Part shown: in pieces, positions 1 through 64,000 of the stretch | How the letters are laid out: every line of letters begins with the position of its first letter | Numbering within the stretch: position 1 is the stretch's first letter | Origin: a bacterium | GTDB taxonomy: Bacteria > Armatimonadota > Zipacnadia > Zipacnadales > Zipacnadaceae | Direction: 5' to 3' | Assembly: GCA_030615605.1 (NCBI GenBank) | Contig: JAUWYY010000011.1 | Coordinates: forward strand, 3,037-67,036 | Length of the DNA: 64,000 bases | Notes under the pieces: model-generated | What the model saw: the letters and a program-made list of their open reading frames with translations, nothing else | The model's database searches: none | Told to the model about the DNA's origin: nothing | Made by a program: the position numbers and the translations under genes

Positions 1-913
1 CCGTGCGCAGCGCAGTAGCGTTGCCGATAACCTCAGGAACGTCCTTCAGGTCCCAGACCATCGTTTGGTCCTCGCGCCGACGGGCTCGACCCAGGCTGAC
101 GTCGGCGGCGCTTTTCAGGATCTCATTGACCTGGACCCGTTCACCAGGTTCATAGGGATCTGATTGCGAGAAGCTGGAGATGCGTTCGACGGTGTGCACG
201 CTATCCCGCACCGATTGCAGTATCCCCTGTAGAGTGACGGTTACATCCTCAGCGGAGAGTTGCTCGCGCTCTCGGGCCTTTAGCAGCAGTATTTCAATCC
301 GCAGCAACATCGCAGATAGAAAGTTGTTCACGTCGTGGGCTACTTCTGCGGCGATTTCCCCAATGGCACTCAATCGCCCCACATTACCGAGCTGGTCTTC
401 TATGGAGTTGTGAGCCGAGGTCAATTGCTCCAGGAGACTGGCCTGGTCGCTGGCGTCGGGCTGACCGCCCAAGTCATCTAGCTGACCTGCCAGAGTATCG
501 CTGATCTGTTGTACCCGCTCCAGTACCGCCTGTTGGTCGGTTCGCCTGCGGCAACGCTGCAAGGCCCGCTCTACTATATCTCGGACGTCGCTGACAGCAA
601 ACGGCTTATTCAGGTAATCCAGTGCTCCCTGACGGACAGCTTCCTGGGCCGTCTCGACGGCAGCGTAAGCGGTGATTATGGCCACTTCGATGTCGGAGTC
701 GAATGCCTTGATGCGCCGCATCACTTCCACGCCATCCATCTCAGGCATTTTCATATCCAGGAAAACCAGGTCAGGCTTTTGCTGACGAATCATCTCCAGC
801 CCCTCGGGACCGCTCTTAGCACAGCGAATCTGGTGACTATTCTTAAGAATCATCCGCAAGGAATCGCGCGGTCCGGCTTCGTCATCAATTATCAATATAT
901 CTGCCTGCTCCAT
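1..913 (-). CDS. Hybrid response regulator / histidine kinase (REC + HisKA); 3' end lies beyond the left window edge
   Basis: This ORF is not in the supplied track because it has no in-window stop. Reverse-complement translation from ATG at 911-913 gives MEQADILIIDDEAGPRDSL...PDLVFLDMKMPEMDG...LNKPF (CheY-like REC with acceptor Asp), then an H-box EIAAEVAHDVNNFLSAM (His codon 335-337). Confidence 0.8.
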   Translation of the reverse strand, partial: MEQADILIIDDEAGPRDSLRMILKNSHQIRCAKSGPEGLEMIRQQKPDLVFLDMKMPEMDGVEVMRRIKAFDSDIEVAIITAYAAVETAQEAVRQGALDYLNKPFAVSDVRDIVERALQRCRRRTDQQAVLERVQQISDTLAGQLDDLGGQPDASDQASLLEQLTSAHNSIEDQLGNVGRLSAIGEIAAEVAHDVNNFLSAMLLRIEILLLKAREREQLSAEDVTVTLQGILQSVRDSVHTVERISSFSQSDPYEPGERVQVNEILKSAADVSLGRARRREDQTMVWDLKDVPEVIGNATALRT

Positions 914-925
914 CAGCGTCCATTC

Positions 926-2926
926 CTAGGAGGGCGTGATGCGGTGCATCGTAGCAGCCGGGAAGCTCACTTCTATCTGCAGTGCTCCGTTCTTGCATTC
1001 GGCCTGCACCTGGCCCTGTTGGTTCTGGATTATCTTGCGACTGATGGCGGGACCCAGATCAGCCTGCTCCGTTTGTAGAGCTGCCACCGGGTCAAAAATC
1101 TCGTCAAGGAACAGTTCGTCTTTTGCCCGGGTAGATCCTGATACGGTTATGACGACGTTTTCGCCGTCATCGGTCCCCGATGAGTTCGCCCGAATGTGCA
1201 GGGGAGAGCCTCCGGCATCGTACAGATAGCGCAACAGGTAGAACAGTGCCTGGCAGGTGGTCTGTGGGTCTACTACCACCCGGGGCAGCCCCTCAGCTAT
1301 CTGGATATTGATTAGCGCCTCGCTGATCTCTTCGGTCTGTTGCAGCTTTTCGACGGCCTGGCGTATCAGCGTCTCGATCTGAGTCAATTCAAAGTCAGGC
1401 TCCGGTTGCTGAATCACGCTGACCAACTCGCGAGCTAGCTCATCGAGGCGGTTAATCTCCGGGGTAACAGTATTCTTCCAGAATTCTGCCAGTGGCTGGC
1501 TATCCCCGGCATCCCCCATCAAGTCGGCATAGGTGCGAATTGCGGTTAGGGGTGTCCTGATCTCATGAACCAGACGGCCCACCAGACCGGTCAGCACTTT
1601 CAACCGTTCGCCGCGATGTCGCTCCTCGGCCAGGTCCACCTCCGCGGTCATATCCTCTATTGTCAGAACAGCACCAGTGGCATTGCCACTGTCGTCAACC
1701 AGTGGCGAGGTACTAACTCGTAGCGTTAGTTCTCCACCCCAAATGGTCACCTCTTCACTGGTGACTGTCTCGTCGGGGACCTGCAGGGCGGCATACAGGT
1801 AATCACCAAGTGGAGACGGTAGCACGCGCAGGTCTGATTCCTCTATCCGAGAGCGCTCCAGTCCCAATATCTCGGCGGCATAAGAATTACAGACACCGAT
1901 TCGTTCGTCGGCATTGAGGGTGATAACGCCGGCATTCATGTTCTGCAGAATCCGCTCGATATATGATTTGCTCATCTGCAACTGCTGACGCAGCTCGAAA
2001 TCTTGCAGGGCAAGAGTCGCGTAGCTGGAGAGCAGATAAAGTGTTTCTAGCTGCGAGGAGGAGTATGGTTGGCCCGTGACGCGCTCTCCCAAGATGAGCA
2101 GGCCTGATAGCTGGCCGCCTATCAATAGTGGGATGACCACCTCACCAGCAAAGAAGTCCATTTCGCGGCCCAGGGCGCTGGCAGTCTGTCTGTCAGTCCA
2201 GCCCGCCAATTTCGCACGCCTCAGCACGCGGCGATTGCGCTGATACCAACTGGGTAAGGCGTCTTTGATCAGTAGTCGCCCATTGGCTGCAATCTGCTGA
2301 TGCATCCCTTGACTGGTCCAAACCGCGTAGCAGTCTTCATCGTCGTCCTGCCACAGCAGGCAGTAGCTGCCAGGTCGCACGAACTCGACAACAGCTTTCA
2401 GGTAAGTCTGCAGCAGCCGCTCTCTATCAAAGTCACCGGCAAATCCGCTGAGGAGTTGCTCAAAGGCTTGACCGGCTGGGCGAGTATCCTGGCGTGTAGC
2501 TCCTTGCTCTTGCTCAGACTCGTGAACGTGGGGCGCGTCTGCTACCGATGAATGATAATGGCCAGTCAAACTGGCGTGGGCAAGAGCTTGGCGGAGAACG
2601 TCGGCAGTGTCGGCAGGAGTGCTATCGGTGCACAGCCAGATATCCGGGGAAAACAGGTTCTCGGTTCGTACTTGCTCGACAACATCCTCCGGCGCCAAGC
2701 AGACAAAAAACGCCTGCTCAGCCTGCTCACGGAGACTGCAGTAGTGTTCCAGGGCTGGCTCAGTGAGAGACTCCAGCCCAACCACTACCAGTTCCACGTC
2801 CGCTGCACGAAGAATATCCAGCGCCTCGTCACAGCCAGCGATCAGCACCGCTGCCTCATCGCGCAGGCAATCGGCGATCTGCTCTTCCCAGTGCTGACTC
2901 AAATTGGTCAACAGAGCGGCAATCAT
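926..2926 (-). CDS. Sensor kinase-like protein: pseudo-receiver, GAF, PAS, HisKA, degenerate HATPase_c
   Basis: 666-aa ORF. It has a PAS-like segment ERILQNMNAGVITLNADERIGVCNSYAAEILG and an H-box LVHEIRTPLTAIRTYADLM. The C-terminal ATPase region lacks recognisable N, G1 and G2 boxes (LLRYLYDA, VSGSTRAK, ADLGPAIS). The ATG overlaps the upstream stop as ATGA at 2923-2926. Confidence 0.8.
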   Translation of the reverse strand: MIAALLTNLSQHWEEQIADCLRDEAAVLIAGCDEALDILRAADVELVVVGLESLTEPALEHYCSLREQAEQAFFVCLAPEDVVEQVRTENLFSPDIWLCTDSTPADTADVLRQALAHASLTGHYHSSVADAPHVHESEQEQGATRQDTRPAGQAFEQLLSGFAGDFDRERLLQTYLKAVVEFVRPGSYCLLWQDDDEDCYAVWTSQGMHQQIAANGRLLIKDALPSWYQRNRRVLRRAKLAGWTDRQTASALGREMDFFAGEVVIPLLIGGQLSGLLILGERVTGQPYSSSQLETLYLLSSYATLALQDFELRQQLQMSKSYIERILQNMNAGVITLNADERIGVCNSYAAEILGLERSRIEESDLRVLPSPLGDYLYAALQVPDETVTSEEVTIWGGELTLRVSTSPLVDDSGNATGAVLTIEDMTAEVDLAEERHRGERLKVLTGLVGRLVHEIRTPLTAIRTYADLMGDAGDSQPLAEFWKNTVTPEINRLDELARELVSVIQQPEPDFELTQIETLIRQAVEKLQQTEEISEALINIQIAEGLPRVVVDPQTTCQALFYLLRYLYDAGGSPLHIRANSSGTDDGENVVITVSGSTRAKDELFLDEIFDPVAALQTEQADLGPAISRKIIQNQQGQVQAECKNGALQIEVSFPAATMHRITPS

Positions 2927-5433
2927 TGTGTCGCGCGGCCATCCTCACCCCTTGAAGTTGCCATCAGCGGGAGTTCGATGATAAATTCGGTTCCGGTATC
3001 AGGCCGCGAATGGACCTCCAGCGTTCCATCATGCTCTTCAATGATTGTCTGGCAGATTGCCAGACCCAGTCCGGTGCCCTCGGCCCTATCAGTATAGAAG
3101 GGTTTGAAGATTTTGTCAACTTTTTCGGGAGGAATGTAACTTCCTGGGTTTGACACCCGCACCAGTACGCGCTGGTTGCCGTCACCAGCGTTGCTCTGTT
3201 CCGTGGTTATCTGTACCGTGCCACCTTGTGGCTCCGCCTCCAGTGCGTTGTTGACCAGATTTACAATGGCCTGGTGCACTCGCCTTTCGTCACCAAACGG
3301 GGCGGCGGAGAGATCAGCCAGGTTGGCAGTTAGTGAAATCTCTTTGGCTTCAGCTTGAGCAGAGGCCGAGCGGACTACCGACTGGCAAACCTTACTTACC
3401 TCAATTACTTCGTTGATGGCGGTAGGTGGTGTCGAGAGGCTCAGAAGTTGCCCGACCAGTTGGTCAATCTGTTCAATCTCGGCGGTCGCGGTCGCCATGA
3501 ATGTAGAGCGGAACTCCTCGTCATCCAGTCGCGTTGGCAGTAGCTCAGCGAAGGTGCGGATGGCCACCAGCGGATTACGAATCTCATGGGCCATGCCTGC
3601 GGTCAAAACCCGCATCAGCTCCAGCCGCTCGGCTCTCTGTCGCTCGTCTTCCAACTGTTGGATCACGGTTAGATCGTTTATGACGGCAACTGCTCCGCCC
3701 TGCTGACCGGCAGCGCTGGTCAAAATCGAAGTGCTACAGGCGATCGGGATAGAGTTCTGCCCGGGCCGGGGCAGGTCGATTCGATCCCCGGAACGGGTCC
3801 GCTTGTACTCCACCGCTGTCCGCAGGCAGCGGGCAATGCCGGTGGGAAGCACTTCCAGGCGCTGGCCTATCACCTGTTCTTGGCTCCTCCCCACCATCCG
3901 TTCCGCGGCTCGATTGTACAGGAAGATGCGTCCGTCGCCGTCCGCTGCGATTACTCCGCTCTCCATCTCACGCAGAATCGCTTCAATATATTCTTTGGTA
4001 CTGGTCACTTCTGCATAGAGGTTAGCATTCTGCAAGGCCAGCGAGATCAACGGGATCATGCCCCGTAATTGTTCAATTTGCTCGTGCTGGTACATTTCCC
4101 CCGCCCTATTTGGCCCTACCACTATTAGACCGATCAGTTCATCTTCCCAGCGCAGCGGGGCCACCATCTGGGCGCCGAGTTGGTCTAGGGCCTTGGCCAG
4201 AGGCCCAGCCACCTCAAGGTTACGGAACCGGAATATTTCGTCGCGGTTGATCACACCCGAGGAGCTAGCGGCGGCTCTGACGACCATGTGGCGCTGAGGC
4301 AGGAAGTCATTACTTGGTGGTAGGCCTCGAGCGTCGTGGCCTGATCTGCCAACTCGGCACGGGTAATCCTGCGTGTCCTCATCCCGCAGGAAGATCGAGA
4401 CTCGATCCGGTTGCAACATCTCAAATATGGCATCGGTCGACTGCTGCAACAGATCATCAATATCGAGGGTGTGAAGAATAGCTTCGGTGCTCAGTTCAAG
4501 AGCCTCTGGCGCATCTGCTGCTCCTGAAGTGGAACGGCCGATCATGTCAGAGACGTAGGTGTGCAGGGGATAAATGACGAAGCCCATGAACAGACCGACA
4601 AGCATATAGGTTAGAACTATATATCGAGACTGAGTTCCCATGAAGAATTCGGAAAGTGTCAGTATGATAAAGGCGACAGACAAAATCGGGATGATGACAA
4701 ACGACAAAGCAACAAGACGGCGCAGCGCGACCCTGGGCCCAACGATGTGCTCCTTGCCCAGAGCATAAGCCATCGCCAGGATAGTAAATATGTAGCCGGC
4801 CGAGCCCCAACGCGTGTAGACGCCATTCCCCCACACTACTGGCAGCAGTACCATGGTCACAATCGCTATCGCCTGGCTGCTGAGCAGTCCACCTAACACG
4901 TACATCACCTGGACCCTCTGCACCCCAGTCAGGCGACGAAACTTGCTATACATCACGTAGTCGGCATAGCCCAACATTACCACAGTGAATACGCCAAAGG
5001 CAGTATATGGAGGGCCGTAAGCAAGTATGACGGTTCCGTGAGCAAAGGCCAGCGAGACAAACAAGCCTGGAGTGAGAGCAACCAAGCTAAATACCAGGCC
5101 GGCGGCGTACAGAATTGCTCGCTGCGGCCAGGGTGGGGGGCTAATCTGCTCGGGGAAGACCCAGGCGAAGTCAACGCATGTACATATTACCAGGGAGACG
5201 ACCGGCAAGGCTATCCGCAGCCAAAAAGCTGTGTCTGCCTCAATCTGCGCGGATGCTGCCGACTGAATCAGATAATTGAGGAATACCCATGTGCCGACGG
5301 CCATCGCGTGGACGGCATACAGCCGATTCCAGACACGGTCCAGGGCCCGGCGGTATACTACAATCGCCAGCCAAAATGAGGCGAAAGACATCACCAGCAG
5401 AGCGATGCGGTCAATGGGTACTGTGGGCATCAC
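2923..5433 (-). CDS. Membrane sensor histidine kinase (N-terminal multi-TM sensor, GAF, PAS, HisKA, HATPase_c)
   Basis: 836-aa ORF. The N-terminal ~290 aa are hydrophobic and polytopic (7TM-type HK sensor look). It has the H-box MAHEIRNPLVAIRTFAELL, N-box NLVNNALEA, F-box IFKPFYT and G2 GTGLGLAI. Confidence 0.85.
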   Translation of the reverse strand: MMPTVPIDRIALLVMSFASFWLAIVVYRRALDRVWNRLYAVHAMAVGTWVFLNYLIQSAASAQIEADTAFWLRIALPVVSLVICTCVDFAWVFPEQISPPPWPQRAILYAAGLVFSLVALTPGLFVSLAFAHGTVILAYGPPYTAFGVFTVVMLGYADYVMYSKFRRLTGVQRVQVMYVLGGLLSSQAIAIVTMVLLPVVWGNGVYTRWGSAGYIFTILAMAYALGKEHIVGPRVALRRLVALSFVIIPILSVAFIILTLSEFFMGTQSRYIVLTYMLVGLFMGFVIYPLHTYVSDMIGRSTSGAADAPEALELSTEAILHTLDIDDLLQQSTDAIFEMLQPDRVSIFLRDEDTQDYPCRVGRSGHDARGLPPSNDFLPQRHMVVRAAASSSGVINRDEIFRFRNLEVAGPLAKALDQLGAQMVAPLRWEDELIGLIVVGPNRAGEMYQHEQIEQLRGMIPLISLALQNANLYAEVTSTKEYIEAILREMESGVIAADGDGRIFLYNRAAERMVGRSQEQVIGQRLEVLPTGIARCLRTAVEYKRTRSGDRIDLPRPGQNSIPIACSTSILTSAAGQQGGAVAVINDLTVIQQLEDERQRAERLELMRVLTAGMAHEIRNPLVAIRTFAELLPTRLDDEEFRSTFMATATAEIEQIDQLVGQLLSLSTPPTAINEVIEVSKVCQSVVRSASAQAEAKEISLTANLADLSAAPFGDERRVHQAIVNLVNNALEAEPQGGTVQITTEQSNAGDGNQRVLVRVSNPGSYIPPEKVDKIFKPFYTDRAEGTGLGLAICQTIIEEHDGTLEVHSRPDTGTEFIIELPLMATSRGEDGRATQ

Positions 5434-5436
5434 TGA

Positions 5437-6714
5437 TTACCCCCGAGCACCGTTGAAGCGACGAACAATCAGGCTGCCGTGAGTGCCGCCAAAACTGTGC
5501 GAGTCAAGCATAATACCGTTCACTCGGGCCTGGCGGGCTTGGTTGGGAACGTAGTCCAGGTCGCATTCGGGGTCGGGCACCCGGTAGTTAATGGTAGGTG
5601 GCACTACGCCGGTGGCCAGGGTCATACACGAACTTACCAACTGCCAGGCAGCCCCAGCCCCAAATGACTGACCTGTGGTAGATTTGATCGAACTTACCGG
5701 GATGCTGTAGGCTCGCCGCCCTAGAACCATCTTCAGGGCTTGGGTCTCGGCAAGATCGTATTCCCGGTTGCCGATACCGTGAGCGCAAACATAGTCAATC
5801 CCTTGGCTATTGACTTTACTGGACCGCAGTGCTGTCCGAAAGGCGTGAGCTAGCTCCTTGCCGCTGGGATCGGCAATCACAAGGTGGTGAGCTTCGGTGG
5901 CGGAACTGTAGCCGCAGACTTCGGCATATATCGGCGCATCTCGCTCAATGGCACGCTCGGCCGTCTCCATAACTACCGCCCCGGCCCCTTCGCTGAGTAC
6001 GAGCCCGTCACGGGTGTAATCAAAGGGGCGAGAGGCGGTAGCTGGCCGTTCATTGTGTCGTGTCAGTACACCCAGTTTGCAAAGCAGGCTCATCCCGATG
6101 ATGCTTATGCACGCCTCAGTCCCCCCAGCGACCATTATTTGGGCCTGACCAGAGCGCAGTATGTTGGCTGCAGTGTTGACCGCATCGAGACTGGCCACGC
6201 AGCCCGCCGATACGGTGCTGTTGGGGCCCTTGAAGCCTAACTGGATAAATACATGACTGGTGGCAGCGTGAGCGGCCAATTGCGTGCCGCTGGTCACCTC
6301 TATGCAGCGAGGGCCTGCAGTGGCGAACTGCTTATACAGCTCGTCAGCAACGTTGCCGTTACCGGCCAGACTGGTGCCAAAGATAGCACCGGCCTGGTAG
6401 GGATCGAAGCCATCATTGAGGTCCAGGCCAGCATCGGCTACTGCCAGGCGGGCGGCTGCCACCGCAAAATGGCTGAAGCGACCCGCCCGCTTGGCTTCTT
6501 TAGCGTCCATGTACTGGGTGGGATCAAAATCGTGGACCTGTCCGGCGATGCGACAGTACATATCCGAAGTGTCAAAACCCTTGATCCAGTCTATACCGGA
6601 ACGCCCCTGCACAACCGCGTCCCAGAAGGCGTCCTTGCCGATGCCGACGGGGCTGACCACGCCCAAGCCAGTTATCACAACCCTCTGGCGAAGGTTGTTC
6701 GAAGACCAACTCAT
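5437..6714 (-). CDS. Beta-ketoacyl-[ACP] synthase I/II family protein (FabF-like)
   Basis: The N-terminus RVVITGLGVVSPVGIGKDAFW is KAS-typical. The active-site Cys context is STVSAGCVASLDA, the His contexts are EAHHLV and VCAHGIGN, and the tail reads SSIKSTTGQ...SFGGTHGSLIV. I prefer the ATG at 6712-6714 over the GTG at 6741 used by the track. Confidence 0.85.
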   Translation of the reverse strand: MSWSSNNLRQRVVITGLGVVSPVGIGKDAFWDAVVQGRSGIDWIKGFDTSDMYCRIAGQVHDFDPTQYMDAKEAKRAGRFSHFAVAAARLAVADAGLDLNDGFDPYQAGAIFGTSLAGNGNVADELYKQFATAGPRCIEVTSGTQLAAHAATSHVFIQLGFKGPNSTVSAGCVASLDAVNTAANILRSGQAQIMVAGGTEACISIIGMSLLCKLGVLTRHNERPATASRPFDYTRDGLVLSEGAGAVVMETAERAIERDAPIYAEVCGYSSATEAHHLVIADPSGKELAHAFRTALRSSKVNSQGIDYVCAHGIGNREYDLAETQALKMVLGRRAYSIPVSSIKSTTGQSFGAGAAWQLVSSCMTLATGVVPPTINYRVPDPECDLDYVPNQARQARVNGIMLDSHSFGGTHGSLIVRRFNGARG

Positions 6715-6786
6715 CGCTTGCCTGCTTTCTCTCAACAGCACTCAGGGCAGCGGACCATCCCCACTGTCACGAATCGGGGAATCAGG

Positions 6787-7788
6787 CTACCACTGCCGGC
6801 GGACCTCGAACTGGTGGGTATCCGAACCGCCCAGGCTGGCTCCCACCATATCATCGTTCCAGTCATCAATGAACGCATACTGGGCTGACCATCCGTCTCT
6901 GGCCCAACCAGCTCCCAAAGACAGAGCGCCGTCGTTCCAGCCGCCGCGGGCTGTCCACGCCTCGTTCAGCGCCACCTCTGCCCCGAAGCGGAAGCCGGAG
7001 TCGCCCATTTTTACACTCACGCCTTCGGTGGTCAACTGCTGCCACTCGATGGCGGCCAGCACCTGCTCCGAGACCTGTCGGGAGACGCCAATGGCAATCT
7101 CCTCAGAATCAAATCCCGCAGAGCCGGCAGGTAGCATAGTACCCGACCAGCTTACATCTTCGTCATAGGTGTCGTAGATAAAACCCAACTGGCTCAGTTC
7201 GTCAACCTCATACAGGGCGCCGATGCGAAAGCCAAAGTCCACGTCACTCTTCAGGCGCTCGCCGAGCGGCGGGCCGGGGACGAAGTAGTTGGCTTCGGTG
7301 TCGAACAACGGGGACAACCCCAGACCCAGCATCCAGCGCTCGCCGATCCGTTGGCCATAATGCACGGCCAGGTCCTGCTCTTCGTAGGTCGCCAGCGCCG
7401 TCGCACCACCCGCGCTCACCCACCCCTGGTTGCTGTCCAGATCGAAGTAGGTTACCTGCCAGCCGCTCCGGCCGGGTCGCAGGGGCTGGGCATAGGAGAC
7501 CTGCATCCCCTTCATCTTCAGGCCACCGTCAAAGTCGGTGGCCGAATATCGGGCCAGGCTCTGGTGGCTCGTTACTGTCGCGGCATAAGCGGGGTTGCCA
7601 AAACCAACATCCTTGATGCAGGTCACAAATCCGCCCATACCGAATAATCTGGTGGTAGTAGCAGTAGGCAGGGCGAACAGGTGCGGGGTGGCATAGGAGG
7701 CAATGAACTCAGCCTGGGGAAAAGTGGGGCTGGCGGCGACCAAGAGGGCAAGGGTCGCCAATACGATTACGTGCAGTCTTGACTGCAT
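6787..7788 (-). CDS. Outer-membrane beta-barrel protein (FadL/PorV-like look), secreted
   Basis: The internal ATG at 7786-7788 is preceded by AAGGAGAG and gives a signal peptide MQSRLHVIVLATLALLVAASPTFPQAEF. The sequence has alternating amphipathic beta-strand character, a GNPAYAA motif near the N-terminus, and a C-terminus ...FEVRRQW ending in an aromatic residue. Confidence 0.55.
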   Translation of the reverse strand: MQSRLHVIVLATLALLVAASPTFPQAEFIASYATPHLFALPTATTTRLFGMGGFVTCIKDVGFGNPAYAATVTSHQSLARYSATDFDGGLKMKGMQVSYAQPLRPGRSGWQVTYFDLDSNQGWVSAGGATALATYEEQDLAVHYGQRIGERWMLGLGLSPLFDTEANYFVPGPPLGERLKSDVDFGFRIGALYEVDELSQLGFIYDTYDEDVSWSGTMLPAGSAGFDSEEIAIGVSRQVSEQVLAAIEWQQLTTEGVSVKMGDSGFRFGAEVALNEAWTARGGWNDGALSLGAGWARDGWSAQYAFIDDWNDDMVGASLGGSDTHQFEVRRQW

Positions 7789-8182
7789 AGCTGCTCTCTC
7801 CTTCTCTGCGAGTCTTTGTGTAGTTGATGCTGTGTGTAGCCGCACAGCGGATTGGAATCCGCGTGCTGACTGTCTAGCCCAACTTGCTGAATCTTTAATG
7901 AACTTCGACGAATGGTGCGATCTCTGGTTCAAATGAGCGGGCAGCCGAGTTTTTGTGCTGCTTTCGTGAAGTATTATAATGAATAATGCCTACAAACGCA
8001 ACCCCAGCCCCTTCTGGATGTGCAAAACCAGGCTGGCCAGCCATTGTAATTAGCCTGCTGGGGGTAGACCAGTTGGGAGGTTTGCCGCCCCATTTCGAGA
8101 AGACTACTGGCACCAACGCGGCCCAGGGTAAGGCGCAGCGTGCCGCGCAGTCGTGAATATCTGTCCAGTTAGAGGCAGTGAG

Positions 8183-9739
8183 ATGATCCGAAAGGAAACA
8201 AAGCCGGAGAGCCTTGCCGAATTCGCCACCGATGAAAGTGGCATTGTGCAGGCCCGCGATGTCGAGGCCGTCTGCTTTCCCGAATCAGAGCAGGAAATCT
8301 GTGAGCTGTTCGCAGAGGCCAACGAAACCAGCACCCTGGTTACCACTTCGGGCGCGGGCACTGGCCTCAATGGCGGCCGGGTGGCTATCCACGGTGGGCT
8401 GGTCCTGGCCACGCAAGAGCTGCGTGCTCCCCAGCCCCGTGAGCTGCCCGCCATCGAGGCGGAACAGTTCGGAAAGCAGTATGTCATATACCTTGATCAG
8501 GAACGCCTGGAGGCCCACGTACCGGCTGGGGTCTCCACTGAGCTGCTGGATCAGATGCTGCCCGAGGGATTGCTTTACCCGCCTGATCCCACCGAAAAGT
8601 CCGGCTTCATCGGCGCTAACATCGCCTGCAACGCCTCGGGATCGCGCACCTTTCACTATGGCGCCAGCCGCCACTGGGTGCTGGGCTTGCGGGTTGTGTT
8701 GCCCACCGGTGATATTATTGATATAAGTCGCGGCGATTGCACTGCCGACAGCGAGCTGCGCTTTGCCAGCCAGTCGGGGAGGGAATACGCCATCCCCCTG
8801 CCCTCCTACCAGATGCCCGCGGGCAAGAACGCCGCCGGCCTCTATGCCCGCCCCGGTATGGATCTGGTGGATCTGTTCGTCGGCAGCGAGGGCATTTTGG
8901 GTGTAATCAGCGAGGTCCGCCTGAAGCTCACCGAGCGGCCCGATAACATACTTGGCGAAATTGCCTTCTTCCCCAGCGAGGCTGAGGCTCTGGGATTCAT
9001 TGACGATCTGCGCACGGCTGCCGCCGGGGCTATGACTGTCCTGTCCATTGAGTACTTCGACAGCAACTCGCTGGGTTTTATGGAGCATGAGGTGCTGGCG
9101 GGTAAAGACTACGGAGCGGCTGTCTACACCGAGGTAGTGGGCACACTAGATGAGCTTGACCCACTCATAGCGGCGCTGGACGCCAACAACTATGCTGCGG
9201 ACTGGTTCGCTGAGGGTGGCGAAGAAGCCGCCGAGCAAAAAGGGTTTCGCCATTCGCTCCCTGATGAGGTGCACAGCTACCTGCGCCGCCACAATAGCCA
9301 GGCCTGGACCACTGACTTTGCCGTCCCGGCTGAGAAGTTTCCCGAGATGCTCCAGGCTTATCACGCAGCGGGTGTGGCCCTGCGGGAGAAATTCCCCCGG
9401 GAAGGTAAGCATTATCTGGTGTTTGGCCACATCGGTGATTATCACCTGCATGTTGAGTTTATCGCTCACACTGAAGACGAACTACGCCTCGCCAGGCAGC
9501 TTTACGCCGATCTAGCCCGGCAGGCCATCGCCTGGGGCGGAACGGTGAGCGCTGAGCACGGTGTAGGCAAAAAGACGCTGACTGTAAATGGCCGGACTAT
9601 CCCCTACCTGGAATTGATGTACGGTAAGCAGGCCGTGATGGAGATTGCCCGCGCCAAGCAGGTGCTGGATCCCAATCTGATACTCAACGTCGGGAATATG
9701 GTGCCGAAGCAGTATCTCCAGGAAATGGCAGCAAACTAA
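8183..9739 (+). CDS. FAD-linked oxidase / GlcD-type dehydrogenase
   Basis: It has an FAD-binding type-4 pattern (VTTSGAGTGLNGG; LYPPDPTEKSGFIGANIACNASG; GSEGILGVISEVRLKL) and a C-terminal GGTVSAEHGVGKKT. I prefer the ATG at 8183 over the GTG at 8153. Confidence 0.8.
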   Translation: MIRKETKPESLAEFATDESGIVQARDVEAVCFPESEQEICELFAEANETSTLVTTSGAGTGLNGGRVAIHGGLVLATQELRAPQPRELPAIEAEQFGKQYVIYLDQERLEAHVPAGVSTELLDQMLPEGLLYPPDPTEKSGFIGANIACNASGSRTFHYGASRHWVLGLRVVLPTGDIIDISRGDCTADSELRFASQSGREYAIPLPSYQMPAGKNAAGLYARPGMDLVDLFVGSEGILGVISEVRLKLTERPDNILGEIAFFPSEAEALGFIDDLRTAAAGAMTVLSIEYFDSNSLGFMEHEVLAGKDYGAAVYTEVVGTLDELDPLIAALDANNYAADWFAEGGEEAAEQKGFRHSLPDEVHSYLRRHNSQAWTTDFAVPAEKFPEMLQAYHAAGVALREKFPREGKHYLVFGHIGDYHLHVEFIAHTEDELRLARQLYADLARQAIAWGGTVSAEHGVGKKTLTVNGRTIPYLELMYGKQAVMEIARAKQVLDPNLILNVGNMVPKQYLQEMAAN

Positions 9740-10533
9740 TGGCTGTTGTGGGTCAGGCACAGGGGACGCTGCTGCGTGGTGGGAGGCCAAAATACTCCCA
9801 GTACGAGCCAGCTATTTGGGTACGCCAGCGTATTGCCGACAAAGAAGTACGTTTCCCTTGTGGGGCCACACAGAACATCAAGGAACTTCTCCCTAACCTT
9901 GGCTATTGCGGCCGGTTCATTTCCTTGACTCTCTTCGACCATATTGAAGTAGAGTACCCCCAACTCCCAATCCTCGACCATCAACGTATGGGTGCCCTTG
10001 CAGTTGTAGTCATCACACCGGAACACATATTGGAACTTGTAGGGAAGCTTCTGCAGCGGCTTACGATCCGGACCGAACAGCATATACTGATGGAGCCTCT
10101 CACGGTCCTTTGAAGACCAATCTCTTGCCACGGGTGTGCATTTCAGATCCAGTACCTCCGCAGGCTTGACAATCCCCAATGATCGGCCCTGCTCAGTCAG
10201 GCGCTCGATGGATTGGCTGAGCCATGGGAGGACTATTCGCCTCCGTTCTGCCCATCCATTGGCCGTGTCAATGGGCCGGCCAACGAGGCTGATTGATTCA
10301 CTATCAGGGAGATAGGTCTCTTCACGAGAATCTTTGGGGTTCCTTACTGCATCGACTTCTATCCATTGGTATTTGCGATACTGCTGACCATAGGGGAGGT
10401 ATCTGAATCGGACCGGATATAGGCGAACAAACCCTAGTCCTGGGCTGACACCGGCTGTGCACACCAACTCATCATATCTCTCTGAGACCACCGGGTAGGT
10501 CTTGACGGTAATAAGCACTCTCAGATGTGGCAT
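9736..10533 (-). CDS. Hypothetical 265-aa protein with no family I can name; downstream partner of the DUF488 fusion gene
   Basis: The ORF is uninterrupted and sits 9 nt after the upstream stop on the same strand. It contains a C-x5-C-x3-H patch (FRCDDYNCKGTHTL) and has no signal peptide or TM segment. Local GC is lower than in the flanking genes. Confidence 0.6.
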   Translation of the reverse strand: MPHLRVLITVKTYPVVSERYDELVCTAGVSPGLGFVRLYPVRFRYLPYGQQYRKYQWIEVDAVRNPKDSREETYLPDSESISLVGRPIDTANGWAERRRIVLPWLSQSIERLTEQGRSLGIVKPAEVLDLKCTPVARDWSSKDRERLHQYMLFGPDRKPLQKLPYKFQYVFRCDDYNCKGTHTLMVEDWELGVLYFNMVEESQGNEPAAIAKVREKFLDVLCGPTRETYFFVGNTLAYPNSWLVLGVFWPPTTQQRPLCLTHNSH

Positions 10534-10542
10534 CAGTTGCTC

Positions 10543-11418
10543 CTATAGATGCAGGACCGGGAGGCCGGCGATATCGGCTATGATGTCGGCCAGAACACTG
10601 CGATGACATTCTGAAGGATCTGCCTCAAGGCAGAGCAGTGCGAAGGGGTGAGCAGTAAGTTTCTCAGCGATCGCCCGGACAAGGGGCAATTCGGATTCAG
10701 TGATACGCTTGCGGTAGGCGGCAAACAGCTCTTTGCGCGCGAGGGCACTCTGCGAGTTATTGCGTTCGTCGCTAGCGATCCCCAGTGCAGGGTGGATAGA
10801 ATAAGACAGGCCAAGTCTTTCGAGGTGTTGTGATAGGGTACTGCCATGAAATCCATAGCGGCGCGACAAAGGTGTAGCTCGCACATCGGCCACACCAGCC
10901 AGCCCTTTGCGGAGAAGAAGATTCAGTACGCTGTCTATACTTTTCCCAGAATATCCAAGGGTGTAGACGGCTGGTTCCGCGGCAGGCTTGCTTACCGGAG
11001 CTTCAACGAGGTCGGACCGCTCACTCAAAAGTGAAAACCAGGGGTACTGGCGGTAGGTGTACGTCAGCAGATGTTCATGCGACCAGCCGCCGTACTTACG
11101 CACTATCTCCCGCACAGCCATATTGGTGCCCGAGGAAAGACTGGCGTGCAGCCCGCTGGCTGTTTCGATGCCAGATTTACCCTCCGCAACTAGTCTGGCG
11201 TCTACAAGCTTCTGAATATCGCGATATGCAACGAATGAAAACGCGCCATACTGATAGGGAAGAAAGTCGTAGGGCGAGTTGTCCAGCCCCCACTCAGTCT
11301 CGTTCGCCAGAAGAAAGAGCCACTTCATCAAACACGTCTTGCGCGCACGGGCACCGTTTTCGGTTAGGAACTGGAGGATCAGGCGTCTTCCCATTGTAAG
11401 CCTGGGAAGCTTGTTCAT
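10543..11418 (-). CDS. Fusion protein: SocA/Panacea (DUF4065)-like N-terminal domain + DUF488 C-terminal domain
   Basis: The C-terminal half matches the DUF488 pattern (VYTLGYSGKSID...VADVRATPLSRRYGF...ALLCLEADPSECHRSVLA). The N-terminal segment KWLFLLANE...YDFLPYQYGAFSFVAYRDIQKLV resembles DUF4065. The ATG at 11416-11418 is preceded by GGAGG. Confidence 0.75.
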   Translation of the reverse strand: MNKLPRLTMGRRLILQFLTENGARARKTCLMKWLFLLANETEWGLDNSPYDFLPYQYGAFSFVAYRDIQKLVDARLVAEGKSGIETASGLHASLSSGTNMAVREIVRKYGGWSHEHLLTYTYRQYPWFSLLSERSDLVEAPVSKPAAEPAVYTLGYSGKSIDSVLNLLLRKGLAGVADVRATPLSRRYGFHGSTLSQHLERLGLSYSIHPALGIASDERNNSQSALARKELFAAYRKRITESELPLVRAIAEKLTAHPFALLCLEADPSECHRSVLADIIADIAGLPVLHL

Positions 11419-11475
11419 TGTAACCTCCGCCTCTAACTGCGGTGTTGTGCTGCGATTGGCGGAACCTTTGTCAAT

Positions 11476-11484
11476 ATTATAACA
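11476..11484 (-). promoter_or_regulatory. Candidate extended -10 promoter (TGTTATAAT) for the DUF488 cassette
   Basis: The minus strand reads TGTTATAAT within an AT-rich 80-nt spacer between the rlmN stop and the cassette start. The -35 element is poor. Confidence 0.3.
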
Positions 11485-11507
11485 CAACCACCGAAAGAAT
11501 ACTATAA

Positions 11508-12533
11508 TTACCGGCGTATATGTGGCTGTCGCTGGCGCAGTTGGCCGCAGGCTGCGTCTATCTCCGTTCCCTTGCTGTAGCGTACGCTGGCATTGATGCC
11601 CTTGTGCCGCAGTTGTACACAGAATCGGTCTACGCGCCTGGGGGTTGGTCGCCGAAAGTTGGCGTGGCCTACTGCGTTGAAGGGAATGATGTTGACGTGG
11701 TGTCGCAGGTCACCAACCAATTCGGCCAGGCGGCTGGCCTGCTCCAGGGAGTCATTGACGTCCGCCATCAGCACATACTCGAAGGTAACGGGCTGTCCGC
11801 CGGTTACTCGCGTAAAGTACTGGCAGGCTGCCAGCAGTTCTGTAATACTCCAGCGTGCGGCACCGGGCATTAGCTCCTGGCGCTGGCAGTCGGTGACGGC
11901 GTTCAGTGATACGGCAAGCTCCACCCCCAGATTCATATCTGCCAGCCTGCGTATGCCCGGCACCAGCCCCGCGGTAGAGACTGTTATGTGGCCGGGTGAT
12001 AGGTCAAGCGTGTGGGGATCGGTAAAGCGCCGGATGGCCGCGACCACATTGTCCAGATTTGCCAGCGGCTCGCCTACCCCCATAAAGACAATGTTACGCG
12101 GCTTGTGGGTGACTCGCTGGACTGCGACTTGTTGACCAACTATCTCTCCAGTAGTCAGATTCCGCCCCACGCTTCCGAGCGCCGAAGCACAAAACAGGCA
12201 GCCCATCGCGCAGCCGACCTGACTGGACAGGCAAAAGGTATAGTAGGTGTCCATTGGGATGCTTACGCACTCCACCTGGACCTCATCCGGATACTCTAGC
12301 AGATACTTGGTCGTCGGCTGGCCGGCAGATTTCACTATGCGGGGACAATCGAGCTGAAACCGAGCGGCCAATGCTTGCTGCAGCGGATGGGGGAGGGTGG
12401 TCATCTTTGCGAAGTCGGCTGCACCGTGATGGTAAATCCACTCAAATATCTGGTCGGCACGGTATCGCGGCTCGCCGCAGTCGGCCAACCATTGGACCAA
12501 CTGTTGGTGACTCAGTTCGTAGAATAGCTCCAT
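11508..12533 (-). CDS. rlmN: 23S rRNA (adenine2503-C2)-methyltransferase, radical SAM
   Basis: YRADQIFEWIY is present at the N-terminus. The radical-SAM cluster motif reads GCAMGCLFCAS. The length is 341 aa. Confidence 0.9.
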   Translation of the reverse strand: MELFYELSHQQLVQWLADCGEPRYRADQIFEWIYHHGAADFAKMTTLPHPLQQALAARFQLDCPRIVKSAGQPTTKYLLEYPDEVQVECVSIPMDTYYTFCLSSQVGCAMGCLFCASALGSVGRNLTTGEIVGQQVAVQRVTHKPRNIVFMGVGEPLANLDNVVAAIRRFTDPHTLDLSPGHITVSTAGLVPGIRRLADMNLGVELAVSLNAVTDCQRQELMPGAARWSITELLAACQYFTRVTGGQPVTFEYVLMADVNDSLEQASRLAELVGDLRHHVNIIPFNAVGHANFRRPTPRRVDRFCVQLRHKGINASVRYSKGTEIDAACGQLRQRQPHIRR

Positions 12534-12652
12534 GTTAATTCCTCGGGCTCATTGTAGCATAGAAACTACCTCTGGTGTACCAATTTGTTGAAACGGCCAT
12601 TTGCAGCTACCCACGTTCTGGAGAATAATGGCAGAAAGAGCCGCTGCGCCAA

Positions 12653-12681
12653 TTGACGATTTCTACATCTCTGGGTATAAT
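12653..12681 (+). promoter_or_regulatory. Sigma70-type promoter for cysE (TTGACG-17 nt-TATAAT)
   Basis: TTGACG lies at 12653-12658 and TATAAT at 12676-12681, with an exact 17-nt spacer. Confidence 0.6.
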
Positions 12682-12699
12682 AGCACCATTCCAGTTAAT

Positions 12700-12732
12700 G
12701 ACCGCAGCCAGCGGCCGGTTTGCGGTCTTTTT
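12700..12732 (+). terminator. Terminator-like hairpin inside the cysE leader (possible attenuator)
   Basis: GACCGCA (12700-12706) pairs with TGCGGTC (12721-12727) and is followed by TTTTT (12728-12732). The hairpin lies between the promoter and the cysE ATG at 12753. Confidence 0.4.
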
Positions 12733-12752
12733 GGCAAGTAGGGGCAAGGCTT

Positions 12753-13448
12753 ATGTTTAAGACATTGTGCAGAGACATTCAGGCCGCGCGCGAGCGTGAC
12801 CCGGCGGCGCGTAGCAATCTGGAGATTCTGTTGTGCTACAGCGGCGTGCATGCAATTATCGCCCATCGCGTCATCCACCGGCTATGGCAGTGGAAGTTGC
12901 GGCTGCTGGCGCGCTGGCTTTCTCAAGTTTCCAAGTTTTTCACCAACATCGAGATACATCCAGGGGCTGTGATTGGCCAGGAGTTTTTCATTGACCACGG
13001 CACCGGCACTGTTATTGGTGAGACCAGCGAGATTGGCGACGGTGTTACCCTCTTTCAGGGCGTCACTCTTGGCGGGACCGGCAGGCAGACCGGCAAGCGC
13101 CATCCCACCCTGGAAGACAACGTCACCGTGGGAGCCCACGCCCAGATTCTGGGTTCAATTACTATCGGCGAATGCTCTGTGGTGGGCGCTGGGGCGGTGG
13201 TGGTAGACGATATTCCGCCGTACTGCACCGTCGTAGGTAGCAAGGCCTACGTGGCGCGCCGCGACGGTCAGCGCATCTATGATTTCCACCACGAGCGGGC
13301 TTTGCATGCCAAGGACCCGGAAATGCAGCAGCTCCTGGATCGGATTAAGCAGTTGGAAGAAGAAATCTCCACGCTCAAGGCCCAATGTGAGATGTATAGG
13401 CAACAGTGGGCAACTGGCCGCACCGAATGCAGTCCGGAAGAACAATAA
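12753..13448 (+). CDS. cysE: Serine O-acetyltransferase
   Basis: It has [12 protein letters not shown] and hexapeptide repeats [41 protein letters not shown]...[21 protein letters not shown] prefer the ATG at 12753 over the TTG at 12720. Confidence 0.85.
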
Positions 13449-13482
13449 TCGCGTGGCAGTAGTCTAAGCAGATAGCGAGCGA

Positions 13483-14928
13483 ATGTCGCAGATGAACAAC
13501 GAAGGTCGGCGCAAAATACTGAAACGGATCGGAATTGCCTTGGGCATAGTCGTGGTACTGGCCGTGGCCGTACTAGTATTGTTGGCAGTAAGTGCTCAAC
13601 GATTCCAGGCCACCGATGAGATCGCCGCCAACGTGAGCATAGCGGGAGTAGACGTTAGCGGGCTTACTGCCACCGAGGCGCAGGCCAGGCTGGAAAGCCG
13701 GTTGTTGCCCTCGCTACCGGCCGAAGTGGACTTAATCCATCCCAATGGCACATATACCACCAGCCGCGAGGAGTTGGGTGTAGCAGTGTTGCCGGACGAG
13801 GCTGTCAGGGAGGCTATGCGAGTCGGGCGTACCGGCAGCCTGTTGGAACGGATTCAGACGAGGCTACGTCTGTGGCGCTACGGCCGCGATGTTCGCATCC
13901 CCGTCTGGGTGGACCAACGCCGACTGCAGCAGACCCTCGAAGAGATTGCCGCCCAGATAGACTGCGAAGCGGTGGATGCTCAAATCCAGGTAACTGACGA
14001 TGAACAGGTCGAGAAAGCCCCCGGCAAGGTGGGTGTCACTCTGCAGATCAATGAAAGCCAAGCTGCTTTGCAGACGGCTCTGTCGGATCCGCTACAGCGG
14101 GTCGTAGAGCTTGTGGTGGTGGCTCAACCTCCCAGCATAAGCATTGAGGATTTGGAGAGTATTGAGGTGGTCCTGGGCAGCTACAGTACCCCATTCAATC
14201 CGGGACAGGTCAGTCGGAGCCACAACCTGCGGCTGGCTATCGCGCGCGTTAACAACACAGTGGTGCAGCCTGGCGAGGAGTTTTCACTGAATGAGACTGT
14301 GGGGCCGCGCTCGGCTAAGACTGGCTACCGGATAGCTCCGATCTTCCGCAACAACGAGGTTGTTCCCGGGATCGGTGGCGGCGTCTGTCAGGTGTCCACC
14401 ACTACCTACAATGTCGCCCTGCTAGCCAATATGGAGATGATTGAGCGACGCTCCCACTCTCGACCTGTCGCGTACTGTCCGACCGGGCGAGATGCCACTG
14501 TAGTTTACGGCCAAACTGATATGCGGTTCAAAAACTCCCTGAACCACCCCATTTTGATTCTCGGCGGAGGTGAGGGAAACCGGCTGTGGGCCAAGATATT
14601 GGGCAAAGCCGAGGACGACTATGATGTTAAGCTCATTCGCACCGGTCTGCGCCGCAGCGGTCATGCCACGAAGGAAGTGCCCGACCCCGAACTGGAGGAG
14701 GGCAAGCAGGAAATTGAGACTGAGGGGCGCGACGGTCTGCGTGTCACTCTCATCCGAGAAGTATACAGCAAAGACGACGAGCTGATTGACCGCCAGACTA
14801 TGCACAATGACGTCTATCCTGCCCAGACCGAGATAGTGCGCGTGGGCACCAAGCCGACCGCGGCCGAGCTGACTCCCGCTGATCAAAGCAGCTCGCCAGG
14901 GCTACTGTTGTCACCAATTGAACCTTGA
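13483..14928 (+). CDS. VanW-family protein with N-terminal TM anchor and G5-like C-terminal domain
   Basis: The VanW core is VVQPGEEFSLNETVGPRSAKTGYRIAP...GGGVCQVSTTTYNVALLA...RPVAYCPTGRDATV. A G5-like segment ETEGRDGLRVTLIREVY...TEIVRVGTK follows. Confidence 0.8.
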   Translation: MSQMNNEGRRKILKRIGIALGIVVVLAVAVLVLLAVSAQRFQATDEIAANVSIAGVDVSGLTATEAQARLESRLLPSLPAEVDLIHPNGTYTTSREELGVAVLPDEAVREAMRVGRTGSLLERIQTRLRLWRYGRDVRIPVWVDQRRLQQTLEEIAAQIDCEAVDAQIQVTDDEQVEKAPGKVGVTLQINESQAALQTALSDPLQRVVELVVVAQPPSISIEDLESIEVVLGSYSTPFNPGQVSRSHNLRLAIARVNNTVVQPGEEFSLNETVGPRSAKTGYRIAPIFRNNEVVPGIGGGVCQVSTTTYNVALLANMEMIERRSHSRPVAYCPTGRDATVVYGQTDMRFKNSLNHPILILGGGEGNRLWAKILGKAEDDYDVKLIRTGLRRSGHATKEVPDPELEEGKQEIETEGRDGLRVTLIREVYSKDDELIDRQTMHNDVYPAQTEIVRVGTKPTAAELTPADQSSSPGLLLSPIEP

Positions 14929-15025
14929 GTAGTCCGGCTGTCATCGTGCAGTCCAACTGCCAGTTGCTTTCCAACTCCCCTGATTACCGCTATAATTCTC
15001 TTGATTCTGCCAGGCACGTAGCCTC

Positions 15026-16732
15026 ATGGATGCCGCGTTGAGGAACAATCAGATGCCGGACGATTCCGACAAAACTAAACCCGAAGCCGAAGCTGCTCAG
15101 TCCGAGGAAGCAAGCCCTGGCCGCCAGGGCCTGGCTGCTGCCGCCGGTCTGATGGTGACCGCAGTATTCCTCAGCGCCGTTACCGGACTGATCCGTGTTA
15201 TGCTGCTGAACTGGCGGTTCGGGATTGAGGGCGAGGTAAACGCCTATGTGCAGGCCTTCCGCATACCGGATTTCATCTACTTTCTGATGGCCGGTGGGGC
15301 GCTGCGCACTGGTTTCGTGCCGGTGTTCACCGAGTATATAGCCAAGAACAGGGCAGCGCAGGCCTGGAAGACGTTTAGCTCGACACTGTGGCTGCTGGTC
15401 ATCTTCGGTACTATCCTGACGGGACTGGGCATGCTCTTTGCACCGCACCTGGCCAAGGTTGTGGCTCCAGGCTGGGTGGACAGCCATCCCGATCTGCTCG
15501 ACCTGTGCGTATGGATTATGCGGGTGATGTTCCCCGCCCAGATCTTCTTCGTCATCGGCGGACTGCTGATGGGTACGCTCAATGCTCTGAAGCATTTCCT
15601 GTGGCCGGCCGCCGGGCCGATAATCTACAACCTGGTGATTATCAGCGCCATCCTGCTGGCACCGATGCTCTGGGGAGTGTCCACACTGGCTTATGCAGTG
15701 CTGCTGGGAGCGCTGCTGGGCAGCCTGCTGGTTCAGATCCCGCCCCTGCGGAGGCTGGGGGGCCGACTGCTGATGCTGTTTGATCCCGGCGACGAGGGGA
15801 TGCACCGGGTCATCAAGCTGGCTCTGCCGATCGTCTTCGGGTTGGCCGTAGCTGAGATTAACCTGATCATCACTACGGCCCTGGCGACCAAAGTGGATCC
15901 CACTCACGGCCCGATGATCCTGGAAGATGCCAATCGGCTCTGGAAGCTGCCTACCCGGATGTTCGGAGCGGGCATTGCTATTGCCCTGTTTCCCACGCTG
16001 ACCGAGCACTACGCGACAGGCGCTTTGGCTGCCTTTCGGCGCGATTTCTCGTTTGGAATGCGTAATACCCTCTTCCTGGTGGTGCCCTCGGCGGTGGGCA
16101 TGATGGTGCTGCGCTATCCGATCGTTCGTCTCTTGTTCGAGCGTGGACAGTTCACTTCCGATGATACCAAGCTAGTTGCCAGCGCCTTATTGTGGTTTGG
16201 CCCCGGCATAGTGGGCCTGGCGGCGGTTTACATCCTGGCCCGGACCTTCTACGCGCGCCATGATACGGTAACGCCGGTGTGGGTGGGAGCTATATCCATC
16301 GGCATCTGCCTGGCAGCAGCTCTGCCCCTGATGCGGGCAATGCAAGTCTCGGGGCTGGCCCTGGCCACCTCAGTGAGCGCTATTGCCAATGCCACGATGC
16401 TTATGTGGATTTTGCACAGGCGGGTAGCAGGACTGGTCGAGCCGCAAATGGTGCGCAGCATGGCCAAGCTGGTGCTCCCCACTGCCGCGCTAGGCGTGAC
16501 CTGTTGGGGGACAATGATCGCCTCGCAGCACTACTTGGGTACGGCCAGCCTGGCTGCTCGACTCGTCAATGTGCTGCTACCGATGAGCCTGGGCACAGTG
16601 GCCTTCATCGGCCTGGCCGCGCTGCTGAAGATGGACGAACTGCGCTCGGCCTGGCGCTTGATTAGGCGCCGCTTCCGTGGACGGGGCACCCCGCAGCCCG
16701 CCGAAGATATCCAGGCCAGCGACGGAATGTGA
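15026..16732 (+). CDS. murJ: Lipid II flippase MurJ/MviN
   Basis: The protein is polytopic and 568 aa long. It carries the MurJ-typical segment GLIRVMLLNWRFGIEGEVNAYVQAFRIPDFIYFLMAGGALRTGFVPVFTEY. Confidence 0.85.
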   Translation: MDAALRNNQMPDDSDKTKPEAEAAQSEEASPGRQGLAAAAGLMVTAVFLSAVTGLIRVMLLNWRFGIEGEVNAYVQAFRIPDFIYFLMAGGALRTGFVPVFTEYIAKNRAAQAWKTFSSTLWLLVIFGTILTGLGMLFAPHLAKVVAPGWVDSHPDLLDLCVWIMRVMFPAQIFFVIGGLLMGTLNALKHFLWPAAGPIIYNLVIISAILLAPMLWGVSTLAYAVLLGALLGSLLVQIPPLRRLGGRLLMLFDPGDEGMHRVIKLALPIVFGLAVAEINLIITTALATKVDPTHGPMILEDANRLWKLPTRMFGAGIAIALFPTLTEHYATGALAAFRRDFSFGMRNTLFLVVPSAVGMMVLRYPIVRLLFERGQFTSDDTKLVASALLWFGPGIVGLAAVYILARTFYARHDTVTPVWVGAISIGICLAAALPLMRAMQVSGLALATSVSAIANATMLMWILHRRVAGLVEPQMVRSMAKLVLPTAALGVTCWGTMIASQHYLGTASLAARLVNVLLPMSLGTVAFIGLAALLKMDELRSAWRLIRRRFRGRGTPQPAEDIQASDGM

Positions 16733-16749
16733 CCAGGGGAAGCTAAGCT

Positions 16750-17637
16750 ATGGTTCCAGTGAAGACAGTTTTGGATACCGACATTGGCACCGACGTTGAT
16801 GACGCGCTGGCGCTGGCGTTGGCGCTGAACAGTCCGGAGATTGAGCTGCTGGCGATAACCGTCGTGAGCACCGAGGTGAAACTGCGCAGCCGTCTGGCCG
16901 CTAAAGTAGTGAAGACTTGGGGCTGCGGCGATATATCAGTCGCCGCCGGGCGGCCTGATACCTTCGATGGCCGCACTGTCTTTGCCAATCCCGTCAATCA
17001 GCAGGCCGTGCTGACAGCCGATGATCCTGCACCGCCCGGGAATGGCATTGATCTGATGATTGAGGCTATTCAATCCCATCCCGGCGAGGTAACACTGGTC
17101 TCAATCGGCCAGTTGACCAACGTGGCGGCCGCCTTTAACCAGGCTCCGGAACTGACCGAACAGGTACAGCGCCTGGTGATGATGGCAGGCGCAGTAGAGC
17201 ACGAGCGTAAGATCGAGTATAATGTCAGGTGTGATCCGGCCGCCGCCGCGTATGTATTTGACCTGCCCGTCGAGAAGATTCTAATCCCGCTGGATGTCAC
17301 CACCCGCTGCAAATATCGTGAGCAGTATCATGCCGAACTGGTTAGCGCAAAGGCCAAACATTCTGCGCTAATCTGGGAGATGATCCAGGCCTGGCAGCAG
17401 GCCACCGGCCGTAGCGAGCCAATCCTGCACGACCCGCTGGCAGTAGCCGTCTCATTTATGCCCGAGTTGGTGACACTGGAGCCGATGTGCTTGACAGTGG
17501 CGACAGAGCCCAGCGAGACAACTGAAATCGGCCAGATTATCCCAGGCAACGGGCAACCGAACTTGCAGGTGGCAACCGACGTTGACGTCGAGCGGTTTGA
17601 GAGCTTGTTTGCCGAAAGGCTTAGCACGAGGGGGTAG
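16750..17637 (+). CDS. Nucleoside hydrolase (inosine/uridine-preferring family)
   Basis: The N-terminal signature is VLDTDIGTDVDDALALALAL. The length is 295 aa. Confidence 0.85.
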   Translation: MVPVKTVLDTDIGTDVDDALALALALNSPEIELLAITVVSTEVKLRSRLAAKVVKTWGCGDISVAAGRPDTFDGRTVFANPVNQQAVLTADDPAPPGNGIDLMIEAIQSHPGEVTLVSIGQLTNVAAAFNQAPELTEQVQRLVMMAGAVEHERKIEYNVRCDPAAAAYVFDLPVEKILIPLDVTTRCKYREQYHAELVSAKAKHSALIWEMIQAWQQATGRSEPILHDPLAVAVSFMPELVTLEPMCLTVATEPSETTEIGQIIPGNGQPNLQVATDVDVERFESLFAERLSTRG

Positions 17638-17649
17638 GAGGTCAGCACT

Positions 17650-18036
17650 ATGCCCTGGAAGTCTCACCTGCCCACAGAAGGTCTATTGGGAACGCTTGCT
17701 CGGGTCATCTTTGGCCCCCTAGAGTGGGCGGCAACCAGTCCTTTGGCCGTCATTGTGGTGCCAGCATGGGTTGTACTCCTGCTGTTGGGGGCCACGATGT
17801 CATTCCGGGACTACCATCGTACCGGGTTGAGGTCATGGCGTTCCTGTGCGCTCTTCTTCGCTTTCGCGAGCATCAACCAAGCGCTAGGTTTTGTCGGTCT
17901 GCGGCTATCCGATAGCATGGTTCCTAGTGGGACACTACCCGGGGTTCTATTGGGGCTGGGCCACGCGGCGGGGATAATCTCTGCCGTGTACCTTGGCTTT
18001 GTAGCCTTTGGTCACCGTGATGAACGCGTCGGCTGA
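17650..18036 (+). CDS. Small hypothetical membrane protein
   Basis: 128-aa ORF with 3-4 hydrophobic segments. It starts 12 nt after the preceding stop. I recognise no motif. Confidence 0.45.
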   Translation: MPWKSHLPTEGLLGTLARVIFGPLEWAATSPLAVIVVPAWVVLLLLGATMSFRDYHRTGLRSWRSCALFFAFASINQALGFVGLRLSDSMVPSGTLPGVLLGLGHAAGIISAVYLGFVAFGHRDERVG

Positions 18037-18192
18037 GTAAGACCCCTTAGCTTGAAGACACATAGGCATGAGGCTTACTAAACTTTTCGGCCAAAAAGTT
18101 TAATAAGCCACTCGCAAACTAAAGTTAAGTTTAATTGCAAGTTTTGTCCACCCTTTAAGGACAGTTTTGTCGCAGTTATTCAATAGGCAACC

Positions 18193-19995
18193 ATGACCAA
18201 TCAGAAGAACATCCGCAACTTTTCGATAATTGCCCATATTGACCACGGCAAGTCCACCCTGGCTGACCGGATGCTTGAGGCTACCGGAGCGATCAGTGGG
18301 AATGAAATGCGTGAGCAGGTCCTCGATGCTATGGACCTGGAGCGGGAGCGGGGCATTACTATCAAGGCCTCGGCAGTGCGCATACACTACATGGCCCAAA
18401 ATGGGCACAGCTACGAACTGAATCTTATTGATACGCCCGGCCATGTGGACTTCTCCTACGAGGTGTCGCGAGCGCTACACGCTTGCGAAGGGGCGCTGCT
18501 ATTGGTAGATGTCTCCCAGGGCGTGGAAGCCCAGACCGTGGCCAACGCCTACCTGGCGCTCGACGAAGATCTAAAGCTGATCCCTGTGGTCAGCAAGATT
18601 GACCTGACGAATTTTGAGCGAAGCCGGGTGGCCCGGCAGTTGGGTGAAGAGTTCGGCTTTGCCGAGCAGCAGATCCACTATGCCAGCGGCAAGACCGGTG
18701 CGGGCATCGAGGAGATATTCGAGGCGATTGTCCAAGATATTCCGCCTCCGGCCGGCGACCCGAACGCGGCGCTGAAGGCACTAATCTTCGACTGCGAGTT
18801 CGACTTGCATCTGGGGGTGGTTGCCTACGTGCGTGTCTTTGAGGGCACAGTCGTCGCTGGGGACCGCATCCAGATGATGTCCAGCGGCCAGACCTTTGAA
18901 GTCAGTGGCGTCGGCGTGTTTGCCCCGCAGCGGCAAGAGGTGGATAAGCTGAGTGCTGGTTCGGTCGGATACTTGACTGCTGGCATAAAGCAAGTGGCCG
19001 ACAGCCGGGTGGGAGATACCATCACGTCAGCGGACCGTCCTGCCGTGCAGGCGCTGGCGGGCTACCGCAAAGTCCGCCCCATGGTCTTTGCCGGTTTGTA
19101 TCCCGTTGACAACGCCGACCAGCCGGCGCTCAAGGACGCAGTCGAGAAGTATTCCCTCAATGATGCTGCCTTCAGCTACGAGCCGGAGTCTTCCGCGGCG
19201 CTGGGTTTTGGATTCCGCTGCGGCTTTCTGGGCTTGCTGCACATGGAGATCGTCCAGGAGCGGCTGGAGCGCGAGTATGATCTGGATCTGGTGACTACCG
19301 CCCCCAGCGTCCGCTACCGGATTCTGCGCACTGACGGCGAAATGATGGAAATAGACAATCCCGCGCTGCTGCCTGAGCCCCAGTATATCGAAGCTATCGA
19401 AGAGCCGGTCGTCGCTGCCATCATAACCGTGCCACAGGAGCACGTTGGTGGATGCATGAAGCTGTGCGAGAGCGTACGTGGTCAGTTCCAGAGGATGGAC
19501 TACGAGCAGGAGGGCGACCGGGCGGTGCTGCATTACGGGCTGCCGCTGGCCGAGATCATTGTTGATTACTATGACAATCTCAAGTCCATAAGCCGGGGAT
19601 ATGCGCTGCTGGACTACGAGCCGGCTGGATACGAGATTGCGGAGCTTGTCAAGGTGGATATATTGGTCAATGACGACCCGGTTGATGCTCTGGGCATTAT
19701 TGCCCACCGCCAGTTCGCTGAGCGGCGTGGTCGGGCTATCATCGCCAATCTAAAAAAAGAGATTCCTCGCCAGCTCTTTGAAGTCCGTCTGCAGGCCGCT
19801 ATCGGCAAGCGGGTCATCGCCGCGATGCGCATTTCCCCACTGCGCAAGGATGTAATCGAAAAGCTGTATGGCGGCGATATAACGCGCAAGCGCAAGCTGC
19901 TGGAGAAACAGAAGGCCGGCAAGAAGCGTATGAAACAGGTCGGCCAAGTTGAGATTCCCCAGGAGGCTTTTATGTCGGTATTGCGAAGGGACTAA
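18193..19995 (+). CDS. lepA: Elongation factor 4
   Basis: It has [28 protein letters not shown] and SKIDL. The C-terminus is LepA-type and the length is 600 aa. Confidence 0.95.
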
Positions 19996-20097
19996 ATCAC
20001 CTGTGGCTGTCCTCTTGCCAAAAGACGGCAGATGCAGTATCATAGTAAGACAATAGGGCTATGTGGGAAGGCTACTATTTTGTTGAAGGTGGGGCTT

Positions 20098-21027
20098 ATG
20101 CCATTCAGAAGATTTGTCGCGTTCTGTGCTGCGATTACACTACTGTACGTAATTTGCCCTGTACTGTTGGCCGATCAGACTCTCCACCTCTTCGATGGCA
20201 CCAGTAAGGCTATTGACCTGGGGCCCTGGGGTAGTGGAGAGATCGAGCTAAGTGACTCGCAGACTCTCGCCGACCGTGACACCCTCGCGGTAACCACTAA
20301 CGGCTACCACGAGGGCGGTCGACTCGACCTAAAACAGCCAGTTGACTTTACGGCCTTTGGCGCCGATCCCATCCAGACTCAACTCATTATTGTGGCGAAG
20401 GCCAAAGAACCCGAGCAGGTATGGCCTTATGGAGGCTACAGACTGCCGGGCGCAGCTCCGATAATGCCGGGCGGGCGAGGGTTCGGCACAGCGGCAGTTA
20501 GCCAACCGCCCGAGCCGATTGACAGGATTCGAGTAGTATTAGTCACCGACAAGGGGCAGCTTTCGTCAGGGGGCCTGCTGCTGGACCCGAACCTGCCATT
20601 TGAGGATGATTGGGTGCAGATCAGAGTTGTACTCTCAGACTTCGCTCGGCCCGAGGACTTGCAGGGAGCCACACTGCAGCGGGTGGTCATCACCGGCAAC
20701 CATGAGGGGATAGTCTATGTCGGCGACCTGAAGATAATCCAGGAGGACACTCCGCTGGTTGCCGACATTGAAGGAGCTGCGTGGCACACCGTGCGGGCCG
20801 GGCAGGTGATGCAATTCAGTGCTAAACCGCAGCATGAGGGCGTCAAGGCCAGCTATCAGTGGGACTTTGATGACCTGAACGGCCTGGGCATTGACGGCTA
20901 CGGCCAAGAGGCCAGCTATCAATTCCCGGAAGCAGGTTACTACGTGGTGACCCTGCGGGTGGCTGACTTCAACGGGCAACTGCAACCGCGGATGGATACG
21001 ATTAGGGTCAAGTGCGCCGACTGGTAG
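20098..21027 (+). CDS. Secreted protein with C-terminal PKD-like domain
   Basis: The ATG at 20098 gives a signal peptide MPFRRFVAFCAAITLLYVICPVLLA. The C-terminal segment YQWDFDD...ASYQFPEAGYYVVTLRVADFNGQ is PKD-like. Confidence 0.6.
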   Translation: MPFRRFVAFCAAITLLYVICPVLLADQTLHLFDGTSKAIDLGPWGSGEIELSDSQTLADRDTLAVTTNGYHEGGRLDLKQPVDFTAFGADPIQTQLIIVAKAKEPEQVWPYGGYRLPGAAPIMPGGRGFGTAAVSQPPEPIDRIRVVLVTDKGQLSSGGLLLDPNLPFEDDWVQIRVVLSDFARPEDLQGATLQRVVITGNHEGIVYVGDLKIIQEDTPLVADIEGAAWHTVRAGQVMQFSAKPQHEGVKASYQWDFDDLNGLGIDGYGQEASYQFPEAGYYVVTLRVADFNGQLQPRMDTIRVKCADW

Positions 21028-21067
21028 AGTAATTCAATACCAGCCCGCCAGCATAGCTAGCGCCAGC

Positions 21068-21098
21068 AAGGCCTTCCCGCCGCAGGGAAGGCCTTTTT
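21068..21098 (+). terminator. Rho-independent terminator after the PKD-domain gene
   Basis: A perfect 11-bp stem AAGGCCTTCCC / GGGAAGGCCTT encloses the loop GCCGCA. A T-run follows directly. Confidence 0.75.
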
Positions 21099-21114
21099 GT
21101 AGGAGCCAGGGCAT

Positions 21115-22443
21115 ATGCAGCAGCATAATACTCAATCCTTTACGCTGACCGGTGGACGAGTCATTGATCCGGCCAGCGGTCGCGATGAACTGGCCGATGT
21201 GGCTGTTGAGCAGGGCAGGATTGCCTGGATCAAGCCACCAGGAGTGCCGCCGCTGGGTGAGGGAGTATCGGTCGAGGGGCTGGTGGTATGCCCGGGGCTG
21301 GTGGACATTCACGTCCATCTGCGTCAGCCGGGCTTCGAGCACAGGGAGACAGTGGCCACCGGAACCCGTGCCGCAGTTGCGGGCGGCTTTACCACGATCT
21401 GCTGTATGCCCAATACCAACCCACCACTGGACCGACTCCAGCGCATCGCCGAGCTTCAGCAAACAATCGAAGAACAGGCCTGGTGCAACGTTTACCTACT
21501 CGCGACAGCGACCGTGGACAACCGGCGGCGAGAGTTGACCGATTTTCCTGCGCTGCTGGAGGCTGGTTGTCCCAGCATAACTGACGACGCAATGCCGCTG
21601 CAGTCAACTGAGCATATGCAGGAAGCACTGCAAAAACTGGTGGGCACCGGCCGCCCGTTCATGCCTCATTTGGAAGACGAAGAGCTGAGCGGCGATGGCG
21701 TCATCAATGCCGGCGCCGTCAGCCAACAGTTGCAGGTGCCGGGGCAGGACAGCCGCTCGGAGGTCGTCGCGCTGCGGCGCTGGGCGCAAGCTGCTACCAG
21801 TGTCGAGCAGGCCCGCTTGCATCTGCTGCATGTAAGCACTGCCCAGACCGTTGCCGAGGCCCAGACGCTGCGTGCGGCCAATGTCTTTTCCCAACTTAGC
21901 CTGGAGACAGCGCCTCACTACTTCTGTCTCACTGAAGAGGCTGTCCTGGAAAGTGGTGCCGATGCCAGGGTCAATCCGCCCCTACGCACCGAGCACGACC
22001 GCCAGGCGATATTGCAGGCTCTCATTGATGGCGATATCCAGATAATCGCCACCGACCACGCGCCGCATACTCCCAAGGAGAAGGCGGGAGGCCTGATTGA
22101 GGCCCCGGCAGGGCTGGTGGGTTTAGAGACCTGCCTGGGCCTTGTTTTGACCCGTCTTTTTCATACGGGCCACTTGAGCCTGTCCGATATACTGGCTAAG
22201 ATGACGTGTAACCCGGCGGATTTGCTTGGCCTGCCAGCAGGTACGCTCAGGTCGGGAGCGCCGGCTGATATTACCATTATAGACCTACGCAAGCAGTGGA
22301 CGGTTGACCCCGGCCGCTTTTATTCCAAGGGACGAAATACGCCCTTCTCTGGACAGAAGCTGACGGGCCAGGCATGGGGCACCATCAAAGCCGGGCAGTT
22401 CTTGATGCGGGAAGGAGAGCTGCGCCAAGACGCGAAACTCTAA
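21115..22443 (+). CDS. pyrC: Dihydroorotase
   Basis: It has DIHVHLRQPGFEHRETVATGTRAAVAGGFTTICCMPNTNP and ATDHAPH. Confidence 0.9.
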   Translation: MQQHNTQSFTLTGGRVIDPASGRDELADVAVEQGRIAWIKPPGVPPLGEGVSVEGLVVCPGLVDIHVHLRQPGFEHRETVATGTRAAVAGGFTTICCMPNTNPPLDRLQRIAELQQTIEEQAWCNVYLLATATVDNRRRELTDFPALLEAGCPSITDDAMPLQSTEHMQEALQKLVGTGRPFMPHLEDEELSGDGVINAGAVSQQLQVPGQDSRSEVVALRRWAQAATSVEQARLHLLHVSTAQTVAEAQTLRAANVFSQLSLETAPHYFCLTEEAVLESGADARVNPPLRTEHDRQAILQALIDGDIQIIATDHAPHTPKEKAGGLIEAPAGLVGLETCLGLVLTRLFHTGHLSLSDILAKMTCNPADLLGLPAGTLRSGAPADITIIDLRKQWTVDPGRFYSKGRNTPFSGQKLTGQAWGTIKAGQFLMREGELRQDAKL

Positions 22444-22486
22444 GGTAGAGCTTACGGTTGCTACAATAGGCGCGGACAGGACATAG

Positions 22487-23719
22487 ATGTCGAGCAGAGC
22501 TGAGCAGAAAAAAGCTATTCTGGCATTAGAAGACGGGACCTACTTCCTGGGACAGTGCTTTGGTGCTGAGGGCGAGCGCAGCGGGGAAGTGGTCTTCAAT
22601 ACCGGCATGACCGGCTACCAGGAGGTGCTTACGGACCCTTCTTACCGCGGCCAGATCGTTACTATGACCTACACCCAGATGGGCAATTACGGCATTAATC
22701 CCGAAGATATGGAGTCGGGACAGCCGTGGGTGGAAGGCTTTGTCGTGCGAGAAAACTCGCCCATCTACAGCAACTGGCGGGCTAAGCAGAGCCTGAGCGA
22801 CTACCTGCGCGACCATGGCATCATCGGCATCGAAGGCATTGACACCCGAATGTTGACCAAGCACATCCGCGATGCCGGCGCCCAGATTGGAATTGTCTCT
22901 AGCGAAGATTTGGATCCCGAAAGTGTTGTCGAGAAGGCGAGCCAGGCACCTCGGCTGGTCGGCCGTGATCTGGTCAAGGAAGTGACCTGCCAGCAGTCCC
23001 GGCGCTGGGGACAGAGCGGCTATGAGGAAGAAGCGATACCACCTGGTCAACTCAGCCTGGAAATCTCGCCGCCTCCCCGCCGTTGGGTTGCCGCCGAGAC
23101 GCCTGGCCCCAGCAATAGCCTGCGCGGCTACTGGGAGACATATCGAGTGATAGTTGTTGATTGTGGTGTTAAGCAAAACATTCTACGTCACCTGTATCGC
23201 CAGGGCTGCGAGCCGATAGCTGTGCCAGCAACTACCAGCACCGACGAGATTCTGGCCTGTCAGCCCGACGGGGTGGTGCTTTCCAACGGACCGGGCGATC
23301 CGGAGGCAGTAGACTACGTTATTGACACCACCCGCAACCTGTTCGGGAAGGTTCCCCTCTTTGGCATCTGTCTGGGTCAGCAGATCATTGGCCTGGCCTT
23401 TGGCGGGAAGACCTACAAGCTCAAATTCGGCCACCGGGGCGTCAATCACCCGGTAAAGAACCTGAAAACCGACCAAATAGACATTACCACCCAAAATCAT
23501 GGCTTCTGTGTGGACATGGACAGTCTGGACGGCACGGGCCTTGAGCTGACGCACGTCAATCTTAATGATATGAGCGCCGAGGGCCTGCGCCACCAGGAGA
23601 TGCCCGTCTTTTCGGTGCAGTTCCACCCTGAGGCAGGACCCGGCCCGCACGACGCGAACTATCTATTTGGCGAGTTCGTCGAGATGATGCACCAGTTCAC
23701 CGCTAAGGCCGCCGGTTGA
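22487..23719 (+). CDS. carA: Carbamoyl-phosphate synthase small (glutaminase) subunit
   Basis: It has FNTGMTGYQEVLTDPSYRGQIVTMTYTQMGNYG, the GATase motif GICLGQQ, and HRGVNHPV...FHPE. Confidence 0.9.
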   Translation: MSSRAEQKKAILALEDGTYFLGQCFGAEGERSGEVVFNTGMTGYQEVLTDPSYRGQIVTMTYTQMGNYGINPEDMESGQPWVEGFVVRENSPIYSNWRAKQSLSDYLRDHGIIGIEGIDTRMLTKHIRDAGAQIGIVSSEDLDPESVVEKASQAPRLVGRDLVKEVTCQQSRRWGQSGYEEEAIPPGQLSLEISPPPRRWVAAETPGPSNSLRGYWETYRVIVVDCGVKQNILRHLYRQGCEPIAVPATTSTDEILACQPDGVVLSNGPGDPEAVDYVIDTTRNLFGKVPLFGICLGQQIIGLAFGGKTYKLKFGHRGVNHPVKNLKTDQIDITTQNHGFCVDMDSLDGTGLELTHVNLNDMSAEGLRHQEMPVFSVQFHPEAGPGPHDANYLFGEFVEMMHQFTAKAAG

Positions 23720-23759
23720 GGGGTTGCTCGATAAATGCTGCAAGAAGAGGGTACGGGTT

Positions 23760-24761
23760 ATGAGTGGGTATAGAGGGCTGCTGATTCTTATGCTTGCAGG
23801 CGTAGCGCTTGCGCTGGGCGCGGGTTGTGACCAGCGTGAGGCTGCGCCACTTGATGTGGCCTGGCAGCAGGTCCGAGCCAGTCCCAACTCTGCCCAGGTG
23901 CAAATAGAGCTGGGAGATGCCTATGCCGCCGAGGAGCAGCACAACGAGGCTTTCGTCCATTTCTGCCGCGCCTGGGAGATTGACTCCAATTCCTTCGATG
24001 CTACCTTCAAGTTGGCACGTACCTGCTTGCGATTATGTGATCCCCATACCGGGCTGGCGTGGATTGACCAGGCCCTGGTGATCAACCCCCAATCAGCGGA
24101 GGCCTATGAGCTAAAAGGGCGCATGACAATGACCAAAGGGCAGCCGCGCGCTGCCATCCCCATCCTGAAAAAAGCTGTGGAACTTGATCCCGAACTGCTG
24201 GTAGCCCACTTGAATCTGGTTACAGCCTACAAATCAACTCGCCAGCCGAAGGCGGCTGCCGAGGCAGGTGCGCAGGCTGTGGCCATTGGGCCCGACGAGG
24301 CCACTGCCCATTTCGCTTATGCTGATGCTCTGGAGGTGTCTAGCCAGGACGACCTCGCAGAGCAACACTATCGTCGAGCTATCGAGCTAGATCCAGACCT
24401 GGCTGATCCCAAGCTGCGGCTTGCCCTATTGCTGACACGCAATAACAAGTTTCTCACTGAAGCCTATCAACTGGCTAAGGAGGCGCAGAAACTGAATCCA
24501 GCGGACGGTACCGCCGAGGCTACGGCGGGCTGGATTCTGTTTCTATCTGGAGAGGAGCGCGAAGGGCTGAAAGTACTTGACAATGCCCGTCGATCCCATC
24601 CCTCTAACCACCGCATCTGGCTCCGATTCGCTAGGGCTCTGGAGCGTGCCGGTTACGAAGAGTCAGCCCAACGTGCTTACGCAATAGCAGTGAGGGTCGG
24701 TCCAAGAGCGCCGGCCCCGCCCCCACCGAGTAAGCTTGGTACTGCTGCAGTTGACAACTGA
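23760..24761 (+). CDS. TPR-repeat protein, exported (possible lipoprotein)
   Basis: The ATG at 23760 gives MSGYRGLLILMLAGVALALGAGC. Several 34-aa TPR-like units follow (e.g. AEAYELKGRMTMTKGQPRAAIPILKKAVELDPE). Confidence 0.7.
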   Translation: MSGYRGLLILMLAGVALALGAGCDQREAAPLDVAWQQVRASPNSAQVQIELGDAYAAEEQHNEAFVHFCRAWEIDSNSFDATFKLARTCLRLCDPHTGLAWIDQALVINPQSAEAYELKGRMTMTKGQPRAAIPILKKAVELDPELLVAHLNLVTAYKSTRQPKAAAEAGAQAVAIGPDEATAHFAYADALEVSSQDDLAEQHYRRAIELDPDLADPKLRLALLLTRNNKFLTEAYQLAKEAQKLNPADGTAEATAGWILFLSGEEREGLKVLDNARRSHPSNHRIWLRFARALERAGYEESAQRAYAIAVRVGPRAPAPPPPSKLGTAAVDN

Positions 24762-24782
24762 GGGAGCCAGGAGGCCAGGGAA

Positions 24783-26126
24783 ATGCTAAATCCAGGGGAA
24801 GACCACGCGGCACAACTGGCCGCTACCGTGCGGGAGCTGGAACGCCAACTTGCCGCTGCTCATACTATCGCTGCCGGCCTAAGCTCGATTACGAATGTCG
24901 AAGAACTGGTGCAACAGGCCCTCGACATAAGCCTGGAGATAGCTGACGCGGAAGCCGGCTCTGTCCTGCTGTACGATCCTGACGCTGACAAGCTGCGCTT
25001 CGAATACGTGGTCGGTGAGAAGGCTGGTGAATTGATGGGGACCGAAATTGCACCAGACCAAGGTATTGCCGGCTTGGTCTTTCAAGCTGGAGAAATCCAC
25101 ATCTCGGAGGATGTCGCCGCCGAAGAGGCTCATCTGCGCGACATCGGCGAAAAGCTGGGCTACGCGACGCAGAATATGGTGGCTGTTCCCCTGAAGTCTT
25201 CGGCAGGCAAGCCCTTTGGCGTCATTGAGGTGCTCAACAAGCGAGTTGGCCACTTCGACGAGAATGATGTCAATCTGATTGATATAATGGCAGCCCAGAT
25301 CGCGGTAGCCATAGAGAACGCTCGCCTGCACAAAGAGGCCCGCCTGGCGGAGGTTGTCAAGTTCATTGGCAATATCAGCCATGATGTGAAGAACATGATC
25401 ACTCCGGTACGCACCGGGGCTGAAACGCTGCAGATGATTGCTGATGAAGACTATGCCCAGCTTGATGAAGCACTCGCCGACCTGAAGGGGATGCCGCAGA
25501 CGGCCGATTCGGTCCGCCAGGCGATGGACGGACTGCGCGGGATATATCCGGAACTAATTGATATGATTATGGAGGGGACCGAGGTAGTTCAGCAGCGTAT
25601 GGCCGAAATCTCGGCCGCAATCAAGGGCATAGTTGCCGAGCCCCATTTCGAACCGACGGACGTTGTGTCTGTCGGTGAGCGGGTGATGAACCTACTGCGA
25701 TCACACGCGGAGAGCAAGCAAGTAACAGTTGGCCTTCAGGTAGCAGGCGAGATACCCGAGGCGACGGTTGACGCCAGGCAGATCTATAATGCGATGTATA
25801 ACCTGATCTTCAATGCCATTGATGCCTGTGATCCAGGCGACTCGGTGGCCTTACGGTTGACAACTGCGCCAGCCGACGCACCTGACCAGCCCGCCCAAAT
25901 TATTATCGAGTGCGCTGACACTGGCTCGGGCATACCCGATGACATCCGTGAGAAGCTGTTTACCGAAGACGCGGTGAGCACCAAACCGATGGGCACCGGC
26001 CTGGGCACGCGCATCGTCGCGAACGTAGTTGAGGCACACAGTGGGACCATTGAGGTAGAAAGCCAAATCGGAGCCGGCACCACCATCCGCCTCCGTATCC
26101 CGGTTCAGCCACCGGAAAAGTCCTGA
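24783..26126 (+). CDS. Cytoplasmic GAF-domain sensor histidine kinase
   Basis: A GAF-like N-terminal half is followed by the H-box NISHDVKNMITPV, N-box NLIFNAIDA, G1 DTGSGIP and G2 GTGLGTRI. Confidence 0.85.
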   Translation: MLNPGEDHAAQLAATVRELERQLAAAHTIAAGLSSITNVEELVQQALDISLEIADAEAGSVLLYDPDADKLRFEYVVGEKAGELMGTEIAPDQGIAGLVFQAGEIHISEDVAAEEAHLRDIGEKLGYATQNMVAVPLKSSAGKPFGVIEVLNKRVGHFDENDVNLIDIMAAQIAVAIENARLHKEARLAEVVKFIGNISHDVKNMITPVRTGAETLQMIADEDYAQLDEALADLKGMPQTADSVRQAMDGLRGIYPELIDMIMEGTEVVQQRMAEISAAIKGIVAEPHFEPTDVVSVGERVMNLLRSHAESKQVTVGLQVAGEIPEATVDARQIYNAMYNLIFNAIDACDPGDSVALRLTTAPADAPDQPAQIIIECADTGSGIPDDIREKLFTEDAVSTKPMGTGLGTRIVANVVEAHSGTIEVESQIGAGTTIRLRIPVQPPEKS

Positions 26127-26292
26127 ACCGCTACCCGAGTTGGCGGGCTGTGGCAAGCGGTCTTCGCCATCGTTGGTCATCAGCTTTGAGTCCATCTACT
26201 CCTGTGCTAACCCGTACGAATGTAGTGTCACTGCCCACTGACATGCGAGTCTGCAGTTACTCGATCTGAGATTCCATGAACCCGAGGGAACT

Positions 26293-27252
26293 ATGCTTGA
26301 GCAGCTTGATAAACCTCAACACGCCCTAACTGACAGTCAGGCTTGGGCCAAAGTGAATTGGCCAGCACTGTCGGTTGTGGTCGTTTGGGGAATAGGCACG
26401 GTGGCGGCGAAATTCCTGCTGGGCGTCTTTTCACCGGCTGGTTTTCTGTGCCTGCGCAATCTCGCTGGGGGCCTCATTCTGCTCACGGCGGTCGTGCTGC
26501 TCCGGCGGGGACTGCGGCGTAGCCTGCGAGTTTCATTCTTTCCTCTTCTGGGCTTGGGAGTGTTGATGAGCGTGCAGAATTTGAGCTTCTTCGGAGCCCT
26601 GAATCTGACTTACGCCAACGAAGCAATGCTCGTCTTCAGCACCTCTCCAGTTTGGACCGGGCTGATTGTGGCCATTGCTGGGTTGGAAGTGATGTCTCCA
26701 CGCAACTGGGTTGGCTTCTTCATCGCCCTGGGTGGGGTGGCCCTGGTAGTGTTGGGGGCTGGGACAACCTCTTCGAGCGTGGCACCAGCTCGAATTACCG
26801 GTGACCTGATAATGCTGGCTTCGGCAGTGCTGTACGGCGTCTATATGATCCTCAGCCGTCCACTTATGCAAAGACACGGTACTCTGGTCGTCACAGCAGT
26901 GGCGATGGTTCTCAGCAATGTCGTCCTGGTGCCGGTGGGACTGGGCGAGCTCATTGCCACGCCCTGGATGCAGCTTACTTCGCTCCACTGGGTGCTGCTG
27001 GCCTACACCATCTTCGTCGGAATAGGATACGGCATGATCATGTGGTATCGCAGCGTCAGGCTCGTAGGAGCAGCGCGAACTATTGTATACCAATATCTGG
27101 TGCCAATCGTGACGCTGGCGGCAGCGGTTGCTTTCCTACATGAGCAGCCGACACGGTGGCAACTCGCCGGCATTGCCGTCACGCTGGGCGGGGTCTACTT
27201 CGCTAGCCACCGGCCCGGCTCACCAGAGGCTCGACCAGTGGCACAGAAATAA
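26293..27252 (+). CDS. EamA/DMT-family transporter
   Basis: The 319-aa protein has about 10 TM segments. It shows the duplicated EamA-like halves typical of the family. Confidence 0.8.
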   Translation: MLEQLDKPQHALTDSQAWAKVNWPALSVVVVWGIGTVAAKFLLGVFSPAGFLCLRNLAGGLILLTAVVLLRRGLRRSLRVSFFPLLGLGVLMSVQNLSFFGALNLTYANEAMLVFSTSPVWTGLIVAIAGLEVMSPRNWVGFFIALGGVALVVLGAGTTSSSVAPARITGDLIMLASAVLYGVYMILSRPLMQRHGTLVVTAVAMVLSNVVLVPVGLGELIATPWMQLTSLHWVLLAYTIFVGIGYGMIMWYRSVRLVGAARTIVYQYLVPIVTLAAAVAFLHEQPTRWQLAGIAVTLGGVYFASHRPGSPEARPVAQK

Positions 27253-27272
27253 TGTGGAAACCTGCTGGTGGC

Positions 27273-27905
27273 TTAGTCATCAGAACCTGCCGGCCTCACG
27301 CCCAGGGCCTGAGCGATCTGTTCGACGGTTACCAAAGGCACATTGTGAGCTTCCAGAAACCGTTGGAGGGTGGCCCCAGCAGCCATATGTCCATCCGGCG
27401 CCATTACCTCACACATCGCCACCACCGGAGATAGCTCGGCCAGTTGGGCTAGACCGACAGCGCCCTCAGTGTGGCCGGTCCGGTCTGCCAGGCCCTCCGG
27501 AGCTGCCGCCAGAGGGAAGACATGACCGGGACGGGCAAGATCCTCCGGGCGAATATCCCGGTTAGCCAGAGCCCTTATAGTGGCGGCACGATCAAATGCC
27601 GAGACCCCTGTGGTCACTGCCGGCGTGTAGTCCACCGGCACAGTAAACTGCGGCATATTCTTCGCACAAAACTGCTGGTCGAGGACGGGAATTTGCAGTT
27701 CGCTCAGCCGCTGGGGAGCCATAGCAACGGTAATGAGGCCCCGCACATGGGTGAGCATAAAGTTTATGCTCTCCCCACTCACATACTGGGCGGCCTGCAA
27801 CAGATCCGCTTCATCTTCACGGTTGGCTGAATCCAGCAGCGCAACAAAGCCGCCTCGGCGGAAATGGTCAATCATTTTGTCGAGGGGAGTAACTGTAGTC
27901 GGCAA
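27273..27905 (-). CDS. ribB: 3,4-dihydroxy-2-butanone-4-phosphate synthase (monofunctional)
   Basis: It has GGFVALLDSANREDEADLLQAAQ...MLTHVRGLI...TGHTEGAV. The start is a TTG at 27905, with AGGTGA upstream. Confidence 0.9.
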   Translation of the reverse strand: MPTTVTPLDKMIDHFRRGGFVALLDSANREDEADLLQAAQYVSGESINFMLTHVRGLITVAMAPQRLSELQIPVLDQQFCAKNMPQFTVPVDYTPAVTTGVSAFDRAATIRALANRDIRPEDLARPGHVFPLAAAPEGLADRTGHTEGAVGLAQLAELSPVVAMCEVMAPDGHMAAGATLQRFLEAHNVPLVTVEQIAQALGVRPAGSDD

Positions 27906-27968
27906 GGCCTGCGATCACCTATCAATCATCATAAAGGCAAACATAAGAGGCTCGGTTGCTTCAGCGGC

Positions 27969-27997
27969 ATTATAAGAAGTAACGGAACTGGTGTCAA
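27969..27997 (-). promoter_or_regulatory. Consensus sigma70 promoter for ribB (TTGACA-17 nt-TATAAT)
   Basis: The minus strand reads TTGACAccagttccgttacttctTATAAT. This leaves a leader of about 60 nt. Confidence 0.65.
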
Positions 27998-28033
27998 TGA
28001 AGATACTATCTGTCACAGTTGGGAGCAAGTCGG

Positions 28034-28062
28034 TTGCATACTGCAAGCCGATTGGGTATAAT
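28034..28062 (+). promoter_or_regulatory. Sigma70-type promoter for the tRNA gene (TTGCAT-17 nt-TATAAT)
   Basis: TTGCAT lies at 28034-28039 and TATAAT at 28057-28062. The promoter is divergent from, and back-to-back with, the ribB promoter. Confidence 0.6.
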
Positions 28063-28095
28063 ATGGGCAGTGTACGAAGAAAACAGCGCAACCTT

Positions 28096-28170
28096 CGGGC
28101 CTGTAGCTCAGCGGCAGAGCAGTCGGCTCATAACCGATCGGTCGGTGGTTCGAATCCGCCCAGGCCCACC
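28096..28170 (+). tRNA. tRNA with CAT anticodon (elongator Met, or Ile2 if lysidine-modified); encoded CCA
   Basis: I folded the cloverleaf by hand. It has acceptor GGGCCTG/CAGGCCC, D arm GCTC-AGCGGCA-GAGC, anticodon arm GTCGG-CTCATAA-CCGAT, a 5-nt variable loop, T arm GGTGG-TTCGAAT-CCGCC, discriminator A and CCA. The G1:C72 pair argues against an initiator tRNA. Confidence 0.9.
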
Positions 28171-28249
28171 ACTGAGGTGTAAGTGTCCACCACTCTCCCC
28201 AGCGATAGCACCGTAGCGTCTGGCAGGGTGGTTTTAACACTGTTGAGGC

Positions 28250-31200
28250 TTGCCGTTTACAAGTTGGCCTCGGCTGATGCCAATGTTAGCAACTATTGCC
28301 GACCATATTATGTCGCGACGACACAGGCTGGGCCGCCATGTGCTGTTCATCGGTAGTGCCGTTCGCACACCCCCCGCAGACCGCGAAGTCTACCTGCTTC
28401 TCGAAGACCTGGCTCGCGAGCAGACAGGTATGTCCTTCCAGCATCTGCCTGTCGAGCGGCGGGGGCCGGCGGCAGTGGCCGAATTTGCCCGCCAGGTGCC
28501 CGACCAGGCGCAGCGCTGTGGGCTGCTACGGGAGAGACTGAGTGATGTCCGTCCGACCGAGGGCCACTCGCAACTGGCCCGGCTGATTCAGGACGGCTAC
28601 TTTCCGACCATATTTACCATGGAGCCCCACGATCTGCTGGAACGAGCCCTCAGCGACCGCCACCTGGAGCCGGAAACCGACTATCATCTGCTGGTTGCTG
28701 GCGTTGATGATGCAGAGACGATATCAGTGGCCCTGGAGGACTCCTCGCGGGTGGTAGTGGTGAAATGCGGCGGTGACCTGGCCAATAAACGCCTGCCTCT
28801 AACTCCTGAGGAAATCCGCCAGGGACTGGAGCCGATAGGCGAGGTTATTGGTGCGGCTTTCGGAGTGATCTGCATATGTACCGCCTACGACGAGCGTGAT
28901 GAGCCGTTCCTGGACTTCGTGCCCGACGAAGGAGGTAAAGTCTTCTGGGTTAATCGGCAGGTACCTACTGCCGATGAACAGATGTATACCCAGCTTAAAC
29001 TGGAGAGTCCCGCCAGTATGGAGTTTCACAGCTTACAGCCCAAGGTAGTCCGGTGGTTGAGCCATCGCCAGTCACAGCGTCATCTGCTGGTGCGCGAGTC
29101 CGGCTCATTCAATGACTTCTTTGCCCGGCTGCGCGACCGCTTCCAGTATCGCAAACACACCAGCCGGGGCCTGCGACGAGATCTTACTGTGCTACGGGGT
29201 GGACCCTACCGCTTTCTGGATTACTTCGACACCGAGGATTCTGACTTCTTCTTCGGGCGAGACCAAGAGATTTCCCAGCTTATGGACCTCATCGAGCAAC
29301 ATCGTCTGACCGTACTATTTGGGCGATCAGGCATTGGCAAGACTTCACTTATCAAGGCCGGAGTAATGGCAAGACTGCTGGGTCGCCACGAGGAGCACCT
29401 GGATGATGCCGGGGTTTGGTTGCCGATCTACGCACGCTGTCAGGACGAGCCCATAGCCAATATCCGCGAAGCTGCTCTGCAGAGGGCGGAAGAAGAGGGC
29501 TACGATATAGACGACTCCGTCGACTCGGATGAGTTGGCTGATCTGCTGTCCGCGATTGCCACTGCTTCCTCTCAGCGCATTGTAGTATTTCTGGATCAGG
29601 CTGAGGAGCTTTTCGTCAAACTGGGCGGCGCCGTCCGCGATAGTGCTATTCAGCAGCTCAAGCAGTGTCTGGCCGCCGCAGATGAGCGCGTCCGGCTGGT
29701 TTTAAGCATCCGCGAAGACTACCTGGGCGAGCTGTATGAGCTAGAAGATGAGCTCCCGGGTATAATGGCGAACCTGTATCGGCTGCACAAGCTGGACAAG
29801 CAGCAAGCCGAACAGGCTATTGTCCAGCCCGCAGAGAACTTCGGCCTGCACGTGGAGCGAAAACTGGTAGACCAATTGGTAGAAGATCTGGCCCGCGAGG
29901 GGATCGAACCCGTCGAGCTTCAGGTCGTCTGCGATCGGTTGTATCAACAGAAATCGGCCGGCTCGGACACCATCACTCAACGCGATTACGAGAAGCTGGG
30001 CGGCGCTCCTAAGATATTCAGTGAATACTTGGACTATGCCCTGAGTCAATTGCCCATACTTGAGCGGCGGGTAGCCCGGGGCATTCTCAAACAGATGGCA
30101 GTCTCTTCTGAACTGAAGGCAGCGCGCTCGCTGGAGCGAATTGCTCAAGAGGTAGGGCAAAACACCCGCTTGGTCGAGCGAGTGATGGCCAAGCTAGTGG
30201 ATTTCCGGCTGTTGCGGGGACTGGGCAAGGACAATAAACGCAACTACGAGCTAATCCACGAGCAGCTTATCCAGCAGGTTGATGAATGGATGTCGGAGGA
30301 GGAACTGAAGCTGCCCGACGTCCAGGATCTGCTCACTCGCGAGCTTAACAACTTCCACAAGTTCGACCTGCTGATGGGCAGTGAAGAGCTACATATCATT
30401 AACGACCATCGCGAGGATCTAAGCATCTCCCCCGAAGAGATGGAGTTGATCCTGCGCAGCGTGGTCCATCACGATTTCGAGGTAGAGTATTGGTTTTCTC
30501 GCGCCAATGGGCTGGAAGCAGCCAAATGCTCCACACTCAGTTCGCTGCTGACCGACGAGAACCGCGAGGTCCGGCTGGTGGCTTACCGGCACATTGAGGA
30601 TCACCTCGACGAAAGTCTCATACCCGCCCTGACAGCAGGGCTTGACTACGATCAACTGGAGGTGCGCAATCTGGCTGCCCAGTATCTGCGTGGGATGAAG
30701 CGTGAGCTGAGCAACTGGCTGCGCGAGGGGGATGAGCGTCAGCAGATGGCAGCTGCCCGGGGGCTGGGCCATGTTGCAGCCGACGATCAGCGCCCGACAC
30801 CGGCACTTGTTGAAACTCTCAGCGACGAGCACCCCGAACTGACTGCGGAGGTTATCCACTACCTGAGAAAGATAGACAGCCCCCGCAACACATCAGCTCT
30901 CATCAACCGTATCGCTTCCGAGCCAGATGGGCCCTGGGCAGTTGCCGATGCGCTTGGTCGGCTCTGTTCGGCGCAAGTCGGGCTTGACCGGCTGCAGCGT
31001 GCTGCCCACAGCAACCCGAAAAGCGCCCGCCTGCAGTACGCCATAGCAGTGGCCCATATCCAGCGCCGCGAATTCTATGAGGCCCGGATGCGTCTGGAGC
31101 GCGCCGAGCAACTCGCCTCTGGTTCTGCTGCTGCCAGCTACCTGGCTACTACCCGCGAGGCTATACAGACGGCTCAGCAGCAGAGCGCCACTTCGGCGGA

Positions 31201-32227
31201 CGAATGGGCTATGTTCGCTGGCGGCTCGACACATCACGGCTTTAGCGGGCGGGCCATCACTCCGCCTCTGCGCGAGGTTTGGTCTACTCGCGCCCAGGCC
31301 GCGGTGGTAGCGTCGCCGGTTACTACTGCCGGCCGCGTCTACATTGGTGCTCGCGACGGCACCTTCTTCGCACTGGATGGCGCTGAAGGCCATATTCTGT
31401 GGACCTTCGCTGCCGGTAATCGCATAGAAGGAGCCGCTGCGCTCGCCGACGATATGGTCATATTTGGCGCCGGGGACGGGAGATTATATGCCTTGAACCA
31501 GGCCACCGGCCAATCACAGTGGGAACGACCCCTGAACGGCCCGGTAAGGGGAGCCTGCACGGTAGAGGGCGATCAGCTTTTCGTCGGGGATGAGAGCGGC
31601 ACGTTGTGGGCGGTAGACTGGGCTACAGGAACCACTAACTGGCAGATGGCAACTGATCAGGAGATAATCTCTGCTCCGGCCGTCTGTGAAGAGACGGTAG
31701 TAGTAGGCTCGTGGGATACTGGGTTGTATGCGGCAAGCGCCACCGATGGCCAACTGCGCTGGAGATTAGATACCGACGGACCCATCTCCTGTTCGCCCAC
31801 CATAAACGAGTCAACAGTGTTTTGCGGGTCTGACGACTTTTCGATGTATGCTGTAGACTTGGCCTCCGGTCAGATCCAGTGGCAAGTCAATGTTGGTGGC
31901 ATGGTTAGGTCAACCCCAGCCATCGCCGATGACCGTCTGGTCTTTGGTAGCACCGACGGCAGCGTGTACTGCCTGGACACAAATTCCGGAGAGCAGCTAT
32001 GGCAGCACGCAACCGACGAAGAGATCCTGGCTTCTGCCACTATCACCGGCGAGGTCGTCTACATCGGCTCCAAGGACGGTATTCTGTATGCCCTGGACCT
32101 GGCCACTGGCCAGGTAAAGTGGGAACACCACACCGTTTACGGAATCTACTCCACCCCGTGTGTCGCTGCAGGCACTCTGTACATCGGTATTGCTTACTAT
32201 TATGTGTCGGCCTTCGCCCCCCAATAG
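28250..32227 (+). CDS. Multidomain STAND NTPase: degenerate SIR2-like domain, P-loop STAND module, HEAT/TPR repeats, PQQ-type beta-propeller
   Basis: 1,325-aa ORF. The SIR2_2-like motifs are VLFIGSAV, HSQLARL..FTMEPHDLLERAL, VVVVKCGGD and CICTAYDERDEPFLDF. The STAND module has PYRFLDYFDTEDSDFFFGRDQE, Walker A GRSGIGKTS (29321-29347) and Walker B VVFLDQAEELF (29582-29614). HEAT-like repeats include ENREVRLVAYRHI and EVRNLAAQYL. Seven to eight blades are of the type DGxLYALDxxTGxxxW (31204-32224). The start codon is uncertain: TTG 28250, ATG 28277, ATG 28283 or ATG 28310. Confidence 0.85.
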   Translation: MPFTSWPRLMPMLATIADHIMSRRHRLGRHVLFIGSAVRTPPADREVYLLLEDLAREQTGMSFQHLPVERRGPAAVAEFARQVPDQAQRCGLLRERLSDVRPTEGHSQLARLIQDGYFPTIFTMEPHDLLERALSDRHLEPETDYHLLVAGVDDAETISVALEDSSRVVVVKCGGDLANKRLPLTPEEIRQGLEPIGEVIGAAFGVICICTAYDERDEPFLDFVPDEGGKVFWVNRQVPTADEQMYTQLKLESPASMEFHSLQPKVVRWLSHRQSQRHLLVRESGSFNDFFARLRDRFQYRKHTSRGLRRDLTVLRGGPYRFLDYFDTEDSDFFFGRDQEISQLMDLIEQHRLTVLFGRSGIGKTSLIKAGVMARLLGRHEEHLDDAGVWLPIYARCQDEPIANIREAALQRAEEEGYDIDDSVDSDELADLLSAIATASSQRIVVFLDQAEELFVKLGGAVRDSAIQQLKQCLAAADERVRLVLSIREDYLGELYELEDELPGIMANLYRLHKLDKQQAEQAIVQPAENFGLHVERKLVDQLVEDLAREGIEPVELQVVCDRLYQQKSAGSDTITQRDYEKLGGAPKIFSEYLDYALSQLPILERRVARGILKQMAVSSELKAARSLERIAQEVGQNTRLVERVMAKLVDFRLLRGLGKDNKRNYELIHEQLIQQVDEWMSEEELKLPDVQDLLTRELNNFHKFDLLMGSEELHIINDHREDLSISPEEMELILRSVVHHDFEVEYWFSRANGLEAAKCSTLSSLLTDENREVRLVAYRHIEDHLDESLIPALTAGLDYDQLEVRNLAAQYLRGMKRELSNWLREGDERQQMAAARGLGHVAADDQRPTPALVETLSDEHPELTAEVIHYLRKIDSPRNTSALINRIASEPDGPWAVADALGRLCSAQVGLDRLQRAAHSNPKSARLQYAIAVAHIQRREFYEARMRLERAEQLASGSAAASYLATTREAIQTAQQQSATSADEWAMFAGGSTHHGFSGRAITPPLREVWSTRAQAAVVASPVTTAGRVYIGARDGTFFALDGAEGHILWTFAAGNRIEGAAALADDMVIFGAGDGRLYALNQATGQSQWERPLNGPVRGACTVEGDQLFVGDESGTLWAVDWATGTTNWQMATDQEIISAPAVCEETVVVGSWDTGLYAASATDGQLRWRLDTDGPISCSPTINESTVFCGSDDFSMYAVDLASGQIQWQVNVGGMVRSTPAIADDRLVFGSTDGSVYCLDTNSGEQLWQHATDEEILASATITGEVVYIGSKDGILYALDLATGQVKWEHHTVYGIYSTPCVAAGTLYIGIAYYYVSAFAPQ

Positions 32228-32228
32228 C

Positions 32229-33104
32229 GTGCCTGGTAGCCGTCGCTTAGGAGCAGTCGGTGCATCGTCGGGTCTCCGTGCCTGCCTGGCTGCTGTCATC
32301 GTGGCTGCAACAGTGCTTAGTGGCTGCCGGTGGGCCGGGCCAGTTGACCAGATGCGAAAGGATTTCGTGGCGCTGCGATACATTAAGACGGCGGCAGAGG
32401 CCGTTAGCGAGCCGGTTGACGCAGAAGCAGCCGTCCACAATGCCACCCGCGCAGTCAAGCTGGCTCCCGACAATGCCACTGTGCTCGACCGTGCCGGTCG
32501 GATTTATGTCTACACCGGGCAATACCAGCAGGCCCTGGCAACATTGGAAAAGGCACGCCGCCACACCGACAGGCAATATCTCTATGAGATAGGAAGCTGC
32601 TTGCTGCACACCGGGCAGAAAGAAAAGGGAATTGCCTACCTGACAAGGCATTTAGCAAACGTGAAGTTCGACTACCATGCGGAGAATATCAGTGGGGGCG
32701 GTTATGCCCTGCATCTGAACAACGTCGGGTATGTCTATGCCGAGGCTGATCTGCAACTACCCCACGCCCTGGCACTGACCAGGCAGGCAGTGAGCTTCGA
32801 TCCGCTGAATCCGGTTCTTGTTGACAGTCTGGGGTGGGTTTATTACAAGCTGAATGACCTAACAAATGCCAGCTTCTACCTGGAGCAAGCTGTCAGGCAA
32901 TCGCTGCACCAGCCCAACGCGGAACTTAACTACCACCTGGCCATGGTCTACATCCGCCTGGGGCGACGTGCCGAGGCCGCCCGCGAACTGAAGCGAGCAC
33001 TGCAGATTCGGCCGGGCTACCCGGCGCCCCAGCGTGAGCTTCGCAGACTGCACTGGGAGTTGGCCCCGCCGTGGTATGCCCAAACCATGGCTCAGGCCTC
33101 GTGA
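32229..33104 (+). CDS. TPR-repeat lipoprotein
   Basis: The GTG at 32229 lies 1 nt after the upstream TAG. It gives VPGSRRLGAVGASSGLRACLAAVIVAATVLSGC, which has the lipobox LSGC. TPR units follow (e.g. AELNYHLAMVYIRLGRRAEAARELKRALQIRPG). Confidence 0.65.
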   Translation: MPGSRRLGAVGASSGLRACLAAVIVAATVLSGCRWAGPVDQMRKDFVALRYIKTAAEAVSEPVDAEAAVHNATRAVKLAPDNATVLDRAGRIYVYTGQYQQALATLEKARRHTDRQYLYEIGSCLLHTGQKEKGIAYLTRHLANVKFDYHAENISGGGYALHLNNVGYVYAEADLQLPHALALTRQAVSFDPLNPVLVDSLGWVYYKLNDLTNASFYLEQAVRQSLHQPNAELNYHLAMVYIRLGRRAEAARELKRALQIRPGYPAPQRELRRLHWELAPPWYAQTMAQAS

Positions 33105-33135
33105 AGGTAGCCCTTCGAGCAAAGGAGCGTTAACT

Positions 33136-34323
33136 GTGAAGATCTCTCAGCGAGCTGACAATATCCAGCCTTCCGCGACGGTAGGTATGGCCACTCGTGC
33201 CAAGCAAATGAGCCGGCGAGGACTCGATGTGATATCGCTCGCCGTCGGCGAACCCGACTTTGTTACGCCGGAGCATATCTGCCAGGCAGCTCACCAGGCG
33301 ATAGAGGCGGGGCATACTAAGTATACGGCTGCTTCCGGCATTCCTGAGCTTAAGGAAGCCGTCGTCGCGCGCCTGCGAGCCGAGGTAGGCCTGAGCTACG
33401 ATGCCGACCAGGTCTGTATCAGTAACGGAGGCAAGCATGCGCTCACCAACATCTGGCAGACACTGCTCGATGAGGGCGACGAGGTAATTGTGTTTGCTCC
33501 CTACTGGGTCAGCTATCCAGCGCAGATCCAACTGTGTGGAGGACGAGCGGTGACCGTAATGACGGACGCCAGCCGCGGCTTCCAGCCCGATCCCGCCGAG
33601 GTACGCCGTGCAGTGACTCCCCGAACCGTTGCCATCCTGGTCAACAGCCCTGCTAACCCCACCGGAGCTGTCTTCGGTCAGGAAACGTTGCAGGAAATCG
33701 CTGCCATCGCCGCCGAGAACGACTTGACCATCATTTCTGACGAGATATATAGAAATCTCATCTTCGACGGCCGCCAGCACCTCAGCATTGCTATGCTCGA
33801 CGAGGAGACCAAAGCGCGAACCATCTTGGTTGACGGGGTATCAAAGAGCTATGCGATGACTGGCTGGCGCATCGGCTGGCTAATCGGCCCCAAGGAGTTT
33901 GTCGGCAAGGCCGGAAGCATCCAGAGCCAGGAAACACATAATCCTTGTTCTGTTGCTCAATATGCCGCTTTGGCTGCTCTGACTGGCCCTCAGGACTGTG
34001 TAGCCACGATGCGCGACCAATATGAGCAGCGTCGCGACTTCTTTGTGGAGGCCCTGGGTGAGCTTGAAGGTATCGAGTGCAACACTCCCCCGGCTGCGTT
34101 CTACCTCTTCCCGGACATCTCAGCTCACCTGGGGCGAAACTTGGCAGGCCAGCAGATAGACACCTCCCTGCAACTGGCCGAATATCTACTGGAGGAAGGC
34201 TTGATCAGCACAGTGCCTGGCTCAGCGTTCGGCGCGGAAGGCTTTTTGCGCCTCAGCTTTGCCTGTTCAGTTGAGGATATTAAGCGGGGGCTACAGCGAC
34301 TCAAGACAGCTCTGGAAATCTAA
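33136..34323 (+). CDS. aspC: Aspartate/aromatic aminotransferase (class I PLP enzyme)
   Basis: It has LAVGEPDF, NSPANPTG and the PLP-lysine motif SKSYAMTGWRIGW. The GTG at 33136 is preceded by AAAGGAG. Confidence 0.9.
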   Translation: MKISQRADNIQPSATVGMATRAKQMSRRGLDVISLAVGEPDFVTPEHICQAAHQAIEAGHTKYTAASGIPELKEAVVARLRAEVGLSYDADQVCISNGGKHALTNIWQTLLDEGDEVIVFAPYWVSYPAQIQLCGGRAVTVMTDASRGFQPDPAEVRRAVTPRTVAILVNSPANPTGAVFGQETLQEIAAIAAENDLTIISDEIYRNLIFDGRQHLSIAMLDEETKARTILVDGVSKSYAMTGWRIGWLIGPKEFVGKAGSIQSQETHNPCSVAQYAALAALTGPQDCVATMRDQYEQRRDFFVEALGELEGIECNTPPAAFYLFPDISAHLGRNLAGQQIDTSLQLAEYLLEEGLISTVPGSAFGAEGFLRLSFACSVEDIKRGLQRLKTALEI

Positions 34324-34383
34324 CTCCGGGGTCTAACCAACTAGGTTGGGAACGGCGGCTACCGTTTAGTCCAGCGTGGGGAG

Positions 34384-35094
34384 CTACAGGCCGTAGGTTA
34401 CCGGGTAGTAGTACCCAAAGTGGGCCAGCAGCGTGGTTTTGACGGCAAACAGAATCATCAACAGCACAACTCCCGCCGTCTGCTCGCCGATGCCATTGTA
34501 CCAGGCCAACGCCCAGGAGAACCGCTCGTTTGCGTTGCTGGGGTGGGAGCAGGTGAGCTGAGGTAGCAAGCACGAAGTGCTCTGGCGATACTGGGCATAA
34601 TCCTCGTCAAACAGATAGCATAGCAGGGCCTCTTCGCGGCGGATGGCGAAAACATAGACGGCAATGGTCAATAGCAGACCAGCAGCAGTCATATAGACAT
34701 TATTTCCCGCCACCAGGATTCCCGCCAGGATTATGAGATTTGCCAGATACATAGGATGCCGGCACAATCCGTAGGGGCCGGTGGTACACAGCTTGGTATT
34801 CTTCGCCAGATGGCCGGCGGCCCACGTCCGCAGTGCCAAGCCCACAGCCACCAGGGGCAGTCCCAACAGGATCGCCATCAGACTTGGCGTGGCCCAAGCC
34901 ACCGCCAGCAGGAAAGCTAACAGATGCAGCTTGCCCCGATGACGACGCAGGAACCGGTCGACCCGGTTCTCGAACCCGTCAACCAGCCTATCAACTTGGG
35001 CATTATTATCCCGGATGGTCTTGGGATCGGGCATAGTTTCTGGTGTAGTTACGGTCGGCGACATAAGCCAGTGACCACTCACAGTTGTCAGCAC
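34384..35094 (-). CDS. Isoprenylcysteine carboxyl / phospholipid methyltransferase-family membrane protein
   Basis: The protein is polytopic and carries TTGPYGLCRHPMYLANLIILAG (ICMT/PEMT signature). The start codon is uncertain because there are several in-frame Met codons. Confidence 0.7.
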   Translation of the reverse strand: MLTTVSGHWLMSPTVTTPETMPDPKTIRDNNAQVDRLVDGFENRVDRFLRRHRGKLHLLAFLLAVAWATPSLMAILLGLPLVAVGLALRTWAAGHLAKNTKLCTTGPYGLCRHPMYLANLIILAGILVAGNNVYMTAAGLLLTIAVYVFAIRREEALLCYLFDEDYAQYRQSTSCLLPQLTCSHPSNANERFSWALAWYNGIGEQTAGVVLLMILFAVKTTLLAHFGYYYPVTYGL

Positions 35095-35336
35095 GCTCGC
35101 CCAAGGCTAAGGTGTCAGGTACAATAACCCTTCACATATAGGCTACTAGGTTTGTGCTGATATGTCAAGACGAACCGCGTTCTGCGGAGTGTACACCTTC
35201 TCAGCAGATGCCCAGCTTGGCAGGTGAATATGAGCCCTACGAAGAAAATGTCTGGGACGCAGGCGCAATTCCAATCCAGTCTGCACAGCCATTTACGATA
35301 AACCTGCCCTTAGCTTGAAGACTTGAGGAGGCAGCG

Positions 35337-36425
35337 ATGCACACTGTAACACTTATCCCCGGGGACGGTACCGGGCCGGAAGTCATTGAAGCGATGCGCC
35401 GCTGTGTGGAGGCTGCCGGCGTGGACATCCAGTGGGAGCTGCAGCAGGCTGGCGCCGATACTATGGAAGAGTGTGGGACGCCGCTGCCCGAGTCGGTGCT
35501 GGACTCGATTCGCAAAAACCGCGTGGCTATCAAAGGCCCTATTACCACGCCGGTGGGCACCGGCTTCCGCAGTGTAAATGTAGCTCTGCGCAAGCAGCTT
35601 GATCTGTACGCCTGCCTGCGCCCCAGCAAATACTATGAGGGCGTGAAATCCCGCTATCCTGGTGTTGACCTGGTAATCGTGCGGGAGAATACCGAGGATC
35701 TCTACGCCGGTATTGAGTTCGCCGCCGGCACCGACGAGAATGCGAGGATAATAGAGGAGATACAACAACTGACCGGCCAGCAGATCCGTCCGGATTCCGG
35801 CATCAGTATAAAGCCGATATCCCGGCAGGCCTCTGCCCGGATTGTGCGCTTTGCCTTTGAATATGCTCTGGCCCACGGCCGCCACAAAGTTACCGCAGTG
35901 CATAAGGCCAATATTATGAAGTACAGTGACGGGCTGTTTCTGGATACCGCCCGCGGCGTTGCCCAGGAGTATGCGGACAGCGGCATCGAATTTGAAGACC
36001 GCATCGTGGATAATATGGCTATGCAGCTCGTCCAGAAGCCCGAGCTTTACGACGTCCTGGTTCTGCCCAATCTATACGGGGATATCATAAGTGATCTGGC
36101 CAGCGGGCTGGTCGGCGGGCTGGGAGTCGCGCCGGGCGCTAATATTGGTGACGACATCGCCGTCTTCGAACCAACTCACGGCAGCGCCCCCAAATACAAG
36201 GGCCTGAACAAGGTAAATCCGACCGGGACCATACTCTCAGCCGTGCTTATGTTGCGTCACTTGCATGAAGAGAAGGCCGCTGATCGCCTGGAGTCGGCGG
36301 TGGCTGCTGTTATCAAGCGAGGCGAGAAAGTCACCTACGATCTCAAGCCGACCCGCGACGATCCTACCGCAGTCGGCACCAGCCAGATGGCTGATGCTAT
36401 CATCGCTGAGCTGGCTCGAGCGTAG
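35337..36425 (+). CDS. icd: Isocitrate dehydrogenase (isocitrate/isopropylmalate dehydrogenase superfamily)
   Basis: The segment [33 protein letters not shown]...[16 protein letters not shown] closely parallels the bacterial ICD signature. GAGGAGG lies upstream of the ATG. Confidence 0.85.
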
Positions 36426-36485
36426 CGAGCGTATTGCGCAGGCAGCCCTGACTGTCAGCACTTGGCAACTCTTGACGAAGCTGGC

Positions 36486-37268
36486 CTACCGGCGTACGGC
36501 CCGAATCAGCAGCGCCGGAATGACCGTGATGGCGGCGGCCAGTGCCACGGTCAGAATGCCGAAGTTAAGCAGTGCCTGCAGCCAGCCCAGGCCACTGTCC
36601 ATGTGCGTTATGAAGAATTGACAGATGGGGGTATCCGCCGGAAGACGCTGTAGCACAACAAATGCGGCAACAAGCCCCAGCCCCACACCGAGCAGAGCGG
36701 GGATGCTGCGCCGCACATCGATGCGGCTCGGGGCCAACTCCGAGCCGATACTGAAGGCCAGGTACAGAAAGAGGTAAGTCTGCCAGGCGTCGAAATTCAG
36801 AGCCTGTAAGTTCATCCAGATATTGTCAACTAGCAGATCGGCGAAGCCGGCGGGGGCAAGCGTCGCAAAGTGCAGGTCAATGGCGAGCATATTAGCTACA
36901 CCGCGCAAGGCCAGGGTGCCGACCAGCAGCGGGGCAATGGCCGCTACCCCCGTCGCCAGCCAGGGCAGAGCTATCGGCGACCAGGGCCGTCCCGGTTGGC
37001 AGGAGCCGCGCCCGCGCGGATCGAAAACACAGGGGATCATGCGCCGCACCGTATAGCCGAAAATCAGGTAGCCAGCAGCATGGCTCAGTTCATGAATGAG
37101 GTTTCCCGGCAGGCGCAGCAGTTGCACCAGCCGTCCGCCCCGGGCGTGGGGATTGCGACTGGCCACCGACTGCAGTACCCAGACAAAAATCAGCCGGGAC
37201 AGCATGTAGAGCAGAATTGCTTCAGCAACAACGATGGCGGTCTGCTTGGCGAATACAGTCGCATCCAT
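36486..37268 (-). CDS. Polytopic membrane protein with HExxH motif (putative zinc metalloprotease, DUF3267/M50-like)
   Basis: The motif is LIHELSHAAGYL. There are 5-6 TM segments. I prefer the ATG at 37266-37268 because the longer track ORF would run across the mdh start. Confidence 0.55.
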   Translation of the reverse strand: MDATVFAKQTAIVVAEAILLYMLSRLIFVWVLQSVASRNPHARGGRLVQLLRLPGNLIHELSHAAGYLIFGYTVRRMIPCVFDPRGRGSCQPGRPWSPIALPWLATGVAAIAPLLVGTLALRGVANMLAIDLHFATLAPAGFADLLVDNIWMNLQALNFDAWQTYLFLYLAFSIGSELAPSRIDVRRSIPALLGVGLGLVAAFVVLQRLPADTPICQFFITHMDSGLGWLQALLNFGILTVALAAAITVIPALLIRAVRR

Positions 37269-37347
37269 ATCAGCGCTATTATAACAGACTGCCGTCACTG
37301 ATACCATTCGAATGTAGATAGCTTCTATCTGATGGGAGGGCACTGCT

Positions 37348-38280
37348 GTGAAAGTTACAATAGTCGGAGCGGGCAATGTCGGGGCCACCTGTGCCCAGCG
37401 CATTGCTGAGGCTGATATTGCCGATGTTGCCCTCATTGACATAGCCGAAGGCCTCGCCGCCGGCAAGGCTCTGGATCTGGCCGAGGCCGCCCCGCTGGTC
37501 GGTCACAGCCGGCGGATTGTCGGTGGTGAAGATTACACCCTGGCCGAGGAATCCGATGTGGTGGTGATTACCGCTGGTCTGCCCCGCAGGCCGGGCATGA
37601 CCCGCGATGACCTGCTGGCCGCCAACGGTGAAATCATCACCCAAATAGTCACGGAACTAAGTCGGACTGCTCCTGATGCCATCTATATTATGGTTACCAA
37701 TCCGCTGGATGTGACCACTTACATTGCCCATCAGATATTGGAAGTGCCCCGGGAGCGGATTATGGGTATGGCCGGCGCGTTGGATAGTGTTCGGTTTCGC
37801 ACGTTCATTGCTATGGAGCTGGGCTGTGCACCGGTGGACGTCCAGGCGATGGTTCTGGGCGGGCACGGCGACTCAATGGTGCCGCTGCCCCGCTATGCCA
37901 CCGCTGGCGGGATGGCGGTAACTGAACTGATTAGCTCGGCACGGCTGGAGGAGATAGTGGAGCGGACGCGCCAGGGCGGGACGGAGATCGTCTCGCATCT
38001 GAAGACAGGTGGGGCCTTCTATGCTCCGGCCGCCGGCGTCGCCCAGATGGTCGCCGCCATTGTGCGCGATGAGAAGCGCCTGATGCCGGCTTCGGTGCTG
38101 CTGCGGGGCGAATACGGTCTTGATGATGTCTTCGTGGGGGTGCCAGTCAAGCTGGGAGCGGCTGGCGTCGAGGAGATAGTTGAGCTTGACCTGACCGAAG
38201 AAGAGTTGGCCGCCCTGCACGACTCCGCAGACCATGTCCGGCGAACAGTTGCCCAATGGCAAGAGGTGCAAGATGCCTAG
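37348..38280 (+). CDS. mdh: Malate dehydrogenase (LDH-like)
   Basis: It has KVTIVGAGNVGATCA, ITAGLPRRPGMTRDDL and GGHGDSMVP. The GTG start is preceded by GGGAGGG. Confidence 0.9.
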   Translation: MKVTIVGAGNVGATCAQRIAEADIADVALIDIAEGLAAGKALDLAEAAPLVGHSRRIVGGEDYTLAEESDVVVITAGLPRRPGMTRDDLLAANGEIITQIVTELSRTAPDAIYIMVTNPLDVTTYIAHQILEVPRERIMGMAGALDSVRFRTFIAMELGCAPVDVQAMVLGGHGDSMVPLPRYATAGGMAVTELISSARLEEIVERTRQGGTEIVSHLKTGGAFYAPAAGVAQMVAAIVRDEKRLMPASVLLRGEYGLDDVFVGVPVKLGAAGVEEIVELDLTEEELAALHDSADHVRRTVAQWQEVQDA

Positions 38281-38329
38281 CCTAAGCTGACACTCGCCAA
38301 CCTATTTTCGCGCAGGGGAGAGGATACCA

Positions 38330-38980
38330 ATGACTATCAAGTTTCTGGGACATGCAGCATTTCTGATCACGAGTGAGGACGGTGTACGGATAATCACCGA
38401 CCCGTACGAGCCGGGGGGATACGACGGCGCGCTGCGCTACGGGCCGATCACCGATGAAGCTGATATCGTTACCATAAGCCACGACCATGCTGACCATAAC
38501 TATGTGGCCGGCGTGCCTGGCAACCCGGTGGTTGTCACTGAGTCTACCGAGGTCAGCGGTATCAGCTTCCGGGCGATTGATAGCTACCATGATGACGCCA
38601 GGGGCACCGAGCGCGGCCCCAACCGCATCGTCTGCTTCGAGGTGGATGGCATTAGAGTATGTCATCTGGGCGACCTGGGTCACCTACTCAGCACTGAGCA
38701 GGCAAGCTCGATTGGTGATGTGGACGTGCTGCTGATTCCGGTCGGGGGCCATTTTGCCATCGACGCCCAGGGCGCTACCCAGGTAATTGACCGACTTCAG
38801 CCCGCAGTGGTCATTCCTATGCACTACAAGACCCCGAAGGTAGACTTTCCCATTGGCCCAGTGGACGACTTCCTGGCCGGGAAGCAGAATGTAGAAGACC
38901 CCGGGGCCTCGCAGATAACTGTCTGTGCCGACGAGCTGGGAGAAGGTCCGCAGATAATTGTGCTGGAGGCCGCCAACTAG
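38330..38980 (+). CDS. MBL-fold metal-dependent hydrolase (UPF0173-like)
   Basis: It has MTIKFLGHAAFLITSEDGVRIITDPY and SHDHADHN. Confidence 0.75.
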   Translation: MTIKFLGHAAFLITSEDGVRIITDPYEPGGYDGALRYGPITDEADIVTISHDHADHNYVAGVPGNPVVVTESTEVSGISFRAIDSYHDDARGTERGPNRIVCFEVDGIRVCHLGDLGHLLSTEQASSIGDVDVLLIPVGGHFAIDAQGATQVIDRLQPAVVIPMHYKTPKVDFPIGPVDDFLAGKQNVEDPGASQITVCADELGEGPQIIVLEAAN

Positions 38981-39055
38981 GCAAGTCGCGCCATCATCGG
39001 AAAGTTAGGCGACGGCAAATGGATTCTTGCCTATGTGCCGGCAGACATGCAAAGC

Positions 39056-40792
39056 TCAGTCGGCGCGCCGGGGCTGAACGCGCACTGTCTGGAAGTTGCG
39101 GTAATACACAAATCCAGGCGGGCCGCCCCTGGGTTTGTTCAGGTGCTTGACTTGCGTGTAGTCCACTTCTACCTTTGACGACTGTGCTTGGCGACTAAGC
39201 GCCGCCGCATGCCCGGCGGCCTCAATAATCGTGCTCTCCGGCACCTCCTCTGGCTGACCACCCGTCTTGATGATGACGTGCCCACCTGGCCCTTGCTGTA
39301 CGTGCAGCCAGATGTCGTCGGAGCTGGCTTGGCGCACGACCTCGTCATTCTGCTGTCCGGTCTTGCCGTAAACCACCAGGTAGCCGTCCTGGCTCTCATA
39401 GCGAGGCAGACCTCTTTTCTCAGGGCGAGGCTGCTCGCGCCGGGGCGGTCGCAGGATGTCCTGGTCAATCATCTCCTGGCGCAGCTCCTGGAGATCCGCC
39501 AACTGCTCAGCATTCTCAATCTGATGCAGCAGGCCTTCCAGGTAATTCTGGTGTATACGGTCAACCTTAAGCAGTCGCGGCAGCCGCTTGGTCAAGCGCT
39601 GTGCACGTTTGTAGCGCTTGAAATAATGCTCAGCTACCTCTTGGGGTCTGCGGTGCGGATCCAGCTCTATTGTGATGTCAGATTGGTCCTCCGAGTAATA
39701 GTCGGTCACGGTGACTTCTTCGGCGCGAGGGGGAATCTCATTCAAGTGGGCGAGGATAAGCTCCCCCCATTTGCGGTATTTATCAGCGTCGGACACCGAC
39801 TTGAGGGCAGCTTTGCGCTTGTGGGAGCGCGTCAGGATATGATCGAGCTGTTTGCCAGCGGCGCGCAGCAACTGCTCGCGCAACTGCCGGCTCCTGTGGC
39901 CCTGCTGCAACTGCTGGCAGACCTGCTCGAGGGCAGCGCTCAAGTCGCGCACCGGCGTCGTGACCACGTCCGGCTGCGACTGAGGCGCAAATGGGTAGGC
40001 AAATGAGGTGTCGGTGCCCTCCCTGCCGCAGATGTACGCCTCACCGGGAGTGCTAATCAGCTTGCGAAGTCCTCCCAGCGTCTCACATAGGCGGTCGGGC
40101 CACCCCTCGCCAAGCGCTGGCAACTGCAGGTCGGTAGTGATGCCGGTAGATGCCGCCAGTTCGGCAATGAAAATATCGCTGCCTCCATGGAAATTGTTCC
40201 GGAACCATCCCCCAAAATCCAGATCCGGATCCGCTTGCCCGGCAATTCGGCTGAGTTCGGCAGCGTTGACTGCGAACGGGTCCACCTTGCCAAAATCCGG
40301 CGGGGGCACATATTCAACACCAGGCAAGCTCTGGCGATAGCGATTGACCTCGGCCGGGACGTGCTTAACGCACTCCAGGATTATCCCCTCTTCATTCAGA
40401 AGCAGGATATTACTGTGCCGTCCCATCACCTCAGTGACCAGAGTGCATCTCGACTCGGGTCCCAGTCGCTGGGCATTGATGAACTCAATATGCAGCAGGC
40501 GGTCAAAATTGATTTGCTCTATGCGTTGGATGACCGCGCCGTGCAAATATCGGCGCATCACGTCGGCCAATGGGGAATGAATATCGGGGCGAGGCTCAGC
40601 GTCCTGGGCAAGATGAACGCGCCCAAATTCGCTATCACCGCACACTACCAACCATGGAGTTCCGCCCTGAGCACTGGTCTCCACAGCCACATCTAACTTG
40701 CCGGTGGCTACCACCCGGCGGACCCGACAGCCGGGCAGGACCTCCTGCAAGTCGGCGCAGATTCTGGATAGCATCGCGCTGTCGAATAGCAT
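39056..40792 (-). CDS. rqcH: NFACT-family ribosome quality-control protein (FbpA/RqcH-like)
   Basis: An NFACT-N-like N-terminus is followed by a central coiled coil. The C-terminal segment DIWLHVQQGPGGHVIIK matches NFACT-R/DUF814. Confidence 0.75.
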   Translation of the reverse strand: MLFDSAMLSRICADLQEVLPGCRVRRVVATGKLDVAVETSAQGGTPWLVVCGDSEFGRVHLAQDAEPRPDIHSPLADVMRRYLHGAVIQRIEQINFDRLLHIEFINAQRLGPESRCTLVTEVMGRHSNILLLNEEGIILECVKHVPAEVNRYRQSLPGVEYVPPPDFGKVDPFAVNAAELSRIAGQADPDLDFGGWFRNNFHGGSDIFIAELAASTGITTDLQLPALGEGWPDRLCETLGGLRKLISTPGEAYICGREGTDTSFAYPFAPQSQPDVVTTPVRDLSAALEQVCQQLQQGHRSRQLREQLLRAAGKQLDHILTRSHKRKAALKSVSDADKYRKWGELILAHLNEIPPRAEEVTVTDYYSEDQSDITIELDPHRRPQEVAEHYFKRYKRAQRLTKRLPRLLKVDRIHQNYLEGLLHQIENAEQLADLQELRQEMIDQDILRPPRREQPRPEKRGLPRYESQDGYLVVYGKTGQQNDEVVRQASSDDIWLHVQQGPGGHVIIKTGGQPEEVPESTIIEAAGHAAALSRQAQSSKVEVDYTQVKHLNKPRGGPPGFVYYRNFQTVRVQPRRAD

Positions 40793-40838
40793 CGTCTACT
40801 CTGATTTTCCGCCGGCTCTTGTTAAGAGATTCCCTCGG

Positions 40839-41255
40839 CTAGGTCTTTACGAACTTGGCCTGTGCTTCGGCCACCACACTGCCGTCAGCCAGTTCCATCC
40901 GCGCCTCGGTTGCAATCAGCTTGCCATGTTTGCGCTTGACCCAGCCACGAACTGTCAGGGACTGACCGATAGCAGCCGGCTGGCGATAGCGGACGTTAAG
41001 TTCGCCGGTCATAGCATTAACGCCTTGCTCCCAGAGCATCCGGGTCATAATCTCGTCCAGCAGGGTGGCGACGATCCCGCCATGAACCAGGCCAACCCAG
41101 CCCTGATGGTGACGCTGCGGAGTGAAGTGGCAGACGTATTGATCAGCTTCGAAGCGGAAATTACTTAGATGGAGACCGTGCGGATTGTGCGGCCCGCAGG
41201 CAAAGCACCAACCGTCGTCGCGCACCTCTGAATCTGGTTGTTGTGACATTCTCAT
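40839..41255 (-). CDS. PaaI/hotdog-fold thioesterase
   Basis: It has CFACGPHNPHGLHL and GLVHGGIVATLLDE. The length is 138 aa. Confidence 0.75.
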   Translation of the reverse strand: MRMSQQPDSEVRDDGWCFACGPHNPHGLHLSNFRFEADQYVCHFTPQRHHQGWVGLVHGGIVATLLDEIMTRMLWEQGVNAMTGELNVRYRQPAAIGQSLTVRGWVKRKHGKLIATEARMELADGSVVAEAQAKFVKT

Positions 41256-41269
41256 ATTCCTCCAGACTA

Positions 41270-41308
41270 CATAAACTAAGCAGCCGCCAACTCCGGCCAG
41301 CGGCTGCT
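41270..41308 (-). terminator. Probable terminator after the ssb-like gene
   Basis: A 9-bp stem AGCAGCCGC / GCGGCTGCT spans 41279-41308. On the minus strand it is followed by TTAGTTTAT. Confidence 0.55.
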
Positions 41309-41355
41309 CTATGCGCTCTTATCAAGTTTTTTTGCTGCCTTCAGCCAGTATTGGC

Positions 41356-41820
41356 TTACGACGACTGCGTCGGGACAGAATCGGCCGTCACGATATCTTC
41401 TTGGATTGCGGAGTCAACAATCTCCACTGCCGTGTGCAGCAGACTGGTCGGCCACCAATCCCCTTTGAGCTCCTCCGTGTCCACCCGGCCGTCAATCAAG
41501 TCCTCCTCAATCAGGCGCAGGTACTTAGCCTTGACAATAGTCAGGTGCTCACGGCCCGTGCGAGTGCTATAGCTCTCCTTATTCAACGTTCCGAGAATAA
41601 AGAGTCGCTGTCCCTCTTTGACCTGCTCCATAGCCCACTGGCCCAGGTCATTCCACACATCTACCAGGAACAGATCCGAGACAGGCTCACCGTTGCTCCG
41701 GTAGAAGGGCCGGTCGACCTCAAAACTAAACTCAGCCTTTACCTGTCCGCCCGACTTCTCTCGCAACACTGCATCCCTGGTCGCCACGCCGGACAAAGCA
41801 ATAAGATTCAGATGTGCCAC
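41356..41820 (-). CDS. Single-stranded DNA-binding protein-like OB-fold protein lacking the canonical acidic tail
   Basis: The segment NLIALSGVATRDAVLRE..AEFSFEV....DLFLVDVWNDLGQWAMEQVKEGQRLFILGTL parallels the SSB OB fold. The C-terminus is ...ADSVPTQSS rather than D-D-D-I-P-F. Confidence 0.7.
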   Translation of the reverse strand: MAHLNLIALSGVATRDAVLREKSGGQVKAEFSFEVDRPFYRSNGEPVSDLFLVDVWNDLGQWAMEQVKEGQRLFILGTLNKESYSTRTGREHLTIVKAKYLRLIEEDLIDGRVDTEELKGDWWPTSLLHTAVEIVDSAIQEDIVTADSVPTQSS

Positions 41821-42051
41821 AAATTACACCTCCAGTTTCATTAGCCAGCACTTCACCCCAAACAAATCAGGAAGCTGAGCTGGTACTGTAATAGGGATTT
41901 AGGCATAAAGCGAGGGCGATGCACAGTGATCGCCCCTGCCTACCTCATTATAGCAAACCTGCAGATAATGTCAAGTGCCATCGAGCCCAAGCTGGCTCCA
42001 TTCCCACTGTCCGTCTAGTGATAAACGACTGCTGCAGTCACCCCGGAGTGC

Positions 42052-42987
42052 TCAGCCTGCCGATAGCTCGGACTCCCGCAAGTAGTCAACCGTCAGGGCT
42101 ATGCCCTGTGCCAGCGTCATCTCCGGCGTCCAGCCTAGCAGTTGCTGCGCCTTTGTGCTGTCCAGTGCGTTGTGCCGCACGTCACCGGGGCGAGGCGGGG
42201 CATAGCTGGGTCCTCCCTCATATCCGCTGGCTTCGGCAACAGTCTCGAATATCTCCTGCACAGCAGTAGCCACGCCGGTGCTGATATTGAAGATCTGCCC
42301 GCTGCCCGTGTCCAGGGCCAACTGATTGGCCTCTACCACGTCACCGACGAAGACATAGTCACGGGTGTCGGTGCCGTCGCCGAATATCGTCGGTTGCTGG
42401 CCGGCGAGCATCTGTTTCCCGAAGATCGCCACCACACCGGCCTCGCCATGGGGATTCTGCCGCGGCCCATAGACGTTGGCGTAGCGCAGCACCGTGAAGT
42501 CGAGCCCTTCCAGGTGCTGGTAGAGGTAGAGGTAATGTTCGACGGCATGCTTGGAGATGCCGTAGGGACTCAGTGGCCGGATGGGATGTTCCTCATCAGC
42601 CGGGCTGTAGTCCAACTCGCCGTAGATGGCCCCGCCAGTGGAAGCATATATAATCTTCTCGACCCCCACCTGCAGCGCGCTGCTGATCACGTTAAGCGAC
42701 CCGATAACATTGCTATGTGCGTCGAAGATTGGCTCATCCACCGAGCGGCGCACGTCCATCTGCGCCGCATGGTGATTGACTATTTGTGGTTGCTCTGCCG
42801 CAAACACCTCAGCGACGCGGTCAACATCGGTGATGTCAACCTCATAGAAACTAGTGGCCGGGTTCAAGTTTTCTCGCCGGCCAGTGGACAGGTTGTCAAT
42901 CACCGCCACCCGGTGGCCAAGCTGTAGATAGCGATCCACGATATGTGAGGCAATAAACCCGGCCCCGCCCGTAACCAATATCTTCAT
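42052..42987 (-). CDS. NAD-dependent sugar-nucleotide epimerase (GalE-like SDR)
   Basis: It has MKILVTGGAGFIASH and YGISK, the YxxxK catalytic motif. Confidence 0.85.
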   Translation of the reverse strand: MKILVTGGAGFIASHIVDRYLQLGHRVAVIDNLSTGRRENLNPATSFYEVDITDVDRVAEVFAAEQPQIVNHHAAQMDVRRSVDEPIFDAHSNVIGSLNVISSALQVGVEKIIYASTGGAIYGELDYSPADEEHPIRPLSPYGISKHAVEHYLYLYQHLEGLDFTVLRYANVYGPRQNPHGEAGVVAIFGKQMLAGQQPTIFGDGTDTRDYVFVGDVVEANQLALDTGSGQIFNISTGVATAVQEIFETVAEASGYEGGPSYAPPRPGDVRHNALDSTKAQQLLGWTPEMTLAQGIALTVDYLRESELSAG

Positions 42988-43044
42988 TACTTGTCCCCCA
43001 TTCGCAGCACGGCGTACACAAAGTCAGGCACAGAGAACTGTATC

Positions 43045-44289
43045 TCACGACTTCGCCGGCGACAGCGAAATGAGCTTGATCATAAGCAGCTCGGCAGTGC
43101 GGCGCAGATTGGCATTAGCCCGCAGGTGAACACGGGTCTCGTCTATCCAGCGCAGCGCGCGCCGGCAAGCCTGCACATCATAGAGTGCAGCAAGTTCCTG
43201 CAGCCGATCGAGGCGGTCAGGATTCATCACGCCGTTGCTCCCCGGCACACTCATCAGTAAGGTGATGTCGCGCCACCAGGAGAGAATCTGATCCACAAGC
43301 TGAATCATTGCTGTGCGCAGCACGTAGTCTTGAGTCTTCTTCATCAGCGCTTTGGCCGTTTTGTGCGAGGTCGTATCTGGCTCATAACTGTCCAAGAACC
43401 ACTGGCCGGCCAGATCAAGCAGCACCTCGGCCTGGCGCATCCCCTCGTAGAGCTGATATGTGGGCAGCGCGGCGAGCAAGTCCAACAGCGCCTCGCGGTC
43501 GGCGAGCAGCGCGGGAAGCGAGAGCATGCGGTAAGCCCAGCCATAGCGGCCGGCACTGGCCGCGGCTACTGCCTGAATCTGCCGTCCGTCACACTCGGGG
43601 AATTCTGCGGTCAGCGCCTCACAAGCATCTGCCAGCGGCACCGGGCCAAAATCAACCACCTGACAGCGCGATACAATGGTATCGGGCAGTTCTGAAGGCC
43701 GGCTGGTGGTCAGGATGAATGTGGTTCGCGGCGGCGGCTCTTCCAGCATCTTGAGGAAGTGGTTGGCGGCCGTGTCATTCATCTTCTCGGCGGATTGAAT
43801 AAGGTAGGTCTTCCATACATCTCCTGGTGCCTTCAGATTGGCACTTGCCAGCATCTGTCGCACATGCTCAATGTGGATTTCTGCGTCCTCGATCTCTATA
43901 AGTTCGAGGTCCTGGTAGTCTTCTTCCTCTTCACTGCCTTGTTGTTGCTCGGCAAGCTGTCCCTCCTGCTGCCTTTTGTGTTGCTTGTCTATTTCCTGGC
44001 GCAAAGCTCCCGAGGTGGGAAAGACAGTTCTAGAATACGGGAAGCTGCCATCTGCTATGCGGCGGCATCTCTCGCACTTATCGCAGGGATCAACCTCAGC
44101 GCTATCCACATCGGCGGGCCGCGCCTCGCAGTTGATGGCCTTGATCAACTCCAGAGCTGTGGTGGTCTTGCCCACATTTGGCGGCCCGGTGAACAGATAG
44201 CCGGTGGGCAGGCGATTGCTGGCAATCGCCCGCCGCAAAACCTGCTTTGGGGTCTTATGACCAACAATGTCGGCGAATGACATCTTCAT
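43045..44289 (-). CDS. holB: DNA polymerase III delta' subunit with an acidic insertion
   Basis: It has FADIVGHKTPKQVLRRAIASNRLPTGYLFTGPPNVGKTT, a Zn-module-like CDKCERCRRI and an SRCQ box (VSRCQVV). Confidence 0.8.
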   Translation of the reverse strand: MKMSFADIVGHKTPKQVLRRAIASNRLPTGYLFTGPPNVGKTTTALELIKAINCEARPADVDSAEVDPCDKCERCRRIADGSFPYSRTVFPTSGALRQEIDKQHKRQQEGQLAEQQQGSEEEEDYQDLELIEIEDAEIHIEHVRQMLASANLKAPGDVWKTYLIQSAEKMNDTAANHFLKMLEEPPPRTTFILTTSRPSELPDTIVSRCQVVDFGPVPLADACEALTAEFPECDGRQIQAVAAASAGRYGWAYRMLSLPALLADREALLDLLAALPTYQLYEGMRQAEVLLDLAGQWFLDSYEPDTTSHKTAKALMKKTQDYVLRTAMIQLVDQILSWWRDITLLMSVPGSNGVMNPDRLDRLQELAALYDVQACRRALRWIDETRVHLRANANLRRTAELLMIKLISLSPAKS

Positions 44290-45239
44290 GCCCTCTCTGG
44301 GGTAATCACTTGCTGAAACCAGTCCAGTGCGGCTTGGAGCCCGGTATCCAGGTCGGTGGTGGGCGCAAAGCCCAGAGCTTCCTGGATGCGCTCGAGCGCG
44401 GGTCGGCGCCGCTTAGGATCGTCGGGATGCAACAGCGGCAGGTATTCGATCTGCGAGCTACTGCCGGCCAGCTCAACAGTCTTCTCCGCAAGCTCCTGGA
44501 CTGATATCTCTTGAGAGCTGCCCATGTTGAAGGGCCCGGTATGTTCACTGGTCATTAGCCGGAAGAGGCCGTCTACCAGATCTTCCACGTAACAGAAGCA
44601 GCGGGTCTGCTGGCCGTCGCCGTAGATGGTCAGTGGCTGGCCGGTCAGGGCTTGGACGCAGAAGTTAGAGACGGCGCGCCCGTCATCAGGGCGCATGCGC
44701 GGCCCGTAGGTATTGAAGATGCGCGCGATGTGCACGGGCATATTGAACTGACGGTGGTAGGTATGGATAAGCGTCTCGGCATAGCGCTTGCCCTCATCGT
44801 AGACGGCACGCGGGCCGGCGATATTGACGTTGCCAGTGTAGTCTTCACTCTGGGGGTGAATCTCGGGGTCGCCGTAGATTTCAGAGGTTGAGGCCTGCAG
44901 AAAGTCTGCGCGCTTGTGCAGTGCCAACTCCAGCAGATTATAGGTGCCCTCCGAGCAACTGCGCATTATCTCGACCGGTATACGCGAGAAATCAGCCGGG
45001 CTAGCCGGGCAGGCCAGGTTGATCAAATAATCAATCGGCCCACTGACCTCCAGCGGTTGGCAGACATCGTGCTCGATGAACTCGGAGTGATTCTCCGTCA
45101 GCAGATCAGCGACGTTGCGACGGGTGCCGGTGGCCAGGTTATCAACGATGACCACATCAAAGTCTTCATCAAGCAGGCGTGACACAAAATGAAAACCAAT
45201 GAAGCCAGCACCGCCGGCGACAACTGCTCGGGGTCTCAT
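44286..45239 (-). CDS. UDP-glucuronate decarboxylase (UXS-type SDR)
   Basis: It has GGAGFIGFH and QSEDYTGNVNIAGPRAVYDEGKRYAETL. Its stop overlaps the holB start as ATGA. Confidence 0.85.
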   Translation of the reverse strand: MRPRAVVAGGAGFIGFHFVSRLLDEDFDVVIVDNLATGTRRNVADLLTENHSEFIEHDVCQPLEVSGPIDYLINLACPASPADFSRIPVEIMRSCSEGTYNLLELALHKRADFLQASTSEIYGDPEIHPQSEDYTGNVNIAGPRAVYDEGKRYAETLIHTYHRQFNMPVHIARIFNTYGPRMRPDDGRAVSNFCVQALTGQPLTIYGDGQQTRCFCYVEDLVDGLFRLMTSEHTGPFNMGSSQEISVQELAEKTVELAGSSSQIEYLPLLHPDDPKRRRPALERIQEALGFAPTTDLDTGLQAALDWFQQVITPERA

Positions 45240-45247
45240 TTGTCTGC

Positions 45248-45880
45248 TTACCTCCCGGCCTGGGATTCTATTCCCAATACTTCCAGAATTGCCTGGTGTA
45301 TGTGCTGTGGTGAGCCGTCAGCGCTGACTATCGCCGCACGGGAGTCAAGCTGGCGAGCATATTCCAGGAAGCCCGCGCGGACCCGGCGGTGGTATTCATC
45401 GTCTTTGCGCTCAATGCGATCCGGCTGTGTAGCTGGTTGCTTCCGTTTACGCCCCTTTGCTGGTTCCAGGTCCAAAATTATCGTCATATCAGGCTGACGC
45501 CCGCCAGTAGCTATTTCATCCAGTAACTCCCAGCCCAAGCCACCGGCGCAACCCTGATAAGCAGCAGTGGCTGACGAGAAGCGATCGCAGACAACTACCT
45601 TGCCGGCCGCCAGTGCTGGCTCGATCACTTCCTGCATATGTTGAGCACGGGAGGCGCAAAACAGGAAGGCCTCAGTCAGAGCACTCATCTCCCGGTCCGC
45701 ATCCAGCAGAACGGCGCGGATGGCTTCCCCGACGGCTGTGCCACCCGGCTCATGAGTAAGCGTTACTTGCTCACCGCTCTGCCGCAAGCACTGTGCCAAA
45801 AGCTCGGCCTGCGTGCTTTTGCCACAGCCCTCGACACCATCGAGCACGATAAACTTGTAGGGTAACGGATTTGCTTGCAT
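45248..45880 (-). CDS. tmk: Thymidylate kinase
   Basis: It has FIVLDGVEGCGKSTQ and DRF. Confidence 0.9.
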   Translation of the reverse strand: MQANPLPYKFIVLDGVEGCGKSTQAELLAQCLRQSGEQVTLTHEPGGTAVGEAIRAVLLDADREMSALTEAFLFCASRAQHMQEVIEPALAAGKVVVCDRFSSATAAYQGCAGGLGWELLDEIATGGRQPDMTIILDLEPAKGRKRKQPATQPDRIERKDDEYHRRVRAGFLEYARQLDSRAAIVSADGSPQHIHQAILEVLGIESQAGR

Positions 45881-46082
45881 CCGAGGAATCAGTAGCCGCC
45901 CACAGCAACAAAAGGATGACAGATGAACTTGTCATCAGTATATTAGTCAAGTAATGCACTGTCAAGCGCGGCCATAGATAGAGCCCAGAGGGCTGATCAT
46001 AGAAGGAATTATCCCCTCTCGCGGTAAATGTACAGTTGATACCAAAACAGGCATCAGGTATTCTTGCACTGAGTGGACAACT

Positions 46083-48023
46083 ATGACCAGACTGCAACAA
46101 GCTTTCCTGACAGTAGTAATAGCCTCCGGCCTTGCACTATCCGGGTGGATTGGCTATCAGCGCATAATGGTTGAACAGGCCAACTCGACTGTGGCTGTGG
46201 CCATAGATTACAACGATGTGCTGCGGGCCGCCGCACTTGCCGGCAAGCCCCCGCAAGAAATACTGGCACAGATCAAGGCGACTGGCGCCAGCCATGTGGC
46301 TGTCACCGAGCTGACGCTCAGCGATCTGGTCAAGACCCGGCGCCTGTTCAACACCGCTTCGTCGGCGGTATTTCTGGCCGAGCCGAGCATACCGCCTGCG
46401 GTTCGCAAGCGCATCCAGAAGCAACTCACCGCGAAGCTACCACGACCGGAGGGCACTACCCCGCAGGGCAAACGTTACGACTACTACACCCATCTGCTGC
46501 GCATAGCTCCCCAACTGGAGGAAGTGGGAGTCGGGTATGACGAGGCCGTCGAGGCGGTTCGGGAGGCGGGTCTGTCAATCGTGGCCCGGCCTCAGCCAAA
46601 GTTCGTCCAGGAGCAAGACATCGCCCCGGCCATTGCTGCCGCTGGTGACATCAAAGCAGACATCGTGGTCTTCGCCGGCACACAGGTCCTCGGTTACCAG
46701 AAACAGATTGAGCAGACTGCCGGGGCGCTGCGCCAGTCCGGGCTGAAATTCGGCTACGTGGAACTGGCGCCCCAGGCCGGCGAGCAGACCCTGGCCCATC
46801 ATCTCAATTACAAGTTCATCCGCACCCACTCCATCCCCCAGGCCGAGATGGAACAGATCAGTCCCCAGCGTGCTATTGATCGCTTTAGCCTGGCCGTGAG
46901 TGAACGCAAGGTGAGATTGTGCTATGTCCGCCTGTTTTTCAACCAGGGCAATGCGGTCAAATATAATTTGACCTATCTCGACCAACTTACTGGTCGGCTC
47001 AAGCGAGACGGCTTCACCGTCGGCAGCCCGCAACAGTTCAACTCGGTGCCGATCCCTGACTGGGCCCTGCCCGTGATGTTCGCGGCAATCGCTGCAGCGT
47101 TGATGTGGCTGATGCAAAGCATAGTGGGCCTGCGGCAACTGTGGTTCTGGGTTATCACTGTTATCGTTCTGGCAGCGGCCGGGGCAGCCGGGCTGTCTGG
47201 TCTCGCGATATTTCCCCCGCTCGCCGCTCTGGCTGCCGCGTTGATATTCCCGACCTGGGCGGTGCTGGGTGTCCGGCTGCGCGAGCACTCAGCCCGTCAC
47301 CCCCTGCCGGTGGGACTGTTGACCTTCATCCGCGTCAGTCTGCTGACCGTTGTCGGAGGACTGCTGCTAGCCGCCTGTTTGACTTCGGACGCTTACTTAA
47401 TGAAGATTGCCCTGTTCCGTGGCGTCAAGGTTTCTCAGTTGCTGCCCCTGGTGGTCATCGGCGTCGTGTTTGCCGCCCGCTCGATGCACAGTTACTGGGA
47501 AGTAAGAACCGAGTTGGGCGAGGGTCAGCCCGAACTGCTGGCACTGGTCGCTGGTCTGCGCCAGGCCTTCAGCCAGGTGGTCCGCTATTGGCATGTGGCA
47601 GCAGTCGTCGTAGGGCTGGCCATACTGGCGATTCTGATTATGCGTTCGGGCAACCAGCCCGCCGTGGGAGCTTCGGCGCTGGAGGTGCAAATGCGCGGTC
47701 TGCTGGATCAGTTGTTGGTCGTCCGCCCGCGTAGCAAGGAGGTCTTCTTCGGCCATCCCATAATGCTGTTTACACTTATTCTGGTCGCGGCGGGACTGCG
47801 GCACGGACTGTGGGCGGGCCTGGCAGCCGGCGCCATCGGGCAGGTTTCTATCCTGAACACTTTCTGCCATCTGCATACTCCACTGATGGTATCGCTCATC
47901 CGGGTAGGTCAGGGCTTGTGGCTGGGTATACTCGGCGGGCTGGTATTGTGGCTGGTCATCTACTTACTTGGGATAAGACGATCCCGTCGCCCACCAGATA
48001 GAGCTAGCCCGAAAACGACATAG
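46083..48023 (+). CDS. Large polytopic membrane protein, DUF5693-like (CsaB-associated)
   Basis: 646 aa. It has an N-terminal TM segment, a soluble domain of about 300 aa, then about 10 TM segments. It lies immediately upstream of csaB. The family assignment is from memory only. Confidence 0.55.
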   Translation: MTRLQQAFLTVVIASGLALSGWIGYQRIMVEQANSTVAVAIDYNDVLRAAALAGKPPQEILAQIKATGASHVAVTELTLSDLVKTRRLFNTASSAVFLAEPSIPPAVRKRIQKQLTAKLPRPEGTTPQGKRYDYYTHLLRIAPQLEEVGVGYDEAVEAVREAGLSIVARPQPKFVQEQDIAPAIAAAGDIKADIVVFAGTQVLGYQKQIEQTAGALRQSGLKFGYVELAPQAGEQTLAHHLNYKFIRTHSIPQAEMEQISPQRAIDRFSLAVSERKVRLCYVRLFFNQGNAVKYNLTYLDQLTGRLKRDGFTVGSPQQFNSVPIPDWALPVMFAAIAAALMWLMQSIVGLRQLWFWVITVIVLAAAGAAGLSGLAIFPPLAALAAALIFPTWAVLGVRLREHSARHPLPVGLLTFIRVSLLTVVGGLLLAACLTSDAYLMKIALFRGVKVSQLLPLVVIGVVFAARSMHSYWEVRTELGEGQPELLALVAGLRQAFSQVVRYWHVAAVVVGLAILAILIMRSGNQPAVGASALEVQMRGLLDQLLVVRPRSKEVFFGHPIMLFTLILVAAGLRHGLWAGLAAGAIGQVSILNTFCHLHTPLMVSLIRVGQGLWLGILGGLVLWLVIYLLGIRRSRRPPDRASPKTT

Positions 48024-48072
48024 GGATCTATAGGCAAAGCAGCCGTGCCGCGCCGCCGCCCCAAAAGGCATT

Positions 48073-49179
48073 ATGCATCTGGTGATTTCGGGATACTACG
48101 GCTACGGCAACACCGGCGACGAGGCCATCCTGGCGGCGCTTACCGATGAGCTGCGCCGCCGCTATCCCGGTGTCCATCTCACCGTGTTGTCAGCATCCCC
48201 CGAGGCGACCGCCCGTCAGTACGGGGTGGAGGCGATATCACGCTGGTCGCTGCCCGCCATCTGGCGGGCGCTACGCGGCGCTGACTTGCTCATCTCCGGG
48301 GGCGGCGGACTCATACAGGACGCCACCAGCCGCACATCGCCGCTCTACTACCTGGTGATCCCGCGCCTGGCCCGCCTGGCCGGCACTCCCTATGTGATAT
48401 TCGCCCAGGGACTGGGGCCGCTACGCCACTGGTTTACGCGCTGGGCCACGGCTCGCTGCTTTCGTCGGGCAGTGGCGATAACCGTGCGTGATGAGCCGTC
48501 AGCCCAGCTTCTTTCCCAGCTTGGGGTGACCACTCCACCAGTTGAAGTGACTGCCGATCCTGCATTGCTATTGAAACCGTGCCCGCCTCACCGAACTGAC
48601 GAGTTGCTGCGAGAGCTAGGCCTGTCGGAAGCCGCTCCGCTGATCGGCATTGCCCTGCGCAGTTGGGCGGGATTTGATGTAGTCGAGCCGGCGGCAGCGC
48701 TTATCCGACATCTGCACCAGTCACAAGCGGGGCAGGTGCTGCTGATTCCCTTCCAACCTGAGGAGGATCTAAACCTGGCCTGGCGGGTGGCCAGCGAGGC
48801 CGCAGCGCCGGTCACAATACTCGACCGGCCGCTGGACCCCCGCGGGCTGCTGGGAGTAGTATCACGACTGGATTTGTTAGTTTCAATGCGGCTGCATGGC
48901 CTGATCTTCGCGGCGGCCACCCATGTGCCAACGCTCGCACTATCCTATGATCCCAAGGTAGAAGCCTTCGCCAGCCGCGCCGGCCAGCCGACAATAGAGC
49001 TGGCTGAACTCACCCGCCAACGACTGGTCGAGAAGGTAGAGGAACTTCGGTCGGCACGGGCCCAGCACGTTGATGAGCTGCGGCAGCATGCCGCGCAGTT
49101 GCAGCAAGCCGCAGCCCGGAACTTCGAGGTTCTCGCGAGCCAAGTTGGCGCAGTTCGTGAGCCGAGGTATAATGGATAG
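48073..49179 (+). CDS. csaB: Polysaccharide pyruvyl transferase CsaB
   Basis: It has ISGYYGYGNTGDEAILAA and SGGGGLIQDATS. Confidence 0.8.
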   Translation: MHLVISGYYGYGNTGDEAILAALTDELRRRYPGVHLTVLSASPEATARQYGVEAISRWSLPAIWRALRGADLLISGGGGLIQDATSRTSPLYYLVIPRLARLAGTPYVIFAQGLGPLRHWFTRWATARCFRRAVAITVRDEPSAQLLSQLGVTTPPVEVTADPALLLKPCPPHRTDELLRELGLSEAAPLIGIALRSWAGFDVVEPAAALIRHLHQSQAGQVLLIPFQPEEDLNLAWRVASEAAAPVTILDRPLDPRGLLGVVSRLDLLVSMRLHGLIFAAATHVPTLALSYDPKVEAFASRAGQPTIELAELTRQRLVEKVEELRSARAQHVDELRQHAAQLQQAAARNFEVLASQVGAVREPRYNG

Positions 49180-49207
49180 ACGCTAGAAAACGCCGAACTA
49201 GGAGGCA

Positions 49208-50353
49208 ATGCCAATGAAGTGGCTACTATGTGCGCTATGTTTCCTGTCCTGCGTAGGTGCTGTATCTGGCGAGGCTGTGCAGGTTACTGACGAGGGGCGG
49301 ACCACCGAAGCAGCTTTCTCTCCGGACGGCTCCCAAGTAGCTTACGTCCGGGTTGAAAAGCATTTCACGCCTGAAGGGCGGTACTATTTCAGCGGCTGCC
49401 TGTACATATGGGACGGCCAGGACAGCCGCATCCTCGCCAACCTGCCTGCCGGCGAGCCCACAGTCGGCGACCCATCTCCTGAGAGCGGACCAGCAGGCAT
49501 CCCTGCTTGGCTACCGAGCGGCGACTACATAGTGCTAGCACATGGGCGAGGAAGTACATTGTTTCGGATCGCAGACGGTGCACGTACCCGTGTAGGCAGG
49601 TATGAAGACTGGTTTGTCATGGACGACGCTTGGGACCTGTCCAAGGACGACGCGGCGACCCTCAATCATCTCGTACATGGCGGCACAGCCCACCGCTTGC
49701 GGATTCAGCGCGGCAAGATGATACGTCGCGAGGACCTTCCACCATGCGTACCGCACGAAAGTGAGAACTGGTCATACGAAAATTTCTGGCGGTCTCCCGC
49801 CGACCCCAACCAGGCTGTGTATGTCGCGGCTGACAAACACTTCCAAGGCTGCTGCTGTACTTCGGGGCGCCAGAGACACTATATAGGAGTGGTAGACCTG
49901 CGTAACGGCCAGAGACGTCGGCTCACACGGGGGACAAGCTACCAGGTTGCCTGGTGGGCATGTTGGGCGCCCGACGGGCGCAGAATTGCCTATCTACGCA
50001 CCAGCTTCCACGACATCGACACCCCCGTCACCTGGTCGAAACTACACGTCATCTGTCCTGACGGCACCGGTGACCGTGCCCTGATCGACGACGTTCGTCA
50101 GACGTACTGGGGTTCGCCGACGCGGCTCGTGGCGGCCACCGGTCCGCCGCTTATGGTCAGAGCGACGCCGCGCTCCCAGCCGCTGCACCTCAGCGAGGTG
50201 GACGTAGTAACGGGGGCGGTCTGGCGCCTGACCAAGGGCCACTTCTATCACGAATTGTGTGACGTTCACGACCGCAACTACCTCGTACTGCAAAGGCCAG
50301 TGGGCGGCAGCGAGTTCCAGGGCAACCTGTGGATCTTTCGACCCGAACTCTAG
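49208..50353 (+). CDS. Secreted TolB-like beta-propeller protein (PD40-type repeats)
   Basis: A signal peptide MKWLLCALCFLSCVGAVSG is present. PD40-like strings include FSPDGSQVAYVR and WAPDGRRIAYLR. Confidence 0.55.
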   Translation: MPMKWLLCALCFLSCVGAVSGEAVQVTDEGRTTEAAFSPDGSQVAYVRVEKHFTPEGRYYFSGCLYIWDGQDSRILANLPAGEPTVGDPSPESGPAGIPAWLPSGDYIVLAHGRGSTLFRIADGARTRVGRYEDWFVMDDAWDLSKDDAATLNHLVHGGTAHRLRIQRGKMIRREDLPPCVPHESENWSYENFWRSPADPNQAVYVAADKHFQGCCCTSGRQRHYIGVVDLRNGQRRRLTRGTSYQVAWWACWAPDGRRIAYLRTSFHDIDTPVTWSKLHVICPDGTGDRALIDDVRQTYWGSPTRLVAATGPPLMVRATPRSQPLHLSEVDVVTGAVWRLTKGHFYHELCDVHDRNYLVLQRPVGGSEFQGNLWIFRPEL

Positions 50354-50404
50354 GCAGCCCGAGCTGTCTGCGACACGTACAGCCCTGCGGTCACCAGAGC
50401 AAGG

Positions 50405-50974
50405 CTAGGACTGAGGATTCTCAGGGGTAACGCCCAGTTCAGTGATATCGAAAAGAGCCGTCAGCTTGAAACCTTCGGCGGCCAGGTTCTCGCGGGCCCC
50501 CTGCAGGCGGTCAACCATCGTTATCACGCACACCACCTGGGCAGCGCACTCGCGCTGAAGCGCCTCAATTGCCCGCAGTGTCGAGCCGCCGGTGGTAATG
50601 ACATCTTCCAGCACTGCTACGCGTACTCCTTGCTCCAGAGGCCCTTCTACCTGCTGCCGCGTACCCCGCTCCTTGGGCTGTTTGCGCACGATAAAGGCAT
50701 CCAGGTCGCGACCGCGGGTAGCGGCCAGAGCAACGACGGCACCGGCTATGGGATCAGCGCCAATGGCCATGCCGCCGACCGCCTCTACCTCCGGGGGCAA
50801 ATGCTCCAGTATCTGGCTAGCCAGCAGGTGAAGGCCCTCCCCAGCTAAAGAAATCTGCTTACCGTCAATGTAGTAGCTGCTCTTCTGGCCAGAGGCCAGT
50901 GTGAATTCGCCGAAGCGAAGCGCTCGGTCTTTGATAAGTTGAGCCAGCCTGCGACGATCTTCTTCACAAGTCAC
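50405..50974 (-). CDS. pyrE: Orotate phosphoribosyltransferase
   Basis: It has GEFTLASGQKSSYYID and the PRPP loop VAVLEDVITTGGS. Confidence 0.9.
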   Translation of the reverse strand: MTCEEDRRRLAQLIKDRALRFGEFTLASGQKSSYYIDGKQISLAGEGLHLLASQILEHLPPEVEAVGGMAIGADPIAGAVVALAATRGRDLDAFIVRKQPKERGTRQQVEGPLEQGVRVAVLEDVITTGGSTLRAIEALQRECAAQVVCVITMVDRLQGARENLAAEGFKLTALFDITELGVTPENPQS

Positions 50975-50983
50975 GTTAAGTCG

Positions 50984-52732
50984 TTATTCCTCCTGAGGCT
51001 GATGTGACTCTTTGTCCAGCGGTATCGGCTGCTGGGGCAGTTGGCCGGTGGCGCGGACCGTTATCATCTGTTGGATGAGCAGCGGTGCTTGTGGACTGGT
51101 CAGCGCCGTGAACATGTCTTGCCACGTCAGGGGTGCCTGCTGTGCCGGTCCCGCAGGAGTCCCGCCAATCACACCCAGTTCGCGCAAAAACCGCACAGCC
51201 AGCAGAATCCGTGCCTCCTTCCCGCCCTCCCACGACGTCCGTCGCATCCTATCGGTGATTTCTATCCCTAAGCTACGAAAGCGAGGGTAAGCCGGCGAGC
51301 TCTGGGGGACGCCGTACCTCTCCAATAGTTTGTTTAGCTCCCATACACGGATGCGGCGGTACTGCTCCACATCCGTAATCTGGAAAAAGCGCAGCCGCTC
51401 GAAAACGTCCACGACCGTGTGCATCTCGGCCAGCACCCGCATCTGCTCGCGAGCCAGACGCTCGGTATCGGCAGCCAAGATGTCCATCGGAGGCTGCCAA
51501 TCAATTAGCTGATTCTGTCCGGGCAGTAGTATTCTCTGGACTTGCTCGAGTTGCTGCGCAATCTGTTGCCTGGCCTGTTGTTGCTGCTGCTCCAGGTTGA
51601 TCTGGAACTGTTGCCATTCCGGCGGCACCTGCCCCCCGGCCAGCAGCAAATCGCGAACCTGTATCAATATGCTGTTGAAGGATTGATCCTGACTGGCCGC
51701 TGGTTCTCGAATAGGTTGAAGAATCAAGTCAATCCGCTGAATCACCGGTGCAATAGCTGATAGCTGCTGCACGGGGATCTGTAGATAGTCCAGCAGATCG
51801 ATAAGATCCATAACGTCGGCGGCCTGAGAGACCAGGCAATCCTCTAGGCGGCGCGAGTCTGTGGGAAGCGGTTCGATGGTGGCCAGCGCCGCCGCCCGCT
51901 GCAGCAGCGGTAGCGTGTAATGGCTGGCCACGAAGTCAAGTAACTGCTGGTAGGAGATCGGGAGCTGTGATGAGGGAGCAGGCAGTTGCAGGTGCTGCGC
52001 CACCTGTTCGCCCAGAGCAGGATATTGCTGAATGTACTGCGCCTGGGACTGACCGTAGACCGAGTCGGTAAGCTGCAGAACCTGATCGGTTACTTGCTCG
52101 AAGGGAGGCGAGTTGGGCGGAACAATCTTGGCCGCAACCCGCTGCGCCTCGGGGATCCTGATCAGCGCATACTCATCGGGCATCAGATCGCGCTGGGTGT
52201 CAATTACGCTAACGATATACTCAGAGAGGCTGCCGGCACCCTCGAGAAGTAAGGCTCTCTGTGCCTGGCTCTCAGCGAGTCCGGGGGGCGCAATGAGCTG
52301 GCGTTGCTGTGCGGTCAGGTATGAGCCAAACTGAGCGGCGGAACTTGCCAGCGAGCCATAGAACGCATCACGCTGCTTGCCAAAATTAGTTATGCCGGCG
52401 TGGGCATTTTGCCTAACTTCCGCCGAGGCTGGTTGCCCCGCAATCTGCGCTGATATTGCCTGCTGAATCACTTCGCCGTACTGATTCCACGCCTCGTCAG
52501 CGCTGGATAGCAGCGCGTCGCGTTTTTCTCCAATCCCCTTGAGCAGCGGAGTCAACTGTGCTATCTGCTCGGAGGTCAACTGCAGCGTGCTGGCCACCTG
52601 CAGCACGGTCACCTGCTCGTAGAGCTGTTCCGCGGAGAACTCAGGTGAATCCGCCGCCGGATCAGCGCCAGCGATAGTCAGCGGAAGCATCACTACGAAC
52701 GCTGTCAGCAGCATAACAGTTCGTTTGAACAT
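50984..52732 (-). CDS. Secreted Gln-rich all-helical hypothetical protein
   Basis: The ATG at 52730-52732 follows AGGTGG and gives a signal peptide MFKRTVMLLTAFVVMLPLTIAGA. The protein has Q-rich runs (LEQQQQQARQQIAQQLEQ). I recognise no family. Confidence 0.5.
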   Translation of the reverse strand: MFKRTVMLLTAFVVMLPLTIAGADPAADSPEFSAEQLYEQVTVLQVASTLQLTSEQIAQLTPLLKGIGEKRDALLSSADEAWNQYGEVIQQAISAQIAGQPASAEVRQNAHAGITNFGKQRDAFYGSLASSAAQFGSYLTAQQRQLIAPPGLAESQAQRALLLEGAGSLSEYIVSVIDTQRDLMPDEYALIRIPEAQRVAAKIVPPNSPPFEQVTDQVLQLTDSVYGQSQAQYIQQYPALGEQVAQHLQLPAPSSQLPISYQQLLDFVASHYTLPLLQRAAALATIEPLPTDSRRLEDCLVSQAADVMDLIDLLDYLQIPVQQLSAIAPVIQRIDLILQPIREPAASQDQSFNSILIQVRDLLLAGGQVPPEWQQFQINLEQQQQQARQQIAQQLEQVQRILLPGQNQLIDWQPPMDILAADTERLAREQMRVLAEMHTVVDVFERLRFFQITDVEQYRRIRVWELNKLLERYGVPQSSPAYPRFRSLGIEITDRMRRTSWEGGKEARILLAVRFLRELGVIGGTPAGPAQQAPLTWQDMFTALTSPQAPLLIQQMITVRATGQLPQQPIPLDKESHQPQEE

Positions 52733-52855
52733 GAAACCCACCACCTGGTATTTCGGCTAATTAGTAACGTCTCCACGATATTGTTTCGCCGTCGGAGACG
52801 ATTCCTCCTGCCTCCAACAACCCGGGCAAGGCCGGCAACTGCCTGCGGTCAGAAG

Positions 52856-54238
52856 TCAGGTCTCCAGCCCGAGATGTTCCATAGCCTCGCCCGCTACGCA
52901 TAACGATCCAGTGATGCAAATCGCTTCTCGCTCAGTGGTGACTTTCCCAGCTAGTTCAACTGCTTCGCTCACGGCTGGCGCCACTGAGATGGGACCGGCA
53001 AATTGCTGACGAACCATTGCTGCCAGATGTTCAGCAGCCAGGGCCCGGGGATTGTCGGCTTGGGTAGCAATCACCCGGTCGGCGGCCGGACAGAGAATGC
53101 CCAGGATCTGTTTGACATCCTTATCGGCGGGTATTCCCACAACCAGAGTGAGTCCGTCATATTTCAGATGCCGGCGCAGAGCAGAGGTCAGTGCGCGTAC
53201 CGAGGCCGGATTGTGCGCGCAATCTATAATCAACCAGGGTCGTGCTGCTGCCACCTGGAACCGTGCCGGCCATTGCAGTTGAGCCAGGGCTGTCTGGAAT
53301 TGCCGGCAGCTAACTGCAAATCCGTCATCAGCCAGGGCCTTCAACGCCGCGTAAGCGGTCGCGGCATTGTCGGCTTGATGGCGGCCGGCCAGAGTGCACT
53401 GTACCTCCAGCGGGCCTGTGTCAGTTGCTAGAACGAATCTTTCGGTGGGCGGCTTGAAGTCATCATTTGCATCGGGCACCGGCCGCGAGCTTACCCGGCC
53501 AAACTCGGCGACATCGGGTGTGACCACCAGGGGCGCACCGACTTGTGCCGCCCGCTCAGCAAGCACGTCATATACTTCGCGAGTCTGGCGAGCGATAACC
53601 ACGGATATGCCCGGCTTGATTATCCCGGCCTTCTCACCGGCGATCTCCTGGACAGTGTTGCCCAGGATGTGAGTGTGGTCCAGGTCAATGCTGGTGATCA
53701 CGGCGACAATCGGGGTAATAACGTTAGTCGCGTCGAGCCGCCCGCCCAGCCCGGTTTCGATCAGTGCAACATCCACTGCCGCATCAGCAAAAGCCTGGAA
53801 AGCCAGAGCAGTATAGACTTCGAAAAACGTGGGCCGGCGCAGATCATCGCCCCACTGGAGTCCGGCAATAGCCTGGCGCAGTCTCTCGGTGACGCTGATC
53901 AAGTCGGCAGGCGATATCTTTTGGCCGGCAATACGCACCCGCTCGCGCACGGTTACCAGGTGGGGGGAGGTGTACAGGCCGGTGGCATAGCCGGCCTCGC
54001 GCAGCGCTGCTTCCATCATCGCTGCGACTGAGCCTTTGCCCTTGGTGCCGGCAATATGGATGGCCGGCCAGTGCTGCTGAGGATTGCCCAGAGCGGCCAG
54101 CAGGCTAGTTATTACATCCAGGCGCACTGCTTCGGCGAAATCGTGGTGGAAGCCGCGCTGCTCGTAGTCAATAAATGACTCCAGAAAATCGCAGCCGACG
54201 TCATAGCTGGTTATGGGCTGATCAAACGTTGTGGTCAC
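52856..54238 (-). CDS. folC: Folylpolyglutamate synthase / dihydrofolate synthase
   Basis: It has the Mur-ligase P-loop HIAGTKGKGS and the FolC-like segment GLYTSPHLV..RERV. Confidence 0.85.
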   Translation of the reverse strand: MTTTFDQPITSYDVGCDFLESFIDYEQRGFHHDFAEAVRLDVITSLLAALGNPQQHWPAIHIAGTKGKGSVAAMMEAALREAGYATGLYTSPHLVTVRERVRIAGQKISPADLISVTERLRQAIAGLQWGDDLRRPTFFEVYTALAFQAFADAAVDVALIETGLGGRLDATNVITPIVAVITSIDLDHTHILGNTVQEIAGEKAGIIKPGISVVIARQTREVYDVLAERAAQVGAPLVVTPDVAEFGRVSSRPVPDANDDFKPPTERFVLATDTGPLEVQCTLAGRHQADNAATAYAALKALADDGFAVSCRQFQTALAQLQWPARFQVAAARPWLIIDCAHNPASVRALTSALRRHLKYDGLTLVVGIPADKDVKQILGILCPAADRVIATQADNPRALAAEHLAAMVRQQFAGPISVAPAVSEAVELAGKVTTEREAICITGSLCVAGEAMEHLGLET

Positions 54239-54447
54239 TGTTCATTCGCCTGAGGTAACGTCAGAATGCCAGCCGCGCAGCCGTGAACGAGGCAGTTTCG
54301 CACAGTAATCCGATGCACACACTTTCTGGCGGCGAGCCGGCACGGAATGACGATAGCCAGCGAACGGCCGCCTCCACTACCGGAGGCGGCCTGAGCTTTG
54401 TCACATCGAATCTGGCGAGGTTTGGGCAGCCTCGGTTAGGGTGAGCC

Positions 54448-55170
54448 TCATTCTAATAACAGGGGAGGATGAAGACTGCCGAACTGGCTCGCCGGAATCG
54501 ACTTGGCGTGACCATCCCAGAAAACTATGTTGGAGATTGTGCCTCCAGCGTGGGGCGTCTCGTAGTCGGCCGGATTGGTGCTGGGATCTGGTGTAAGACC
54601 ATTGTCAATCATCAGGCACTGTTCGGTGGGATTTCTGCTCAAGAAATCCCCGCCGTAGGCCCCAAGCGTCGGGCATATCGGGTCTTGAGTGTAGGTGCCG
54701 CTCCCGGAATCGTACCAGCTATACCACTGGACGCAATACGAATAACTGACAATGCCATCAGCCTCGTCCACGTCTCCGTCCCCGTCCAGATCCACAGCCT
54801 CCGATCTGTACTCTTCCCACGGATCAGCGGAGCAACGCCACAATTGCGTACTCTTGATGTGGGGATTCAGCTTGTGTACCAGTGCCGCCATCTGCTCTTG
54901 CGTGAATGTGCTGGGGACGTTGTAGGACGTGTGCCACCCGTAAGTCGCATTGTACACATTGGGGAGCATATCATTGCAGTCACTTGCGTACATCTGAAAG
55001 GCCATGCCAATCTGTCTGAGGTTGGACAGGCACTGAGTCTGATGGGCCTTCTCGCGGGCCTTGGCAAAAACGGGAAAGAGGATAGCTGCCAGTATGGCAA
55101 TGATGGCAATGACCACCAGCAGCTCAATTAGAGTGAATCCGTACTTGCCCTTTGTCTTATGCTGAATCAT
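54448..55170 (-). CDS. Prepilin-type N-terminal cleavage/methylation domain protein with DUF1559-like H-X9-DG C-terminus
   Basis: The N-terminus is [32 protein letters not shown] and the C-terminus is [17 protein letters not shown]. The ATG at 55168-55170 is preceded by AAAGGGGGA. Confidence 0.8.
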
Positions 55171-55335
55171 TGCTGGTCCCCCTTTGTCGCCACTTTTGTC
55201 AAAACTAATTCTACCCACCTGTCCGGATAACTACACATAGTTCCGTGGGGATATTCCGCGTCGGAGAGCAACTCGCCTCCTCTCCATGTCAATTGAGTTG
55301 GCAGGCTCCGCGCTTTTTCCGCCAATCCTAAGAGC

Positions 55336-55364
55336 AAAAAGCCGGGCTACTCACATAGCCCGGC
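55336..55364 (-). terminator. Rho-independent terminator after the PEP-CTERM gene
   Basis: The minus strand reads GCCGGGCTA-tgtgag-TAGCCCGGC, a 9-bp stem. TTTTT follows directly. Confidence 0.75.
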
Positions 55365-55401
55365 CGACGACATCCCCATATTCATCTGGTCGCGGGCCTG
55401 T

Positions 55402-55974
55402 TCACGTCACCCGACGCCGCAATCGGGCGGCCAGACCCAGCACCCCCAGGCCGAGTAGAGCGATGGTGCCTGGTTCCGGCGTGATAGCGTTCCACACCTC
55501 GTCCCCGTCTCCGTACGAGGTCCATCCCTCCCCGCCGCCGGTGGGGTTAAACCAATGATTCGAATAAGCATCATCGTTGCCGGAAGGGTCAAACAGCAAC
55601 GGGCCGGGATGATTCACCAGGTCCATGTTGTCATCCGCATCGCTGAAGTAGAAGCTTATATCAGTAGCAGTGTCACCGCCGGGCCGAGTCCATTTCAGAT
55701 AAGTTAATTGGGACCACGGGTCGGTGCCCTTTGTTCCAAAGGTGGGAGCGCCCCATCCCGCATTATTTCCGATGCTGGCAAGATAGCTATACTGCATGTT
55801 AGGATCCATGTACACGTAGAACGTCCCCAACTCTGCGCTACCGGTCATAGTCACGTGGTAGTTCCATGTGTCGGTGGCTGCGCTGTAGCTGGGGTCCACG
55901 CTAACGGTGGCGAACGCCCCTGTAGCAAACAGGAGACAACATATCACGGTCAATACTGCCGCACATCTCGACAT
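55402..55974 (-). CDS. PEP-CTERM sorting-domain secreted protein
   Basis: A signal peptide MSRCAAVLTVICCLLFATGAFA is present. The C-terminal ITPEPGTIALLGLGVLGLAARLRRR is PEP + TM + basic tail. Confidence 0.75.
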   Translation of the reverse strand: MSRCAAVLTVICCLLFATGAFATVSVDPSYSAATDTWNYHVTMTGSAELGTFYVYMDPNMQYSYLASIGNNAGWGAPTFGTKGTDPWSQLTYLKWTRPGGDTATDISFYFSDADDNMDLVNHPGPLLFDPSGNDDAYSNHWFNPTGGGEGWTSYGDGDEVWNAITPEPGTIALLGLGVLGLAARLRRRVT

Positions 55975-56040
55975 GGCGAACTCCCTCCCATATCGGAGTA
56001 GGGCTGGGCTTACCTATTGGCAATCCTACAATCCTTACTT

Positions 56041-56069
56041 AGTATATCACAAGCAACCTTTCCTGTCAA
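56041..56069 (-). promoter_or_regulatory. Sigma70-type promoter for the PEP-CTERM gene (TTGACA-17 nt-TATACT)
   Basis: The minus strand reads TTGACAggaaaggttgcttgtgaTATACT. It lies about 65 nt upstream of the ATG. Confidence 0.6.
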
Positions 56070-56283
56070 GGACTTATTGAAGTATTATTGCTGGTCTCTG
56101 AGAAAGCACTCAATGACTTGATACACCGCTCGGGCAATCAGCACTATTCACTTCTGCCGAGGCCCTGCTATGACGTTTTGGGGCACTGGGGGGAGGGAAT
56201 ATTGGCCCGATCGAGAACCAGCATTGTACTTAGGCGTGAGTGCCGTTCCGAGCCACAGACAATACCGTTCGACAGGTCCAGCC

Positions 56284-57018
56284 ATGCGCTACGCAATCAT
56301 CTCTGACATCCACGGCAATCTACCTGCGCTGCAGCGGGTTCTGGCAGAGCTGGTAGAAGCTGACATTGACAGACACCTCTGTTTGGGTGACATTGTCGGC
56401 TACGGTGCGCAGCCCAACGAATGCTGCCAGGCCATCCAGGAGCTGGAGGTGGTATGCCTCCGCGGCAACCACGAACAGGGCGTCCTGCAGCCTGACTTCG
56501 AGCAATGGTTCAATGCAGCAGCGCGGGCCTGTCTGGTGTGGACGCGCACTCAATTGACTGCCGAGAATCGTGCTTTCCTCGAGGCTTTGGAGGAAACCGC
56601 CCAGGTTGGTAACATCACGATCTGCCACGGGTCAATACCCGACCCAAACTTCTATATTACCTCGTCGCAGGAAGCGCTGCCCAGCCTCCAGGTGATGGCG
56701 GGGACTGTAGGCTTCTTTGGTCATACTCACAGCGCCGAATATTTCGTTCAGCGCCAAGTGGGTGAGCTTCCTGAGCATCGGCCATCCCCAGCAGGCGGGA
56801 TCTGTTTAGTGGAGTCGGGATGTAAATACCTGATAAATCCCGGGGCGGTCGGCCAGCCTCGTGATGGCAATCCTCAGGCTGCTTACGCCATCTACGATGA
56901 GGAAAGCGGCCAGATCGAGCTGCGCCGGGTGGACTACGATATCGCAGCGGCCCAGCAGAAAATGATTGACGCTGGCCTACCCCCCAGCATGTCACTGCGC
57001 TTGAGCCAGGGAATCTGA
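56284..57018 (+). CDS. Metallophosphoesterase (YfcE/MJ0936-like)
   Basis: It has MRYAIISDIHGN, GDIVGYG, GNHE and GHTH. I prefer the ATG at 56284 over the track start at 56170. Confidence 0.8.
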   Translation: MRYAIISDIHGNLPALQRVLAELVEADIDRHLCLGDIVGYGAQPNECCQAIQELEVVCLRGNHEQGVLQPDFEQWFNAAARACLVWTRTQLTAENRAFLEALEETAQVGNITICHGSIPDPNFYITSSQEALPSLQVMAGTVGFFGHTHSAEYFVQRQVGELPEHRPSPAGGICLVESGCKYLINPGAVGQPRDGNPQAAYAIYDEESGQIELRRVDYDIAAAQQKMIDAGLPPSMSLRLSQGI

Positions 57019-57122
57019 TTGCCGCTCGCTGTAATCTGACTGGCAAGGTTATTGCTTTCTTGCCCTTTGGAGTATAATAAGGATAGCAGGGCTATCAGTT
57101 AGCTGAGTGGAGGCAGGCGGAT

Positions 57123-57368
57123 ATGCCCCTGGAAGATAAAAGGACGCGGCGATTAGTCGAACGGGAGATCTCCAAGCATCACGTTGATAACACTCTGCTG
57201 CGCGTACTGTGCATAAACGAGATCATCTACCTGGATGGTGTGGTCAGCAAAATCCGAGGCCCGGCCGGGCGCGGGGTGAATCTGGAGATGGAAATGGCCA
57301 AGGTAGTCGAGGCTATTGAACGCATGAGAGGCGTAAGAGATGTCGTGGAAGGCTACCGCATCGGATAG
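57123..57368 (+). CDS. Small BON-like domain protein
   Basis: 81 aa. The pattern IIYLDGVVSK...AKVVEAIERMRGVRDVV resembles a BON domain. Confidence 0.4.
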   Translation: MPLEDKRTRRLVEREISKHHVDNTLLRVLCINEIIYLDGVVSKIRGPAGRGVNLEMEMAKVVEAIERMRGVRDVVEGYRIG

Positions 57369-57464
57369 ATTGAATTCTTAGCTGCCTGCCAGTGACCGCG
57401 CTATAACCGATGTCCGAATGCCCATCGTGGCGCACCAGTACAGTCCATTGACGCACCATCCTCG

Positions 57465-57494
57465 TTGTCAGCATTCTCCGGTGTGTGCTATAAT
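57465..57494 (+). promoter_or_regulatory. Promoter with extended -10 (TTGTCA-18 nt-TGcTATAAT) for the LptD-like gene
   Basis: TTGTCA lies at 57465-57470 and TGCTATAAT at 57486-57494. Confidence 0.5.
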
Positions 57495-57552
57495 CCCTAC
57501 CAGTTGATCTTATCGTCACCAATCAGTCCCCTGCCAATGGCTGCGAGGCCTT

Positions 57553-59103
57553 ATGCGTCAAGCGCTAGTTATCTTCACAATTCTGGCTGTAGCTGCCAAC
57601 AGCGCCTGCGCCGAAGAAGCTGCTGCTGCTGCTCCCCGCTTGATAGTGACCGTAGATGCCGGGGAAGGAGTCTTGCGGTACCAGTGGGATCGGCAACTGC
57701 TCGAAGCTGACCAGGGCGTGCAGATTCGCCTCCAGGTAGAGGGCCGGCCCGAGCAGACCGTGCTAATCCGCGCCCAGCAGGTGGCCGGTTCGCTTAAGTC
57801 GGGCAAGCTGACCGCTCGGGAAGGGGTGACGGTAGGCACACCCCAGGGGGTATTGACCGGCAGTTACCTTTCGTTTAACGCCGAGACTGACGAGTTTTCC
57901 CTGAGAGAGGCCCAGGCAGCAGTTGACCTAAGCCCAGAGCAATCCGGCTCGCTGCTGGGGTATGCCTTTGGCGAGGAGATAGGCCGCCGCGGTGAAGTTG
58001 TCTATGTCCTGCGTGGGAAGATAACTACCTCCGACCGCCGGAGCCCGGAATATAGCCTGACCGCCAGGCTCATTGAGTATTACCCCGCGGCCAATCGCTT
58101 CAAAATCAAGGGGGCGGCAGTCAAGCTCTACGGGGTGCGCATCCCGCTGGTGCCCAGTTTCTCCTTCACGGTCGGCGGCGAAGCAAAAGAGGCACCCTCA
58201 CTTATTCCCGTCCCCAGTTACTCCAGCCGGGACAAACTCTTCCTGCCATACCGGCTTAGCTTCTCTGGCCCGCAGGCAGACCTGCAAAGTAGCCTGACCA
58301 TCAAATTGACGCAACGCCGCGGCATCCGCGCCCATTCACAAAACGTCTATACCGGCGCTAACTGGCGAGCAGAGGGAATAGTCAGGCAGACCGAAGACCA
58401 CTATACGGAACTGGGCGACCGCCTCATCCTGGACCGCCGGCCCCAACTGCAATACACGAAGTTCTCTGCGAATCCCGACCAGGAGAGCGGCTGGGCCGGA
58501 TCCGTAACCTTGGCCAACCTCATCGAAGACCTGAAGGAAGACGACGACGATCCCAGCCCTCGCCCCACCGTGCGCGAACAGAATCTCCAGCTAGGTCTGC
58601 GCTACGACTCGCGCAGCAGCCCGGCAGATACAGAGGAGGGCGAATGGTATTCGCTGGACGGACGACAAAGCTTTTACAGCACCGGTGACGACTACCGTGA
58701 TTTGGCTCTGACGGCAGGAGCAAGCCGCCAAATCAGCAAGAACCTCAAGGGGTCATTGAGTTTGACTCACCATATCACCGGTGGGCGGACGCCCTTCCTC
58801 TACGATAGAGTTGAGGTACGCACTGAATTGCGACCTGATATTGATCTGCGGATGTCACCAAAGTGGTCGGTGCAAGCCCACGGTCGCTACGACGTGGGCA
58901 GGGGCAAGCTGTATGACTACGAAGTGGAGTTGCGCCGCCGCGCCCATGCGCTGACCTGGGCACTGCGCTATCGGTTCATCGGCAACAGCCTGGGCATCGG
59001 GCTTTACATCACCGGTTTGACTGGTGACACCGAGCCGTATGACCAGAGCCACCCGCTAAACGATCTGTTCGACGAAATGCAGCGGGAGCTGGGGAGCCAA
59101 TAG
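57553..59103 (+). CDS. LptD/OstA-like outer-membrane protein
   Basis: A signal peptide MRQALVIFTILAVAANSACA is followed by an OstA-like N-terminal beta-jellyroll segment. ITTSDRRSPEYSLTARLIEYY...VKLYGVRIPLVPSF resembles the LptD core. The C-terminal half is beta-rich. At 516 aa the protein is short for LptD. Confidence 0.5.
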   Translation: MRQALVIFTILAVAANSACAEEAAAAAPRLIVTVDAGEGVLRYQWDRQLLEADQGVQIRLQVEGRPEQTVLIRAQQVAGSLKSGKLTAREGVTVGTPQGVLTGSYLSFNAETDEFSLREAQAAVDLSPEQSGSLLGYAFGEEIGRRGEVVYVLRGKITTSDRRSPEYSLTARLIEYYPAANRFKIKGAAVKLYGVRIPLVPSFSFTVGGEAKEAPSLIPVPSYSSRDKLFLPYRLSFSGPQADLQSSLTIKLTQRRGIRAHSQNVYTGANWRAEGIVRQTEDHYTELGDRLILDRRPQLQYTKFSANPDQESGWAGSVTLANLIEDLKEDDDDPSPRPTVREQNLQLGLRYDSRSSPADTEEGEWYSLDGRQSFYSTGDDYRDLALTAGASRQISKNLKGSLSLTHHITGGRTPFLYDRVEVRTELRPDIDLRMSPKWSVQAHGRYDVGRGKLYDYEVELRRRAHALTWALRYRFIGNSLGIGLYITGLTGDTEPYDQSHPLNDLFDEMQRELGSQ

Positions 59104-59226
59104 TATGGGCAGCGCGCCGACGACGTGGAGGTCTTGCCTGAAGTGCTACGCAAGAAAAACACATGACATGGAGCATTACTAGCGAAGGGGGGATCTGGAT
59201 GGCACCTAGGCGCATTTGTTTGGGTA

Positions 59227-59592
59227 TTGGTGGGTTTTCTGTGCGTAGCCTACCTACTAAGCCAGCTTCTGGCGGCTACTTCGGAGGTACGTTCTCTACG
59301 TAAAAAACTGTATCTAACGCGAGTGATTGCCGTTGGCCGGGTAAGATCGGATATAGTGCGTTGGATGGGGGAGCCCAACTATACAATTAAGAATGCTCGA
59401 ATGGCAGATGGCCGGGTGGTAGACATGATGGTCTATAGGAGTAATCTCAACAAAATGAACGATCGAGAAGACATTTGGATAGCGGTGGACGACAATAACC
59501 GTGTTGAAGCTGTATATTACCCGGACTTCCCGCAGGATAGAGCGATTGTTAATAGTCAGATTAGCACTAAGGAATACGGTATAGAGTGGTGA
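59227..59592 (+). CDS. Small membrane-anchored hypothetical protein (BamE/SmpA-like look)
   Basis: 121 aa from a TTG start, with a hydrophobic N-terminus. RSDIVRWMGEPNYT...IWIAVDDNNRVEAVYY resembles the SmpA_OmlA fold pattern. The gene lies in low-GC sequence. Confidence 0.4.
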   Translation: MVGFLCVAYLLSQLLAATSEVRSLRKKLYLTRVIAVGRVRSDIVRWMGEPNYTIKNARMADGRVVDMMVYRSNLNKMNDREDIWIAVDDNNRVEAVYYPDFPQDRAIVNSQISTKEYGIEW

Positions 59593-59758
59593 GCCGAGAA
59601 CAATACTCCATACGGTGATGTGGTCGCTCATTGGGGATGCCCAGGGCTCAACTTTGGCTTCGACCGGCTCAAGACGCTGACTAATCCTAATAGTGAAGTC
59701 ACCACCTGGACGCACACCAATATCGGGCTGCTGTGGCACACAAAAGGTTGTGCGCAGA

Positions 59759-60271
59759 ATGCAAGACAGGGGTTTTTTGCGAACATCATTGCGCCTGGTG
59801 GGATATCTAATCCTGGATACAGGCATTGGCGCTCTCACAGGTGTGGCAACAAGTATTGTTCTCCTTAACATCCTCACCGTACTCGGCTGCCTCAAATGGG
59901 GCGAACCGATACGCTTTGAAGTGATCCCCTCGTTGTGCTTTGTGCTCGCCCCTATTGCAGGAGCGGCTGGGGGGCTGTGGGCAGCGCTTCTGTGGCCGAT
60001 GTTCCCCATGACGCAATTCGCCAGGGGTTGGCCCCAGGTCCTGGCAATGTCGCGGCGGGTGGTAGGGGGAACTGTGTTCGGGCTCATCGCAGGCGTTGCG
60101 GACGTTTTTGTGGAGTATTATCCTGCTATGGTCCAAGCAGGCACAAGTATTCGAACGAATGACGTATGGCTCCCGGCGATGGTAGGGGGTGTCGTATTTC
60201 CGGCAGGGATTCTGGCTGGCATTGCTACATGTATTGTTGTGACCATCCAAATGAAACGGAAGCCGCTGTGA
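59759..60271 (+). CDS. Hypothetical 4-5 TM membrane protein
   Basis: I prefer the ATG at 59759 over the track start at 59693. The sequence has Gly/Ala-rich TM segments. I recognise no family. Confidence 0.4.
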   Translation: MQDRGFLRTSLRLVGYLILDTGIGALTGVATSIVLLNILTVLGCLKWGEPIRFEVIPSLCFVLAPIAGAAGGLWAALLWPMFPMTQFARGWPQVLAMSRRVVGGTVFGLIAGVADVFVEYYPAMVQAGTSIRTNDVWLPAMVGGVVFPAGILAGIATCIVVTIQMKRKPL

Positions 60272-60298
60272 TTGGCACAAGAGCACGGTTGTGAAACA

Positions 60299-60478
60299 GA
60301 GTGGCGCGGCAATCGGCTGACGCTGATCACTGATCCCAGCAGTAACCTGACGACCAACACCTACGACAACAACGGTAACCTGACCGTCAGCAATGCCAAC
60401 GGGACAGTGACCACTAACACCTGGACTTATGAGAATCGGCTGCGAACGGTGACGCTGTCAGGCGGGGCGGTGAGCACA
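60299..60478 (+). pseudogene. RHS/YD-repeat core fragment (remnant)
   Basis: The translation EWRGNRLTLITDPSSNLTTNTYDNNGNLTVSNANGTVTTNTWTYENRLRTVT shows YD-repeat periodicity. It has no N-terminal PAAR/VgrG-binding part, no PxxxxDPxGL core end and no toxin tip. The reading frame runs into the antisense of the glmS 3' end. Confidence 0.55.
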
Positions 60479-60567
60479 GGCCCGGGCCTGAAACGACAGG
60501 CTGCCCCAGCAGTGCTTGCTTCTGCTGAGGCAGCATTCACATTGAATCAAGTTGTCGCTGCGCTCCC

Positions 60568-62397
60568 CTACTCGACCGTGACCGTCTTGGCCAGGTTGCG
60601 GGGCTGGTCAATGTGCTCGCCGCGCAGGTCGGCAATATGATAGGCCAGCAGTTGCAGCGGGATGACGATGGTAATCGGCGAGACCAGCTCGGGGCAGGGC
60701 GGGACCCAGATCATATCATCGCACTCATCACCAATGACATCATCGCCGTCGTTGGCCACGCCGATGACTGGACCTGACCGGGCCTTGATCTCCTGCATGT
60801 TACCAATCATCTTCTCGTAGACCTCACCGGCAACGGCAATGGCCACGGTGAACAGATCGGGTTCGACCAGAGCGATAGGCCCGTGCTTCATCTCGCCGGC
60901 CGAGTAGCCCTCGGCGTGGACGTAGGAGATCTCCTTGAGCTTGAGCGCGCCCTCCATTGCTGAAGGCAGGTTGATGCCGCGGCCCAGGAACAGGGAATTG
61001 GGCATCTGGCAGTAGTGCTGGGCCACTGCATTGACATCTTCTTCGCGGTCCAGCAGCTCCTGGGACTGCTGCGGCACCGCCAGCAGCGCCTCCTTCAGCG
61101 AGCGTATGGTGGCGGGGTCGGCGGTCCCGCGCACCTCGGCAAAGTGCAGGGCGATCATCTCCATCGTCAGCACCTGCAGGCTGTAGGCCTTCGTCGAGGC
61201 AACCCCGATCTCCGGCCCGGCCTGGATGTAGACGACACCATCGGATTCGCGGGCAATTGAGCTGTCCACCACATTGAGGACGGACACAACTCTCGCGCCC
61301 TTTTCCTTAAGGTCACGCAACGCCACCAGCGTGTCGGCCGTCTCACCACTTTGGGAGACGACAATGGCCAGGGTATTGTCCAGCACCACCGGATCACGCG
61401 CCCGCAGCTCGGCAGCCAGCTCAACCTCGGCGGGCACCCGCGCCAGATTCTCCATCACAAAGCGGCCCACCATTCCGGCGTGATAGGCGGTGCCGCAGGC
61501 AGTGAACACCACCTTGCGCAGGTCCTTGATCTCCTGGGTGGTCATCTGCAGACCTTCGAGGACAAGAGGAGCCTCCGGGGAAGAGAGTCGGCCGGCCAGG
61601 CAGGAGTGCATCGCGTCAGGCTGCTCGTGAATCTCCTTGTGCATGAAATGCTTATGGCCAGCCTTCTGTGCTGCTTCCGCTGGCCAGGGAATCTCGAAGA
61701 CCTCTCGGTCGATAGGATTCAGCGCCAGGTCGCTTAGTTCAACTTCGTCGCGGGTAATCAGCGCTAGCTCATCATCGTCGATGATATATACTTTGTCGGT
61801 CTCCTGGCGAATGGCGCCCATGTCCGAGGCAATGTAGTTCTCTCCATCGCCCAGGCCGACTACCAGCGGCGAGAAGCGCCGCACTGCCACCAGTTCATCG
61901 GGGCTATCGGCACAGATGACGCCAAAGGCAAACGCCCCTTTCAGGTCGCCGACCGCCCGGCGGACCGCCTCGCGCAAGTCGCCTTCATAGTACTTCTCGA
62001 CCAGATGCGGCATAACTTCGGTGTCGGTCTCGGAGACAAACTCGTAGCCTTCAGCAGTAAGCTGCTGGCGAAGCTGGCCGTAGTTTTCGATGATACCATT
62101 GTGTACCACCGCGATACGCCCGTTAGTGCTGATGTGGGGATGCGAGTTAGTCTTGGAGGGTTTCCCGTGGGTGGCCCAGCGCGTATGCCCGATGCCCGGA
62201 GCGCCCACAAGTGGCTCCTGCTGGAGCACCTCTTCCAGGTTTACCAGCTTGCCGACTACTTTGCGGAGGTGAAGTTCCCCCTCGTCCACTACGGCAATAC
62301 CGGCAGAGTCATACCCCCGGTATTCCAGCCTTTTCAGACCTACTAAACAAATGTCGGCCGCATCACGCGACCCAATATAACCTACTATGCCACACAT
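60568..62397 (-). CDS. glmS: Glutamine--fructose-6-phosphate aminotransferase
   Basis: MCGIVGYIGS gives the Ntn Cys2. SIS domains are present and the C-terminus is ...NLAKTVTVE. The ATG at 62395-62397 is preceded by AAAGGAG, so the 37-aa extension in the track ORF is rejected. Confidence 0.95.
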   Translation of the reverse strand: MCGIVGYIGSRDAADICLVGLKRLEYRGYDSAGIAVVDEGELHLRKVVGKLVNLEEVLQQEPLVGAPGIGHTRWATHGKPSKTNSHPHISTNGRIAVVHNGIIENYGQLRQQLTAEGYEFVSETDTEVMPHLVEKYYEGDLREAVRRAVGDLKGAFAFGVICADSPDELVAVRRFSPLVVGLGDGENYIASDMGAIRQETDKVYIIDDDELALITRDEVELSDLALNPIDREVFEIPWPAEAAQKAGHKHFMHKEIHEQPDAMHSCLAGRLSSPEAPLVLEGLQMTTQEIKDLRKVVFTACGTAYHAGMVGRFVMENLARVPAEVELAAELRARDPVVLDNTLAIVVSQSGETADTLVALRDLKEKGARVVSVLNVVDSSIARESDGVVYIQAGPEIGVASTKAYSLQVLTMEMIALHFAEVRGTADPATIRSLKEALLAVPQQSQELLDREEDVNAVAQHYCQMPNSLFLGRGINLPSAMEGALKLKEISYVHAEGYSAGEMKHGPIALVEPDLFTVAIAVAGEVYEKMIGNMQEIKARSGPVIGVANDGDDVIGDECDDMIWVPPCPELVSPITIVIPLQLLAYHIADLRGEHIDQPRNLAKTVTVE

Positions 62398-62423
62398 TCT
62401 GTATGCTCCTTTGCTGTTTCTAC

Positions 62424-63326
62424 TTACTCTAAACCGAGAAGTTTCACGGCGTTCTCTCTGGCAACCTTGTTGAAGACTCCCTCGCTGATTTTCTTCGTGT
62501 CGCGCCATTCGCGGAGGAGGTCCACCATGGGGAAGGACATCTCGAAGGAGCAGATGTCCGTGCCGAAGAGGAGGCGGTCCTGGAACTCGTCCAGGAACTT
62601 GGGGCCATACTCGGGATCACGGGCCAACGCGTTCCAGGGGGACGGGTCGGACAGGTCACCATACAGGTTGGGATACCTGCGGAAGAGCTTGGGCACGACG
62701 CCCTCCTCCTCGATCGGACCAGTCGGGTGCCGCCCTACCTGGCCGCCGCTGGGGCCGAACACGAAGCTCCTGTCAGCCGGGGTCTCCAACCGGCCGATCT
62801 CCGCCCAGAACACCGGGCCGTGGCCGAGCATGATGAGTTCCGGGAACCTCTGCAGGGTGTGCTCCAGTTGTGGCAACCCGGGGTCGTCGTACAGTCCGAA
62901 ATCGCCGCCGACCTGATCCGAGCCGTCGAATATCACCGGAAAGCCCACATCCTGCGCGTGTTTGAACAGGTTCTGGACCATGGGGTCCATGACCGGCACA
63001 TTCAGCATCACCTCGCCGAGGCCCTTGCATCCCTGGTCGCGGTAGTACCGGAGTAGACGGTCCAGCGGCGCGTCGGCTGAGTTCGTCAGGGCGCGCGGGT
63101 CAATGTTGCAGAACGGGATGAACCGGTCGGGGTACTGCTCCGCCATATCAAGGATATCCTCGTTGTACTGGGGAAGATAGATCTCGGGACTGACGATGGG
63201 AAGCAGTGCCCCCCTCTCGATCCCGGCTTCGTTGTAGCACTCAATAACTTGCGCCGGGGTACAGAACTGAACCAATATGGGGGGGTGCTTCCGATATGCA
63301 TGGGCGTGAATGTCAATGAACATCAT
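62424..63326 (-). CDS. Amidohydrolase-2 / TIM-barrel metal-dependent hydrolase
   Basis: It has MMFIDIHAHAY and LFGTD. The length is 300 aa. It lies 26 nt upstream of glmS on the same strand. Confidence 0.75.
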   Translation of the reverse strand: MMFIDIHAHAYRKHPPILVQFCTPAQVIECYNEAGIERGALLPIVSPEIYLPQYNEDILDMAEQYPDRFIPFCNIDPRALTNSADAPLDRLLRYYRDQGCKGLGEVMLNVPVMDPMVQNLFKHAQDVGFPVIFDGSDQVGGDFGLYDDPGLPQLEHTLQRFPELIMLGHGPVFWAEIGRLETPADRSFVFGPSGGQVGRHPTGPIEEEGVVPKLFRRYPNLYGDLSDPSPWNALARDPEYGPKFLDEFQDRLLFGTDICSFEMSFPMVDLLREWRDTKKISEGVFNKVARENAVKLLGLE

Positions 63327-63457
63327 ATTTATTCTTTATCTTTGCTGTATTCGGCCAGCGAATGACCCGCGTCAGGCGCGGCTCGCTTCAGTACGTCGCC
63401 TGCACTCGATTGCTATGAAAGTCTTGCGTTGCCACGTTCAGTTGATAGACGGATTGC

Positions 63458-64000
63458 TTATCGGTAACGATCAGAGTCCTCTTCCCGCAGAATTCTTATC
63501 GCCGTGTCGACCAAAGACCTGCTGCTTGTTAGTCTCGTAACGGCTCCACCGATATTGCCGATTCTTACTAGCCCAAGGTCTTCAAGCTTCTTGCCCATCC
63601 GTCCGAAATCAAAAGGGGGCCACGAAGCATTACTGTCAGTTTTTCTGAGATAGTTTTCCAGAAGCAACACCTGTACATGGTGCAACATTGTACAGCAGCC
63701 GAAGTCAACTCCGATAAACATGTACTTGGCGTCCAACAAGCAAAGCTTATCCCAGAGGCTATTTTCTCCAAACGAACCATGGGCCGCCCACCTCGGCTGG
63801 TCGGCTGCCCACTCTCGCCCATGCGCCCTTTTGTGATCTTTCGTAATCTCTGAGGCGTACCGACCGACGGCGGTCACAGAATGAGAGGGGTTATCACTCC
63901 TTACGCTTCCCTGGCGCTTTCTCAGGGTCTCTGGTATGAGACCGGCAAACGTTGGCGTAGTTTGAATGTCCCACGCCTTTTTGATCGCCTCACGGCCCAT
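63458..64000 (-). CDS. Aminoglycoside N3-acetyltransferase (AAC(3)/Antibiotic_NAT family)-like protein; N-terminus probably beyond the window edge
   Basis: The pattern is PTFAGLIPETLRK..VRSDNPSHSVTAVGRYA...NSLWDKLCLLDAKYMFIGVDFGCCTMLHHV. Only about 15 aa precede PTF, whereas family members usually have 60 or more. The sequence is low GC. Confidence 0.7.
   Translation of the reverse strand: MGREAIKKAWDIQTTPTFAGLIPETLRKRQGSVRSDNPSHSVTAVGRYASEITKDHKRAHGREWAADQPRWAAHGSFGENSLWDKLCLLDAKYMFIGVDFGCCTMLHHVQVLLLENYLRKTDSNASWPPFDFGRMGKKLEDLGLVRIGNIGGAVTRLTSSRSLVDTAIRILREEDSDRYR

Follow-up and report, generated by a model that had tools for sequence, protein, structure and literature searches.

In DarTG1, NADAR is the enzymatic antitoxin domain. 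DarG consists of a macrodomain and a C-terminal DarT-binding domain, to which DUF4065 proteins are reported to be homologous (PMC13621843). Panacea-type domains are known as toxin neutralisers (PMC8832971; PMC13621843), and PanAT loci have been delimited as two genes at most 100 nt apart, present in at least two species and in no operon of more than three genes (Kurata et al., 2022, PMC8832971). The candidate system PDC-M19 of the PADLOC collection stems from Payne et al. (2024, bioRxiv 10.1101/2024.01.29.577857), where it is cassette CAS_00089 (FAM_02799>>FAM_02993). It is a computational candidate only, predicted by 'guilt-by-embedding', and it was detected inside loci of BREX, DISARM or type I RM, with 174 cassettes counted in RefSeq (bioRxiv 10.1101/2024.01.29.577857). 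PDC-M19 is absent from the candidates later tested in PMC12881386. A text search of the literature for 'PDC-M19' returned no paper, and neither a domain description nor a test of the system was found there.

Here we describe a pair of genes, A and B, in the window, i.e., the whole stretch of 64,000 nucleotides that was analysed. Gene A matches the PDC-M19A model (PDLC04505, E 2.2e-62, query residues 34–307 on profile positions 5–285 of 294) and gene B the PDC-M19B model (PDLC04508, E 8.3e-79, residues 1–256 on profile positions 1–266 of 269). Both components are shared over their full length, as are gene order and strand, and no structural difference was seen. Judged by these profile matches the pair is a member of PDC-M19, already catalogued as a candidate phage-defence system, which supports the original prediction of a toxin-antitoxin (TA) or phage-defence type of module. 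In contrast to the catalogue cassettes, which are embedded in defence loci, the window copy lies in no defence system.

Organization of the locus

The two genes form a minus-strand cassette between rlmN and an FAD-linked oxidase gene (Table 1), just as originally described; the open reading frames are 9 nt apart and the peptide strings quoted at the time are present in the translation. At its 3' end gene B shares 4 nt with the convergent oxidase gene. The upper limit of the cassette had been placed at the TTG at 11487, from which the longest open reading frame of gene A (10543..11487) runs, and this limit has to be moved, as gene A almost certainly starts at ATG 11418. A Shine-Dalgarno sequence, GGAGG (11428–11424), stands ahead of this ATG, which is the start in all homologues and in public gene calls. 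The TTG was rejected on the homologue starts, the gene calls and the promoter position, because the promoter element would otherwise fall inside gene A. This element, an extended -10 (TGTTATAAT), lies in the AT-rich spacer where it had been predicted. A consensus promoter scan of the window left the minus-strand element uncalled because its -35 is poor. In the relative L082 the corresponding position upstream of gene A also holds an extended -10, TGCTACAAT. The ribosome-binding site of gene B is placed over the stop codon of gene A, which suggests that the two genes are translationally coupled.

Table 1. Positions of the genes, domains and signals of the A/B locus within the window.
Feature	Position	Strand	Description
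Gene A	10543..11418	minus	291 aa; Panacea-like + DUF488 fusion; PADLOC PDC-M19A; phrog_14939
Gene B	9736..10533	minus	265 aa; tandem OB-fold protein; PADLOC PDC-M19B; phrog_25907
rlmN	11508..12533	minus	flanks the cassette on the gene A side
FAD-linked oxidase gene	8153..9739	plus	convergent to gene B
AT-rich spacer, rlmN stop to gene A start	11419..11507	minus	89 nt; 43.8% GC; carries promoter element and Shine-Dalgarno
Extended -10 element TGTTATAAT	11476..11484	minus	read directly from the sequence; -35 weak (TAGTAT)
Gene A, N-terminal helical/winged-helix domain	11032..11394	minus	residues about 9–129; divergent SocA/Panacea (DUF4065), DarG C-terminal-like
Gene A, DUF488 domain	10582..10941	minus	residues 160–279; Pfam PF04343
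Gene B Shine-Dalgarno AGGAG	10540..10544	minus	overlaps the TAG stop codon of gene A (read from the sequence)
Gene B, first OB barrel	10282..10527	minus	residues 3–84; b1-b2-b3-helix-b4-b5; S17, C25, R37, D68, R70, E72 family-invariant
Gene B, second barrel	9790..10179	minus	residues 119–248; invariant Y169 and D188-W189-E190 motif
Gene B, CxxxxCxxxH patch	9988..10017	minus	C173, C178, H182

At 53.7% the GC content of the cassette falls short of the window average of 58.0% (sd 1.7) and belongs to the lowest 0.24% of equal-sized windows; its GC3 is 0.59–0.60 compared with 0.66–0.70 in neighbouring genes. The dip is genuine yet small; a lower GC content had rightly been noted, whereas the contrast is far below the one implied by the values given then (42–57% vs. 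73%). The window neighbours of the pair are housekeeping genes (rlmN, cysE-like, vanW-like and oxidase). There is no defence island around the pair in the window, and the same holds for most of the sampled genomes, where the neighbours are again housekeeping genes; this position outside defence islands speaks against a conflict module.

Gene A joins a Panacea-like domain to DUF488

Gene A was modelled with high confidence (AF2, pLDDT 92.7) and matches phrog_14939 with an E value of 4.5e-34. Its N-terminal domain is a divergent SocA/Panacea domain with invariant residues F35, Y50, F52, P54, Y55, S61, and F62. PF13274 (SocA_Panacea; gathering cut-off 25.7 bits) does not match the window protein at E <= 1, whether as the whole protein or as the isolated N-terminal domain. 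Members of the gene A family are matched in two samples (14/40 and 18/136, best E 6.4e-7), and in three relatives checked singly profile positions 1–113 align with residues about 24–126 at a sub-threshold 18.8–23.5 bits. The best PDB match of the model in Foldseek is 7yk3_D/B (E 3.8e-3, probability 1.00, 154 columns, rmsd 4.3). Chain length and PMC13621843 lead us to infer that chains B and D of 7YK3 represent the toxin-binding C-terminal domain of DarG, and that it is the N-terminal domain of A which aligns with them. The family matches to PF13274 bear out the DUF4065-like domain proposed originally, with which a DarG-like fold would agree, and the possibility raised with it, that the domain is an ordinary wHTH regulator, was not borne out. 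By fold the domain also weakly matches winged-helix regulators of the MarR/DtxR/BrxR type.

The C-terminal DUF488 domain, called clear at the outset, indeed scores 74.9 bits against PF04343 (cut-off 22.2; E 1e-20; profile positions 1–120 of 121). All 40 sequences compared share C263, E265, C271, H272, and R273, and in the model this C-x-E ... C-H-R motif sits at a strand-loop-helix junction. The score against the 'active subclade' DUF488-N3a is 25.4 bits, just below the cut-off of 27. From its sequence the catalytic Cys/His/Arg site looks intact and the domain appears active. The model further matches Rossmann-like methylase domains (tetrapyrrole/RsmI-type) by fold, as is expected for the rhodanese-phosphatase superfamily, to which DUF488 of gene A presumably belongs. 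We know of no biochemical activity of DUF488. A Pfam profile search found no macro or NADAR domain in gene A.

Gene B encodes a predicted tandem OB fold

Gene B was originally called unclassifiable, which overstates the case: its family, although it has no name, is large (at least 1,911 clusters). The protein matches phrog_25907 (E 5e-54) and is confidently modelled as a tandem OB structure with canonical strand order as assigned by DSSP (AF2, pLDDT 91, pTM 0.87). It was not placed in a known SSB/RPA family by any Pfam or NCBIfam match or by any PDB sequence or profile match, and no catalytic or toxin domain was recognised in it. The Pfam family DuOB (PF22557, dual OB-containing domain) has no match in 41 close B homologues at E <= 10, and only the homologue on a Sulfolobus plasmid gives a weak, partial one (18.7 bits vs. 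a cut-off of 27, E 0.0019). The Foldseek matches are RPA, HIN-200, CST, and LEF-3, with probabilities of 0.9–1.0 and TM-scores of only 0.2–0.34. As all top matches are DNA-binding OB proteins, B is predicted from its model to bind nucleic acid. OB-fold proteins are usually harmless binders, and this, together with the lack of a recognised catalytic or toxin domain in B, the low TM-scores and the missing Pfam Panacea match of the window A protein, counts against a conflict module. A classical type II toxin-antitoxin pair would moreover consist of smaller proteins than A and B, which points the same way.

The invariant columns of B, including DxRxE and DWE, hold across bacteria, phage, and archaea. 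The Cys/His patch that had been noticed is present, with a spacing one residue shorter than the CxxxxxCxxxH given for it. It is invariant among the 41 close homologues, but some distant members have lost C178 and H182, so that it is not family-wide. With C25 these three residues may form a putative zinc site.

B resembles HIN-200/AIM2, RPA and other proteins that sense or bind DNA. This would suit a defence system of sensor and effector with no relation to TA, an arrangement that we judge rather unlikely. B would sense single-stranded DNA or DNA ends of a phage and the DUF488 domain of A would process the ends. Taking off or transferring a terminal phosphate, for instance, would leave the phage DNA unfit for replication or ligation. 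The Panacea-like domain would only dock A on B or regulate transcription. The DUF488 catalytic motif appears intact everywhere, which fits such a role. Burroughs and Aravind reportedly predicted, in 2023, that the DUF488/DUF4326 clade processes DNA ends in conflict systems, and DUF4326 has been predicted in the literature to process ribose-linked phosphates. On the other hand, Panacea-type domains are known toxin neutralisers, and invariant acidic clusters like those of B are unusual in a pure binder.

Linkage of A and B and exchange of partners

The original prediction turned on whether the B family co-occurs with DUF488, and this is the case almost without exception. Of 80 species-genome loci with B, 77 have a DUF488 gene beside it, and in 76 cases this gene is the immediate upstream neighbour on the same strand. 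The gaps between the matched segments there are 5–86 nt, the loci come from many phyla and the flanking genes vary. With its 9-nt gap and this conserved layout the window locus lies within the PanAT definition of Kurata et al. (2022), which counts in favour of a TA-like unit. The remaining three genome loci have an ASCH protein in place of DUF488. DUF488 also adjoins B in 60 of the 61 evaluable IMG/VR loci, and in the sole other one B stands beside DUF4326, which Pfam scores weakly against the same domain. When A-type proteins were sampled from the reverse direction, B was downstream in all. The sequence distances of A and B correlate (Mantel r 0.73, p 0.001), which was taken as a sign of their coupling. 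The linkage of B to DUF488 is near-obligate, and its partners are swapped.

On plasmids and in Gordonia phages B is paired, in convergent orientation, with a short DUF488 protein that has no Panacea domain. It is thus the enzyme, rather than the binding domain, that stays constant as the partner of B. Convergent architecture is atypical for TA and speaks against a conflict module. With regard to a sensor and effector, a constant B beside a varying enzyme (DUF488, DUF4326, or ASCH) is in agreement with such a system, whereas convergent, separately transcribed genes better fit a pair of poison and antidote.

Distribution, mobility, and replacement of alleles

The pair is present in phages, plasmids, bacteria, and archaea and is patchy across many bacterial phyla. 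Homologues of B were found on 25 plasmids, 11 of them conjugative, on Sulfolobus conjugative plasmids, in seven Gordonia phages and on 65 IMG/VR contigs. On plasmid pRL8 the homologue is near toprim/DUF3991 and DUF1419 genes, and in phage Nymphadora the pair lies within the integrase-repressor-cro immunity region. The majority of copies, spread over many phyla, are 'solo' pairs on chromosomes, each behind a promoter of its own. Among close relatives the same site is empty, holds rlmN only or is filled with the A/B pair. One relative has a B allele that is only 52% identical next to an A that is 91% identical; at this site nucleotide identity is 40–75% across B, 90–100% in A and roughly 75–95% in the oxidase gene. 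In one relative B is frameshifted beside an intact A, the usual decay route of toxin genes. The module is horizontally mobile.

These observations exclude that the 265-aa protein is a metabolic gene fixed at this position, an outcome that had been considered at the outset, since the site may be empty, hold rlmN only or carry a replaced B. They also make it very unlikely that the pair serves ordinary DNA or RNA repair or nucleotide metabolism, with B as an accessory single-strand binder and A as a phosphatase-like DUF488 protein with a regulatory winged helix. The housekeeping neighbours, the lack of a defence island nearby and the weak winged-helix matches of A would suit such a pair. They are set against the presence/absence polymorphism among close relatives and the replaced B allele, the patchy occurrence in bacterial phyla and on archaeal plasmids, the carriage by phages and plasmids, GC and GC3 values below those of host genes, the lack of an NCBIfam or Pfam functional family matching B, and the Panacea-type domain of A.

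It is conceivable, if unlikely, that the module serves the mobile element itself, by protecting single-stranded DNA, countering host defence or pure addiction, and that chromosomal copies are leftovers. The number of plasmids, phages and viral contigs with B, the setting on pRL8 and the existence of PHROG families for both A and B are in line with this, and plasmid leading regions are known to encode SSB-like proteins. The location in Nymphadora argues otherwise: a prophage should express the genes of its immunity region, as is typical of prophage defence and TA genes. So do the predominance of chromosomal solo pairs with their own promoter and the fact that PDC-M19 was detected within BREX, DISARM or type I RM. 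An addiction role would be compatible with a conflict module of antidote and effector.

The exchange of the B allele alone would suit a specificity subunit in an arms race, as expected of a sensor, whereas the inactivating frameshift hits B and not A, which a sensor and effector would not lead one to expect. For the reading as antidote and effector, a nearly unchanged A next to a B of 52% identity is a point against: it is hard to square with closely co-adapted binding surfaces, except where these lie in the conserved core.

A possible role as antidote and effector

The reading that we favour, to which we give an even chance, is that the pair is a mobile, TA-like two-gene conflict module, probably acting in phage defence of an abortive or nucleic-acid-directed type. 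Carriage in phage immunity regions and on conjugative plasmids was counted in its favour. B would be the constant core and the toxic partner, a double OB-fold binder of single-stranded DNA or other nucleic acid. The invariant D-x-R-x-E and D-W-E clusters suggest that B may in addition cut or chemically alter its ligand. A would be the antidote, similar to DarG in reverse domain order: its Panacea/DarG-C-terminal-like domain would restrain B through direct binding, and its DUF488 domain would protect the nucleic acid of the cell itself by removing a lesion or preventing it. The lesion in question would most probably be a phosphate or sugar-phosphate group, carried by a ribose or by a nucleic-acid end. 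A would be produced first, with B translationally coupled to it, and the loss or titration of A, e.g., in phage infection, would free B. The resemblance of the variable B partner enzymes to the differing enzymatic antitoxin domains of DarTG subtypes was counted for A as antidote.

It is tempting to speculate further that B is an enzyme of a new kind, built on OB folds, which would mark or cleave single-stranded nucleic acid, with DUF488, DUF4326, and ASCH as interchangeable 'erasers'. We consider this improbable. If true, it would amount to a DarTG-like reversible modification of nucleic acid by entirely different chemistry and would provide the first biochemical function for DUF488 (E. coli YeaO family).

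Comparison with known systems

RPA, AIM2/IFI16 HIN-200, baculovirus LEF-3, and CST share the predicted fold and the two-barrel arrangement with B. They have no sequence-level relation to B, the TM-scores are low, and the invariant DxRxE, DWE and Cys/His patch of B are not known in those binders.

With PanAT/SocAB (PMC8832971) the pair has in common a Panacea-type domain, a tight two-gene unit across species, the antitoxin-like gene in first position and occurrence in prophages. It differs in that the window A falls below the PF13274 threshold and that many copies of the PDC-M19-type pair have no Panacea domain.

The pair was considered and rejected as a member of DarTG, as B has no Pfam match and a tandem OB model and A no macro or NADAR match. 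The enzymatic domain of A is DUF488 where DarTG has macro or NADAR, its two domains stand in the opposite order to those of DarG, and B is a tandem OB fold whereas DarT is an ADP-ribosyltransferase; no result obtained here implies ADP-ribosylation. Nevertheless, A shares with DarTG the two-part architecture of the antidote, an enzymatic domain and a binding domain, the latter putatively DarG-C-terminal/Panacea-like. The partner is alike in acting on or binding single-stranded DNA, for B as predicted from its fold, and the enzymatic partner domain is exchangeable between DarTG subtypes as DUF488, DUF4326, and ASCH are here. Finally, as regards the DUF488 and DUF4326 families (Iyer et al., 2022, PMC9503650), A has at its C terminus a genuine DUF488 that has kept the Cys/His/Arg site, and in one viral locus DUF4326 takes the place of this domain.

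Organization and Composition of the Cassette

Gene A, which encodes a fusion of a Panacea-like and a DUF488 domain, is followed by gene B, which encodes a tandem OB-fold protein of 265 aa. Because the extended -10 element falls within the TTG-initiated ORF, the start of gene A is most likely the ATG at 11418, giving a protein of 291 aa. This ATG is the start used in all A homologues and in all public gene calls, and a relative carries TGCTACAAT at the equivalent position. An AT-rich upstream spacer with an extended -10 element had been noticed for the pair and is indeed found (89 nt, 43.8% GC). A plus-strand sigma-70-like match shares this spacer and is directed into rlmN antisense; it is probably a by-product of AT-rich, partly palindromic sequence. 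The lower GC content that had been noticed for the cassette is real but modest in size. The cassette has 53.7%, the window mean being 58.0% (sd 1.7), and ranks among the lowest 0.24% of equal-sized windows; its GC3 is about 0.59–0.60 compared to 0.66–0.70 in neighboring genes.

Features of the cassette and its surroundings (window positions)
Feature	Position	Strand	Remark
FAD-linked oxidase gene	8153..9739	convergent with B	3' end shares 4 nt with B
Gene B	9736..10533	minus	ORF call
AGGAG, ribosome-binding site of B	10544-10540	minus	shares positions with stop codon of A
Gene A ORF (TTG-initiated)	10543..11487	minus	ORF call
Specificity_I profile match	about 10963-11349		A residues 24-152
GGAGG ahead of the ATG of A	11428-11424	minus	
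Extended -10 element TGTTATAAT, perfect	11484-11476	minus	in spacer 5' of A
Sigma-70-like match	11479-11508	plus	ATAACA, 18-nt spacer, TATAAT; 10/12 positions
rlmN	11508..12533	minus	upstream neighbor of cassette
tRNA-Met (CAT)	28097-28171	plus	only Rfam/ARAGORN match in the 64-kb window

A and B match PDC-M19A and PDC-M19B, the two components of a PADLOC phage-defence candidate, over their full length. The PDC systems comprise 145 candidates inferred from their location inside loci of BREX, DISARM or type I RM, and PDC-M19 is cassette CAS_00089, of which 174 copies were counted in RefSeq (10.1101/2024.01.29.577857). PDC-M19 is absent from the candidates tested later (PMC12881386), and a literature text search found no paper naming it. 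Among the other 42 ORFs of the window PADLOC revealed no complete or convincing defence system. The isolated single-protein matches obtained there (PDC-M51B, 8.5e-14; Aga_SIR2-PNTD, 2e-9; PDC-S65, 2.8e-6) probably reflect generic domains; the best of them is to a single component of a candidate with several genes.

Linkage of B to DUF488 and Other Partner Enzymes

Among the best 80 genome loci, 76 have a gene for DUF488 directly upstream of B in the same orientation, and one has it in convergent orientation; the remaining three, from Chloroflexi, have an ASCH-domain protein in the DUF488 position. The linkage to DUF488 that the original prediction had proposed to score among homologues of B is therefore found in 77 of 80 genome loci. 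It recurs in a viral sample of 65 IMG/VR contigs with 61 evaluable loci, where DUF488 adjoins B in 60 of 61, i.e., upstream in 40 (30 of these with the Panacea-like domain), convergent in 19 and downstream on the same strand in one. The sole viral exception (L106) has a DUF4326 protein (118 aa, 77 bits) downstream of B. B with a short convergent DUF488 gene was also found on plasmids of Rhizobium, Streptomyces, Burkholderia, and Arthrobacter, and in seven Gordonia phages, where the gene is mis-annotated as 'HipA toxin.' When A-type proteins were sampled independently, B was downstream in every case, and pairwise distances between A proteins correlate with those between B proteins (Mantel r 0.73, p 0.001). 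The adjacency of B and DUF488 across genomes, viral contigs and plasmids therefore identifies B and a DUF488-type enzyme as the constant pair, the Panacea domain being an add-on of one architecture.

Some of these loci have further peculiarities. The ASCH protein of three Chloroflexi loci (L048, L052, and L077) is 165–191 aa long and overlaps the start of B. In Gordonia phage Nymphadora (L090, NC_031061.1) the product of gene 42, the 'HipA toxin,' is in fact a short protein of the DUF488 family (Pfam E 1.2e-29). Gene 42 and gp43, the B homologue, are convergently oriented and lie within the integrase-repressor-cro immunity region; gp43 shares 1 nt with the end of gp44, which is annotated as immunity repressor. 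Neither the Gordonia gp44 nor the 'DNA-binding protein' of pYS1 is a disguised Panacea protein (hhalign probability <1% for each), and BLASTP gave no match between A and gp44.

Domains and Folds of the Two Proteins

No relative of B was found in Pfam, NCBIfam, PDB sequence or PDB profile searches. The original view that B can be assigned to no family is nevertheless too strong, as B belongs to a large unnamed one, with 1,911 or more clusters at 90% identity, none of them named, and 573 or more loci in species-representative genomes of many phyla. The AF2 model of B (pLDDT 91, pTM 0.87) is a confident one and consists of a pair of beta-barrels, of which the first has the canonical OB topology, and Foldseek matched it solely to OB-fold DNA binders (RPA, the AIM2/IFI16/p202 HIN-200 proteins, CST, Teb1, and baculovirus LEF-3), with probabilities of 0.9–1.0 and low TM-scores of 0.2–0.34. 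In an alignment covering bacteria, one phage and an archaeal plasmid, S17, C25, R37, D68, R70, E72, W94, R97, S118, Y169, and D188-W189-E190 are invariant, a set more acidic than expected of a pure binder. The Cys/His patch pointed out earlier is present (C173-x4-C178-x3-H182) but not family-wide. DuOB (PF22557) was rejected as the family of B, having one weak archaeal match and matching 0 of 41 close relatives, and a literature search for 'DuOB' returned nothing relevant. The weak archaeal match comes from the conjugative plasmid pSOG2 of Sulfolobus islandicus (L091, 3992–5352), whose copy of B is 288 aa long; in the 168-aa protein that follows it a DUF488 domain was not detected.

DUF488 is clearly recognized in the C-terminal half of A (74.9 bits, Pfam cut-off 22.2), and C263, E265, C271, H272, and R273 are invariant among 40 homologues. 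In the AF2 model of A (pLDDT 92.7) C263 is positioned at a strand end and H272/R273 begin the next helix. In fold comparisons this half matches the Rossmann-like domains found in tetrapyrrole/RsmI-type methylases, and DUF4326 also matches it weakly in Pfam. Burroughs and Aravind reportedly placed RapZ-C, DUF488, and DUF4326 in one clade in 2023, and are said to have predicted DNA-end processing roles for it in conflict systems. DUF488 is probably a member of the rhodanese-phosphatase superfamily.

For the N-terminal half of the window protein the Pfam scan gave noise only (LisH, Mitofissin), and the PDB profile search with A returned only MbnC, which was non-significant (E 0.056). The SocA/Panacea-like segment proposed for this half nevertheless stands, as a divergent member, because SocA_Panacea (PF13274) matches relatives (14 of 40 and 18 of 136 A-family members, best E 6.4e-7) and because, among solved structures, 7YK3 chain B/D is the one that the A model matches best (probability 1.00). 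In three members checked singly the PF13274 match spans the whole profile, at residues ~24–126, with scores of 18.8–23.5 bits against a cut-off of 25.7. We infer that chains B/D of 7YK3 are a DarG fragment and that the match falls on the N-domain of A; DUF4065 proteins are reported to be homologous to the C-terminal, toxin-binding part of DarG (PMC13621843). A profile search with this N-domain against 1.84 billion representatives gave 4,020 matches; most of the best 150 have about the same length as the Panacea-DUF488 fusion (~290 aa), and DUF488 is present in 108 of the 136 proteins scanned among them. The C-terminal tail of the PADLOC 'Specificity_I' profile for type I restriction (positions 403–542 of 554) also matches the N-domain (E 3e-6), which suggests that a Panacea-like extension is present in some HsdS subunits.

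Variation at the Chromosomal Site

Relatives whose flanking genes are 77–92% identical at the protein level reveal four states of the site. The order is oxidase/B-A/rlmN/cysE in the window, oxidase/B-A/cysE in L082, L083, and L097, oxidase/rlmN/cysE in L099, and oxidase/cysE, i.e., empty, in L098. B is thus not a metabolic gene fixed at this position, which would have spoken against the original prediction. In other genomes the contexts of the pair are varied and mostly housekeeping, with an IS110 transposase, an integrase plus methyltransferase or a RelB-type gene as occasional neighbors. A plain housekeeping role of the pair is unlikely because of the site polymorphism and the patchy distribution. 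As rlmN is variably present between oxidase and cysE (in the window and L099, absent in L082, L083, L097, and L098), this interval is a rearrangement hot spot in the window lineage. A search for flanking direct or inverted repeats marking insertion of the cassette gave only short chance-level matches.

The alleles of B were compared between the window (9736–10533), L082 (4444–5226), and L097 (7579–8360). Between the window and L082 nucleotide identity is 90–100% in A and ~75–95% in most of the oxidase gene, compared to 40–75% in B, whose two proteins are 52% identical, and the breakpoints coincide with the borders of gene B. Gene B alone has been swapped for a deeply divergent allele. In L097, a metagenome relative, a frameshift near codon 31 divides B into two ORFs (62 aa and 236 aa), and A is intact; the split may reflect a pseudogene or an error of assembly.

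Significance and Possible Mode of Action

DUF488 is very widespread and to our knowledge its activity has never been demonstrated; no functional study was found among literature mentioning DUF488, and 'DUF488-N3' gave no match. Here, in bacteria and archaea as well as on plasmids and in phages, the domain is tied to a single family of partners that is likewise uncharacterized, and this tie offers a clean two-gene route to its function. The swap of B alone between near-identical loci provides a natural experiment on specificity. As the pair is already flagged by PADLOC, practical value is modest; new here are the assignments of domains and folds, the pattern in which partners are swapped, and evidence at the population level that the A/B unit is mobile and variable.

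The best-supported model is that A and B form a poison/antidote module. B would be the effector, binding nucleic acid and possibly catalytic. A would be a DarG-like antidote, with the Panacea-like domain binding B and the DUF488 domain enzymatically undoing or preventing the damage. Carriage of the pair by phages and plasmids is consistent with a module that may serve the mobile element. A and B could alternatively act as sensor and effector, but a poison/antidote module is favored because the partner enzymes (DUF488, DUF4326, ASCH) are interchangeable and because B, not A, decays in one relative. If the poison/antidote model is true, the OB-fold protein would be a new effector type in toxin-antitoxin and defence biology, and A would be the second case after DarTG of an antitoxin joining a binding domain and an enzyme. 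In DarTG1 the enzymatic domain of the antitoxin is NADAR. The swapped partner enzymes of B resemble the differing enzymatic antitoxin domain among DarTG subtypes, that of DarG being a macro domain (PMC13621843).

Follow-up and report, generated by a model that had tools for sequence, protein, structure and literature searches.

A core gene of Zipacnadia encodes a STAND protein with a degenerate SIR2 head: a candidate domesticated NLR-like switch

The DNA analyzed here, a window of 64,000 nucleotides from a bacterial genome, contains a gene (X) whose 1,314-residue product consists of a pseudo-SIR2 head, an nSTAND1 NTPase, a HEAT solenoid and a PQQ propeller (28283..32227, plus strand, as defined by its start and the Pfam modules). 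X is a vertically inherited, single-copy core-genome gene of the Zipacnadia that is under purifying selection and co-diverges with its neighbors. Its NTPase module (NOD) has intact Walker A and Walker B motifs and retains the ATPase motifs, and its SIR2 head has lost the Asn/His pair that is catalytic in NADases. We consider it rather probable that X is a domesticated NLR-like STAND ATP switch in which the pseudo-SIR2 head serves as a non-catalytic platform for assembly or ligand binding, and a role in a cellular checkpoint or in regulation appears more likely than a role in mobile antiphage defense.

Gene X, its locus and its inheritance

The longest open reading frame of the region (28250..32227, plus strand) is open from a TTG at 28250 in the ORF scan. 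As 21 aligned loci share the ATG at 28283 as their start, with orthologs beginning MLATIADH, the gene most likely starts at 28283 and encodes 1,314 residues, which are counted from this ATG throughout (the numbering in a preliminary description of the sequence is higher by 11). The tRNA gene that had been noted just upstream was identified by ARAGORN as an elongator-type tRNA-Met(CAT) with a G1:C72 pair (28097..28171, plus strand; Rfam tRNA 69 bits), and it is separated from the TTG by 78 nt and from the likely ATG by 111 nt. Upstream of the tRNA, a TTGCAT, a 17-nt spacer and a TATAAT (28034..28062, plus strand) resemble a promoter by consensus match only; TTGnnn and TATAAT are conserved in position across 21 aligned loci, and the site may function as a promoter. 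Between the tRNA and X, alignment and folds revealed a terminator-like hairpin with a U-tract (28189..28236, plus strand), whose stem CCACUCC/GGAGUGG is kept in sequence across species and which a simple terminator scan missed because its loop is long. Expression of X would probably depend on read-through from the tRNA promoter, and X would form an operon with the conserved partner gene that follows. This gene (32202..33104, plus strand) encodes an exported TPR protein with a signal peptide and a lipobox (...AATVLSGC), and the first 26 nt of the gene overlap the end of X. Upstream lies ribB, and the third gene of the conserved block, annotated as aspartate-aminotransferase-like (aspC-like; 33136..34323, plus strand), has the genes for isocitrate dehydrogenase (35337-36425) and malate dehydrogenase (37348-38280) downstream of it.

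Full-length single-copy orthologs were found in 52 species-level GTDB genomes of the class Zipacnadia (UBA5377 in GTDB; Armatimonadota), all from uncultured organisms, a number that counts genomes found with X and not its prevalence in the class. In all 52, X occupies the same locus. The order tRNA-Met(CAT), X, exported TPR protein, aspartate aminotransferase holds in every locus with the relevant flank, usually with isocitrate dehydrogenase next; the tRNA precedes X in 46/46 GTDB loci with enough upstream DNA, and the TPR gene follows it in 47/47 with downstream DNA. The adjacency of the tRNA, being present in all of these 46 loci, is ancestral and not an integration scar. The earlier view that X is not a recent insertion holds, as does the statement that its GC content is host-like (0.577-0.589). 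The context upstream of the tRNA varies (hisG, dnaG-rpoD, thioredoxin-like), and divergent Armatimonadota orthologs likewise lie among housekeeping genes, either pyr genes and mreC, or dprA and addAB. The synteny with metabolic genes may come from slow rearrangement instead of functional linkage.

X is intact in 44 of the 46 genes that are not cut by a contig end, and ortholog lengths range from 1,313 to 1,324 residues. At this fixed locus, with a single copy and constant length, no hypervariability of repeat number or sensor sequence was seen. For every pair, X has a dN/dS of 0.10-0.20, which does not differ from that of the flanking housekeeping genes, and its dS likewise agrees with that of the neighbors (0.21 versus 0.22-0.28, and 0.72 versus 0.69). 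Purifying selection is also possible for immune sensors that recognize conserved phage proteins. The pairwise identity of X correlates with that of isocitrate dehydrogenase (r = 0.86), the aminotransferase (r = 0.87) and the TPR protein (r = 0.93). Among the 19 flanking ORFs from 18193 to 42987, PADLOC gave 0 matches, so that no defense association is seen within 10 kb on either side. The preliminary description had read X as a conflict or antiphage sensor of the Avs/bNACHT type; this is not supported, because orthologs are present at the locus in 52/52 found genomes and are conserved in the manner of housekeeping genes.

The four modules of the protein

The four-module architecture that had been described for the reading frame was recovered by Pfam, AlphaFold2 and Foldseek, and the effector-STAND-repeat order of NLRs is indeed present, the SIR2-fold head being followed by the nSTAND1 NOD and then by the repeat sensor. 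The combination appears to be undescribed, as had been suggested, and database records name only a 'PQQ-binding-like beta-propeller repeat protein' or a 'BamB/HEAT repeat protein'.

The head (residues 1-295; 28283..29167, plus strand) was assigned by PADLOC, AlphaFold2, Foldseek and alignment. Pfam on the head alone returned 0 families at E values up to 10, SIR2_2 (PF13289) included, and Ago-associated SIR2 models of PADLOC match residues 78-200 (E 2e-9). The AlphaFold2 model of residues 1-310 has a pLDDT of 90, and its best PDB match in Foldseek is the SPARSA Sir2 (E 5e-9, TM 0.61), further matches being DSR2, KomC/HAM-SIR2, SIR2/HerA and ThsA; all top matches are defense SIR2s (E 5e-9 to 1e-5, TM 0.5-0.6, probability 1.0). 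The predicted structure confirms a SIR2 Rossmann-type fold, and with Foldseek recovering the head and Pfam the STAND module, the folds are those that had been anticipated.

The head had been called degenerate, and the alignment bears this out: N142 of SPARSA Sir2 corresponds to E114 of X, and H186 to G163. Among 83 full-length orthologs, the Asn position holds E in 57, D in 17 and other residues in the remainder, with N in 0/83, and the His position holds G in 45, A in 31 and other residues in the remainder, with H in 0/83. In divergent full-length members (P0131-P0142) the His position is occupied by G, L, M or Y, and N is found at the Asn position only in P0133; distant SIR2_2 matches, in nearly all cases, keep GAGA, TTNFD and KLHGD. 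The head as a canonical NADase effector is ruled out because Asn and His are missing in all 83 orthologs, and Pfam detected no further effector domain in X. The head is nevertheless conserved to the same degree as the NOD (mean column identity 0.64, 26 invariant columns), with a dN/dS of 0.09-0.15 and with E93, S154, R156, K161, C162, G164, E177, R205, G217 and W222 as family-specific invariant residues. The glycine-rich loop is partly kept (G24-S25-G/A26), and a Y..RD motif (Y..RDE) is common to the head and SPARSA Sir2, which together make nucleotide binding by the head plausible.

The nSTAND1 NTPase module (residues 308-677; 29204..30313, plus strand) matches Pfam nSTAND1 (PF20703) over profile positions 1-358 of 379 (E 5.8e-57, 194.5 bits versus a cut-off of 27.1), and the Walker motifs on which the STAND assignment had been based are present as GRSGIGKTS (Walker A, K353) and VVFLDQAEE (Walker B, D438). 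G352, K353, S355 and D438 do not vary among 15 diverse orthologs and are conserved in 83/83; a sequence match between the NOD and a solved STAND structure was not found. The adjoining helical repeats (residues ~700-968; 30380..31186, plus strand; Pfam and AlphaFold2) had been described as HEAT- and TPR-like, of which the HEAT part stands (HEAT_2, E 2e-13 to 3e-15), the TPR match being weak (E 0.085). The solenoid has 17 helices in the AlphaFold2 model and is the least constrained part of X (dN/dS 0.20-0.31).

For the C-terminal PQQ/BamB-type beta-propeller (residues ~985-1314; 31235..32224, plus strand), Pfam gives PQQ_2 (E 6e-47) and Beta-prop_ACSF4 (E 3.5e-63), and AlphaFold2 settles the expected 7-8 blades at eight, with four strands each (pLDDT 93). 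The best Foldseek matches are Cake8 (TM 0.94), then BamB (~0.8) and YxaL, in a range of 0.8-0.94, and the dN/dS is 0.11-0.17. Reading of the N-terminus of X revealed no signal peptide or lipobox, and since, in addition, the ATPase lies upstream of the propeller, the propeller is taken to be cytoplasmic.

Known systems and outgroup modules

Avs5 is a SIR2-STAND antiphage protein, for example EfAvs5 (PMC11897194), and the oligomerization or filamentation by which its SIR2 domains are joined is a plausible template for X. However, the SIR2 of Avs5 is an active NADase, whereas X is without the catalytic Asn and His; Avs5 is mobile, with the studied copy on a PICI, whereas X resides at a fixed core locus; and the NOD of X is Pfam nSTAND1, with HEAT repeats and a PQQ propeller as the sensor. 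None of the PADLOC matches to X is a curated Avs model, and the NCBIfam Avs4 match is negligible (E 0.06, 10.5 bits versus a cut-off of 1500). X as an Avs5/AVAST antiphage STAND is not supported: no Avs model matches, no competent effector domain is present, and the 52 species show fixed synteny in place of a patchy, mobile distribution near defense islands. The nSTAND1 family (PF20703) has been linked to prokaryotic NTP-dependent conflict systems (PMC7159879). Like X, its members typically carry an accessory domain at the N-terminus and repeats at the C-terminus. The other nSTAND1 matches carry WD40, TPR, kinase, caspase or FGE-sulfatase domains, with no PQQ propeller sensor among them, and the X family differs within nSTAND1 by its single copy, constant architecture, vertical inheritance in one class and degenerate head.

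The closest structural neighbors of the head (SPARSA Sir2-APAZ, DSR2, ThsA, SIR2/HerA and KomC; TM 0.5-0.6) are NADases with the Asn/His pair, whereas X has E and G there; the matched PDB entries include the inactivating mutants DSR2 H171A and KomBC H146N. The propeller is of the 8-bladed PQQ type of BamB, YxaL and AfsK. X as BamB is ruled out, as the scores are under the cut-offs (TIGR03300 BamB, 250 bits versus 285; NF008351, 153 versus 423), a signal peptide and lipobox are missing, and the propeller follows a cytoplasmic ATPase within the same protein. MalT, AfsR/SARP and Apaf-1 are non-immune STAND switches with a fixed role in cellular signaling; X resembles them in concept, without a sequence relationship beyond the STAND class, and differs by its pseudo-SIR2 output and by having no DNA-binding or CARD domain.

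The nearest relatives by sequence are degenerate-SIR2-nSTAND1(-HEAT) proteins of other phyla (30-38% identity over the NOD). These outgroup modules have the same head-NOD-HEAT order and, unlike X, no PQQ propeller, with a length of about 1,020-1,070 residues, and the catalytic His is missing from the head in most of them. In three (L147, L149 and L061), the STAND protein with its degenerate head is accompanied, again unlike X, by an intact SIR2_2 of 255 residues that is encoded separately in the same operon and is 34-45% identical to the head; in L059 an intact SIR2 is fused to nSTAND1. For X, a tblastn search of the 64-kb window and of the available flanks of the 52 loci found no intact standalone SIR2. 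X probably descends from SIR2-nSTAND1 modules of other phyla, for which we assume a conflict role from their type.

Alternative explanations and proposed mechanism

It is conceivable, but in our view unlikely, that X is still an innate-immune sensor that became fixed in the lineage, with a propeller that recognizes a conserved phage protein and a head that serves as seed or activator for an intact SIR2, or for some other effector, whose gene lies elsewhere in the genome. The NLR-type order and the NOD of a conflict-associated family (PMC7159879) would fit, as would the outgroups in which a degenerate head accompanies an intact standalone SIR2; in Avs5, ThsA and KomC the SIR2 domains function in filaments, and a live SIR2 could therefore be nucleated by a dead one. 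Against this stand the lack of a standalone SIR2 near X and of PADLOC defense genes within 10 kb, the single copy, fixed locus, constant length and low propeller dN/dS without sensor hypervariability, and the co-divergence with housekeeping neighbors. Unlike X, the known Avs/bNACHT genes have a patchy distribution and move horizontally.

Still less probable is an AfsK-like role, in which X would be a cytoplasmic monitor of cell-envelope biogenesis together with the co-translated, exported TPR protein. AfsK-type kinases have a cytoplasmic PQQ propeller and respond to cell-wall stress, and the propeller of X matches the C-terminal region of AfsK (E 1e-40). The TPR start overlaps or abuts the X stop in most loci, the TPR product carries either a lipobox-containing signal peptide or a signal anchor and is similar, with scores below the cut-offs, to envelope TPR proteins of the PilW, PrsT and BepA types, and its identity correlation with X is the highest of those determined (r = 0.93); divergent orthologs of X adjoin mreC or a secreted PQQ propeller. 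But X and the TPR protein are predicted to be in different compartments, every link is one of gene neighborhood, and the TPR partner is not found beside the divergent orthologs. With the operon partner exported and X taken to be cytoplasmic, a direct complex is not obvious.

Very improbable is a neo-functionalized head with E93, H95, S154, R156, K161, C162, E177, R205 and D206 as a new active site on the SIR2 scaffold: the 26 invariant columns, the strong purifying selection, the partly kept glycine-rich loop and the Y..RD motif would agree with it, but P0131-P0142 do not share C162 or several more of the 'invariant' residues, the same conservation is expected of a binding or assembly surface, and we know of no enzyme with this residue constellation.

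For the domesticated STAND switch that we favor, we infer oligomerization, an adaptor role and a cellular function, and the individual steps are modeled on the STAND/NLR mode of action. The HEAT solenoid and the 8-bladed propeller would form the C-terminal sensor, and autoinhibition would be relieved when the propeller or solenoid binds its ligand, for which a protein or small molecule is most likely. The intact NOD could then exchange ADP for ATP, leading to oligomerization, and the clustered pseudo-SIR2 heads would act as a non-catalytic platform that does not itself deplete NAD+ but recruits a partner via contacts of the SIR2-SIR2 type or binds an NAD-like nucleotide. We count the outgroups with a dead head and a separate live SIR2 (L147, L149 and L061) as support for this adaptor logic. 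More tentatively, X may be a 'domesticated' bacterial NLR that is a core gene of the whole class and whose SIR2 weapon is now a pseudo-enzyme for homotypic assembly or NAD sensing. If this is true, the series from an intact SIR2-STAND fusion via a dead head with a separate live SIR2 to a dead head alone would present SIR2 as a death-fold-like adaptor domain in prokaryotic NLR signaling, and the step from an immune NLR to a cellular regulator, which is assumed for Apaf-1-type proteins, would be documented. The genomic contexts of the outgroup modules vary, and one of them (L148) adjoins HigB/HigA and an ECF sigma factor.

Four modules and a degenerate SIR2 head

The ORF at 28250..32227 on the forward strand is by far the longest of its region. 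Since an alignment of 21 loci places the conserved start at the ATG at 28283, and orthologues open with MLATIADH, we took the product, X, as a protein of 1,314 aa (28283-32227) and numbered its residues from this ATG; the numbers in the preliminary description are 11 higher. That description had recognized four modules in this one ORF, and each of them was confirmed by Pfam or PADLOC matches, the head, the helical repeats, and the propeller also by AlphaFold2 models. Residues 308-677 are an nSTAND1 NTPase domain (NOD; Pfam, E 5.8e-57), the helical repeats match HEAT_2 (Pfam, E 2e-13, or 3e-15 with the region scanned alone), and the PQQ propeller matches PQQ_2 (E 6e-47) and Beta-prop_ACSF4 (E 3.5e-63) of Pfam. 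The model of residues 690-1314 (pLDDT 93) has a 17-helix solenoid and, behind it, eight blades of four strands each; it comes closest in fold to the designed Cake8 (TM 0.94), BamB, YxaL, and tetrathionate hydrolase. Orthology to BamB was rejected, as the score lies below the cut-off and X has no signal peptide. The Walker A residues G352-K353-x-S355 and the Walker B residue D438 are invariant in the orthologues, and the NTPase looks active from its sequence.

With the SIR2-fold head scanned alone, no Pfam match was obtained, and Ago-associated SIR2 models of PADLOC match it with an E-value of 2e-9. An AlphaFold2 model of residues 1-310, based on 45 sequences, has a pLDDT of 90 and a pTM of 0.88, and SIR2 domains of prokaryotic defence proteins make up all of its best PDB matches, with the Sir2 of SPARSA on top (E 5e-9, TM 0.61) and DSR2, KomC/HAM-SIR2, SIR2/HerA, and ThsA as further matches. 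In the phmmer alignment, TTNFDD of SPARSA Sir2 (8jkz, 8in8) is aligned with FTMEPHD of X, and KIHGDF with KCGGDL. Counted from the alignment offsets, the SPARSA residues N142 and H186, which we take to be catalytic, correspond to E114 and G163 of X; the equivalent of H186 is the residue mutated in the PDB entries DSR2 H171A and KomBC H146N. The claim of a degenerate head was thus borne out, as the fold is present in the model and both catalytic positions are lost in 83/83 full-length orthologues: the Asn position is occupied by E in 57, by D in 17, and by other residues in the rest, the His position by G in 45, by A in 31, and by others in the rest, with no N and no H among them. In the orthologue alignment, 26 columns of the head are nevertheless invariant, and its column identity averages 0.64, as high as that of the NTPase (0.62); the glycine-rich loop of the head is kept as G24-S25-(G/A), and the head has a Y..RD motif in common with SPARSA Sir2.

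A search of 1.84 billion representative proteins with a head profile gave 21 matches below 1e-30, all of them proteins of about 1,305-1,349 aa or fragments thereof. Beyond a score gap, distant matches followed that nearly all carry the canonical motifs GAGA, TTNFD, and KLHGD, and the loss of catalytic residues therefore appears to be specific to the X family, which, to judge by these motifs, sits among active SIR2 enzymes. A word-based homologue search with the head alone returned only nine orthologue fragments, which went into a profile (A4), and no further homologues.

X thus shares the fold of the active SIR2_2 NADases, but it has neither their catalytic Asn nor their catalytic His, and its head stays below the Pfam threshold. 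It is a member of nSTAND1 and would work like an NLR/STAND switch, yet it differs from Avs5 in lacking an Avs model match, an active effector, and a mobile or defence context. A sequence search with residues 1-706 against PDB chains gave no significant match and hence no link to Avs5 or other solved STAND proteins. In public annotation, the family is named only "PQQ-binding-like beta-propeller repeat protein" or "BamB/HEAT repeat protein", and no account of it turned up in full-text literature searches on nSTAND1 and on STAND combined with SIR2.

Fixed gene order and inheritance with core genes

The protein database holds about 86 full-length X clusters of 38-90% identity and strikingly constant length (1,294-1,335 aa), and those with a named source are from Armatimonadota. 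In a scan with one genome per GTDB species, X was found in 52 assemblies, a set defined by the presence of X itself; each has a single copy, either full-length or truncated by a contig end. They are labelled Candidatus Zipacnadia, Armatimonadia, Armatimonadota, or candidate division WS1, and the hosts are uncultured sediment bacteria. Zipacnadia correspond to the GTDB class UBA5377, known from deep-sea sediment MAGs with an anaerobic, fermentative or acetogen-like metabolism (PMC10290634). The closest relatives of the window are the locus L010 (92% identity) and a Zipacnadia MAG (85%). X is intact in 44 of the 46 copies that are not cut by contig ends; in L047 (5142-9080) it is interrupted by an in-frame stop, and the annotated protein (P0086, 940 aa) lacks the propeller, and in L058 (6001-8866) it is split into two alignment pieces; either could be an assembly error or a real loss.

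In each of the 46 loci whose upstream DNA reaches far enough, a tRNA-Met(CAT) gene lies immediately 5' of X; a TPR protein gene lies 3' of X in 47/47 loci with downstream DNA, and an aspartate-aminotransferase-like gene follows in 42/42 loci that reach that far. Most loci continue with isocitrate dehydrogenase, and many have malate dehydrogenase after it. The ribB-tRNA-aspC synteny considered in the preliminary description holds in part: tRNA, X, TPR gene, and aminotransferase gene are constant, whereas the 5' side varies between sub-clades, with ribB in the window and, in the others, hisG, dnaG-rpoD, or a thioredoxin-like gene. The position of X next to the tRNA is ancestral, and a recent insertion there was therefore rejected; the GC content of X (0.577-0.589, vs 0.55-0.62 over the window) is host-like, as had been noted. 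A 326-aa ORF between isocitrate dehydrogenase and malate dehydrogenase (36486-37466, reverse strand) has no NCBIfam match and is kept at the same position in many loci with 37-50% identity. A scan of metagenome contigs by aminotransferase alignment used peptide patterns that were too generic, and the best 80 loci had enzymes of other phyla with 39-51% identity.

Pairwise Nei-Gojobori estimates between close species, which are rough as several pairs are near dS saturation, gave a dN/dS of 0.10-0.15 for X (0.20 in the closest pair), 0.09-0.13 for the aminotransferase (its pair L015-L040 is artefactual), 0.07-0.16 for the GAF histidine kinase, 0.06-0.11 for carA, 0.12-0.30 for ribB, 0.17-0.26 for EamA, and 0.15-0.29 for the TPR partner. 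The dS of X matches that of its neighbours, at 0.21 vs 0.22-0.28 between the window and L010 and 0.72 vs 0.69 between the window and L007. Within X, leaving out the closest pair with its few differences, the values were 0.09-0.15 for the head, 0.07-0.16 for the NOD, 0.11-0.17 for the propeller, and 0.20-0.24 for the HEAT solenoid (0.31 in the closest pair), and diversifying selection was not apparent for the putative sensor in these per-domain pairwise comparisons. From one species pair to the next, the identity of X varies together with that of isocitrate dehydrogenase (Pearson 0.86) and that of the aminotransferase (0.87) over 33-41 species, and with that of the TPR partner (0.93) over 22 species. 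The dN/dS values, dS values, and identity correlations fit vertical co-descent of X with the surrounding core genes.

The neighbours of X encode an amidohydrolase, CarA, a TPR protein, a GAF histidine kinase, an EamA transporter, and RibB, and further the TPR partner, the aminotransferase, a PEMT/ICMT-like methyltransferase, isocitrate dehydrogenase, and malate dehydrogenase. PADLOC gave no match in the 19 ORFs of 18193-42987 around X. In the rest of the window, the candidate-only models PDC-M19A/B matched strongly (E 2e-62, 8e-79), PDC-M45B/C and PDC-M51B less so, and a type I specificity subunit weakly (E 3e-6). The PDC matches are absent from 18193-42987 and from ten large distal ORFs; the matches possibly fall in the two epimerase/dehydratase ORFs at 10543-12533, and all of them, including the specificity subunit, probably represent sugar-nucleotide or envelope genes rather than defence. 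The preliminary description had regarded X as a candidate NLR-type conflict sensor. This reading is not supported, as at the class level, in 52 genomes chosen for X, we found the fixed locus, the housekeeping-like conservation, and the lack of association with defence that the description itself had named as refuting it.

Divergent relatives and the function of X

More divergent full-length relatives (P0131-P0142, 1,305-1,349 aa; one labelled Armatimonadota) keep the nSTAND1 domain and the PQQ propeller, and HEAT repeats were found in six of seven scanned. Their His position is G, L, M, or Y, and His in none. Two of their loci place X in different surroundings, again made up of housekeeping genes: in the first, pyr genes, ychF, and a prolyl isomerase gene lie 5' and genes for an MreC-like protein and mreC 3', in the second, dprA lies 5' and a secreted PQQ propeller and addAB 3'. 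No tRNA was found near X in these two loci. The gene after the divergent X in L151 was rejected as a TPR-partner homologue, as it resembles an MreC fragment.

The nearest relatives of X outside the family are unnamed SIR2-nSTAND1 proteins of about 1,020-1,070 aa from Anaerolineae, other Chloroflexota, Chthonomonadaceae, and other lineages, with 30-38% identity to X over the NOD, and they form a series. In L059 (5725-8928), an intact SIR2 head (GAGIS, STNYD, KIHGC) is fused to the STAND module, and no separate SIR2 was seen. In L147 (8001-15416), L149 (8001-14595), and L061 (4264-6050), the head is degenerate and the operon encodes a separate, intact 255-aa SIR2_2 protein (GAGIS, TTNWD, KLHGS) that is 34-45% identical to the head of the STAND protein. 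The intact gene is immediately upstream of the STAND gene in L061, and in L147 and L149 the pair is separated by two or three genes, of which two weakly match SBP_bac_5 in L147 and none has a Pfam match in L149. The L148 protein (8001-13553, 1,850 aa) has a degenerate head with a Ser/Thr kinase fused in front and no separate SIR2; the start of its gene is overlapped by the end of a preceding ECF sigma factor gene, and HigB/HigA lie nearby. The degenerate-head SIR2-nSTAND1-HEAT core has thus been reused with other output domains. In the window and the flanks of the 52 Zipacnadia loci, tblastn found no standalone SIR2.

Effector-associated domains have been proposed to mediate homotypic interactions in NTPase conflict systems, in a paper that does not mention SIR2 (PMC7159879). 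By analogy, a dead head on an NTPase with a live paralogue nearby would follow the same logic, and the outgroup pairs suggest homotypic SIR2 adaptor signalling by SIR2-SIR2 seeding, a testable mechanism of which we found no description in the literature searched. If X works as STAND proteins generally do, a ligand at the HEAT/PQQ sensor would trigger nucleotide exchange and oligomerization, and the heads would cluster. Since the head has no NADase residues, the output is presumably not canonical NAD+ depletion by X itself. Filament formation is a habit of SIR2 domains (Avs5, ThsA, KomC), and together with the outgroup operons this makes a non-catalytic assembly or adaptor role of the head the most economical reading; alternatively, the head could bind a nucleotide without turnover.

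X has an NLR-type layout with an intact NOD, a constrained pseudo-enzyme head, a constant HEAT and PQQ sensor, and a core-genome lifestyle. On balance, we lean towards a cellular checkpoint or regulatory function, and a non-defence STAND is in principle not unprecedented. The fixation, the purifying selection, and the context make such a function more likely than a lineage-fixed immune sensor with an effector in trans, which we consider unlikely. An envelope-linked role together with the TPR protein is more doubtful again. The TPR partner gene starts at 32202, 26 nt ahead of the X stop, and runs to 33104 on the same strand; its product has a signal peptide and the lipobox AATVLSGC. In other loci, the TPR gene overlaps or abuts X, in most with an overlap of 4-30 nt with the X stop, and the proteins (L001-L057) carry at their N-terminus either a lipobox of the form L-x-G-C or a signal anchor, with the conserved motif MRRDFVALRY just behind it. 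The start-stop overlap points to coupled translation of a cytoplasmic protein with an extracytoplasmic one, and the partner's resemblance to envelope TPR proteins of the PilW, PrsT, and BepA type has scores below the cut-off. That the head is a neo-functionalised enzyme is improbable.

SIR2-headed bacterial STAND/NLR-like proteins are now read almost automatically as antiphage NAD+-depleting systems. In the X family, the same architecture behaves as a core gene, single-copy, syntenic, and under purifying selection of housekeeping level, with a SIR2 head that has lost its catalytic residues yet is strongly conserved. This cautions against defence annotation from domain architecture alone, and X is a specific candidate for a prokaryotic NLR that is non-immune or fixed in one lineage.

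The tRNA gene and the leader of X

The tRNA-Met(CAT) gene at 28097-28171 lies on the same strand as X (Rfam tRNA, 69 bits), and an Rfam scan of 27850-28400 found nothing besides it. It is not an initiator tRNA, as it carries G1:C72. It also has the pairs C4:G69 and C5:G68, which are TilS determinants of tRNA-Ile2 (lysidine), and it may decode AUA rather than AUG; the tRNA as a whole is nearly invariant over 21 aligned loci.

A promoter-like TTGCAT-17-TATAAT site facing the tRNA (28034-28062, forward strand) has its TTGnnn and TATAAT hexamers conserved in 21/21 aligned loci, and divergent to it, a perfect TTGACA-17-TATAAT consensus faces ribB (27997-27969, reverse strand). Between the tRNA and X lies a terminator-like hairpin with the stem CCACUCC/GGAGUGG and a U-tract (28189-28236). 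In the window, the ATG of X follows the U-tract after only 46 nt, and X is therefore probably expressed by read-through from the tRNA promoter. The sequence of plain terminators is not usually conserved; this stem is kept in many loci, even at only about 45% X protein identity, and the hairpin also follows the tRNA in L001, L003, L011, L012, L015, L018, L020, L022, L044, L051, and L056. In a second sub-clade (L027, L029, L032, L033, L039, L049), a GC-rich GGGGCGGC...GCCGCCCC hairpin with a U-tract is found instead.
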